A DNA stretch of 64,000 nt from Azolla caroliniana (Eukaryota > Plantae > Polypodiophyta). The DNA is taken from positions 20,212,001-20,276,000 of the forward strand of contig JBHGNT010000012.1 of NCBI GenBank assembly GCA_043228905.1, in the 5' to 3' direction. The notes under the pieces are model-generated. The model did not search any database. It was not told where the DNA came from and saw only the letters and a list, made by a program, of their open reading frames with translations. A program made the position numbers and the translations under genes. Positions 1 through 64,000 of the stretch are shown here, in pieces (the stretch's first letter is position 1; each line of letters starts with the position of its first letter).

Positions 1-1189
1 ATATGACCAAATACATCGAATGGAAGAGAGAGATGAAATAAGTTGAAACATTTTTCACATATATTGTTGCGCATGTTGGAACGTCAAGATCAAGAACAAA
101 CAAGATAAAGATATAATAACACTCAAGATTATTCTCAGAAACAAAATGCGTATTTTATATATTTTTATTGCACACAAATAGGCAACCCAAATTCCATTGT
201 GATATTGTAGGTAAATCAGCTTACAATACCATATTGTATGACTCATATAGTATTTACAATAGAGAGTCATACAATGTCAACATGGACTCATATCACATCA
301 ACATGGTACGTACAACATGGACTCATATAAGTTGTGTATGTATCCATGGATGCTAACTTAAACCTCAAGGATCCTATGCAATTTTAAGCCAAAGGTTATC
401 ATGCATCTGTAGGTAATGATTTATTTAGATGTCTATCAACTCTAAATATTTTTAATACATTCCTTTTTCTACCAAATTATGGGAGGAAAATGTTTTTATA
501 ATATATGTTGTTTATAAGCATACATGGATATAACCCTATATAGAGGATATTATATCATGAACATATTCTATATACCTTCTTTTATTTATTTAGCATATAA
601 ACTAGTCCGATCAATGTTGAGAAATTATGGTTTCCTTAACCCATTTATGTGATGCATCTAGAAGTTCATTACACATGACAAGGAATTTTATTGAAGTCAG
701 AAGGACGTAAACGGACAAGGGCCTTTTAAGCTTTCACCTTTGGATGACATCACAAAAAACCTCACAATTTTTATTTTTTCTATTTGGCTTTCTTTTGTCT
801 CTCATTTGGTCCTTTTATTTTTACCCTCATTTATGATGTATATAGGACACTCCAATGAGAAAGACCAATTATACTGGCATATTGTGAACCCTCCAAACCT
901 CCAAACCCAAGTAAATAAATGGCGAAATTAGGGCTTGAGCCTTAAACAACAACATTATCTTTTTTGTGCTTGTCATCTTGTAGAGTGAGAGAGAACTGTT
1001 GTACATGGTATTGTACCGACTTTGGTGAATAATGAAGCTTCCAACTCAAGAATTTTGGATTGAATTTGTGTCATCGTATTGATTCTGTAAGTATTATGTG
1101 CCATTGCCCAAATCTAGCTACTAATTGTCTTCTTTTTGGGTGTAGTATCTTTAGGTCTTTAGGATTTAGGTCAAACCTTGGGTTATCCT

Positions 1190-1212
1190 AACTCTAACAA
1201 GTGGTATCAAAG
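1190..1212 (+). mobile_element. 3' end of a degraded LTR plus tRNA-iMet primer-binding site
   Basis: ...CTAACA (ending 1199) is followed 2 nt later by TGGTATCAAAG (1202-1212), close to the canonical PBS TGGTATCAGAGC. The downstream sequence is decayed with no intact gag, and the LTR 5' boundary was not determined. Confidence 0.45.
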
Positions 1213-3328
1213 TGATAGGATTGTCTTCAAGTGGATAAGAAGGAAGATCATTGGCAAACTTGACAATGATCTCAAGGAGGTTGTGCAAAAAGGCCACAAG
1301 AGAAGAAGAGGACAAACACGTGATTAAATCAACCGTGGAGAAAAATGGATGAGTTTAGATGAGGTAGGAACTTAATCACTAGAATATATTTTCCATATTG
1401 TCAATGTTGTCGCACAAGTCAACAAGTGGGTCATCACACACAAGAAGATTCCCAAGGGGATGTCATGACCCCATGAAGAGGAGGCTCAAATGTCAAGAAG
1501 TTTATCGACAAAAACTTCAGTACCTTATAGATGAATCAATGTACAATATTGTGATGTAGTGTGCGTGAGGCATGTGATAAATGTGAATAGTCCACATACT
1601 TTTTTGATGAAGCTAGGGCCCATGCCCGTGGGTGTTGGACAAGTGCAAACAAAAGAATAAAAGAAGTGATGCATGTTAAGAAGAGATGTTAATATTTGCT
1701 TGACAAGTGTCCCTCCATCAGTTGCCTCTATGTCAATATGTAGATTATTATACTTTACACCTAAAACGAAGACACATACACACTTGTGTCACCCCTCCCC
1801 CTTTCTTTACCTTTACTTTATCTTGTGGTACCCCTTCACCGATACCTTTTTAACACTTCAACTTTTGGCATATAATCATTGTGTGTAAGTCATGATGAGA
1901 TGAAAGGACTATGAGAGAGCTCTTCATTACAAAATCATCGCTTGTAAGGAGTATTATATCAAAATCCCTTAGTACTCTAAAACTATATATGTTATAGATT
2001 TTCAAGTACCTAAGTAACTGAAGATGTCCTAGTTAGGCCACAACTCAGTCAAAAAAATCACACATGTCCAATGAGACCTTATTTGATGTATTGTGGCCCA
2101 ACAAACTGCAATCACTTTTGGAATTCCAATCCCTCCATTTGGCCACATTTTTTGCTCATTGGATACAACATGTCATTCACACGCAGTAAGTATTTTTACA
2201 ATAATGATGCAAACCAGCACATCACCACCTTTACAATATGGCAAGAACACCATGTACCACACTAACTAAACATGGTAGAAGCTAACAAGTCCAAAGTCAT
2301 TGACTTTGGGCTTTCTCTCAACAAAACGGCTAGATGGTAAAATTGTTTTCATCCAAGCCATACCATGACGCTTGATTATGTATTCTTGAGCTTCTCGAAG
2401 CCATGCAATATTTGGTCTACAACATTATCCAACTTTGTCTTAGTTCTCACTTCATTTTGACCAACTATAATGGTGCCTTCTAGTTTCATGCTTGCACAAT
2501 GATGAACTCAATTGCATGTTTCTTGGTACCATCAACGAACCACTTGGAACTATCTTGATAATGCTTGACATCTCCTATTCAATGTACAACAACATAGTTG
2601 ATCGAGTCCTAGACATGAACCACTTTCTACAATCACAAGCTAGGGCAATATTCCTAAGAGTCATATAGATGTAGCTAAGAAAAACGGTCCAGTACATGAA
2701 TTACCTCACCCTAGCCACTTGACTATAGACTGCCCACTAAACATTCAACCAATCAATACATTGGAGATTATTTTACCCATAAGAAACTCACTCAATAGAC
2801 CTCTTATAAACATTTCCTTAAGCACAACCCAAAATGTGAACAACTATCCAAATTCCTCAAGGAGCAATGGTCATACACCACTCATAGTCGCAACTTGGAC
2901 CTCAATAACTAATAACCATTCTATGTATCTGGGGATTATGACGACAACCAACATAGCCATTAACATTATCTACATGACAAATGCCAAGACTCACATGTTG
3001 CATATGACTGTGTAGACAACCACTCTAAAATATGCAACGTATGACTAGAACTTGACTCACGTGGAGTATCATTCCAATTGGCAGGATTATTAGTATGCAA
3101 GTGACACATTTCATGACCTTTAACAAGATTATCACAATAGTTTTGACTAAAATATGTGGTTCAATAGACGTTGAGACCATAACTAGCCCTCTCACCATGA
3201 TCCACCCTACATATAGATCAGACCCCTAGCACAATATAATCTCCATGACATCAAGATTGTTCCCACCCCGTTTTTTGTCAAGCAACCTCATGAACCCTAA
3301 TCCAAAGGTTGGTCCCACCCATTGTTGT

Positions 3329-3800
3329 AGAATACTTAGCATACAATATGTGTAGAGTATGTATACTAAGTATTCTACCTTTTTTAAAAAAATACTTAGA
3401 ATATATATTGTATAGATAAAATATGTTTAAAAGGTTAAATACGTAGAATACATGTAAAATATGTTGAATACTTCTTAAATTTTAAACTGTTTTTTAAAAA
3501 GCAAATAATACAATACGTGTAGAATGCGTACATACTAAGTATTCTACCTTTTTTTTTTAAATACTTAGAATACGTATTGTACATATAAAATACATTAAAT
3601 AGGCTAAGTACGTACAATACATGTAGAATACTTTAAATGCATAAAATATGTGTAAAATACTTTGAATACTTCTTTACAGTTTTTTTACAGTAATTTTTAC
3701 AATTTTTTTAACTTTTTGGAAACATTAAGTGCTGGTTAAATACGTAGAAATTTAGAATATGTGAAATAAATGGCAATTCTAAAACATAGAATATGTGTAG
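3329..3800. repeat. AT-rich degenerate tandem repeat
   Basis: ATACTAAGTATTCTACCTTTTTT..AAATACTTAGAATA occurs near 3363 and 3532, with many AATAC/TAGAATA sub-repeats. Confidence 0.7.
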
Positions 3801-4486
3801 CATACTTTCAGTCATATTTACCTAAAACTCAACATCAACCTAATTTAGTTCTAGACTTGTGTTTCGTGTTTGTGGCATCATAGCAGTCAAGACTCGAGGA
3901 GTGCATGATGATACTAATGTTAAAAGCAAGGTATGTTGCAACTTGCAACTAGTGTCATGTGCGAGCATGCAGTATCTCTTTCTCGTCTAGTTGTTGACAT
4001 GGGTGTGACATATTGTCAAAGTGACAATTGTGATACAAACATGATTATTAAATCAATATTTTCTTCAATATTTGTACATATGAATTAATTCTATGCCTAT
4101 CATTACATGACAACATTGTGCATATTTGAATTATGATACAATCCCTAATACCTTCGAAAAGGAGAAAATTGAGCAAATAACCTTCTCAATGTTAGGTAAA
4201 AATGTGACAAAATCTAGCAAATTTTAGAAATGTGATCCTGGATCTTGTGAGTAATCAAACATTATAAGAGATAGTGAGGACTATCTTTAAATTAATTTGT
4301 GCAAAGAAACAATTGCCTATTACTAGAGCAAACTCTCTAGAGTTTATTCATTGTATGTGTATGTAGATCAAACCTTTTCACAATGGGGGATATATAAATA
4401 GTGTAATAAACTATTGAACAATCATGGCCGGTTTTCTTATGGAACATTTTGTGAATGTGTAATGAGATCAAAGCTAAGTGTATTTG

Positions 4487-5008
4487 CTAAAGAGAACGGA
4501 AAGAAGAAACATGGATAAACATGGTTTTGAAAACATCATAAACATGATATTGATCGCCTTGTGACACGTGGATTCTTAAGCGCGGAAAGTTGTTCAAAAT
4601 GTAAAGGATTATTATGTTCCCTCAAGGATTTCAAAAAAAGTCTTGATCTGCAACCTTGCAAAAGTTCTGTGGAAACCCTGGGAAGCACGAGAAGAACCAA
4701 ATTATTATATAATTGCAATTTCTTGGATTCGGATATAAGGGAAGATGCTAAAGAGAACGGAAAGAAGAAACATGGATAAGCATGGTTTTGAAAACATCGT
4801 AAGCATGATATTGATTGCCTTGTGACACGTGGATTCTTAAGCAAGGAAAGTTGTTCAAAATATAAAGGATTATTATGTTCCCTCAAGGATTCAAGAAAAG
4901 TCTTGATCTGCAGCCTTGCAAAAGTTTGGTGGAGGCCCTGGGATGCACAAGAAGAACCAAATTATTATGTACTTGCAATTTCTTGGATTCGGATATAAGG
5001 GAAGATGC
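4487..5008. repeat. ~261-bp tandem duplication (2 copies)
   Basis: GCTAAAGAGAACGGAAAGAAGAAACATGGATAA starts at ~4487 and ~4747. The copies stay collinear through TTCTTGGATTCGGATATAAGGGAAGATGC. Confidence 0.9.
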
Positions 5009-5269
5009 ATGTCTTGTTCCTATGGAGTATATAATTTTAGGGTTTTTCATTAGCACTATTTGTGTTAAGGATGCTATTGATTTAATGAATTGGAAAAATG
5101 ATTAATTTCATAAAACAAGGAAACACAAAAGAGTTTACTATTGTGAACATGTCTTTTTTCATGTGGATTGTGTGTGGTGCTTTTAGGAAATCCTTTAGAA
5201 TATGTATAAACACTTATATCATCGAAGACATTTGCGTTCAGTGCCAACAACTCTAAAATAAAGGTTATG

Positions 5270-6330
5270 CATGAGAAAACTCAAAACAATGTATTATGCA
5301 TGTATATAACAATGAACCACCTAAAACTATAGAATACTTCAAATATCTTGGTGTTCGAGTTCCATACAATCATAAACAGAAGGTATGCGCTATGTCTCGT
5401 CGCTAGGAAGTGAGAAAAAGGGCCTTACTTTGCATTTGGGAACATGTGCAATGGAGGAGAAATCAATTCTTAGGCTTTCAAGAAATACCTCTTTGACACT
5501 TTGTGAACCTCAATGCTTCTCTATTGGTTTGAACTTTGAAGTATGGGGTGGGAATTTTGAAATGTCCAAAAGTGTTTTCTTATGAGCTTTCTTCAAGTCT
5601 AGATATAAAAGCCTCAGATGATTCCACTTCTCAACATTGGATCACTTCCATGGAGATCATGGGAATGGAAAGGATTGTGGGCCATAAACGCTTAAGATTT
5701 TTAAAAGAACTTCAAATTTGTGACTTCCTAGATTTTGCATGGGAATCAAACAAAAAAGTTCAGAACCTAAATAAAATTTTGAGTTCCAAATGAATGGTTT
5801 GGATGATGGGATGCATTAGACTTGCTTCATGATTTATTGTATCATGGCTTGGCAGAAAAACGGAGGTTTGCATTTCCCACATTATACTAATATGTTTGTT
5901 GCCTCAAACGACAACACTATCTTCTTCTCCGATAGGCAAATCGCCCTCGCCCATGCATGCTAGAGCCCATCTGCATGTGTGGCCACATCCACACTATCTA
6001 AGCCCACATTGTCTTCAATGGGTTTGGGATGGTGGAACATATCATATATGGGAGGGAGAGACTCATCAACTAAGCATATTTTGCCCCAAACAAGTTCATG
6101 AGCCTTAAGTATCACATTCATATTACCGTTCCCCATATTTTAATTGAGCTTGACCCATCCTTACGCATATTTCTCTCTCGATCACAATGTTAATTGGTAA
6201 AATTCTTCAACATCGAGATTTACTTACCAACTCTATACAGATTATGTGAAAAGCTATTATTTTAGTGCCATACGTCATTTTCGAGGTTGATAATAAAATG
6301 TATATAAATTTTTTGTACACATCAAGAGGT
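5270..6330 (+). mobile_element. degraded LINE (RT C-terminal/3' part)
   Basis: Translation includes KTKTM...IEYFKYLGV (the RT 'YKYLG' thumb motif), followed by frameshifted sequence resembling the LINE at 31796-32200. Many stop codons. Confidence 0.5.
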
Positions 6331-6359
6331 TCAAACTCTTGGAAAATTTTGTAGCCTCA

Positions 6360-6404
<45 letters not shown>

Positions 6405-8454
6405 TCCATCCTAAAAGAAACCAGTTTATTTACACGAGGCTCTTAGATGTAATGATCAAGCTACCGCAATGAATACTTGTCCATAAGCTTAGGGAAAACG
6501 TCTCTAAAGGAAAATTGAATTGCTTTGAGCTTATGTATTCAATGATTGCAGTACCCTAGTCCATATTAAGAGGAAGTGTCTCCTTTTTTGGGTACAAACC
6601 ATTATTTTCTAGTTGAGTATTTTTAAGTGTTATCCACAAGTGTTAGAGATGTGGGCATTGAAAAAGAATTTTGTGTGTTCAATTTAATAGAGTCGAGAAC
6701 CCAATACCCAATACCCAATATCATATTCACACTTTCATCGGGAATTCTTTTGATGCATGAGATGTTGATGACGAGGCCTACAAACAATACTTGAGTTAAA
6801 AAATAGCTAGTCCCCTTGATACCCACCATGATATATGTTTTGTTTTTTACATATATGGTGGAATGTGGGGTGTTCCAAAAGAAGGTTTGGTTAAATAAAA
6901 GGCCCTTTTTTAAAGGAAAAGATGACTATTCTTTATATAGTTTTACATTGAAAAGGTCAAATGTATCCCTTCTCAAAGCTATTAAAAAGTATACTTCCTT
7001 AGCTTATGGAAGGCTAAATTATTTCGATATAGAGTTTTCATCCCCAAAGCCCTATATCTTGTCATTATAACAATTATAAAAGGTAAGGTTGACATGAGTT
7101 CACAATCCAAAACTAATATGGAAGTTAGTTTCCTTAATTTCATGGAAACCATAAGCCAAAGCTAATATGGAAGTTAAGGTCTCCTTACTCCTTAGTTCAT
7201 GGAAAACATAACAAATGCTCACAATTATTTGAGGATATGTAAAATGAACTTGTTTTGGGTTAAGCAATTCAAATTCCAAAAATACCCATTCTGAATACAA
7301 CATATAACATGGTTACATGTGCGATGCTAAGAAACCTTGCATAGTTAGACATTGTCGATATCACATTCGTCTTTTTGTTATACACAACATTAATTCCTAG
7401 CAAAACACGTGAGAGTCACCAATGCAACAACTTGTGTGGTCGACACATGTCCGAAGGGAGTGAAGCTTGGAAGACATCTTCATTTTAATATTGAATATGT
7501 TCCATTTTAACATAGCTCCCAAAATCTTCTGTACATTGTGTTAGACTTTACCATCTTCAAAGTATTTGGAACAATGGACCACCTCTTGACACCTTCATGA
7601 AACGATCTATGTTCATCCAGTTCTAACCCGTGTTTGATCTATATCTTTGACATAAAAGAAGAGATTTAAATGTCCAAGGAAAGGCATGTCATTGATTTGA
7701 ATTGAGTTCTCTAATAATCAAATGCTGGAGTGCTCTGTCGAACGATAATGTTAGCACATGGTGTCACCATGCAATGCAATAATTGACCGAAGAAAATTGG
7801 ATTTCATTGGCCTATCCACAAAACTTGAAATAATAATAAAAGTCGACAAAACAAGATTTTCGATCTTATCGCTTTTTTTTTTCGGTGCGTTTTTTTTCCA
7901 AAGTATCAAAAATACATTGGTGGTCCCACTTCCTTGCCTCCTCCAATATTTTGCTCTGTGCAAAAGTAAAGAAGAAGGGCCAAGAAGAGTACACATCAAC
8001 CTCTATTTTCATTTACAAAAAGAAAAAGGAAGAAGGAAAACCGAAAGAAAACTCGCTCCAAAGTGTCAGCATATGTATATGCATGGCATCCTGGGGTGAA
8101 ATGAGGGATGACCCCGTGGCCTACTTCGGAGAGAAGGGAAGTGTCTTGAAGTCATCTCAAAAACTAGCCTATATTAGTATATATATGTATATTTCTCCTA
8201 CTACATCTTGGAAGTCGCACTCTTCTTCGAGTTTTTCAAACTTGAGCTCATCCAAGAGAAACCACCAATCCACGTAGAGAATCAATCGCGGAGAACTGGG
8301 CTTTCCTCGTCCAACAAAAATCATCGGTTCGACAAAAAAAACCCAACGAAAAAAAAAGATGAAAAACCCAGCACGTGAGCGAAGTTCCGAGCTCTGCGGG
8401 GAAAACTCCTTATGAGGCATGTGGCAGGATTTACTCTAGACACAATTGTAAGAC

Positions 8455-9415
8455 TTAATCCGCGAACCCCATTTGGCTCCACACGGCATTGCGTACACGG
8501 CTCAAATCTCGACCTTTTAGTGTCCGCCCTAACCCTTCGCAAACCGAAAAGCTAGTCCTTTGGCTCCTAGCATACTCTTGGGCAAGGAACTCATGCGGTG
8601 GAAGTCGCTCATCATGAACTTTGTCCTCGTCTTCTTCTTCGTCCTTGTAATGGGCATCCTCCACGCGGCAATTCATCTTACCTCTCGCTTGCACTACACC
8701 CATTCATTACAAGTCCAAAGATTGTTATAGTCAATATGACCATGTTCATGGAGATGTGTGTGTGTGTGATATGCTAAACATGGAAAGCCCATGCCAAAGT
8801 CATAGCTATAGAAGAAATGGTAGAACAAAAGGTGAAATGTATGTGACTCTATCTATAGATATACAACATAGCTATAGACATGAGAAAAACATTCATGCAC
8901 ATGAGGCTATGGCATACACATACATATCCATAGATAAAATATCATGGCATAAGAAAGGTTATATGCCATGTATGTGATGCCATCCCACGTTGTGTATGCA
9001 TAGATGCCATAACCAAGCTTATGAATGTGATGATGCCACATATCATGCTTATCGATGTATGTACACATACATATATAGAAATTGTAAAAGGCCCATCATG
9101 TATGTGATGCATTTATGCCATGCCATGCCAAGCTTACGAATGCGATGATGATGATGCCACAGATCATGCTATCAATGAATGTACACATACATATATAGAC
9201 ATTGTAAAAGGCCCATCATGTATGTGACGCATTTATGCCATGCCATGCCAAGCTTATGAATGCGATGATGATGCCGCAGATCATGCTATCGATGAATGTA
9301 CACATACATATGTAGACACTGTAAAGGGCCATCATGTACGTGATGCATCTATGCCATGCCATGCTATGGTGATGGCATGACAAAGGGTTATGCCATATAC
9401 ATACTGATACATACA

Positions 9416-9446
<31 letters not shown>

Positions 9447-10292
9447 GTATATACACCAAGAAGGCTGATTGTGGTAATATGGTGGTAGTGATGATGATGA
9501 TGAGGGCATGATATGATGTATATAGAAATGTAGAGCATAATACTAACCCACAATTGTGGACCAATGTGGGATTTGAACCGGTGCGGATTGCCGCCTGGGC
9601 CTGAGCCTGGGGCCGGCTTCGGAAGGCAGTGGTACCGCCCTGTTGTCACGCAGAGGTATGATCCAATTCTTCGATGATGATGATGATGATGATGATGGCA
9701 GGGTACCACGCAGAGGATTATCATGATGTCCCATATTTTGTGATGCCTCCTCTGCTTGTGCTGCCATAGCTGTCCTTCTTCTCGGTGACGACAACGACGA
9801 CGATGATGATGATGATGATGATGTGGTGCAAATGAGCTTCATCTCCGTGGACTGATGATAGGGGGGATGAGCCTTTGATGAGCTCCTTGGAAGAGATGAA
9901 TGGGCAGTCATGATGATGGCATGGCAGGAAGAGGAGGAGGAGGCAGCAGTAGAATAATCAGATGCCCATAGCACATCCTCCTCTTGGAATTCATCCACCA
10001 AAGACGACAATTCCTGGGTATTATTGTTGGTAGTAGTAGGAGTAGGAGGAGGAGGAGGAGGAGGAGGAGGAGGAGGGGTATTCCTGGGGACAGAGGCAGA
10101 GGCAGAGGAGATGATGCCAAGGAGCATAGCGTTGGCAGTGGTGATGGAGCCTGCAGCGGCCATGAGCTGCTGCTGCTGCTGCTGCTTCTGGTCGCGGAGG
10201 ATGAGGATGCCGCCCACGCCCCCAGATGCTGCCGATGAAGGAGATGATGTGAAGGCATCCGACGACCGCAGAGTTCCGAGCTGGGCAGCCAT
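8455..10292 (-). CDS. Senescence regulator S40 / DUF584 family protein, 2 exons (10292-9548, 8693-8455), ~327 aa
   Basis: Exon 1 has EFQEEDVLW and [13 protein letters not shown]. Exon 2 has the DUF584 signature [50 protein letters not shown]|GTTAGT donor (9547) and TGTAG| acceptor (8694) join in frame (984 nt). Confidence 0.92.
8960..9345. repeat. ~118-bp tandem repeat (about 3 copies) inside the S40 intron
   Basis: CATGTATGTGATGCATTTATGCCATGCCATGCCAAGCTTA...GATCATGCTATC...TGTAAAAGGCCCAT is repeated near 8968, 9097 and 9217. Confidence 0.85.
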
Positions 10293-10339
10293 ATCCTCCT
10301 CTTGGAATCAATGAATTTACAGTCTAAGTCTATATGCCT

Positions 10340-10381
10340 CCTGCCTCTGTGTGTCTCTCTGTCTGTCTGTCTGTCTGTTTC

Positions 10382-10424
<43 letters not shown>

Positions 10425-10456
10425 AACAGAGCAGAGCAGGGGAATGCAGGAGCAGG

Positions 10457-10489
<33 letters not shown>

Positions 10490-10558
10490 CAATTCAGATA
10501 CATACATATTAGAAGGGGTTCCAATTCAGAGAGGGAGAGAATAGAGAGAGAAAGGGAG

Positions 10559-10603
<45 letters not shown>

Positions 10604-10805
10604 TATGCTGTTTTGGGATCCCTCTGAGAATATGCTGTTTTTTATCCCCTTTTAGATGGATGGATGGATGTAATCATGTATGTATGTATGTATGTATATA
10701 TTTGAATGTATGTATGTATGTATGTATGTATGTATGTATGTATGTATGTATATATGTTATGTATGTGTGTATGTATGTATGTATGTAATAATGTATGTAT
10801 ATGAA

Positions 10806-10839
<34 letters not shown>

Positions 10840-11057
10840 ATGTAGGTATGTATGTATGTGCGTGCATGTGTATGTATGTATTTATGTAATATACGTATGT
10901 TATGTATGTATGTATGTATTTATGTAATATACGTATGTTATGTATGTATGCATGTATGCATGTAATATATGTATGTTATGTATGTATGTATGTATGTATG
11001 TATGTATGTATGTATGTGTGTCTGTGTGTCTGTGTGTCTGTGTGTCTGTGTATGTTA

Positions 11058-11094
<37 letters not shown>

Positions 11095-11190
11095 GGTATG
11101 CAATGTATGTGTGTGTGTATGTATGCATTTATGTAATATAGGTATGTTATGTATGTATGCTATGTGTGTATGTATATGTAGCATACATGA
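10340..11190. repeat. compound microsatellite block (CT/GA, GT, TATG) upstream of S40
   Basis: Long (GA)n, (GT)n and (TATG)n arrays are directly visible. Confidence 0.95.
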
Positions 11191-11877
11191 ACACACTCAG
11201 GAGGAGGAATGGAGTGATTTTTTTTTGTTTTTTTTTTAAAGATATCCACTCAAAGAATGGAGTCATTTTGAGTGTGTATATATAGAGAGAGCCTCTTTTC
11301 TTCTCATCCATTAATGCAATGTATATTTCCACGCACACAATACAGCTTCACATTTTCTATAAGCCAATCGTGTACATACATACTATCAACTCCCCAATAT
11401 CCCCTTGTCATGTCTTCTGGTTTGGTTTCTTCTTTGTGATTCGGTTTATGTATACATACATATTCCCATTTGGGGTGGGGTGGGAGGGGTCTTTGGAGTG
11501 CTAGGATGAAAGGAAATACTTGATGCCCTTTTGTTGTTGTGATGGTCATGACTTGCCTCTATGAAGAACTTTTCACCTAGGATATCCCTTCCCCCCTAGG
11601 ATCTATTTGTTTACTATGTTTTGCACTTAACAAAATAAACAAAGAACTAGAGAGATAGAGAGAGAGGCCCAAAGGCTTGTAGTTCGGTTTGCAAGGTTGT
11701 CCCGGAACGAAAAGTCCATGCATTCAACAACTACATTCTGATGTGGCATCTAGTAAATGAGTGCATAAAGTGAGATTTGAATACGAGTGCATAAAGTCGA
11801 TGATAAATTTGGGTTACCACTAAGGTATACATATCCTTAATACAAGAGATAGGCATATCTTTTTTACATCCATAGGG

Positions 11878-11942
<65 letters not shown>

Positions 11943-13285
11943 TATTATGTGGAATTTATTTTTTCACGGTTTTAAAATATTTCCGACATCTTCAACCCTT
12001 GAATACTCCATAATAGGTATGACATCTTGTGTGGATATGTTAGATCAATGCTCTATTTTTAATGACAATGTAGTAGAAACTTTGACAACATTCTAATGAT
12101 ATGTATTTGTCGGTTTGCATTACGATGACAATAGTTGGTCACAATACTGGTCTCTTAACGTCCCTTCCCTACTCCTTCAAACAACTGTGCATTAATGAAA
12201 TGTGTGTCCAATGATAAAGGGTCTCCTACCGAGGATCAATATAAGAAAATCGGTTTCACAAGTTTAGTCACCCGTATTCCATAACTCTAGGGAGATAAAT
12301 ATGGTAATTTTGCAAAGACCGATTCTTCTAACATAATCCATGGTAAAGTCCCATCCTAATGATAGGGACATGCACCCTATGTATATAACACACATCAACC
12401 TAGTATGGTACATATGCTTAGCTTCTAATTTAATGTCATCTAGTTTGCTCCGTCCTTCCACATTTATTTATAGTGTTCTCTTTTAATGTATCAAGTGCAA
12501 ACACATGGATAGAATAATGTGAATGTACCTATCGGTTTTGTAAATAGGTTTCCCACTAGGAGCCTTGTTTCTTTTCAAATCCATGAACCATAATTAACCA
12601 TTCAAATCTATAATTTGGTGTTTGAGTTTTAAATCATGGTTCATGCGTCACATGAACCATCCTCTGGGTAACATTGCATTTTCTTTCTATTGTAAGTGAT
12701 ATATGATGCTATAGGTAACTTTACATTTTTCTTTTGATCATGGTTGCCTAACTATATCCAATCACATTAACTATCTCGTGTTCATGTACATTGCGTACAC
12801 TTATCTCATAGATTCATGTATGCAAGATACATTAATGTAGTGTACTCACCTATGTAGTACTCTCATTATCACTTCAAAAAATGTCACTCTCTATTCATTG
12901 AGTACTCCTGCATAGAATAATGTCTTTATCATGAAATTATATACACACATGCACATGCATTTTATTAGCATATACATACATACATACATACATACATACA
13001 TACATGTAATTTGAAGTTCTTTGAACTATTTTCTCACAAATGCACGTTGTAATTTCACAAAACAAAAATTCTTATGAATATTGAAGGAAAACATTTTAGG
13101 CAATATGAATCCACGTACACCTCCCAAATTGTTGAGGTAACACAATATTTGTTTGTTGTGTGTATATAGAGACACACATATAGATACATATATTAGAGAG
13201 TAATAGCACTACAAATTTAAGAATTTTAAGAATGGTTCATGTAGAGGTGTTATGTATTATTTAGTGTCCTCTTAGAAATACATAT

Positions 13286-13322
<37 letters not shown>

Positions 13323-16169
13323 CATATGACATTAAACACATAGAACGCTTTCAAGCTCCCTCAATTCTTTTTCCTCTTAATGATGAAATATCATAAACAT
13401 GAAGTGACTACCTAGTTAGGCAAAATCTATGTTTCTGGTATCCTATCCAAACGTTGAGTTTATCCTTCAAGAGAAAACATCTCAACATAAGCAAGTGTAT
13501 GTGAAAACTTGGATATATATGTGCTCAATATTATGTTTAACCATTAAAGGATCTCCTTGTAAAAATCATTACAATTGGGTGAAGTTGATCAATAATCATA
13601 TGTTACGAGAATTAAATCTTCAAACAAATGAATGTGGGTTAAATATATTCAAGTTTATTATGGATTAGACACAAAGTTTAAATAAAATATACAAATTTGG
13701 GTTGGAAATGAAAGAAATAAAACTTCTTTATATGCCTAGTCAAAGCTAAAACTAGCCTATGACAATCAAAATGTGGCATCTAGGTATCCATGACAGAAAT
13801 AAAAGAAGTGATACAAAGTAAAGGATATATAAATATGCAGAGAGACTGGTAAAGATGTTGATGTTATTATCTTCTACATGTGACTTAACACAACCTATGA
13901 AAGTATGATCATGCAGACGCTAAAGTATTTAGGTAGACAAGGTCGATGGTTCCATTGTAAGCAAATAGACCATGTCTTGAAAGATTGACCAAATAAAAGA
14001 GGGATCTAGGCCTCACAAAAGTCTTTTTGACAGAAACTATGCATAAATTGCCATCCTTACATATAATTGGATGGAAACATGTGGTTGTTTCCTTATATTC
14101 CCAAATACTTCTTGATTGTTGGTATGTATATATTGACAAAGATGGTTTGTCAAAATTGCAAGTGTTGACTCGAGCCCATCACCATTTTAGAAATGTTTGT
14201 GATGCATTACATTTGCCCAATTCGATAATTGGATCGATAAAATGGAATGAATCCATTCCAAAACCATTAGCAAAAAGTAGGAACATGGGATCACAACTTC
14301 CTATGTCATCTTAAGTACAAATGTTAACATGGAATATTTAGGAGTTATGTAACCCCTTATAAAGATCATACAAAAGTTGTCTTCGAGAAGTAATTACTAA
14401 ATGCTTAGTTGGAGGATCTTTAGACTTCCCCTTGTTACAAGAACATCATTGGAATGCTTTCATAATATCCCAATATGGGTCCATTCTTTCAAGAAGCTTG
14501 GATATGTTTGGTCCAAAAGTCTTGGAGGTATATCTATGGCTATTGCCAAAGGTGGGCTTCATTAATTATCCAAAAGCAAATGGTTATCCCTAGTAGGGCT
14601 CATTTTATTACTATACAAGAACGAGAATATACATGGGGACTCCTAAATGTATATGCCCTTAATATTGGCTTAGCTCAGAAACAGTTTTGGTAAGATATCT
14701 TTGTAATCAACCATTATAGGATACTGAGTAGTACGGTCATATGCTACATCTAGAAGGCTCATTGTGTATCACATATCACATCGATGTAAATTTCTTTATG
14801 CTAATGAATGGATATCTTCGAGTTAAAAAACACCAAACCTATGAAAATATATCTTCTTTAAGTGGAGTGCATACTTAATTCTTACAACATGGATGCACAT
14901 GTTTCCAATTGAGGAATTAGTCCATTTAGTGATAATATTGGGTGGTTGTGAATGCTTTACATTGGATGGCCTTGTTGGATGGTTGTGATTGAGTATTACA
15001 AGTTAACAAGTATGGTGTTGGTTGCATCTACAAGACATGCTTTAACATCCAAAATGAATATGCTGAAGTCAATGGCTCAAGTAGGGGAAGAATTACGTGG
15101 GTAAAGATATTCATTAAAGTATAGAAATTCACCATTCATGCCCTAAATACCTCTGTTAATCAAGAGCAATAAGTGGAGTTTGACAGAAATAAACGTGTCC
15201 ATTACATATAAGGGCAACATCACAGTACATAACATACTTGAATGCATTTGCAAACATTCTTTTTCATATGAACACACACTAATGTTTTTTTAAAGTTTTT
15301 TACCTTAAAAAAAAGTTTTACCTTATAATAAATAATGAATACAAAAGTACAGTATTTACCACTTCCTTGACAATTTCCAGCATTTCATAAAACATGATTA
15401 CAGATGTAGATAGCTTGAAGCTATTTACACTAAAGAACCAAAAGAAGGATAAGGATCATAATGCATGCGTGGACTTCGGTTCATAAATGATGCTTTAGGA
15501 AATGTAGCTGTTTTACAAGCATCAAGTCCATAATTATATTTGTATGGTATGAACCAATGAAATGATTTCATCATTGGTATGAAGAAATAGCAGTTACGAT
15601 ATTTGATTAACGAGATTGAAATTAAAACTAAGATTTCCAATGACAATAACAGCAAACCGCTGGCTCCAATTCCCACAACATAATAATAGGAGACCGATTT
15701 TGATGGTTTGTGGCAGTTCTTATTTCACCAGCAACTCATTATTTGCAAAGAGTCATCAACGGCAGTGTAACACAGTATATGGCCTTGATTCCCATGGATA
15801 CGGTAAACTGCATCACCTCCTTGGAACCACTATATTCTGTAGAAATAAAAACTGTGCATTGCTTTTGACGCTTCCTGAAACCCGTTAGCTGATTCAAGCT
15901 TTTCTTTAACTGGTAAAACATTGCTCCCATTAGTTCACTTGGAACAACATGTAAACAATCTCTGGTTATCTTGGACTTTCCATTCTAAAAAGGTTGCACA
16001 TAATCTCTCTAACGAGTTTCAATATCATGACTTTTGAGCAGGAGCTGCTGTCACAAGAAACAAGGAGATTTTTCATGCAAATTTTGCTGTCCTTGCCCTC
16101 AACAAGTTGTAATTATTCTGCTGCATATATCAATCCAAAGTGTGAAAACCAGGGCATACACCCATTGTA

Positions 16170-19100
16170 TCAAATTAGACTCAACCGCAACAAAAAGTCC
16201 GGTACAAATCTTTGCATCAGTATACCACAATACGGGCAAGTTGCTTCTGAATCTGTGGTCTCGAATATATTGTGAGGTTTGTACAATAGCACCCCAAGAG
16301 AAGACTTGGAAGGCAGACTGAGAAAGGCTCTAGGAATTGGTTTCGAGGCCCAACGTCCACAGCAATTACAGAACCAGCACAAATTTGCTGGGCAAATCTT
16401 GAATGTCACAGAACATCTTGGAAGCTTGTGATGCTGATCACCCTGGCATTCTCCAGATTCTGATGAAAGAAATGGGATTTCAGACTTACAAACATAGCAC
16501 AGTTCACTAGTAGTTTGTCCACTATCATTCCTGTAATAAATATGAAAAACTAAGTGCACAAAAGTAAGATAAAAAAGGACATATATTGACCATTTGGATA
16601 CTCACAAGTATTGTGCAAGCATCTGGGTTATGTTCTGTACTTGGAATGATTTTCTTGCCCATTTCCACATGCATATGAACCCAGCAAAATCACCGTCAGA
16701 TCTGTCATTATCTTGACCTTTTTTGTCTTCTTTATATTTGAGCAATTGGGATGTTAATGTAAAATGGACTAAACGTTCTTTAAGCTCATGCTCCACTTCC
16801 AAAAAGCACTCTTTCCAACTTCTCTGATGACATTCTAATTGGCCAGCACATTTCAGAGGAACCAATTTTACTGCTCCATCATGCGTGCTCTCTGCTATAT
16901 ATAGACGCTTCAAGAGTACATACATAATGTGTAAGCATCGGCAACTGACTCTTGATAGGCTCTCCTTGAAGTAAGTCGAGCATACAAGAAATGTATTTTC
17001 TTCAGAATTGTTCTCTACTAATCCCAAACTTGAAAGCCACTTCGAAACAACTAAATTTAAAAATGGAGTCCCAACAATCGATGAAATTTGAATCATACTC
17101 GTGATTACATCCCAAAGAACCAATTTGTAAGCTGGATTCTCAAAATGATGGAGAGCAGCTAATATGTTTGCTTCCCAACAAGTTGTGTTGATCTTGCTAT
17201 TTGCTAAGTTCCCTGAAACCAGCGGGTTTAGAACTTGACCTCCAACCCAAAAAACCTGTGCCACTGCTTTCATGGCCCTATAATTACAGTACCGTATAAA
17301 TATAGTTAGCATTTCAGCTGGAACTTTTGATAATATGGATGACAAAAACAAGGATATTTAAGTTTTTATGAAAGTTGTAACAAATAGAGTATAGCAATAA
17401 CCAATATAAGAAACACCACAAATATACAAATATAGGATTTGATAACATGCCTCGATTGATACATCTGATCCAATAATTCACTTGAGACACCTCGTACCTA
17501 CCAACAATAAACATGGATTAGCATTCAAAGGAGACTTAATATCATTGAGTGCATGGAAATATACCGTCACTTACTGTAGTCAAACTGAGGTTTCCTTTCG
17601 ATATGTCCAATCCAAAATAACCATCCAATACAGAATTTGGAAGCTGCATCGAGTTTAGTGAGATGAAATAACAGGACAAAGAAAGAGATAGTTAAATTAT
17701 ACTTACCACATGTGAATCATCGAGAGGTTCTGGATCACTAGTAACATCCTCCGGGAAAGATACAGAAATAAGTTCGTTTCCAGTAAATCTCCACACCTCT
17801 AGGCTGTTATCCTTTATCCCAAAAAGGTAATAAGAAGGAATTAATTTTCAAGAAATCAAGTCAACACTCAAAGATGTAAAAATTGTTTCCCCAACACTTT
17901 ACCTGGCTGCAACTATATAAGCAACCACCTTGAAATGCCCACACCAATCCTGTTACCTTTTAAATGAATGCATAAAAGAACCAAATTATAATAATGTATT
18001 CCCACAATTGATTGATAATTTATTTTAATTGAATATCAATATTTGTTCATTTATAATACATTTATTCTGCATCTGCTGAGTCCTCAATTATAGACACCTG
18101 GCAAGCATACTTACTAGTTGTGAATGTGCATTAGGTTGACAGGCTTCACTAAACAAACCCTGCTTCCTTTTAATTTCAAACACAAAAACACCACCAGATG
18201 CTTTACCAACAGCTATCTGCAAATTGTTGGATGCCAAGTCTGGCACTATCAAAGCAACAGCTGTCACAGGTATCAAGTCCTCAAAAACCACCTGCCAAAA
18301 TACAGAAGCAAACATAATGCATAAACAATCATTGCATTTATCAGTCTAATGTAGTGAATTGGGAGTTCATTTTACTATCAATGAAAATATTGATGATTAA
18401 CCTTTCTTATGAGTGTAAGGGGTACTTTATTTGGCTTTCCATCATGAAAATCATGACAATCTCCAACCCACAGCTTTACACTACACTTCAAAAACGACAA
18501 AATTAGTAATCTAAATAGGAAGCTCAGTCAATCAAAGAAAATTCGAAATAAAGGCAATTTGCATTAAATTCAGTTTTCTTTTTAGTTTATTGAACAATAT
18601 GAAAATTGTTGGGAAGACTGCATATAATGTTGTTCTGACATCCTAGGAAAATGTACAATCAAACCAATGCACACTTGCCATAAAAGAACAATACGTAGTA
18701 TAGCAACCAACTTCTAAAAACATCCTTGCAAGATGTTGTTCTGCCAAAAAGTGAGTTTACATACATGGACATTTGCAAGATAAGACTGCAGTAAAAATTC
18801 ATGCAACTCTGAAATAAGAGTTCGTTTTGCAAAACTAAAACACCTACCCCTTTTTATTATCTATCTTAAGCATGGAAATATTAAATTTAAACAAGTCATT
18901 CTAAGCCTGAAATGATACCTGCCATCACAACTTCCTGTTACCAAGAGGACCTCTTCATCACCAGATAGGGTACTATGGTCATTGTTTTCAGATTTGTAGC
19001 ATTTGGCCCATGAGAGAACAGAAACCCATGATTCATGAGCCTCAAATACACCAATCATGCTGACTTCAGGAGCAAAAGTAACTTTCTCAAGACTGTAATC

Positions 19101-22100
19101 TCTTGGCATAGTAATCCTTAGCAATGAAACTTCACCTGACTTGGACCCCAACGCTATCAACATTGCATTCTCAGCTATACATCCTGAAGTATCACCTCTG
19201 TGGTTTTTTAAGCCTAACGTAGGTGAGCATGCAACTACGACAAAGCTCAACATATTGCTATATTTTTTATATAGAGAAGGGGAGATATTAGAAACCACAG
19301 CCTCATTTGTATCGATGTTGCATACTTTCACACTACAGTCTTGAAATCTATTCTGTTGTAAGGAAGAAAGTTTGCTTTCTGTCGAGCACAAAATCTGACT
19401 GTCAGGGTGTGCTGAAGTCATTGTAGATTGTAAATGTGTATTCTCTGTACTGAGTAAGGCATTTTTCTGAATGGATGCCTGCATAAATAAAAACAATAGA
19501 TAACATGAAGAAAATACAGCAGAACCTTTTGCTTTATATTAGTATATGTTTTCAATCATACCAAAGCTAGGGCATTTGAAACTCCAGAGGGATTGCTTGA
19601 TTCACGGTCAGAGTTGAAAGCCTTTCTAACCTCAACATTACAATTCAGCTCAACCCTTGGAATGTCAGAATCTGCCTTTAGTTTTGGACCTGCACTTCAT
19701 TAAATCATTTGTAAATTATATTAGACACAAATTCCAAAATCTATAAATATCAATATCATGAGATTTCCATGATAAAAACATCAACAAAGCATAACACCTA
19801 TATAATAAGTAGCGTCATGTAACCACACAAATTAGGCAATGTGTTTACTCTGGTTAGAGCTCATTTGCAACTGTTTTGAATCTTCAAACTAAAAATTTAC
19901 GCAAACAAAAAAGCATATAATATTTTTTTTGTAAATTAATGTTAACTGATAGTTGTTTTCCATGCTGAGACCTGGCGTATTCATATTATTCAAACTTTCA
20001 AACGTAGCCAAACCAAATTAATATGTACTATGTTTTCATCTGTAGTTTAAGGTATAATGTTTTTAATATATGCAGCAATAAATGAAAAGGATTTCATTAG
20101 AAAAAACAAGAGGATTGAGAATTTAGGATCACTTACTCGCAAGAGAACTGAGATCACTATCTACTGAATTAGATCCACCAGCGAGCCTATAAAGTATACA
20201 GTATATCATATCATACAAAAAAATGCAATTAGCTTAAGCATGTCAAAATACATTCTGGCAGATAATGTGACTTAAAAAGGAAAGATTCAACCTCAAAAAC
20301 AATACCAAAGAGCTGAATTAATAATAGCATTGGTGTTAGAAAGAGGTATACTAAGGGGTTCCAAGCTAACTTCGCACTTTGCTTTATTTTGATTCAGCTC
20401 CAGCTCATGTTATGATCATAACTGACTCCATTTGCTTCCATTTGGATTTAAATTATTTGGAAATTTCCATTGTTGACTCAGAGACAGATGAGAGAAACCT
20501 TAAGGACCAATCCTTGAGGACCAATGGGGTTGCTCTAGCATTACTACTCTCTCAAGTTGTGTTGTTTAAAATTGATTTTTGATACTCTTGTTAGCAATAT
20601 ACTAATTATTTCCCTATGCAAGGGCTACAAGCCCTTGGTGTCCCTATAGATATGCAAAGGGGAATCTATGCACAGTATGAATACGTGTCAGGAAAAGTGA
20701 GGTCTCCCAATGGTTCGTCAGATGCTGTGGCTAACACAATTGGAGTAAAACAAGGATGCCCCACAATCACCCACTCCCTTTGGTCTATATATAGATGAGG
20801 TATCACATTACACGCCTAGCAGGTATAGATGTGGATTTCTAAAAAGCCTTTAACATTGGATCATGCCCTCAACTCATGCAGCGGCTAGAAGTCTATGGTA
20901 TCCCCGTAAATATGCAAGGGGAATCTATGCACTATGAATCTGTTTCAGGAAAAGTTTGATCTCCCAATGGGATGTCTGAGGCTATGTCTAGCACAATTAG
21001 ATTTGCCACCCACTGTCTTTGGTCTCTATATAGATGAGGTATTGCATTACATAGAGGGATTTGGCAGTTCAGGAACATCCCTACAGGTATATCCATTCAA
21101 ATATTACTATATGCTGATGATATTGTGATGATATCCAACTCTCCAACGGCACTACAAAGTAATCTAAAGGCCTTAAAATCATTTTGTGTGAACTAAGGTT
21201 TCTTGTTTAACTTTAATAAAACTAAAGCGATGGTGTTTAACAGCATTTGAGCATGCATAACGAAGCAAGATCCAAAATTCTTCTTGGGAGAGGAAAAGGT
21301 AGCATACACACAATCCTACACATAACTAGGAGCAATATTCATAGGGCCTCAGTTTCCCATATGGGAGGCGGCCTGTGATCGACTTTCTCATGGATGGCAA
21401 ACCTTGGTGCTCTTGAAAGAGAATGTGCACATATAGAATTTGCCAGGCCCCAAACTAAAAAGTGGGTATTTGATATACTTTGTCACATTGACTCTTGCCT
21501 ACAAAGTAGAAGCTGAGAGACCGTATATTAACAGCGCAAAGCACTGCAAAAATTCAGAGTGACCTTTAGTCCCAAGTCTAAGCCAGATGACTCTAGGATT
21601 TAACTTGAGTTCACGGCTGTCTCACCTTCAAGCCCCCATCTCCTCCTACTCAACCTCTAACTTCGCCAACAATTCAAACCTCTCCCTCAACTCCACTCGT
21701 TTCCCCTCCCTCTACACACCAACTTCCACCACTTCCCAAGTAGCTTCAAGCCACCATTCATGATTCTCATCTTTCCAATGCTGAACTTCATGAGTATACA
21801 TCTGGTTCTCCGACCAACATGAAAAGAACACGTAAGTCACAACGGCCTCTTCACTCATGCAACTTTGCCTTACTGTACACTGTTATGCAATCACAAGAAC
21901 CCACAACAACAAAAGAGGCCTTTGTTCTTCCAAAGTGGAAAGCAGCAATGGAATTTGAACTTGATTCCATTGAATGGAATCATACATGGGAGCTAGTCCC
22001 ACGGCCTCAACATCGACAAGTCATTGGACTGAAATGGATTTTCATGGTACACCTCTATTTGAAGTGCGCTTGCACTTGCTACTCGCAACAAATGGCCCAT

Positions 22101-25100
22101 CTTTCAAATGGATGTCAAGTCAGCCTTCCTTAATGGTGACTTGAAAGAGGAGGTTTATGTTGGAGTCAGCCTTCCTTCCAAGGCAAGCCATTGATTGATC
22201 AGCTCCTTGGTCGACTCAATGTTGGACTGTCATTCTAGAGCTGGAGGAGGTGTCTTTCATCTTTATTATCTCTGTTCTACATTCTCTCTCTTCCTAGATT
22301 CTTCTCTCTCTAGAATCTGCAACACTTTAAATGTCTTTTCTCTCTTCCACCTTTTCCAAGATATTCCCTCTTATTCCTAGTTTATTGTACCTGTTTGGTA
22401 GTACAAGAGTCACTTGACTACCAAACAACCATTTCACCCACTTTCCCCAATTTTGTATAAATAGGCTATATCAACCCCTTTCGTAAAGACTTTTATTTTT
22501 GCTGCTACTTACAAACAAGTTCTACTCTTTGGTTGTGTCTCTACTCTTTGCAACCATTTTTTCTACTGCTGTCTAACAACCTTCTCACAGCTTGGTTGTG
22601 TCTATTTTGTTCCAACAATTGTTCTGTTGTTGCTATTAACAGCTTTTCTCACAGAGAATGGTCATGCTAGTGGAATCCCTAGAGAAGAAAGGATATACAG
22701 ATTATGTCACATAGAGGTGGAGAATGAGTATCACTAGGTTGAGATAAGGGCAAAATACCAAGACATACTATACTAGGACCCTCTCCCACCCTCTTCAAAC
22801 TATTAGATGCCCCAGATTTAAAACTACTAGGTAGATATATCTTAGAGCTCAAACAATATAGAGAGAATACGTTACAAAATGCTAACCATAACCTTTTTAA
22901 TATTCACCAACATAACCAATGAATTTTTTCAAGTACTGGAGGGGACGATGAGCATACACACACCTGCACCACTCGGCCTCTCCTTCGTTGAAGCAAAAAA
23001 CCAAAGAAGAACGAAATGCCCTTGGATGGTAAGCCTCAAAGTCACTTGTGTAGAACTAATTAAGAAGATAAGGGAACGTGAGTTACACCGCCTAGACACT
23101 ATGTTCAAGGTACCTTTTACATTGGGACCACAAGCCACACCCACATTGAAACCCTTTGACCGCCCACTCCTTTTCGAGAGACTTGGATGGAAATGAAAAT
23201 AGGCCTAGCACATAGCCATTTCGTTTATAGAATATGTTACACCATAACACCTTTTATACAATACTTGAACTCTTTTATAAAATAGGCTAGATAAGGATTC
23301 TCGTGCCCATGCTTTCCTCATGTTTAATATTAAACCGGGCATCGCTCGTCAATTTCAAGATACAAATGAAGAGACAGCCAATGAACTATGGACATCCATC
23401 AAAAAGAGGTACCATCGATCTAATCATGCTCAAATGATAGCTATTGAGAACCAACTAGCTAATCTCAAGATTCATGACACTCCCAACATCATGGATCAAA
23501 TAACGCAATTTGTTACTCTCCTAAAGGAACTAGTTTCTTTGGGAAGCAAGTCAACTGAAGTTGAGTTTGTGCATCGTCTGATGATAAAGTTGCCTGAGTC
23601 ATTCTCAGCATTTTGTGACACAATTTCTCTTCTTCCCAACACACCCGATATGAATACATTTCTTGGTATGTTACAAGATAGGGTAACAAGGAAGAAAAGC
23701 TCTCAAACTTCCAATGAGACACTTCTACATGCGAAAAGTAAAGGCAAGTGGAAGCAAAACGGTAACCCCTACAACAAACCCAATCCAAGACCACCAAACA
23801 ACCCAACCTACGAGGAGCTGACCTGTCATTATTGTGGCTACAAAGGTGACATTCAGCCTGACTGTCGGAAAAAGAAAAGAGACAATGCCAAGAAATCTTC
23901 TTCTACCGACAGTCAACCTACAACAAAATCAAACTCGGTCCACTCAGCCAAAGAAACAGTTTTCCTTGGCATCGAGGAACATACTTCACATTTGGCTGGA
24001 CCAACTACTTCAACCATCGATGAGTGGTTAGTAGATAGTGGTGCCACTTCACACATGACCTATGACAAATCCATTTTGCATGATGTGAAGCCTAGCTCTT
24101 CCCAAATCTCTATACGAGATGCCTCAAGCATTGAGGCTTCATGTGTGGGTAATGTGTTTCTTGACAATTCTTCAAGTGAAGAACCTGTCGTTCTTCAAGA
24201 TGTGCTACATGTGCCTCGCATCTCTACCAACCTACTTTTGGTTTACAAAATCACCAAGCAAGGTTATGGAGTCTACTTTGATAGCTCAGTTTTGGAAGTG
24301 ATTGACACCAACAGCCTACAAATTGTAGCTAGTGGCACACAAGAAGGGGGTTTATATCGCCTAAAAAGCTCCCATAGCCCCTTGGAAAACTCCAAATCTC
24401 ATCTTCTTCAAGGCTCTCATGCCTTGGTGGCACAAGAAGATCCCACGTTGTGGCATGCTAGGTTTGGTCATCTCAACTATGACTCTCTTCAAAAGCTCTC
24501 CTCTTCCAACCTAGTTGAGGGTCTTCCTATTTTCGAATCTCCCAATACCCCATGTGTTGCTTGTCTTCATGGCAAGCAACATCGATAGCCTTTCCCTCAT
24601 GAAGCCACTCACCGGGCAACATCTATCTTGGAGTTAGTGCACATGGATCTTTGTGGTCCCATGAAAACCACTACTCTTGGTGGTGCACACTACTTCATGC
24701 TTATAATTGATGACTTCTCTCGCAAGGTATGGGTTTATTTTCTTGTAGAAAAATCCCAAGCCTTCACAAAATTTCAAGAATGGTAGCTCTCGTGGAGAAC
24801 GAGACATCGAAGAAAGTTCGAAAGATCAGGTCGAACAATGGTGGAGAGTTTATCTCCCAAGCTTTCCACCATTTCTACTCTCAACGAGGCATTGCTCGCC
24901 AATTTTCTACACCCAATACTCCTCAACAAAATGGAGTCGTGGAAAGGAAGAACCGGACAGTCCAAGAGATGGCTTGTACAATGCTATCTCAATCTGATCT
25001 CCCTCACTCATTTTGGGGTGAAGCTGTCAACACAACAGTCTACATCATCAACTGCTGCCCAACAAAAGCAGTTGCTGGAATGACGCCTACAAAAGCATTT

Positions 25101-28100
25101 ACAGGTGTAAAGCCCTCAGTATCTCATTTTAAAGGCTTTGTTTGTGATGCTTATGTTCACATTTCAGATCATAAAAGGACGAAATTTGAGTCCAAAACCA
25201 AGAAATGCAAATTTCTTGGTTACAGCACACAATCTAAAGCGTACAAGTTATGGGATTTAGAGTCAAAGTCCCTAGTCATCTCTAAGGATGTTCATTTTGT
25301 GGAGTATCAGTCGGATGATTCTAGGATTTCACCTGAGTTCATGGTTGAAATCCCAGCTCCTCCTACTCAATCTCCTATTTTAGACGAAGATGCCTCATCT
25401 TCAAGCCCCCCATCTCCTCCTACTCAATCTCTAACTTCGCCAACAATTCAATCCTCTCCCTCAACTCCACTTGTTTCCCCTCCCTCTACAAACCAGCTTC
25501 CACCACTTCCCAAGTGGCTTCAAGCCACCATTCGATATTCTCATCTCTCCGATGTTGTACTTCATGAGTATATATCTGGTTCTCGAACACGTAAGTCACA
25601 ACGGACTCCTCACTCATGCAACTTTGCCTTATTGTGCACTGTTGTGCAATCAAAAGAACCCACAACAACAAAAGAGGCCCTCGTTCTTCCAAAGTGGAAA
25701 GCAACAATGGAATTTGAACTTGATTCCATTGAGCGGAATCATACATGGGAGCTGGTCCCACGGCCTCTACATCGACAAGTAATTGGATTGAAATGGATTT
25801 TCAAGACCAAATACCATGTTGATAGTACTTTGGATAAGCACAAGGCACGTTTAGTGGTAAAAGACTACTCACAAGTCGAAGGAGTGGATTACGAGGAAAC
25901 TTTTGCTCCAACAGCAAGGTACACCTCTATCCGATGTGTGCTTGCACTTGCTGCTCACAACAAATGGGCCATTTTTCAAATGGATGTCAAGTCAACTTGA
26001 GGAGGTTTATGTTGAACAGCCTCCAGGTTTCGAGATTTTAGAGCAGAAAAACACGGTCTAAAGATTACACAAAGCCTTGTATGGCTTAAAGCAAGCTCCC
26101 AAAGCTTGGCATGACAAAATTGATAGCTTCTTTCTCTCTCTTGGCTTTCAAAACTGTAATGCTGACAGCAATCTCTATGTTTTTTCCCAAGATAATTTGC
26201 TATGCTTGATCATATTATATGTTAGCGACCTTCTAATTACAGGGTCCCTTGCATCTAAAAATCGAGGAGGTTCGCACTGACCTGAAAACAACCTTTGAAA
26301 TGACTGATCTAGGACTTCTCCATTATTTCATAGGTATGGAGGTCTACCAATCACATGGTGGTATCTTTCTCAGCCAACATAGGTATCTCAGGCAGCTCCT
26401 TGAGACCTATAGAATGTCAAATTGCAAGCCACTCTCCTGTCCAATGGATCCAAACTCAAAGTTATCTCGTGAAGACAATTCTCCCATATTTGAGGATATC
26501 ACGAAATATAGAAGTTTAATTGGGTCCCTTCTTCACTTAACTTATACCAAGCCTCATTTGTCCTATAGCGTGAGTATTCTCAGCCAATTCTCAAGTGCTC
26601 CAAGACAAAGCCATTGGCAATCAGCTATTCGAGTTCTTCGGTATTTGGCCAACACACTCGACTATGGTTTGATTCTAGAAGGTCCACATCTGGCTATTGT
26701 TTTATGTTAGGTTCAGGCTTGATTTCTTGGAAATCGAAGAAGCAAAATTCAGTTTCTACTTCATCGATGGAAACAAAATATCGCGCCTACTTGGATACTT
26801 GCTGTGAGTTGCTATGGTTGATGCAATTGTTTTCTCACATTGGTGTTTTGCAAGACTCTCCTATTGCAGTTTTCACCGGCAGCCAAAGTGCACGTGCCTT
26901 GGCACATAGCTTAGCATTTCATGGTAGAACAAAACACATCGAAGTGCACTACCATTTTGTTCGTGACTTAATGAAATCACAAGTCATCAACTTGGCATAT
27001 TGCCCTACTCAAGAAAATGTGGCTGAATTATTTACTAAACCACTTCCAAGGCAAGCCATTGATTAGCTCCCTGATCGACTCAATGTTGGACCGCCGTTCT
27101 GGAGCTGAGAGGAGGTGTTGGAGGGTGGCAGCTCCAGCCCTGCACTCTCTTTCATCTTTATTATCTTTGTACTATATTCTCTCCCTTCCCAGATTCTTCC
27201 CTCTCTAGAATCTGCAACTCTTTTAATGCCTTCTCTCTCTAGAATTTGTAATGCTTTAAATGCCTTTTTTCTCTTCTACTTTTTCCAAGATATTCCCTTT
27301 TATTCCTAGTTTTTTGTACCTGTTTGGTAGTACAAGAGCCACTTTCCTACCAAACAACCATTTCACCCACTTTCCCCAATTTTGCTTCAGATGTTCCATT
27401 TGCTTCAGCATGGACGGTGTGAAGAGATGAGTCTAGAGCTAACGCCCTTATTATATGCTTCATGGATATCGACAAGAAAAAAGCTTTCCTATCTAAAAGA
27501 ATGGCATTCAAGGGTGAGAAAATATACTTAGATGACAATCTCACTCCAGCCCAAGAGGCACACTGCAACGAAAACATGTCACGAGTGGTTGACGCAAGAA
27601 AGGAAGGCAAATGGGTCGTATATAGAGTTGGTAAGGTCATTATTTCAAAGAAGAAACTTGCATGGCAATATATGGCCTATGAGACTATATGGAATTGCAA
27701 CGGATCTCTACAGACAGATGTCGGATATTTTGAAGATACCTTCAAAAACACAGATATTGCTATGTATACTGAGACCCACCAATGCATGGCTAGCCAACTC
27801 CCTCATGTACAAGGATATAGATGGGAGTCAATATGTTGTCCCCAACATCAGACACTGGGAAGCACTGGAGGTTCAGGAGGAGTGGTTGTGTTATACAAAA
27901 AGGAGATCCATGATAGAGTGCATGTTTACATAAGGAGGTAGATCTACGATACATGCAAATACGAATCAAAAGATGGGATCTTAGGGAGCTATATATTGCA
28001 ATTTGCTACTTTCCTCCTGCCTAGTATAGGTTTGCACCTCTCGGTGAATCACCATATCTACCATTATATGATGATATCATGAGATTTGTTACTATGGGGG

Positions 28101-31100
28101 ACATAATACTATTAGAAGACTTTAATGCACGAACCAAGGATGAACAAACAACAATGTTTGACGCCAACGAGGCTGTTTATGGAGAAGTTATGGCAAAGGA
28201 GGTTGGTCTAAAGCGACAAGCTAAAGATATGATTGTTATAACTAAATATGGCAAACATTTTCTAGCCTTGGGAAGTGCGCATGGATTTGTGATATATAAT
28301 GGATTGGCACAATGGCCTAGATCAGATGCTTTAACATGTCAGAACCCAAAAGGAGGTGCAAGCACAGTCAATTATCTAATGGGATCGCCATCTCTCATAA
28401 CTGAAAGATAGTTCACTATATCTAGTAGACCTATTGGCTTGGCAACAGATCATGCATATCTACACTTCGAGATAAAGGATGGATGCACAAGGGATGTATA
28501 TGAATAAGGAGAGTGGATTGGCTGAGTATCAATTTACTCGCGAGACAATTGATGTGTATAGTTGTGGAGTATACAATGGCATTCTAGATTTGGATCCTTT
28601 CGGACCCCTTGATGAACTTACCCAAGGACTGTCAAAATCATTGGATAAAGCAGTCATAAATGCCTTCTCCCCAAACTTGGTAGAGTAATACAAATTAGTT
28701 GGTATGATGCGGAATGTCGTGATACAAGGAGATGTTGGCAGCGTGAAGTAACTTGGGGCACTTATACGCACAAACAAGCGAGAGCAACCTTTCAATGCCA
28801 CGTAAGGAAGAAGAAGAGATTGTATTTAGCTAAATTTGAAGATCATTTGTATCGCTTGTTTCTAGGACAAGAAAGTAAAAGAGCATGGAAAATGTTTAAT
28901 GAGAGGAAACCTACCACACCAATGACCTCACATCAAGTGGCATGAATATGCAAAGGTCCTATATGATATCCCACAACAACCTCCTCTCCCCCAACCACAT
29001 GGTTTTGGCCCACATGAATCCACCTTTCTTACTGCGCAAAATGTAAGGAATGACATTGATCGGTTACAATTTGGGAAGGCCCAAGATCATGATGGATTGG
29101 TCGGTGAACTCTTTATCTATGCCCATGACACCTTGCTCCCAATGCTAGCACACATCTTTAATAAAGCCATGTGTGAAGGTTTCCCTACTAGGTGGATAGA
29201 ACATACCATTGTGTCGATCCTCAAGAGTGGAGACCCAATGATGCCAAGCAACTATAGGACAATCATGATTGGTCACTACTTGGCTAAACTATAAGGCTCG
29301 ATTCTAGAATCAAAATTAAGTATATGGGCAAGGCAACTGCCGTTTTGCTAGACTGCCAGGCTTTCGGAAGGGTTTCACAACTTTGGACCACATATTCCCT
29401 CCAAGCCCTTATCGAAGAGGGCAAAGCCCATAATAAGAGGATTTATCGCTGCTTTCTAGATTTCCGAAAAGCCTTTGACATTGCCACGTTGTCGTGAAGA
29501 TCCGTCAGTACGTGCGGATCGTGAGGCGGAACCGCGGGGGTTCTGGACCGGAAGGATTCAAAGTTTGCACTAGCTTTAGCGTGAAAAGATTTAAGATAGA
29601 TTGAGAGAGAGAGAGAGATTGAGATTGAGATTCCAATTTTGAAACAGATTGAGAAAGATTGAAATGGAGAGAGAGCTTAAGATTGAACTCTTGACTTCAG
29701 ATTTGAAGAACAAGATATACCATCAATTGGATAACGAATTTTCTTCTTTTTAAATTTTTGATTAATACATTGCTCCTTTTGATCTTTTTCATCCACTCTT
29801 TTATAGATGCCCCCATGCATATGATGCATGTGAGGGTACAAGACATGCATATAATGCATGTGATGCATGTTTGCCATTTGGCGCTCATGCATTACATGTG
29901 ATGCATGAAAACCATGTCACTTAATCAAGCTCTAACATGAGAGTTTACATGTGAAAGTATAATGATAATAAAAACATTTCTAAAGACATGACTTGGCTTA
30001 GTGGTAAGTTCATTGCCTCCTATCTTGGAGGTGCAAGGTTCAAGCCTTGCTTGCATCCCTTTGATTACAAATTTCTAATAGGTTTTTTAGTCTAGATGAT
30101 TTTGTTCGTTTCACACCGAAATCGTCATGATCAACCTATCCGATCGATCCATCTATCTGGTCCACTTTCAACCCGGTGATCCGGTCTATCCGTTCTGGTT
30201 CCGATTCCGTCGTCGTTCGGTGCCGGTGTTGATGCCGGTTCTGGTTCCGCGCTCATGCATTACATGTGATGCATGAAAACCATGTCACTTAATCAAGCTC
30301 TAACATGAGAGTTTACATGTGAAAGTATAATGATAATAAAAACATTTCTAAAGACATGACTTGGCTTAGTGGTAAGTTCATTGCCTCCTATCTTGGAGGT
30401 GCAAGGTTCAAGCCTTGCTTGCATCCCTTTGATTACAAATTTCTAATAGGTTTTTTAGTCTAGATGATTTTGTTCGTTTCACACCGAAATCGTCATGATC
30501 AACCTATCCGATCGATCCATCTATCTGGTCCGCTTTTAACCCGGTGATCCGGTCTATCTGTTCTGGTTCTGATTCCGTCGTCGTTCGGTGCCGGTGCTGA
30601 TGCCGGTTCTGGTTCCGTCGTCATCCGGTGTCAATTTCGGTTCCGTCGTCGTCCGTTCGTTCCGGTTCCGGCTCCGTCAACGTCCGTCCGATTCCAATTC
30701 CGGTTCTGTCGTCGTCCATCCGGTTCCGTCGCCATCCGTCTAATTCCGGTTCCGGTTCTCCAAAACCATTACGAGTAGTTAAGCCACAGTTTAGCCCAAG
30801 AACATTCTGTGCTCCACTCATAGACAGAAAGTAATAAGTTCTAGCTCTGCTTATATACTGTGGGATCCTGATTTGTCTTATCTATGTGGGATATCTCATA
30901 GTTTTGTTTTTCTCTTCTTCTTCTCAAACTTCACATTCACATAACTTGACATTTAGTTGTCCGTTTCAAATGCAGTTAAGTACATTCGGAAGCTCTTGAA
31001 GACCTCCATCTTCCAGTACCAAGATATTAAGCTAATCTAAAATAGTATCTTCACTATTATTGTTTCATGTCTTGTGTGAAGTTCATGTCTTGAAGACCTC

Positions 31101-34100
31101 CATCTTCCCGTACCAAGATATTAAGCTAATCTAAAATAGTATCTTCACTATTATTGTTTCATGTCTTGTGTGAAGTTCATGTCTTGAAGACCTCCATCTT
31201 CCCGTACCAAGATATTAAGCTAATCTAAAATAGTATCTTCACTATTATTGTTTCATGTCTTGTGTGAAGTTCATGTCTTGAAGACCTCCATCTTCCCGTA
31301 CCAAGATATTAAGCTAATCTAAAATAGTATCTTCACTATTATTGTTTCATGTCTTGTGTGAAGAACCACAATCGATTTTGTACATTCCTCGCAATTTTCA
31401 CACTATTGCCGAAAATCTTCACGACAATGTGCTCGGCTTATGCAATGGCTAGAAGCCCTTGGTGTTCCTACAAATATGCAATGGGGAATCTATGCACCCT
31501 ATGATTCTGTGTCAGGAAAAGTGCGGTCTCCCAAGGTTATGTAAAAGACAGTGGCCAAAACAATCGGAGTGAAGCAAGGGTGCTCACTATCAACCACTCT
31601 ATTCGGTCTCTATATAGATGAGGCATCACATTACATAGAAAGATTTGAGGTTCGGGTGCATACCTAGCAGGTATAGCTATACAAATATTATTATATGTTG
31701 ATGATATTGTGCTGATTTCTGACTCTCCAGAGGGACTATAAAGACATCTCAATATATTAAAACTATTTTGTACTGACAAAGGTCTGTCAATAAACATGGA
31801 TAAAACTAAAGTGATGGTGTTCAACACCACTCAAGCATGGGTAACTAGATCAGAACCAGAATTATTCTTGGGCGAGGAAAAGGTGGAATACACACGCTCC
31901 TACACATACCTAGGAGTAACATTTACAGGGCCTAGCTTCTCTGTATGGGAGGCTGCTTGTGCCCGACTTTCTCATGGATATGCAGCCCTTGGTGCTCTCA
32001 AGAGACAATGTGCACATTTGCAGTTCCAAGGGCCACAAACTAAGTTGTGGTTATTTGATACACTTGTCACACCAACTCTTCTCTATGGAGTAGAAACATG
32101 GGGACCGAGTCTTAACAAGGCGAATCATTGGAAAGATTTAGAGAGATCACTAGTGTCAATGATTGCCCGCATGATAAGGAGCATCGGTGCGCCATGATAT
32201 AATCCGGGCAGAGATGGGAGACACAAGTTACAATATATCTAACTTGAGAATCTCACATGTGCCAAAAACCAGATTCCCTTATCTATTTTTATCTTATTTA
32301 CTTTTATATTTACTGAGTAATACTTATTCTATTTTGATTTGTTGTTCTCAAAGATGAGACAACACTTAAGATGTAATCTCTTGTTTGGTCTTATAGGCCA
32401 TTTTGGCCTCTTAAAAGACGTCAATATATCTTTCTTTCTTTCTCCTCACATAGCAGCCCATTCCCTTAGTGTTTTGGATCTAACCACGCCATCACATCAT
32501 CTCTCTTTCAATTGGTATAAGAGAGAAAGAGTTTCATCATGATGAATTTCTATCTCATCAGGTGATTCTACAATGTATCCAACAAAAATGCCAGAATGTA
32601 TGCAATTGCATCTCACTACCACCATAAGCTTGGCTCTCTGAAAGCCTTGACACTTCTTTGAACTCACTCACACAAGGTAAGTGTTCAGGTAGCATCGCAA
32701 AATCATCATGCAAACATGAAGATATACAATGAAAATCTAGAGGAGGAAGAATATCGCTCACTTATTGCATGCTCAACACGTAAGGTAAGAAATACAATGA
32801 TCATTAGATGGGCATGATAATGAGAGTGTCATACTCAAATTTCCACCAAGAAGGGTGAGCACATATGTGCATCCATTATTTTCAAATTTGAAAGATTTGT
32901 ACCATATAGTACCCCCCTTCTTAGGAAGGAGTCACATACAAGATGATATGATGATTTGTTCCTACAAGTCAAAATTGGCCTCATCATGGACAATAAAGTA
33001 TCTATTCTACATATGGCAGCTAGCTAGTTCAGGGCACAATTTAATTTTGCTTCATTTTTACCAGAGATTTTCACATGGGAATATTTTATGGTTCTATAGG
33101 TCATTTTGAACTTTGAAGACATAAATACGACAATTATATTGACGATATGGATACCACCTTTCTATGCCCTAAATGTTCATATTATATAGAACTGCATTTT
33201 CAATCAGATATAATGAGGAAAATGTACGGCTACTAATATGGAAAGAAAATGTAGGGCTATTAATATGGTCAGGAAAGAGTGCACTTATAAATCAAGGAAG
33301 CCTCGGAGTGATGCATGTATGATTAAGCAGCATACAATCCCCAAAGGTCAATAAAGGAACAACTGCCTGACAAGGTGAACACAAGAAACTGAAAAAAGAG
33401 GGTATGTGCGGGCATCGCTGCATGCATTTATGGGGACAGATAGTGGAAGTGGATCAAGCAAGGACTGTTCACCTGCCAGACAAAGGTCCTCACATTAAAG
33501 CAGATATTTGTGAACTGATTGTTGGCAGGGGTCTTTTCAGCATTCTTTCATCACAGGAGGACCCAAGACCCTATAAAAAGGAAAATGCAATTGAAGCTTC
33601 AAGAAGAGAAGATTAAAGGTCATGCTTGAATAAGCACGATCCTCTGTAGATAAGATAGAGTAAGAGGCTGACAGCATGTTTGAATAGAGAATGAATCTTT
33701 GTACATAGGAGAGAGGAGTGAAGGGTTGCAATGCATGCATATGTAATTGAGATCTGTTACCAGCTCAATAAGGACATGGACTTTGGGTAAAGAACATGGC
33801 CCTGTATGAAATATTTTGCATTGAGAACCTGTCTTGTGCTATTCAATATATTTCTTCAATGTTGAGACAACATGTGGGTGACGATCAAACCATAGGTATT
33901 GAACTGCAACCACATTTAACCAGTGGCCTGTTCTTGTCAGTTTTCTGCAATAAGGACCACGCCAAGCTCTGCCAGGACTAGGAACAAAAATAGAAGTTTG
34001 CCACCTGACTTACTCCATTATTACCAAAGAATCTATCACTCTGAATCACATGATCATTTGGTATTGAAAGTAAAAAACAATGAATAATTATAATTGGGAG

Positions 34101-37100
34101 GATGATATTCATTTATTGCCATCATTAGAAACTCCTACCTGTTCTTAGTTTCATCTCCATCCTTGGAAGAGCTTTGTCTTCTCACAAATTTTGAACAATG
34201 TGCACTTCGCCCATCATCCTGTATGGTCAAAACTAAACAATCAAACTGCTTTATTTAACGCAAACAGCCTAAGAGACATATACATATAATAGGAGATATG
34301 GAAGATGAACCTTAATTCCTCCCTTGAAAAAATGATGATACACTATCTGAGACAGGTCCAATACCTACAATATGACATCAGAATATGCTTTGTCATAGAA
34401 AAATCATGGACTTCTGGTCCATAACATCAGTCACAAGCTCGCATTGCTTTTATCTGTTTCCTTGAAGGTTTAACAAGAAATATCATATACATTATTCATA
34501 TTCTTTTTTCAGGTAAGGTAGGATCTGCATATATTTCAGAAGTCTCCAATGTATAACTTCAATATCTATACAAAAAAAAGTGCATTGGAGTATTGGAAAG
34601 TTGTGGCATACTTCAACCCATTCACACTGGAATTCGGTATGTGGGGCATGGTAAAGTTTTACATGGAAGTCCTTTGTGCAGACTGCTAGCATGCAACTGC
34701 CACAAAGAGAAAAATGTTTTCTACATATCCTGTTCAAAACACTCATATTTTTTGGAATATCAAACATGGGGTTGGCCCTTACATAGCAGCAATAATCTTC
34801 TGTCCAGACTATATATATATGTTATTTCATACCATGATACCAAAAAGAAAAACATACCCTCCAGTTGGTGAAAATCCCTGGGGAGACCAATCCATACAAC
34901 GAACCATAGCTTTTGTGTCTCTTGACAAACAAATTGGCAGAAGACAAGGTGCCTGTAAATCTAATCATATATTTTGTTAAATTAGACTTTTAGAACGTTA
35001 AATCATCGAAGGAGTTATTTTAATTTGTAATACAACACCAATTCTAACAGACAGATCGGATTGTTCAAGAAGTATGCCAATCAACTCTAGCTTGCAAGTC
35101 TCCACATGAACGCATGCCATGTTAGATACAGAAAATTCATGTGAGATGTGGCACATATGTTAATTACAACATTACATGTACACAAGAAAGTCAAGGGCCA
35201 AGGCCTAGACAAAGTGTACTAGATATCTCACAATCACAGCCAAAGCATATTACAATGTTAAGATCCACAGAAAATAGATCGATGCAACTAACAACTAGAT
35301 ATTCAGTTGGTTTTTGTCATTACCAAGACAGAACTGCTTTCTATAGTGTTCTTCGAAAAGAACACTCGCAGAGAACTCAGCTGGATATGTTATTCCAGAA
35401 AGAGGAAACAGGATCACATTTGTCAAGACACACATCTTATGGTCAAAATCCAATCGACAAGCATGTACCGCCATACTACACAAGACAGTTCAAAAGATTC
35501 AGTAACGATGAGGATAACATGCATTAAACATGTTTCAGCATCAGCAATATTTTACAATTCAAAAGAAAGTACTAGAACATGCTGTGTCCTCTAAGTGACC
35601 ACCTTCAAATTGCTTCAAGTATATTGCTTTTTCATTAACAATATGAAATGCTTAAAGAGGATCTCATGGGAGAAATTATGCTAGCATTCACATTGTGTAG
35701 CAACAAAGGAATGATGACCCATATTTGCACATACTTTAGCATACGCATAAAAGATTGCTTTGCCTCTATAAGAATTTGCATTCCAAGATTTGACCTATGC
35801 CTTTGCAGGAGATGTGTATACTCGGAAAATATAAGTATAATCCATCTACTGACAAATTATCCACCTTCCTGCAGGAAGTCGTTCATCACTTTACAAACTA
35901 TTTTTCCTTACAAATTTAAACATGCTTCCCGGCTAACTGGTTGCATGGATGCAGCTTTCCTGCAACTAGCTATCTTTTACATGGCCAACATTTTGGGCTC
36001 TACGAAGAATCAGAAATATCACAGCTATATTCACTACTATAAAATGAGTTCCAAGTTCAGACTCATAATCCTAGTTTCAAGTTTCAATTGAAGCAATATT
36101 TACCTCTTGCTGTTCATATGATATTGAAATTTATACCTATGCTCTTTCCGTGATTTTTATTTGATCAAAAGGATGTTGTAACTTTTGTCTATAGGCCTAT
36201 GGAGGAGTTCACTTTATTTCAAAAGTTTCAATTACTCACAATGCACCATGGCTACCCACATTGATGCACATAATTATACATGTATCCTTGAAAACATTAT
36301 TAACTTCAATGCATCCAAGTGTACTAACCTATTGGTTTAATTCTTCCAACCTTAAAGGGCTGTTCCAACGAGGCACTCACAGATCCACGAGGACCTTCAA
36401 TAAAAGCTGGATTCTGTACAGGGAACCCATTAAGTTAAAACCAAGCACAATAAAAGGCTGAATACTTAATAGAAAAATATAATTGTATGCATAACCTTCT
36501 TCATTTTGATTGGTGAAAGCTAGTTTGCTAAATTGTATAATAAATTACATGTACGGTGTATTTAAGGCATTCTCTACAATATCATAAATACAAGAGAATG
36601 AAATACAATCACAGAGTTGACACAACTCAAGAAAATTACAATTGAATAGTCTAAATTGTTACGATAAATTAGGAGGAAAAGAAAGAGAAGAGCGGAGAAA
36701 GAGGAGAGATGTGAAATTTGAAGCAAGAATAAGACTTGAGGAAAAAGAACAGAAAGAGAGCTGTAGAAACAAATGTGAGGATGAGACAAGATGTAGCAAA
36801 AGTCAATTTGGAAAATAAAGTAAAACAAACTTGGGGATGTACTAAACAAAACAAGTATTTTCTTACTTTTCTTTTCACCTTAAATAATTCGAAACTGGGA
36901 TCATTAGTTGAGTCTCCAGAAAAAAAACCGATCATCTTTATGCATAATACTGCCATATAAACATACCATACTTTGCGGTAGTATGGTGCATGGAAATAAC
37001 CCTATGTGGAAGATCATGGTAACTTTGGACACCCTTCACACATCATGGTGATACAACATAGTCATATTTCAGAAAATGATTACACTTCAGCACATGCATT

Positions 37101-40100
37101 TGTTGCCTATTTTGTAATCAATTACTAAAAGGATTTATTGTATTTCATTAGGACTATTTAACCTTTGTATAAAGCAATAAATACTTTATATTTGAGCAAT
37201 TAAAATTTGTACAGTGCATGTTACATTTTTTTACTTATATTTCTTGTATTTTTCCACATTATTAGTTCATTATAAAGCTGTGGGTGAGGAGTCCAACTAT
37301 GGGTGGAGGACATCTGCACTCAACCTTTTGTTGTCTTACAAAATGAGGTTTCTGTATTAATTTGGTTCCTCTCCAAATATTCCAAAACTACCCAAGAATA
37401 TGACCTCCAAGTGGATCAGCCAAACAGAGCCATAATAGTGAGCATCATATACAACATCCTCCCGCAATATGTCTCCTACGATGTACATTGTGAAGACACA
37501 GAATCATTGTTCAAATGTTCAGCTCATATGAAATTCCATGTTGTGGAAATTCTTGTTCCACCTGTGGAACGCAGCTTACATACACAACAACATGCTATTG
37601 GCCAGTATATTGTAGCCCTTTTGAATGTCATGGTCAAGCCTCTACTCATAACCCCTGATTAACCTGTTGGTTGGCATTGAATTCAACCTCTTCAAATTCT
37701 TGTGTCATAATTTTTATTAATCGAGCCCCTTGTATGTCATTACAAACCAGTCACTATCCTTTAAATAGCAAACTTGTCCCAATGGCTCATTTGGCGTCTA
37801 GTACAAGCAGAGGCAAAAAGATAACCCTTTCCCTTTCTTCAGCACCGAAGCTATACTTGCAGAATATTTCACCAAATTAATTTCTTGTGACCATAAGCCA
37901 CCATATCCATTTTTATTAACTGAGACCCCTTGTATGGGTCATCACAAACCAACCTCTATCCACTATATATCCCGATGACCTTATCCAAATTAAGAGCGGC
38001 AGCAGCCAAGATGGCTAGTAGATCGCTATGGACTTCTGGACAAGCATATGTGTAACTATATCATAAAATTCAGGCTAGAGATAGGTCACTATGTAGAATG
38101 ACTGAAAGCAGCAGGAGATAGGAAAGCTAGTATGTTGGTTTGTACTTCTGGACAAGCATATATGCGACTACACCATAGAAGTCATTATAAGGCAAGAGAT
38201 AAGCCAATTTGCATATAGTTTGCACCAACAACTTTCTGGACAGAACATAGGATTGGATATTTATAAAGGAATTACATTATCTGAACCAAAACCTAATGTT
38301 CGTTCTACTCATGCTCTGGACATCAATGTCTCCCCTCTATGACAGTAGGTGGCCATGTCCAACACATGTGTTTCTAAGTCCCATGCATTGGTAAATCAAT
38401 TTTTCCTAAACACTGGTCAAGACTATCACCTACAGAATATATTGACAGCAAAGCCAAAAAACAACATGTCACATATAAGACGCCACAATATTTCGGAGCC
38501 TGTATCTGGACGGGAGATATGAACAGGATTCTCAAAGGCTCATGCCATTAACTGATATGGTATGACCTAACAAAGACAATGACAATAAGAAGACCCAAGA
38601 TCAAATCACGAAAGGATAAGTTTATGTGTGACCTAGCAGAGAAAATGACATGACATTCCTTGAAAGCTCAAAAGTCCAGATATGGCAATGATACAAAGTA
38701 GCCTTAAATAGTTCTAGATATAGCAATGACACAAAAACTTTTAGAATTTGAGCCATGTACCAATGTAGTATCAAGTATGACCTAACAAAGATGATGTGAA
38801 TTGTGCTTTGGAAGTTCCGGATATGGCAATGTGTTATGTCATGACCCAAAAAAGTGTAACTTCATGCCACAAACTGATATGATTACAACTGTGACCTAAA
38901 AACACAATTGCACAAGAAGCCTTCAAGGCCCATGCCATCAATATGTTTATGGGGCTGAGCCAACAAAGACATGTCACGAATGGCTACAGTGGAAGGTCCA
39001 AGTGAATGCAAAGATAGATATACTAAGACATGGTAATTACTGTCTGCGAGGGACCAATCAACTCATGGGACCAAACAGCAAATTTAAGGGATTCAATCGT
39101 CCCAAAAAAGGTGTCAGAAGTGAGGCCATGGATTAAGATGTCTAAGATTCTCACTGAACCTTATAATGAGAGCTATACATCGAAAGTTCATGCTATGAAC
39201 AAATACAATCACCGATGTGACCTATTAATGAAATACAAAACATGTTTCATGTTATGGACGAGAATGCCACAAAAGCGTTGTATTTCACGAGGGATTTGAG
39301 TCTTAAATTTAACCTTGAAACCATTGGATTAGACTTTCAATCCTTTAAGTTACAATGTGGCATCTTTTTTAGTGTAAATAATGGCTTTCATTGGAAAAGA
39401 AGAAACACCACCATGACTAGTAACTTACAACAAAGTATAGAAACCTTCTAAGGATCTAAATACTACTACTACGACTACAAACTCAATGCCACCTTACACA
39501 CCAATTCAAATGTCGAATACAATGATATGTGACCTTGCAAAGTTCTCTCTCTTCATGGTTGAGATTTCATAACTTCTCTAGCATTGCAAATTGCCACAAA
39601 ATAAGTCCTTTTAACTTTACAACATATTTTCTCACCCCCAACTTGTGAATAAAAAATGAAGGCATTCCGCATATTCCAATTGAACCATAGCCCCCAATAC
39701 CTCAAGAACTCAAAAATAATTTGGAAATGAGGCATTGGTTCACTATTTTCCATATGTGCAAAAACTCAATTGAACGAACATAATGTGGCATCTTCAAACA
39801 AACAGCTGTCATCAAGACTCGGCGTGTTTTTTTTTTTGTTTGAACATATGATTCCGCATATTCCAATTGAACCATAGCCCCTAATACCTCAAGAACTCCA
39901 AAATAATTTGGAAATGAGGCATTGGTTCACTATTCTCCATATGTGCAAAAACTCAATTGAACGAAGACAATGTGGCATCTTCAAACAACCAGCTGTCATC
40001 AAGACTCCGCATCCGCGTGTTTTTTTTTTTGTTTGAACATATGATTCCGCATATTCCTATTGAACCATAGCCCCCCATACCTCAAGAACTCAAAAATAAT

Positions 40101-40716
40101 TTGGAAATGAGGCATTGGTTCACTATTCTCCATATGTGCAAAAACTCGATTGAACAAAGACAATGTGGCATCTTCAGACAACCAACTGCCATCGAGACTC
40201 AGCAGGTTTTTTTCTTGTTTGAACATATGTACATGAAGCCCAAATTCCCTAGTTGTAAGAGGAAACGTAAAGACTACGTATACTGGAGAGAAAGAAAGAA
40301 AATGGAAATCTTACCAAGATAGTGATGAGTTGAGAGGTAGCCACAGCGATGAGGTTGTCCTCAGACCACTTGATGGCGTTAGGGTAAGAAGCAGCACCGA
40401 CGAGATGAGCAGAGAAAGCAGCGAGGGGACCTCCGGCGTCATCGTCTTCTTCTTCCACGGCCCGGTCTTCCTTCAAAGAAACGCGAAGTTCTCCTTCGCC
40501 GTCCACCTCGTCCTCTTCTTCTTCCTCTTTTTCTTCTTCATCTGCAACTGCACCTGCATCTCCATCTGCATATCCTTCTGCCTCTTCTTCTTCATCGTTT
40601 TCTTCTTCTTCCGCCCGCGCGCAAAAGCTATCAATTCCGGGTCCGCCATGGCCGCGTCTGCGTCTGCGGCTGCGGCTGCTCTCGCTTTCGTCTGATTGTC
40701 GACGCTTTGGCGCCAT
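16170..40716 (-). CDS. GTF3C4: General transcription factor IIIC subunit 4-like (TFIIIC 90 kDa/delta; WD40 + C-terminal zf-TFIIIC), 17 exons, ~1036 aa
   Basis: Exons (minus): 40716-40315, 36413-36329, 34960-34858, 34696-34612, 34364-34311, 34218-34139, 20186-20137, 19689-19562, 19478-18919, 18480-18402, 18291-18115, 17956-17903, 17811-17707, 17643-17575, 17497-17451, 17277-16606, 16530-16170. Splice phases are compatible and total 3111 nt. Motifs match recalled plant TFIIIC-delta proteins: SYPNAIKWSEDNLIAVA..ILNPAFIEGPRG, MDWSPQG..GCMLAVCT..VKLY..EWVEVLDLS, WD repeats (AHESWVSVLSW, LVTGSCDGSVKLW, AHSQLVTGLVW) and a C-terminal CYVC...HKLPRCSVTF..C...WFCNCC...CPYCGILMQR zinc finger. Confidence 0.85.
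20616..21565 (+). mobile_element. two adjacent degraded LINE RT fragments
   Basis: LQALGVP..GIYA.YE.VSGKVRSPNG..IGVKQGCP, LFGLYIDE and LLYADDIV motifs. The segment restarts at ~20876 and is homologous to 31430-32200. Confidence 0.8.
21570..22640 (+). mobile_element. internally deleted 3' part of a Ty1/Copia element plus LTR
   Basis: Near-identical to parts of 25310-27380 (EPTTTKEA..PKWKAAMEFELDSIEWNHTWELVPRP; FQMDVKSAFLNG). It then jumps to the PPT GGAGGAGG|TGT at ~22250 and an LTR with TATAAAT at ~22456. Confidence 0.85.
23290..27383 (+). mobile_element. Ty1/Copia LTR retrotransposon (gag-PR-INT-RT-RH, disrupted) with truncated 3' LTR
   Basis: Gag with a CCHC-like knuckle (CHYCGYKGDIQPDC), protease WLVDSGATSHM, GAG-pre-integrase LWHARFGH..C..C, integrase NGGEF/PQQNGVVERKNRT, RT KWIFKTK..KARLV/YGLKQAPKAW and RNase H RTKHIEVHYHFVRD. 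PPT GAGAGGAGG then LTR TGTTGG at ~27116. Stops/frameshifts at ~24588, ~24730, ~26000 and ~26260. Confidence 0.95.
29881..30618. repeat. 368-bp tandem duplication within the insertion
   Basis: GCGCTCATGCATTACATGTG starts at 29881 and 30249; the copies are nearly identical. Confidence 0.95.
29994..30046 (+). promoter_or_regulatory. tRNA-type Pol III internal promoter (A-box + B-box), copy 1; copy 2 at 30362-30414
   Basis: A-box TGGCTTAGTGG (29994-30004) and B-box GGTTCAAGCC (30037-30046) are 32 nt apart, with a T6 run at ~30083. Confidence 0.65.
30995..31362. repeat. 94-bp tandem repeat, ~4 copies
   Basis: CTTGAAGACCTCCATCTTCC starts at 30995, 31089, 31183 and 31277; the copies are almost identical. 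Confidence 0.95.
39664..40230. repeat. ~187-bp tandem repeat, 3 copies, in TFIIIC-subunit intron 1
   Basis: ATTCCGCATATTCCAATTGAACCATAGCCCC...GAGGCATTGGTTCACTATT...TGTGGCATCTTCA occurs near 39664, 39851 and 40044. Confidence 0.92.
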
Positions 40717-40732
40717 GGAAGCTCGCTCTCTC

Positions 40733-40767
<35 letters not shown>

Positions 40768-40788
40768 GTCTCTCTCTGTCTCTCGTTC

Positions 40789-40812
40789 CACAGGTCGCAG
40801 GTTCGAATCCTG
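40789..40812 (+). promoter_or_regulatory. perfect Pol III B-box / tRNA T-arm upstream of the TFIIIC-subunit gene
   Basis: GGTTCGAATCC at 40800-40810 lies in the hairpin CAGG-TTCGAAT-CCTG, preceded by the variable-loop-like CACAGGTCG. The motif is directly visible; its function is untested. Confidence 0.7.
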
Positions 40813-42019
40813 AATGTGTACACTACTAATACTTGTGTGTCTCTTTAGTTAAAGAGTTAAATTTAGGAATCCTCCTCCATATCAAATTGGCCCCCCTTCT
40901 TCATCTTTTTTATCACTGTTTTTAGAGCTTCTTCCTCCTGTAGACCTACCCTATATTTGACCTCCCGAAGACGATAATAAAATCTACCTATCCATGCATT
41001 GGCCCACACCATGTGCCAATCAATCCTTCCGCTCTTCGTTCAGGCGACGAAAAGTAAACGTTTCCCAAACGGGCGAGAACCCGTCTCGGTTGCTCCTGCC
41101 CACTCGTGCCACGACTCCGAACATGTGGGCATTGGTGTGTGGAATTGCTCGATCTTATTGACTAGCATAACCATGGATTTTGAGTGTTTGAGCATGAAGT
41201 ACGAGGAAAGGCACATGTGCATTTCCCCAATGTGCATGATTCTAATGTTTAACACAATTGTGGGTCCAAGAAATGTATGAGGATAGTCATCGATTAGGCT
41301 AAACCTAATATTGGGATGACATCTACAATGACAATGCTCCTAATTTGTTGATGTTTATGCTTGGAAGAACTCGATCAGAAGGTCATTTTAACATTATAGC
41401 TCATTGAACCTAAAGTCTACTCACATCTTGAGTTCCTTAACTTAGTTCTTTTTGTCCTTTCATCTCGTTGGACTCCAATTATCCCATTTTTTACATCACC
41501 GTCGAGTGTTTCGTGTTCTATAGTTAAAGTGCAACATGTGCTTTTCAATTAACGATAAGAGGATGGAAGTTGCATTCGTCAAAGCTTGACATTTTGAAGA
41601 CTAACGTGTGCCTAAATTTAGGCTGAGTTAACTAGAAGACCACATAGAAGGTGTGCAAGTTCATATTCAATGCTCAAAGAATAACGCGTATTTGTTTATG
41701 TCTAATTAATCGAGTTGTGTGTACTCAAGTTTGATACTAAAACGAAAACTCTTATTTAAATTTTAGATATAGGTCCTCTATATGTTTAGCTTTAGAAGAA
41801 TACAATGTAGAAGTTGGATGCTTTCAATTTCAATATTCAAAGATACTTGCGTGTTCAAACATTAATGTTTAAAGACTATTAGATGTTTAGATTGACAAGC
41901 GGAGGATATCAATGATGTGTGTTGTTTGAGTCCAATATTTGAAAAATAATTAATGTCTAGCTTTAGATTAAGTTAATTTACTCGTTAACAATCAAGTTTG
42001 ATGCTTGAAGAGTAACACA

Positions 42020-43440
42020 TGTTACATGTACTTCAAGGGTAATAATTTCCCAAATGAAGGTCGCAGCTGAACAAGAGCCCAAGCACTCTGCAGAAGTGGC
42101 TCGTGACCCACGATAGCTGAAAGCAATTGACCCAAGCCTTCGTCACAGGCTTGAGGGGGAGGAACCGAAAGAACCGAAATTGCCACGACGCAGAAGCTAA
42201 CATCGAAAGTCACACAGAAGCCGACATCGAAAGCAGGACAATGCCGAAAGCAAACCGGATGTTGGACACCTCACACTTGAGCTTGAGGGGGCGTGTTGAG
42301 AGATCAAGCTCAACGTAGTTTAGTTAGTTAGTAAACCATGTAACTTCGTAGTTACTTAGATAGAATCTAGTTAGAAGTGTTGACTATAACACCTTAAATA
42401 AGACCTTTTACTTAAGTGGGATATTCTAGATCCTCCACTCCTAAGTACATTTAATATAAGAGTCAAGACTTACACCTTTGTACCTATATTCTCCTTACAC
42501 ATGTGCACCCTTGCACATGAGATCTATATATACCTCATTATAGGTATTTTTGTATTTGATGATGATGTTGCTAATTTAATATAGAGTTTATCATCCCCCA
42601 TCTCGTGTTCTTCATAAGTGTATCTCCCTCTCCCTCTCCCTCTCACACACATATCACATAATCTTCCGCTTAGCTTAATCACATAATTAGGTACTAATTA
42701 ACCCTTGTTTAATTACCTATTTCTTAACAGACCAAGTTGCATAGTTGTGTATGTCAAGCTTCTCTGTCAGAAGCGAACTTGCCATACTTCTGTCCATCTT
42801 TCGTTCTTTACCGGATGTTAGGGTTTGTCTTCAGTAATCGCTTATCGGCTGCAGAGGTTCTCAGCCCTCGCACTCTAATACCATGTGAAAGTAAACACGT
42901 GGAAGCTTATGACAAACTGGTTCCGCTGGATAACAACAGAGAGAGTGCATGTTTAATGGAAACCTTGCAAGACGCAGAGAGAGAGAGAGTAGAACCAAAA
43001 AACTAAATTCAAGATAATAACACTCTGTACATACAATGTGCTTAGTGAGGACTTTTATACAAGTCCTTAAAAGGACTGATAGAAGTACTGACAAGTACTT
43101 CAATGCCCACGTACTAGGCTATATTCGTAGGCCTCTAATGGCCTACCAGTTACAATCGGGTCCGTCTCTCTGATCCGGCTCTTGGTTTTGGATACCGATC
43201 CGGTTGAGCTTGTCCGCTCAACACTTGGCCAAAAAGGTACTGGTGCATCTTGTATTCCCAAGATGCAAAGTTCGATCTATTGAGTTTCTCGATAGGAAAA
43301 GCGCTTCCCATCTGAGTGTTTATGGTGTCATTTTCTTCTCTGTTGTTGAACCTGTTTTGTTTTACTGTTAGTGTGTGACACAACACTGTTGAACGAGTTT
43401 TGATTAGATTACCACACACTTTGATACCATGTAAAGGAAT
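42020..43440. mobile_element. cluster of nested Copia-type LTR fragments
   Basis: On plus, PPT GAGCTTGAGGGGGCG is followed by TGTTGAGAGATCAAGCTCAAC (~42295). On minus, an LTR-like segment 43223-42886 begins TGTTGAGCGGACAAGCTCAAC and is followed by PBS TGGTATTAGAG. A second minus PBS TGGTATCAAAG lies at ~43429, and a gag start MGSAFPIEKLNRSNFASWEYKMHQYL is truncated at ~43224. Confidence 0.7.
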
Positions 43441-43474
43441 GGATAGTGTAGATGATCTTGTGCAGCGGAATAAA

Positions 43475-43509
<35 letters not shown>

Positions 43510-46500
43510 CAAAGAGAGAGAAAGAGAGAGTTTAGATTGACAAAGAACAAGAAGCTATATTAGCAAAACTTGAAAGTACATCCAACAATTACTTGGTTAC
43601 AAAAGAGTTGGTTTAAATACCAACTAACTTAGGGCAACTGCCATTTCTACTATTTACAAAACTAGCCTAAACCTAGAGTGTCCATTTGTGAAAGTCATTC
43701 CATTGGGGAAGTTGGGTTCGACTCTCAACAATTATAAATCTTTCCTTAGTATGTTAATGTTTTCATATATACAATTTACATTTCTATGGTTGTCCCCTTT
43801 CCCTCCTTTTTCTATTCTTAACCTTTGGCCACATCACAACAACGTAGGCATCAATGAAACACTAAAAAAAAGGGGCTAAATGGCTACCCAATGTGAAAGA
43901 GACCAAACTTCCTTGTAAATGCTATAAAAGTAACTTTTGGTGAATTTTGTAGTGCACCCTTTTTGAGTTTTCTCTCCTCGTATAACCTAAACTTGAGCTC
44001 TCTCTTCTCACACCTTAATCTTTCACTTGAGTGAGTAGAGTGATTAGATTTAAGCGCTAATTGGTTATACCTTAATCACTCCTTTGTTTTTATGTGTTTG
44101 TCAACTCGCATATTAATTGAGACAAGGTCGCCATTAACACATATATTGTCTGTCTTTACTTATATGTGTGTATGTATACTTTTTCAACTTTTATTAAGAC
44201 TTTATTAACATGAGTAAGTGTGAGTGAGATTTCATGAGAATAGGGTTATGACTAGAGGCTCAAGAGTGATTGATTGGTGACCGCTCTTGTCCAGTTCACT
44301 ACCAGTAGTGTATATGGCAATCCTAATCCTTTGGCTCACAACATCAACTTGGAATAGAAAATAGAGAAAAGATAGAGAAAGAGGACAAATACAGAATGTG
44401 TATGTATCAATATGAAAACAATTACTGAGGTCCTCCACACATAAATATGACAACACTTACCTGTAGCATAAATAAAGGGGAAAAAGCTCAAAATGACATA
44501 AGGTGCAAGTTATGCAAGTCGAAAACTGTGGAGATAACACACTTTACTACTTTATGTGAATTGGTCAAGTGATAACACACTCAAAGATATCCCACACTCT
44601 AGAATTGAAAATTACAATTCATACCCTTGTTCTATTCGTAATTATCCCACAAGTACTCACCATAAGATTATGAAAAACTATGGAAAACCTATCTCATGAT
44701 CAGTTATGTCTTATGAAGAAGCATATGCACATGCCCTTCAACTCTAGACACATCACCCACCCCATCTCGACACTTCTCTAGCTCCCGGTTGGGAGGACTA
44801 TTTGCTACCATGATGCCTATCTATTGCCACCATTGCATCACCACATTACTTCCCATGTTGCACCCCACACATTCTGATACCCTTTGATGGCCCAATCTTC
44901 CCCCAATGAATCTCCCTTCACACACACCACATCACGATACCGCAATAAATTTGCATTCATTATGCTCATCCATTGTGTATCTCATGGACAATACATCATG
45001 AATGATACATAATGGTCACCATATGTATCTCATTGATTATAAAGTATGTTTTTGACTGTGGTATTCAAGTCCAATTGTCAATAAATGAGGACACAATCAA
45101 GAGAGGTAAGGTCCACTATCAGGAGAAGGAGATTTTATATAGGTTCCTCTCTTATTCAAGTATTACCTACTTAGCTAAACGAGTCATCTCAATAATGCTA
45201 AAATATCAAACGCTTAAGAGTCATACATGACTACCAAAAAATCAAGCAACAAAATGTTCAATTTAAGTGAAGAGGGGAACATTATATTATTGCATGGTAA
45301 CAACACATTAAATTTTATCTTTGTTGTCGTCATGTTTGTTACAAATATTTATATCAAGGTTCTTGTTGCCTAGGGCGGCATGTAACCGTCACTTGCTCTA
45401 TGATAGTAAATGATCATCCTCTAATAAATATCATGTGACACATAATTAGGTCCTTGCATTGAGCTTATGCTTGGGTACTTTTTTTGTTTATAATTATTTA
45501 CCATGTTTTATGTCCCTAGTGGGAAAGCCAACAATAGTTAGTCCATAATAAACAAATGATCACATTATTAAGTCTTACATTTGATTGATTTCTTATTTGT
45601 GCTATATAATCATATGTAAATATTTAACCAAATGAAAGGATTAGCACCAAGAAAAATGTAAATTAAACTCTATTATATGCTACTTAACAACTGTGTTTAA
45701 ATCAAATGGAAACAACAAGTGGAACATTGAACAAAAAGGGCACATAGTAGATCACAAAATAATACCTTGCATAACACGTTTGAGTAATTTTTCGCTTCAT
45801 CTTCCTTGCATGATTTTCATGCATTTAACAAGCATACAATTGTATACAATTGTCAAGTGGATTTGTGTACAATATATCCTTTCTTTTTCCTTTTATTTCC
45901 GTACATCACATGAACAACATTGGTAATATCTTACAATGCTGTGAAATATAGTAATATCCAACATTCTTTATGATTGCATGAAGAATTGAATGTGTTTGGC
46001 TAATGCATTATGTAAATTCTTCTTTTCGTATTTACACAATGCACCTTTTGTAGAGAGGAAATATCGTCCTATCAACTTTTGATCACCTCTTTATACGGCG
46101 TATAGATGTGGACCTTTTGAGACAAGGCAAATTAATGAAAGGTTTTCTAACCTTATTATGTTTTACAACATGAGTTTTTGATATTGTTTCAAATTGATTC
46201 ATGGGCTTAGAGAATGACAAAAGGAATGATTCAATGTAACTCAATTGGTAGCCTTTAGTGAAGAAAAGTAGGAGTTCCTACATTTGTGTCAGTGCACTTC
46301 TTACATCATAATTGAGAAAACTTGTCAAATGGCAAGCGCCAAATATTGTTTTGCCAAATAAGAATAGTGTTGCGGGGACTTTATGAAAGAAAGCCACGAT
46401 TTTCATGGCAAAAACTTTGACAATTTAGATTATGCGAAAGAAACAAATACATTGAATTGATTTTAAATTACCATGCACATTTGTGAAGGACTTCAATTTC

Positions 46501-47580
46501 AATTTAATAATTTTACTTGATTGGATATGATGGTTCACATGGCAAGAGTCCACTTAAAGTAGTGTCCTTTATATCTTCATGCTTTTGGCATTATTCATGG
46601 AAAAAGAACCACTCGAGTGTATCCAATGTTTGCCACCATGTTGTTATTTCCTAAAAAGCGCTCTTTAAACCTGTAAACTTTTAGATATGTGGGGAATACA
46701 AAATATTTTGCAGATAGAAAATCAATGGATTGTCGTATTTATAATGAAGGGCTTCTAAATTGATTGTGCATGGGGATATGACATTTTGTATGAAACACAT
46801 GGCATGCTCTCATAATCAACATAATTTCAATTATAGTAGCTTACGAATATATCTAACTAATTAGATACAAGGAATGACTCATATGTGTGAGTGAACAACT
46901 AATCACTTGTAATAGTGATAGATATAAATGACTCTTTAAGTGCATCACTTCATACATGTAAATAGAGTTAACCTAGCCACAATTCTTAATACAAATGCAT
47001 TCACTACTAACATTCGTTGGGTGTGTATCATATTGATAGATTGAATGATTAGTTGAGTATATACCTATATAGAACAAGAGATTGTAGAATGGTTGTGGCC
47101 ATGGCCAAGGATAAGGTTATGGATGGAGAGGAGAATACATATGTGGTGTATCACATAATTTAATGATCGAGGTAGCACACATATATCTATAAGTGGTTGT
47201 GTTGTTGCTAAAGCAAGAATTCCAATTGATGAATAAGGCTACTTGATTGAAAAGTAAAAAAGCAACCTAAAATGTTTGGTTGGTAGTTTAGGAAGGTACA
47301 ACATTTATTGGCGTTTATTGCTCGACTTGCCAAAAGGGTAAAAGATAATTAGCTCTAGCACACAATCTACTTGTAACATCAACACTCCCAAAGTAGATAG
47401 GAATTCATGAATGAATGGCATTACTACCAAATTGGGGAAATAAGGTGAAGTGCAAAAGAACAGTAATGGAATACCTATGTGCAAAGCTTAGCAAGTTGCA
47501 AATGAAAAACTAAGCTCCATCTATAGATTTATCCTTCCATAACACATGGTCAAATGAAGATGTACATTAATGCTTTGAAA

Positions 47581-47832
47581 CATTATAACGAACATTAAAT
47601 AGTAGATAAATAGAAAAGGCTTCATAAAACATCACCGTCATCCTATGCATGCATATACGATCATGACATGCGAACAACGTAACACAATGTTGTTAAACTA
47701 TCATAATAAACATTATAACGAACATTAAATAGTAGATAAATAGAAAAGGGTCCATAAAACATCACCGTCATCCTAGGCGTGCATATACAATCATGACCTG
47801 CGAACAACGTAACACGAGGTTGTTAAACTATG
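47581..47832. repeat. 130-bp tandem duplication
   Basis: CATTATAACGAACATTAAATAGTAGATAAATAGAAAAGG occurs at 47581 and 47711. Confidence 0.9.
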
Positions 47833-48229
47833 CATACAATTTGCCAATAGGAATATGTGAACGAAATCTAGCCACTTTCTTGACGAAGGGAAAAACGGGG
47901 TGGGCATGCCACAAAACTAGAATGCTTAAATATAGAGTTTGTGAATTTACGGACAACCTACTTATGATTTTACTCCTTGATGAATGATGCATCCAATGGT
48001 GTATAAAGAACAAGTTTCCGTATCAACAAAAAATACATGATAATTCTAGTACATTTATCACATATAGGACCTAAAGTCATGTGTTTGAGATTGTTTAATG
48101 TTAAAAATCACGGTCGGTCTTACTCCTCGAAGTTGGGGGGGGTTTCAAAGCCTCACATGAATTCATCTTATCGATAAGTGGTACCATTCATTATCGGAGG
48201 AGACATACACTACATAAAGAAAAAGAAGA

Positions 48230-48860
48230 AGTAAAGGAGGGGTATCAATTGAGAATAATGAAAAGCAAAGGTTAGAGAGGGAAAGAAGAGGTATGTTCTT
48301 TTTTCTTTTTAAACAAGGAGGGGTATCAGTTGAGAATAATGAAAAGCAAAAGAAGAGGTATTATTATTATTATTATTGGCAAGGGTGGGGGGTGTTAGAG
48401 GGGTAACTGAGGAGATAAAGGAAAACAAAGGAGGGGCATAAGTTGAGAATAATGAAAAGCAAAAATCCAGAAGGGAGAGAAGAGATATTTGCTTTTTTGC
48501 CTTCTTTTTTTTTTTTAGGTGGGGGGAGGGGGGTATTTGAAGAGATAAAGGAAAAGGAAGGAGGGGGTATCAATTGAGAATAATGAAAAGCAAAAACCTC
48601 AAGACGGAGATATAAAGGAAAAGATAAAGGAAAAGGAAGGAGGGGTATCAATTGAGAATAAAGGAAAGCAAAAACCTCAAAGAGGGAGGAGAGAAGAGGT
48701 TTTTGCTTTTTTTGCTTCCCTTTTTATTTTGTTGGGGAGGGGGCTGGATAGAGGGGTAACTGAGGAGATAAAGGAAAAGTAAGGAGGGGTATCAATTGAA
48801 AATAATGAAAAGCAAAACCTTCAATGAGGGAGGGAAGAGGTTTTTGCTTTTTTTGCTTTT
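48230..48860. repeat. degenerate ~6-copy repeat in the CRK promoter
   Basis: GGAGGGGTATCAATTGAGAATAATGAAAAGCAAA recurs near 48236, 48317, 48430, 48560, 48639 and 48783. Confidence 0.85.
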
Positions 48861-49126
48861 TTTGCTTTTTTGCTTTTTTTGGGCAGTTTTGATTTCCTGC
48901 ACGTATATATATATGTATGTATATGTATATGCTGCATTGCTGTAGCTCGTTTTCAAAAGCTTCAAATTCTTTTCTCAGAGAGTGAGACACACACTCTCTC
49001 TGTCTCTGTCTCTGTCTCTCTCTGTCTCTCTCACGCACAAACAAATGGAATGGAATGATTCTCTCTCTCGCTTGGCTCAATAGCTATGGATCTTCTCATC
49101 ACATAGATCCTCACTGTATTCACTCA

Positions 49127-52100
49127 ATGGGTATTTGCTATAGCACAAAGACGTCTGAAGAAGAAGTAGATGAAGACAAAGAAGAAGAAGCTGAAGGAGA
49201 AGGAGAAGGAGAAGGAGAAGGAGATGGAGATGGAGATAATTATGATAAAGAAGAAGATCATGAAAGCTTAGAAGAAGGAGAAGGAAATGGAGATGGAGAT
49301 GGAGATAGAGGAGGATTTGCCATACCCTCGGAATTATTAAACCTAAAGAGTAATCAAATCCAAGAAACCATTGAATATGGGCGATCAGAAAAGCAGAGGA
49401 AATCTCCTTCCTCCTCCTCCTCCTCCTTCTTGAAACGGTCTTCACACTTCAGAGTATTTTCTTCTTCGTCGTCGCCATTCAGACCTTCACCATTCAGAGC
49501 TTCACCTGGAAATGGGTCCTCTGTTAATTGTATGAAAAGGCCATTTCCTCCGCCCTCTCCATCAAAACACATTCAAATAGCTCTGTTGAATCGCCATGGA
49601 ATTGAAACAGGTCTTCCGAAACTTGGATTGAGAACAGAAGAACAAAGTTATGAGTCGTTGTTTGGTTTTAGTAAGAACTTTAGCGTGAATTATGATATTG
49701 GCCAAGAGATTGGAAGAGGCCATTTTGGTCATACTTGTAGAGCTAAGATAAAGAAAGGTAGGATGAAAGGCCATGACGTTGCTGTGAAGGTTATCTCTAA
49801 AGCTAAGGTATGTGGTTTTCTTTCTTTGCTTAATATGCTTTTGGGTCTTTCCAACCCCCTCTATGAATTGATTCCATGGAGTTTTTGATGTGTATGCAAT
49901 TATGTTTTCATATTGAGGTTATGTTGTTTTTTCCTTTTCCACATTTAAGACCTTAGAGTATTGACGTGAATGATTTTTGTGTTGTTAGTTTTTTTGTTTT
50001 GTGGATAACCATATAAATTTTCTCCATTTGAAAGATCTTGTGTTGTTTGGTTGATGTCATATTGCATGTTTGGATGTGAAGAGCCTTGTGTGTTTTAATT
50101 GATTTACATTGTTTATTTTGATGTTGTGTATTTGATTGATTGAATTATGTGCTTTAAATCTTGTGTTGTTCAATGGGGTTATAATATTGTTTTCGTTACC
50201 CATGTATCTAAGAAAGGGAGCGTTTTTACATGAAGAATCTTGCATTGTTTGAATTGAGTTATATTCTATTTTTTATGTGAATGGCCTTGTTTTGAAAAGT
50301 CATTATTATTGTCTTCTTTAGCTATATATCTAAAAAGGCCAGAGCTTTGATGAATAATATTGTGTTGCTTTAATGAGTTATGTTGTGGCATATGAATGGT
50401 ACATGTGTTATTTGACACCTTTTCCTCTCTCAATCTTTCCAATTGTTGATCTCAACATATTTCTCTCTGTAATCCACCACAGATGACCACAGCTATTGCC
50501 ATTGATGATGTGAGAAGAGAGGTCAAGATATTGAGAGCCCTCTCTGGCCACAAAAACCTAATCCGATTCTATGATGCATATGAGGATGATTGGAACGTGT
50601 ACATGGTCATGGAGTAAGTTTGTGTGTTTGATAGAAGACTTTCAAATTTGAGTTCTCAATCTGATGAAATACTGGTGTAGTGTGGTTGTTTACTAATTTA
50701 TTTGGCACCTCTCTCTCTCTCTGTGCACAGATTATGTGAGGGCGGTGAGCTGCTCGATCGGATACTGGCAAGGTATTGTTGTACCATGGAATTAATTGTC
50801 ATTTACATGCTGATTTTACACTGGAAATCACTGGATTCCTGCAGATATTCTAGTGTGAGTCTCATGAGAGAACCAATTGTTAACACAAGTAATGCTATTT
50901 TTTAATACCCTTTGAATTAGATCTCACACACCAGAAAATTCATACTGATGCTCACGAACACGGGAAGATGCTGCACATTTGCTTACATTCATGCATTTGT
51001 GTTTCAGTGCTATCTACTTGCAGAGGATCTCAAATGGTATAGTTTTTTATTCATACAATCAATGTGTTTGTGCCTTCAGAGGTGGAAGATATTCTGAAGA
51101 AGAGGCGAAAGTCGTCATTGTGCAGATTTTGGATGTGGTGACGTTCTTTCATCTTCAAGGGGTTGTGCATCGTGATCTTAAACCAGAGGTACCTTACACT
51201 GATAATGGCTGCTCAAATAAAATTCTCCTAATCTTATATGTATCAAGTAAGCTTTTAATAACTGTATTTATATAACTTTCATCAACTATACATGCGTCAA
51301 GTAATCTTGTATTGATTGTATATGTACCAGAAAAGCTTCTGTTTATTTTATGCATATCAAGTGAACTTTTTGTTGAAGGTATATGTAATGCTTTCTGGAC
51401 TCTTGGAAAGGTTCTTGCCATTCCTAGTGAAATAGATAGATTTGTAATGGCTATTTGATATTTTTTAGCATGTGGGAAAGCATATGAAAACTATTCAGTT
51501 CGTGTACAGAACTTTTTATATACCACCAAGGAAGAGAATGCGAAGCTTAAGGTCATTGATTTTGGGCTATCTGATTTTGTGAGGCCAGGTGAAATAGAAG
51601 AGATCTTAAACCCATTATTGTCTTCTTAATCAAACCTACGTGAAAATGATCAAGCTTATTCGTGGTGCTCTTTTGCATATGTAGATGAGAGGTTGGATGA
51701 CATTGTTGGAAGTGCTTACTATGTTGCACCTGAGGTCCTTTGGAAGTCATATAGCATAGAAGCTGATGTATGGAGCATCGGTGTCATAACATATATTCTA
51801 CTATGTGGTAGTCGGCCATTTTGGGCACGTACAGAATCAGGCATATTCAGGTCGGTCTTGAAGACAGATCCAAGCTTCGATGAGGTGCCATGGCCTGCAA
51901 TATCGGATGATGCAAAGGATTTCGTAAAGCGTCTTCTGACAAAAAATCGGCACAAGAGAATGACAGCTGCTCAGGCACTGGGTAAGTCCTATCTTTGGCT
52001 TGTATGTAGCAACTGAAATTTTCTCTTCTACAACTTCACCTATATTTATGCCAAATCATAGCATATTATCAATGCATTATTGGGAACATAACATTTGAGT

Positions 52101-53775
52101 TACTGTAGCAAAATCTTTTTGTTCAATGTAGGAATGCCTGTTTTAAGGATTTTCAATATGAACTTAACTATGTGTATTTGTTCTTGTATTGGATCAGCAC
52201 ATCCCTGGGTTCGTGGATATAAAAGTATACCGCTTGATATATTGGTATTTAGATCTGTTAAATCTTACTTTTGCTCCTCAACTGTTAGACGAACAGCTCT
52301 GAAGGTAATGGATAAGAAATTCATCTCCCTTGACATGGTAGCATGTATGCATCTTTTTATGCCATATATATATCATAAACAAAAGTATCCAGTGATGAAC
52401 AAGAGGGGGTCCATAAAGTCTAATGAAGACAGGAATCCATCCTTCAAGCCATGAAACCCTGCAAGAACATTACTCTGAGCCAATGCCAATTTCTTTGTAG
52501 TTTGATGGTATTATTTGTTCTATTAACTTCCATGCAAGGAATATTTAGGGCTTTTATTTCGATATATGTATGTACAAAGTATTAAAATCTTGATTTGTAA
52601 CCTCTCCTATCGGTGTGCAGGCCTTCTCAAAAACATTGTCAGAAGATGGCTTGTTTTACTTACAAGCTCAGTTTCTTCTCTTGAGGCCCAGTAAAAATGG
52701 ACGAGTATCATTTGACAACTTCAAATCTGTGAGTGCTTGAGCATGACTGCATCTTTTTTGGATTATATTACGTGGGTGTGCAATATGTACCTTCAACTGT
52801 ATTTGATGAAATGTGATCATCACTAGCACAATCCTCACATACTCTATGCTTTTTTGGAAGTAGGCTCTTATGAAAAATGCAACAGAGGCGATGAACATAT
52901 CTAGGATACTTGAGATGATGGCATCGGTATGTATTTGGATGTTCGCTGTTTGTGTATCTATAGGTATGTCTATATATAGAGAAAAACTCCAAAGACATCC
53001 CTCACACTATTTGTTGGTATTTATCAGTATACCCATAGTTATTCCAAAAGTTGTGGTAGTTTATGTATGACAGAGGAGTACTTTTTGCAATTCTTCAAAA
53101 TGGAGAGGGTATATTTGGGTGGGTGATAGGCTTTGTGTGGATTGATGGCAGATGAATAAACTTCATTTCAAGATGGACTTTGAGGAGTTCTGTAGTGCAG
53201 CTATTAGCACACCTCAATTTGAAAGATGGGAGTGGCAAGTAGACAATGCCTATGAAATCTTCGAAGATGAAGGAAATCGGGTTGTGATGATTGAAGATCT
53301 TGCTAAGGTAAGATCTACATCTTACATGAATCAGTCATTAGATAATAAATTAGTAAAATCATACACACATATAGTAAAATAGCTAATATAAGGTATTCAG
53401 CATTTGTTCTTCTGATACAATAATAACTATCGTCTTGCTTGAATTGAACAATTTGACCATTCTTGAACAGTCTGACAAAAAGATACACCAATTTTTTATT
53501 ACTAAAAAATTGTGGTATTTGTTTTTCTTAATTTCCTTTGCCCATGAAAATTCAGCCAATTAGATTACTAGAGAAACAAAGCAAAGTCCCAAATTTTTCT
53601 CCCACACTTAATGGGCATTTGACATTTTGCATTGCTTCAGGAACTCGGTGTACCATCCACGCTACCAGCACACCTGGTTTTACGTGATTGGGTTCGGCAT
53701 AATGATGGGAAATTGAGTTTTTTTGCTTTCAAAAACTTGCTCTTAGGAATGTTGCCACAAAGTAGACCTTGCTAA
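49127..53775 (+). CDS. CRK: CDPK-related protein kinase (CRK family), 11 exons, ~635 aa
   Basis: Exons: 49127-49807, 50483-50613, 50731-50772, 51080-51188, 51510-51588, 51685-51981, 52198-52304, 52621-52728, 52864-52926, 53152-53307, 53641-53775 (all GT-AG, 1908 nt). N-terminus MGICYS (myristoylation/palmitoylation-type). CRK hallmarks: [101 protein letters not shown], and degenerate EF-hands MDFEEFC and [12 protein letters not shown]. Confidence 0.95.
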
Positions 53776-56559
53776 TACTATATATCTACCTATCTATATA
53801 TATGGTTATTGCTTCTAAATGGGGATATATAACTACACTTGGATAAGCTGCACAACTTCCTAGTGGCTAACCAATTGTTACCTAGTGGAGATATATAACT
53901 TAATTTGGATAAGCTTTGCCCAGATTGTACTTAACTAACCACTTGCTACTAAATAACTTCATCAGGACAAGCTCCCCCATTTTGTAGTTAATTAACCAGA
54001 TATTGTTGCTAAATGGAGACATAGAACTAAATTTGGAGATGCTGCCCAATTTGTAAATAATTAACTGAATTGGTTGGTAAATAGAGGTACACAAATAACT
54101 TCATTTTTAACCAGATTGTTTCTAAATGGAGCTATACAATTAACTCCATTTTTTGTTGAGAAGTTGTTGCTAAATGGAAATATGTTAACTTCAGTACTCC
54201 CTCGACTTCAGGATATGATCAGACATAGCATTCCCATTACATTGCGAAATTTGCATTGGATTACTCCCAAAGAGCTTCTTTGTCAAGTGGTTTTGTTGAA
54301 TTTGAGGTTTTCACACATTGGCAAGATCATCACAAGTTTTTCCTTTCATTCAATATTGCAGAAAACCATCCTGGGAGCCTAGAACTCTTGAATTTTTATA
54401 CAATTCCAAGAGTTTTCTCTACATCCTTTATATTCATTATTTTCCTTCTAATTTGGCTATTTATTTACATACCCAAACTAAATCCACAAATTTACTCGTA
54501 CTAATCACTGACAATGAAGATACTATTATGAAAATATGAAAGATTAGCCAGATGTTGCTAGTTATTTGATAAGCAATTACACCCCTCAGCTGAGTGAGAA
54601 GATGAGGGTGAGAAGCATTATGATGTAACCAATGGTTAAGGATTTTGTATATTAAAGAAAAAATGTGATCAAGTAAAGAATTTTTTTAAATGAAAAATAA
54701 AAAAATATGCTATGACAATAATAAATTCTATATTTAAAAATAAGAAAACAAATGTATTTAATAAAAAAACAAGCGAAATTATGAGATTGAGCATATGTAT
54801 GGATAACTTTGAAAAGAAAAAAGAAAAAGAAAAAATCAACTAAAAGAGATCCATATTTAATGAACGGAAAATCACAAAATTGAATGAAAATCATCTTTGT
54901 GGAGTCTTTGATGGTAAATTTGAACTCATCTTTCTTTTATGCCCAAGGTTTACTTGAAATGTGATCAAATGTGAACATTTGACTCAACATTGAAATGTTT
55001 GCCCTCAAGAACCTAGGGTTGATTTTGGCATCATCTTCAACAAAATTATTACAATTACCATCATGACCTTGCAACTTGTCGGAAAAAATGGGCTTATTCT
55101 TGGACAATTTTAGCTATAGTATGGATGGAGAGAAATAAACATGAGGTGCATTTCCCACCTTGGTCTCAAAAGCTTATATATTCTATGTGAGTAGGTAGAT
55201 AGAGGATATTTTTAGTGTGGAATCTTAAAGTTACACCACTTGTGCCCTAGTCTAAGACTTTGACAATAAAATAGTCTTAAGGCATGGCAATAAGGTAGGG
55301 TGATGACATCAAGTATAGTTGAATAGATAGTAGCTAGCTTCAAAAAACCTTGCCCTGCTATTTGTCAATATTATGGAACAAATGATGGTGCAATTTGAAG
55401 TACACTTTCGTGTTCAACTATGCCTCCTACAAAGAGCCTCTTGTAAGGGATAGGTTGATTGGTGGAGCTCATGTTCTTGAAGGCAAACTTTATAACAAAA
55501 GTACACTAGTGAGTGTAGTATGTGTGATGAATAGCCTCTAGATTGAGAGGATATGGCATGATTGCACCAATGAAACCAATGGCATAAAACGAATAATACT
55601 CGCCTTGAAGAACAACATGGATGGGTGCAAGGAGTTTGGACATATTTTGATATGGTAGATGATGTATATAGCTTGCATATAAAATTGTTGGAATTAAGTT
55701 GTAGAGGTTTAGGAATATATTGGGTTATTCCAAAAGCTCATATTTAAAAAGTATGTGGCATAGGTAGGCCAATATTGAAAGTGTCATTTCATAACAAACA
55801 TCTTGATCTTATGAACTTTCTCAAGGTAATGACATGACACTAAATAGGCCAATAAGATGGTTGTACTGCTAATTACGCAAGTCTTTCTCGTCCAAATATG
55901 CAAATGCATTACATACTGTTACTAAGTATTAATAACATGCATATTTGTATGATAGATGTTATAATTGTGTTATGTTTATGACTTTGCCACAAGGCATTGA
56001 GTGTTGTTGGGATGTATGCAAATTACAATGCCCCATATCTTTTTCGAAGGTTGTCATTCTTTTTTCAATAAAGACACCAACCTCTAGGGAAGCTGTACTC
56101 CTAATAATATATAAGCCTACACTATATTGTCCACATGCTCAATTGGAGGGTCGATCTAGAGTCATCGAATATCTCCATGGACGATATCTCTATGACAAAG
56201 ATCACAAGTCTTGGATTGGTGTGACTTTGGAAAATGTCCTACGTCAAGAAAAGACAAAGAAGATTTCGAGGGTCAGCCTAGTGCATCGTAGGTCCGTATT
56301 CGAGTTAAGAAGGAGAAGACGCGCTAGCAAGTGAAGAAAAGTGAATTCGAGAAAAGTGAAAATTTAACTCTATAGAAGGAAGGGGCGGGGTGCTTTACTC
56401 TACCGATCTATCATGAGGGAGTGATATATGTATGTATGTATGTATGTAAGTGAGTGAGCGCATTGAAACGAAACAAACTCTTATGTGTGTGTGTTAGTTG
56501 TGGGTGTTGTTGGGGTTGATTTTGGGGGAAATATATGCATATAAACATAATTTCATAAA

Positions 56560-56730
<171 letters not shown>

Positions 56731-56864
56731 CATTATATGTATGTAATGTATAACAAATTGTTTATTTCTTTATTTCATAAATATGTTTTTAAAAGGTGAG
56801 TGTTTTATTTAGGTGGAGAGGAAATAAAAGGTTGGAGAGAGAGAAAGAAAGAAATATTAACGTC

Positions 56865-56914
<50 letters not shown>

Positions 56915-57174
56915 GGAAGATTTGGTGGGGATGCTCCCAGCAGGGGGGCACGGGAGGGGGGGGGGGGATGGGCGTCAGATTTGACGGCCGTTTAGACGGC
57001 CGACGCTTCGGCTTCCATAACGGCCCCCCCTCAAACGTTGACGGCGCTTGCAGCTGCCGTTATAAAAAAAAAAAACACATCAATCAAAATAATAATAAAC
57101 ATTTTGCCCACGTGCTTTAAAAAGTGGTGATGTTTTGGAGGAGAGAAGGAAAAAAAAAACGATCCTATTATTAA

Positions 57175-57205
<31 letters not shown>

Positions 57206-57413
57206 AACAATTTTGCACTTTATTTATTTTCCACATTATTGGGGTGTGTGTGTGTGTGTGTGTGTATTGTATGTGTATGTGTGCATTGTGCATGTATGTA
57301 TGTATGTATTGTATATGTATGCATGTATGCATGTATCCATGTATGTTGTATTGAATATTTATTTATGTATGTATGTATGTAATGGATGTATCGTAGGTAG
57401 GTTAGGTCGGTAG

Positions 57414-57460
<47 letters not shown>

Positions 57461-58413
57461 CTCATGTACGTGCATATAGTTGCTAGTAGGGCTAGGCCTC
57501 GATGGTGAGTGTTTCTTTTGGTGATCTTTAAGGTTTTTTTTTGCTACGGGGTCATTGAGGCGATGGAACATACCGTATGATTGTTGTGCCCTTAGTGCGA
57601 CCACATTTAGAGAGTTGTGAATTGGCAAGCCGGATAGTTAAAGAGCTACACCTTTCAGGCAGAACATTCGATCATGCATGCCATTTAAAACCCCTAAACC
57701 CTGGACGTTAAATGGAACATTTGAGGCTTCATTCGCACATGCGTGCATTGTGCAGGTATGTTTGTAGTTGAACCAACTGCAACGCTATCAAAGTGTTGGT
57801 TTAGAATACATGCAGGCGAACATTTTTGGATGAGAGAATTCACATTCTCGAAAGAGGGTGCTTCGGATGCCCGAAACGGATACGATAACAGGAGCATTCT
57901 GGCCGAAGGCTTTCACGGGCACTACATGTGTGAGGACGAAGCATAATTCGAGAACAAAAGACAAGGCTTGAGAAAGTCTTGACGGCATGAGTTGTGTGTC
58001 ATGTGGATTGCTAGAGTACATAAGGTGGTAGTCGACAACGGCGAGGGGTCCATCTCTTTTCTTTTCTTTTTGGACCCCCTCTATCCGCGTAATAGATTTC
58101 ATTCTTAATATATATATATATCTTTACATATACACATAGATATGATCTCTCCCTCCTTATCCTAGTCCTTGGTGTATATCTTATGGGATCCTTGGGGTTC
58201 TTTAAGTTTTCTTTCTTTCTTCAATTCCTTCTTCCAATTTACATCTGTGGCCCCTTGACTTTTGGGGGCATTAAGGCAGGGAAAGGGTTTTGTAACGCCC
58301 AACTCCACTGAAGAAGCTCTTTTAAATGGGGGAAACCTCCAATATATATATATATATATATATAATGCATGCAACCCAAGAGGGAACAACACTACCTTGT
58401 GTCTCTTCCCATC

Positions 58414-58467
<54 letters not shown>

Positions 58468-58722
58468 CACATCACATATATAGTTGTACCCACACCCCCC
58501 CCCTTCATTGTCTCCTAAGTAGCCCACATTCTCTTCACAATCATCATTTTCTTCTTCTTCTTCTTCTTTTTCACTACTACACTCTTTAGTTCCTCTACTT
58601 GTCCCCATTGTTTCTTCTTCTTCTTCACTACACACTCTTTAGTTCCTCTACATTGTGTCCCCATTTGTTTGGCCTCATCATTAGCATATATTCTCTCTAT
58701 CTTAGGTTACTACAGTACACCA

Positions 58723-60036
58723 ATGGCTCCCTCATCTTGTCCTCGGGATCCCTCGACCCGCTTCTCCAAGAATCGGCTAACGGGCCATACCTGTCATTTC
58801 TCTCCACGGGCTCCTTCGCCCCCGCCCCGACCCCGACCCCGACGCGGTGTCCACATCATCCACATAAAAGGCCCTAGGGTCGTCACGACCGACCCACGAA
58901 ACTTCCGTAGCCTCGTCCAAAACCTCACCGGCTTGAAAGCTCCGAGTAAACCGAATTCCTCGGCACCCCACCACCCCGTGGACAAACAATTGTCGGTGAC
59001 ATCTACAACCCCATCACCAATGTCTAACGAATATCCGCAGTTAATGCCATCATTATCAAAACAAGAATCGCCCATCACAACTACAAATAAGCCAATTATA
59101 CCTCCATCTCCATCTCCATCTCCATCTCCATTCAATTCCATTTCCTCCTTTTCTAGCCAACCAATGGATCACAACATATGCCCTAATCATAACACAAACA
59201 ATGTTTTCATTAGTTTCCAACCTAATCATCTCCACATGGGCTTAAACAATCCATCCAATCCCAATATTAACAACATTGCTCCTCTTAGTGAACCAATAAC
59301 TCCTCATCTTCCTTTGCTACTAACTCCTCTGGCTTTTCAAGAGCAATTGCAACAAATTAACAACAACATTAATAAAATCCCCAACAACAATAGTAATAAT
59401 CTTCACTCTCCTAATACTAACCATTCTAATCCACATCATGTGAACCATGATCTTGATACGGCCTTCCTAATATGTGATGATGATCATGAATTGGGCTTCT
59501 CTACATCAACACCCAACATAGTAGACTGCATTGAGATGAACACATCCCTAAATAGTATGGGTAGCTCTCCAACCAATTCTTTAGTATTCTATGGTCCAGA
59601 CAATTCTAGTAGTAGTAGCACTAGTTCTAGCACTAATGAGCTAAATGTAGAGAATTACAATTATAGCCCAACAATGGCTAGTCCAAGTACAAGACTGGAT
59701 GATGATGATGGTGATGATCATGAGCATGACAATGATGAGAGCACCACAGAGTGGGACATTATCTATGGACTCTTATGTGATATTCCCACCAACATTGGCA
59801 ACAACAACAACATCTATAACCCAACTATTCCTTCCCTTCAATGTAACTTCAATGTCACTACTACTAGAGACTTCACCACCCCTTGTAGTACCACTAACTT
59901 TGGCCCTAGAGACTTCGCCACCCCTAGTGGTTGTCCCTCGTTCACATCCTTGGTCCCTACTTTAAAAGCCCATGAGAACACCATCACGAGTTGTCACTAC
60001 TACTCGAGCCGGAACATCCCCGCTCGATTTTTGTAG
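58723..60036 (+). CDS. VQ motif-containing protein (intronless, ~437 aa)
   Basis: The open frame from ATG 58723 contains IIHIKGPRVVTTDPRNFRSLVQNLTG (the FxxxVQxLTG VQ motif), followed by a long low-complexity S/N/P-rich tail. TATA-like runs lie upstream (~58343). Confidence 0.9.
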   Translation: MAPSSCPRDPSTRFSKNRLTGHTCHFSPRAPSPPPRPRPRRGVHIIHIKGPRVVTTDPRNFRSLVQNLTGLKAPSKPNSSAPHHPVDKQLSVTSTTPSPMSNEYPQLMPSLSKQESPITTTNKPIIPPSPSPSPSPFNSISSFSSQPMDHNICPNHNTNNVFISFQPNHLHMGLNNPSNPNINNIAPLSEPITPHLPLLLTPLAFQEQLQQINNNINKIPNNNSNNLHSPNTNHSNPHHVNHDLDTAFLICDDDHELGFSTSTPNIVDCIEMNTSLNSMGSSPTNSLVFYGPDNSSSSSTSSSTNELNVENYNYSPTMASPSTRLDDDDGDDHEHDNDESTTEWDIIYGLLCDIPTNIGNNNNIYNPTIPSLQCNFNVTTTRDFTTPCSTTNFGPRDFATPSGCPSFTSLVPTLKAHENTITSCHYYSSRNIPARFL

Positions 60037-62276
60037 CCTTCGATTCATTAGTTCATTGGTAATTGAAAGCAATACTCAATTAACTTAAAATTCTGCCATG
60101 AACTCTCCCCTCTCTTGTGTCTTATGTCTTGGTGGGTGGGGGTGACACTTGGATCATTGGTTCATACCCCCCGTTGGTATTATAATTGGTGACACATATT
60201 CCAAGACACTTTTGCATACACATTCATAGGTCCATCACACAAGTTATGGATTTGTTTTTCATTCTAAATCTCGACATCCAATGGCAATGGCCATATATAT
60301 AGTTACATCAAACTTTTTATAAAGCTTGAGTTTAATTGGTTAAAATGCACACTCAAAAGCCTAGTTTTGATCTTTTATTCACGATGCTCCTATTTAAAAG
60401 ATGGAATTTAAGGTTTCCTTACCATTATTCCACAAATGCGCGTGAACTTTATCGCCATACGTTATTCATCCTTGGTACTGACTTTCATGTTGAATAAATT
60501 CACGAAGTTTATGTGATGATCAAAGTCTATCCAACTTTAGCCAAAGATAATCCATTTGTCATGGAAGCTTACTTACAAAAACCTTTATTATAAAGTCTAC
60601 TAAGTTGAGGGAGCAAAGCTTAAATATATAAAAGTTTATGAATCATTGTACATATTTGAGAATAAAGTCACTTGATTGAGTAAAAGTCTTTAATCCTTAA
60701 AGAAACAACATAAAGATATCTTCCTCCATTTCAAGGCATGTTATTTTTCCTTTTAAAAAACAGCCTATTTGTTAGATTTCTTCAATGGTTTTGTCACTTG
60801 TGTTCATGATACAATAACCTTGCATAATGCACATCGAGGCTTTCATCACTTGTGACTCCCATACGTCAAATAGAAGAAGATATATGTCAAAAAGAAGATA
60901 CTCCAGTTGTGCCTAGTGATGTATAGTAGGGCCTTATATTTACCATACTAGATTGAGGCCCACATGCAATATGGACTAGAGGTCATATTTCTACATACTT
61001 TGTATCATCCCTACAACTCTTCACAAATGAACAATTACTTGTATTAACTCTCGTAATGTAAACAAAAACATGTGTGCTCCGGTATAGATTACACAAGCTT
61101 CGAACCCATACATACATATATATAGCCTCTTTAAATGAGTACACTAGGATATACTCATTTGGATTCGCCGATCAATGCCATTGGGATGTAGCTTAAGGCT
61201 TAGTCATGAATTGTAAAATATAATGACATATAGTTACAATATTGCAAAGAAAACATATGTGATGTGTGGAGGAAATATAATTATAAATTGTTCTCTCAAC
61301 TCACACCCCATCCCACAAGCATTAATCTTCTTCGCTCTTTTGGTTTTCACAAAGCACGACTATTCTTTCCTAGGAAGTTTAAATGTGTCTCTAGCAAGTC
61401 CAAGGACAATCCTAGTGTTCTCAGTGTAGAGAGTTTCCAATCCACTTAGTGCGGTTCATGCATAATTTCTCTTTCCAAATCATTCACCTCTTTTCCATGT
61501 AAGTGTAAGTCTTGAAGTAGAAACAAGCAAGTGCCACCATAGTTATCCGGGACAATTTTGCTATAAGTTGATCATTGTGCATTAATGCACCCCATGTTCA
61601 TCGAAGGACACACCTCAAGTTAGGAATATTTTCAAAGCAAGCAACTTATAATAACATCACCTAGCCTCGTGTCCCATCTCTAGAGGCTTTGAACTATTTC
61701 TTAGATGTCTTACATGTTTCGATGTACATGAAACCAAAACACAACTTCCTCACTGAAATCATGCATATGAAATGATCATGATCACATGACAAGATACAAT
61801 CATCCAATGCAATGAAGTTATAGTTAACGAAGAAATTTGATTATTTTTCTTTGTGTGCACATATCTATATATGTCAAGTTAGCATTTAGATCAAAGCATT
61901 TGTATGACAAAAGAACTCGTATACCAAGTGTCGTGCCATGGCTACTAACCTCCGAGGGCCTGCTTTACTATATGTAGTTGTGTCTTTCGTGTAGAGTACA
62001 TATGTGTATACTAATTTGCTTGTACCACGAGTTGGGCAGATGTATTTAATATGTACTCCAAATCACTTCTATACTTTCCATGAGAACTTAATTAGCTTTC
62101 TTGTTGGCATTCTAGATCCAAACTCAGCTTGGTGTGAAATGGCTTTCATACTTTCTTATGGTGGTCACTACCTTAGGGTTTTAAAAAAACTTTAATTCCT
62201 GACCTAGAAGGAGATGATCATTTCCCCTGGTTTGCTCCTAACTTATATGCATGCATTCATTCTCCACAATTAGGCT

Positions 62277-62612
62277 GCTATCATACCAATCCAATTGATC
62301 CTGTAATGGAAACCATGGGGAATTTCATTTTTGGTATTGTATGATGTAGAAGAGATTAATTCTTAGTTTGTTGATAATGCAGGAGTTAATCTATCATACC
62401 GATCCAAATGATTCATGTAATGGAAACCATGGGGAATTTCAATTTTGGTATTGTATGATGTAGAAGAGATTAATTCTTGGTTTGTTGATAATGCAGGAGG
62501 AGTTACCCTATCATACCGATCCAATTGATCATGTAATGGAAACCATGGGGAATTTCATTTTTGGTATTTCTATGATGTAGAATCTGAGATTAAATCCTGG
62601 TTTGTTGATGAG
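62277..62612. repeat. ~115-bp tandem repeat, 3 copies
   Basis: CTATCATACC..TCCAATTGATC.TGTAATGGAAACCATGGGGAATTTCA..TTTGGTATT.TATGATGTAGAA occurs near 62278, 62391 and 62508. Confidence 0.9.
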
Positions 62613-64000
62613 ATTAACAAAAAACATATAACAAGTTTTCGGCTTGTGCTTACGATCCGAACAGATCTTCTTCCGAGATCAGATCTCCTTCTACTTATTG
62701 TTTGGGTGCTCTAATCATGCTTTTTAAGCATCTCGTGGCTGACCATGATTCTGTTTGATATGCAACTTGTGATCTTGATTTTAGCTCTCTAAATTTGGCC
62801 AGTCTATCACCATGGCTGCATCGATACCACTACTACTACTACAAGAAGCATGTTTGCTTCACCATTCTCTCCTGGGGAAGCTTCCATAAGATCTGTTGAT
62901 TGTTGTGGCCATTGTTTTGGGGCCGTGATTGCGATGGGTTACACCATTGCCAGATTCATTCTCGATCTCTACTCAGTTTTCCGGAAATTTGTCATTTCTC
63001 TCACTTTGTATTAAATCTGATTCTTAATCTACTTTTTCATTCATGTCTCGTTCCATCTCCACAAATTCTTCTTCGATTCTGAGTAAGAATCTCGCTTGAG
63101 TCACTTCAATTCCTTGGCTTCACTCAAGACTGAAGAATTTGTAGATATTGAACAAGGCATGAAATTAAAAGCACCGGACTGCATTTCCAACCATTTCCTT
63201 GAAGCTTTGAGCAAAAATTTATTGAGATAATAATTTATCCCTAAAATTTTACGGCCTGATTCCTTTTCAAAACAAGGAGCAATCAATGATTTCGCCAGAT
63301 TTTCTTGCATCTCGTACCATAACCTGCAACCTTCTCCTAATTTCTCGAAGGGTTATGTATAAAATCCTTTTATTTGTGAGATTACTATTCTTTTTTAGTA
63401 TAAGAAATTTTTAGTTTAAAATAATCATGGAAAATCAAATTCTGTATGGATTGATTAAATGCATGATCATTAATCGTGATGATCAAAGAAATGCTAATTA
63501 ATTAGTACAATGTGTTTGGAGTTCTTATTGAATCCGTGGATTCGGGATTGCTAAATCTTAATCAAAATGTTGATTCTAAGTTTGCTCAATTAGAGGCACT
63601 TCCATCAATCATGCCAAAATTTCCACTTCTAATCTTATCGAAACCGTTGACTCTTAAGTTGCTCAATTAGGGCTCACTTCCATTGATCATGTGAAATCTA
63701 TCACTTCTCTAAGTTGCTCAATTAGAGCTCACTTCCATTGATCATGCGAAATCTATCAGTTCTAGCACTCTTTAGCTAATAGAGTTAACACTATGCTAGA
63801 ATATATAGTGTTTTGCATTGTTCATTATTGTCCTTTTGTCCATCCATAGTGAGAACCCACTTGCCGTAGTTCGACCCATAATGCCTAAGACAACAAGATA
63901 CATAAGCTAGCAACATGTCAGTTGTCCGATGAAATAAGTAAAACTTGGTAGATCCAACTTAACTATAAATAAAGAAGCATCCAAGCACAAGCCTATGTAT

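Follow-up and report, generated by a model that had tools for sequence, protein, structure and literature searches.

A conserved B-box near the start of plant GTF3C4/Tfc8 genes is a candidate site for feedback of TFIIIC on its own tau60 subunit

The closest described counterpart of the element analysed here is ETC6 of Saccharomyces cerevisiae, a lone B-box near upstream of TFC6, a gene for a tauB subunit; according to a commentary (PMC3334521), TFIIIC on ETC6 lowers TBP occupancy and reduces TFC6 mRNA about twofold, a B-box by itself is enough for binding, and the feedback proposed is negative and acts on Pol II initiation. The initial annotation of this DNA had named ETC6 as a case of negative autoregulation, which agrees with that commentary. 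The plant locus resembles ETC6 in having a lone B-box close to the start of a gene for a tauB subunit but the subunit is Tfc8/GTF3C4 and not Tfc6/GTF3C2, the organism belongs to another kingdom, and the site seems to lie at or within the start or in the 5' leader whereas ETC6 lies upstream of the start. The ETC and COC sites of yeast and animals are likewise B-boxes near Pol II genes without a conserved A-box (PMC3395662, PMC12409998), although they are defined by TFIIIC occupancy in the absence of TFIIIB and Pol III; the plant site is a candidate for this class by its sequence. The antisense MIR in intron 1 of mammalian Polr3e is a precedent for a Pol III promoter element that has been conserved, in antisense orientation, within a gene encoding Pol III machinery; it is intronic, carries both A and B boxes and is transcribed by Pol III, whereas at the plant site only the B-box is conserved (PMC5358760). 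A further counterpart, from plants, is P5SM (PMC3378873), the 5S-mimic exon of TFIIIA. There, too, a Pol III factor is under feedback, exerted by a mimic of part of a Pol III gene. The searchable literature, outside which most subscription journals lie, yielded no B-box at a plant TFIIIC gene and no example of an ETC-type site in plants, nor did we find in it a paper on how plants control the level of the tRNA-transcription machinery or on the action of TFIIIC on plant Pol II genes.

The window (the whole stretch of 64,000 nucleotides of Azolla caroliniana DNA that was analysed) carries on its minus strand a gene whose ATG lies at 40716. Its identity was established from exons searched singly, without a joined protein model. 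The last exon is above cut-off for PF12660 (zf-TFIIIC) and a search with it returned plant proteins annotated as the TFIIIC 90-kDa subunit, the end of exon 1 matches PF12657 (TFIIIC_delta) from model position 1, although weakly (E 0.065), and plant TFIIIC-90kDa proteins match all exons one by one over 40470-16173. The identification as GTF3C4/Tfc8-like, already proposed from the letters, is thus upheld. In a tree of the largest single exon the window falls within the leptosporangiate-type ferns on a long branch, nearest to fern locus L003 (44% identity over that exon), and in an RNA run of a relative exon 1 is spliced both to 36413 (exon 2) and to 34952 (exon 3). On these grounds it is a fern GTF3C4/Tfc8 (tau60) gene that is expressed. 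The second of these junctions comes from a single contig of run X6 (organism C), which joins exon 1 (40315) straight to exon 3 (34952), so that exon 2, where the propeller starts, is skipped, apparently in frame. Intron 1 holds a 193-nt unit in three tandem copies (39664-40229) and at 21084-32197 the large intron is filled with Copia-type remains (integrase and RT at 24729-27066, part of them duplicated at 21826-22044) together with fragments of other elements. The neighbours are, at 9546-10307 on the minus strand, a Senescence_reg (PF04520) gene and, at 49055-49888 on the plus strand, the first exon of a protein kinase gene with a long acidic repeat.

Re-reading of the window letters bore out every coordinate claimed earlier for the B-box, the hairpin, the 25-mer, the A-like block, the microsatellite and the T6 run, which are given here together with those of the gene.

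16170..40716, minus strand: entire GTF3C4-like gene with 11 or more exons in tblastn, the last exon zf-TFIIIC
40315..40716, minus strand: coding exon 1 of GTF3C4/Tfc8 (tau60), an acidic N-terminus followed by the start of the TFIIIC_delta propeller
40708..40722, plus strand: block resembling an A-box, covering the start codon on the opposite strand and not kept in orthologues
40722..40784, no strand assigned: CT/CTGT microsatellite in the 5' leader, between the ATG and the B-box
40788..40812, plus strand: tRNA-like 25-nt 3' block (3' strand of the anticodon stem, variable loop, T arm)
40791..40807, plus strand: extended block, a variable-loop-like 5' flank plus the B-box core, 16/17 nt identical in fern L003
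40798-40812, plus strand: hairpin CAGG-TTCGAAT-CCTG enclosing the B-box
40800..40810, plus strand: perfect B-box, predicted tauB/TFIIIC site, the conserved element, which recurs in orthologues
40906..40911, plus strand: T6 run, candidate Pol III terminator, broken in relative D

The B-box GGTTCGAATCC lies antisense to GTF3C4, 84-94 nt before the ATG, and is the sole perfect B-box on either strand of the 64 kb (0.01 expected from dinucleotide shuffles). The microsatellite that separates it from the ATG is missing from the fern orthologues L003 and L005 and therefore represents a lineage-specific expansion. A folding test found the B-box region no more stable than its shuffles; the hairpin is conserved in ferns and legumes only and T-stem pairing has been lost in several lineages, which points to a DNA site rather than an RNA fold. 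This sets the element apart from P5SM, the suicide exon of TFIIIA, which works as an RNA structure in splicing. The possibility of a recent SINE had been named at the outset as something to be checked, and the element looks single-copy and not a recent SINE because two DNA runs each gave one contig per haplotype over the B-box site (80% likeness) and the window contains no second copy. Upstream of the B-box a short multicopy repeat (40952-40999) appears in several contigs in each of the two DNA runs. Within an intron of GTF3C4 a 300-nt unit is duplicated at 99% (29881-30548), and each copy carries a tRNA-derived element with an A-box TGGCTTAGTGG and a degenerate B-box (~29993-30047, and again 368 nt on), so that the background of B-boxes is raised here.

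Orthologous GTF3C4 loci were fetched and the DNA upstream of the ATG was inspected, conservation in orthologues having been proposed in the initial annotation as a check. The antisense box recurs near the ATG from ferns to eudicots, in 5/10 other lineages: one further fern, a lycophyte, the legumes, a crucifer and a member of the Caryophyllales, in all of which it lies 15-165 nt upstream of the ATG. The nearest fern sequence (L003) is an mRNA contig that starts within the antisense B-box, and 16 of the 17 nt of its extended block match the window. The fern-clade locus L005 has GGATCGATTCC in antisense orientation 28 nt upstream of its second ATG; the gene caller's first ATG would place the box in the first codons and the next ATG was taken instead. 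In the lycophyte Diphasiastrum (L006) the antisense sequence GGATCGATCCC is at -15, three legume-type loci (L014, L017 and L019) carry the perfect GGTTCGAATCC at -45 to -47, the Caryophyllales-type locus (L029) has AGTTCGACTCC at -164, and the Brassicaceae-type locus (L033) has AGTTCGAATCG at -107 with a duplicate at -255. In the variants seen the B-box pattern (G, T/A, TCGA, any, pyrimidine, C) is preserved, and the box has been retained even though its flanks cannot be aligned between ferns and eudicots and its spacing varies over 15-165 nt. The GC that extends the yeast ETC B-box upstream is present among the plant loci, ~11 nt upstream, only in the legumes and L005 and is lacking in the window, L006, L029 and L033.

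The crucifer locus holds a second gene, head-to-head with GTF3C4, whose partial exon matches Tau95_N with an E value of 2e-4, just under the cut-off. In this stretch (L033:1159-1980) GTF3C4 and the GTF3C5-like gene share a promoter that contains a duplicated unit, its copies ~148 nt apart with one B-box each, so that two B-boxes lie in a promoter shared by two genes for TFIIIC subunits.

No antisense box turned up in either of two Sphagnum species, in 6 kb of Brachypodium, in panicoid grasses or green algae, or in the 980-nt leader of a conifer transcript that may stop short of the true 5' end. In these lineages the box is either dispensable or has been replaced. The Sphagnum loci (L002, L009 and L013) have at -107 from the ATG the sense sequence GGAACGAWTCC, with one mismatch to the lenient B-box at an invariant position, and a conifer locus (L049) has GGTTCGAGGCT on the sense strand at -20. 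One rearranged legume copy without a start codon (L027:1770-1900) has its upstream DNA inverted and a 12-nt deletion running through the B-box, with flanks that are alike, which is a single case. The survey did not extend to Ceratopteris or to the two Adiantum loci (A. capillus-veneris and A. nelumboides); that of A. nelumboides served as background only and its model (L001:3001-17573) lacks the true first exons, beginning with an unrelated first exon and missing the N-terminal 127 residues, probably an annotation error. A search of viral contigs for GTF3C4 gave one weak locus, which was left out.

For the statistics the window was left out, one locus was taken per lineage, within-lineage duplicates and the legume loci L016, L018 and L027 (fused or rearranged, without a start of their own) were omitted, and the truncated L003 was scored negative. 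The antisense core G[AT]TCGA..C occurs no more than 200 nt upstream of the ATG in 5/10 non-discovery land-plant lineages against 0.19-0.26 expected (P 3e-7 to 2e-6, per-locus dinucleotide shuffles), these values being based on the core motif and not on a stricter 11-mer pattern that was shaped after the data had been seen. P stays at or below 2e-4 if 500 nt are searched, if L005 is dropped or if four algae are included. Among ~4,000 motifs of its shape seen in the upstream regions it is the only one common to five lineages. Elsewhere in the plant loci the core occurs once per 17 kb of strand, and in the three other genes of the window, the background set used, it is absent. When both strands are counted the score is 8/10, the conifer and grass having weaker sense cores and L003 being palindromic.

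These results show a B-box that orthologues of a tauB-subunit gene in vascular plants have kept close to the start and in the same orientation. TauB binds the B-box with high affinity without need of an A-box. The tau60 protein itself is a member of the tauB core, by which the B-box is recognised (PMC11811891), and plant lineages do not differ in their consensus for the A and B boxes (PMC13437025). The L003 mRNA contig begins in the box, that of L005 runs 64 nt past it and the RNA-like runs of the relatives of the window end before it; from these contig ends, which cannot map a start exactly, we infer that the box lies at or just inside the transcription start. We therefore favour, with a probability of about 0.58, a reading of the box as a lone ETC-type candidate site, maintained by selection, through which TFIIIC may limit its own tau60 subunit by negative feedback. 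TFIIIC assembled in excess of what the tRNA genes take up would occupy the B-box at the start of GTF3C4, bound TFIIIC would hinder Pol II pre-initiation or early elongation, and the reduced Pol II output would lower tau60 mRNA, a negative feedback like that of ETC6 on TFC6 in yeast. The duplicated site of crucifers could at the same time limit the GTF3C5-like gene that lies head-to-head with GTF3C4. Such feedback needs no Pol III transcript. That TFIIIC binding at the predicted site is under selection we judge to be likely, and given binding a negative effect is somewhat less firmly expected, although still probable; whether the effect is negative or positive cannot be read from conservation.

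The alternative that survives best is one in which bound TFIIIC acts positively or structurally, by keeping the promoter nucleosome-free, by fixing the start site or by insulating the gene from the heterochromatin of flanking transposons. It accounts for the conservation equally well, the fern gene is surrounded by retroelement remnants, ETC sites serve as barriers and insulators (PMC3395662, PMC12409998), and yeast Pol II starts shift when the binding of a Pol III complex is lost (PMC4228148). We nevertheless consider it unlikely, since it leaves unexplained why the gene for a TFIIIC subunit in particular carries the site when the motif is missing from three other window genes, and the sole tested case on a TFIIIC gene, ETC6, is repressive.

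A second alternative, close to a suggestion of the initial annotation, is that the A-like block and the B-box together make up a type 2 Pol III promoter, perhaps a relic of an initiator tRNA, from which an antisense RNA of ~210 nt over the ATG and leader would interfere with Pol II in the manner of the Polr3e MIR, the precedent for such an arrangement (PMC5358760). The A-like block lies 92 nt before the B-box and the T6 run 96 nt after it. The block is indeed located over the antisense of the ATG but a function as an A-box is not supported. Its 9/11 match to the A-box is near chance (P 0.07-0.13, local shuffles; one such match per 1.3 kb of window), no A-box was found at a fixed spacing or register in the orthologues, the closest fern has four mismatches in the block, and its letters coincide with the ccATGGCG start context, of which it is probably a by-product. 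Nor is the terminator kept: in relative D a substitution and the loss of 3 nt interrupt the T6 run, and the distance to a T-run varies over 13-197 nt across orthologues; the upstream DNA of relative D aligns from 40791 at ~12% divergence, and the differences listed are compatible with an identical B-box. The RNA-like runs X5 and X6 gave no contig over 40790-41449, beyond the microsatellite, a weak point against an abundant antisense RNA since contigs cannot show absence. A check of the region for a tRNA had also been proposed, and ARAGORN and Rfam called none at the element, with neither a cloverleaf nor a covariance-model match.

As to the likeness to initiator tRNA, the D-arm block matches at 12/15 (P 0.002-0.005, uncorrected and post hoc) and its 15-mer occurs in papers on animal iMet. 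The 22/25 match of the 3' block had been made against a presumed plant initiator tRNA sequence, and an initiator tRNA reference sought in viral contigs was not found there. Phage and bacterial tRNAs for Met, Arg and Ser contain the exact 25-mer, which is accordingly a generic sequence of variable loop and T arm. Initiator tRNAs have A at position 54, as do the boxes of L005 and L006, and because of this and the D-arm match the element may possibly descend from an initiator tRNA. Taken together, the earlier idea of a TFIIIC site on a TFIIIC gene stands in its conserved B-box, while the A-box, the initiator tRNA and the antisense Pol III RNA are not supported, and we regard the Pol III promoter as improbable.

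Scarcely less probable is that another factor binds the motif or that it is a general element of plant Pol II start regions which happens to resemble a B-box. A telo-box (AAACCCTA) does lie 8-14 nt from the B-box in three lineages (the fern-clade transcript L005, L029 and L033), and the near-palindromic core is also found in sense orientation in conifer and grass, but the retention of B-box positions by the variants and the rarity of the motif elsewhere in the plant loci argue against it. Least probable is a neutral remnant of a tRNA pseudogene, SINE or LTR cassette, or chance, for which the tRNA-derived A/B element in the GTF3C4 intron (~29990-30045) and the natural tRNA sequence of the 25-mer can be cited but which is at odds with the apparent single-copy state of the element and is largely refuted by the lineage statistics; neutral DNA would not last from lycophyte to eudicots when the protein itself is only ~35-55% identical.

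Returning to feedback on tau60, its fullest form would have the B-box at the start of GTF3C4 kept since before the lycophyte–euphyllophyte split, with TFIIIC repressing tau60 and, in crucifers, also the head-to-head tau95; the loop would have arisen independently of that on yeast TFC6, perhaps when an initiator tRNA was inserted in antisense, and its B-box would be the first regulatory site of ETC type reported from plants. To this whole chain we would give even odds. The presence of a predicted TFIIIC B-box on the gene for a TFIIIC subunit in ferns, a clubmoss and several flowering plants suggests a self-limiting loop which, in the searchable literature, has been shown only for another subunit in yeast. 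The conserved 11-bp target, present also in a crucifer near Arabidopsis, offers a handle on the control of TFIIIC level and on the action of TFIIIC on Pol II genes, with the grasses and mosses, in which the box was not found, as natural comparisons. If the loop is true, yeast and plants would share the same homeostatic logic on different tauB subunits, a convergent control of TFIIIC dosage.
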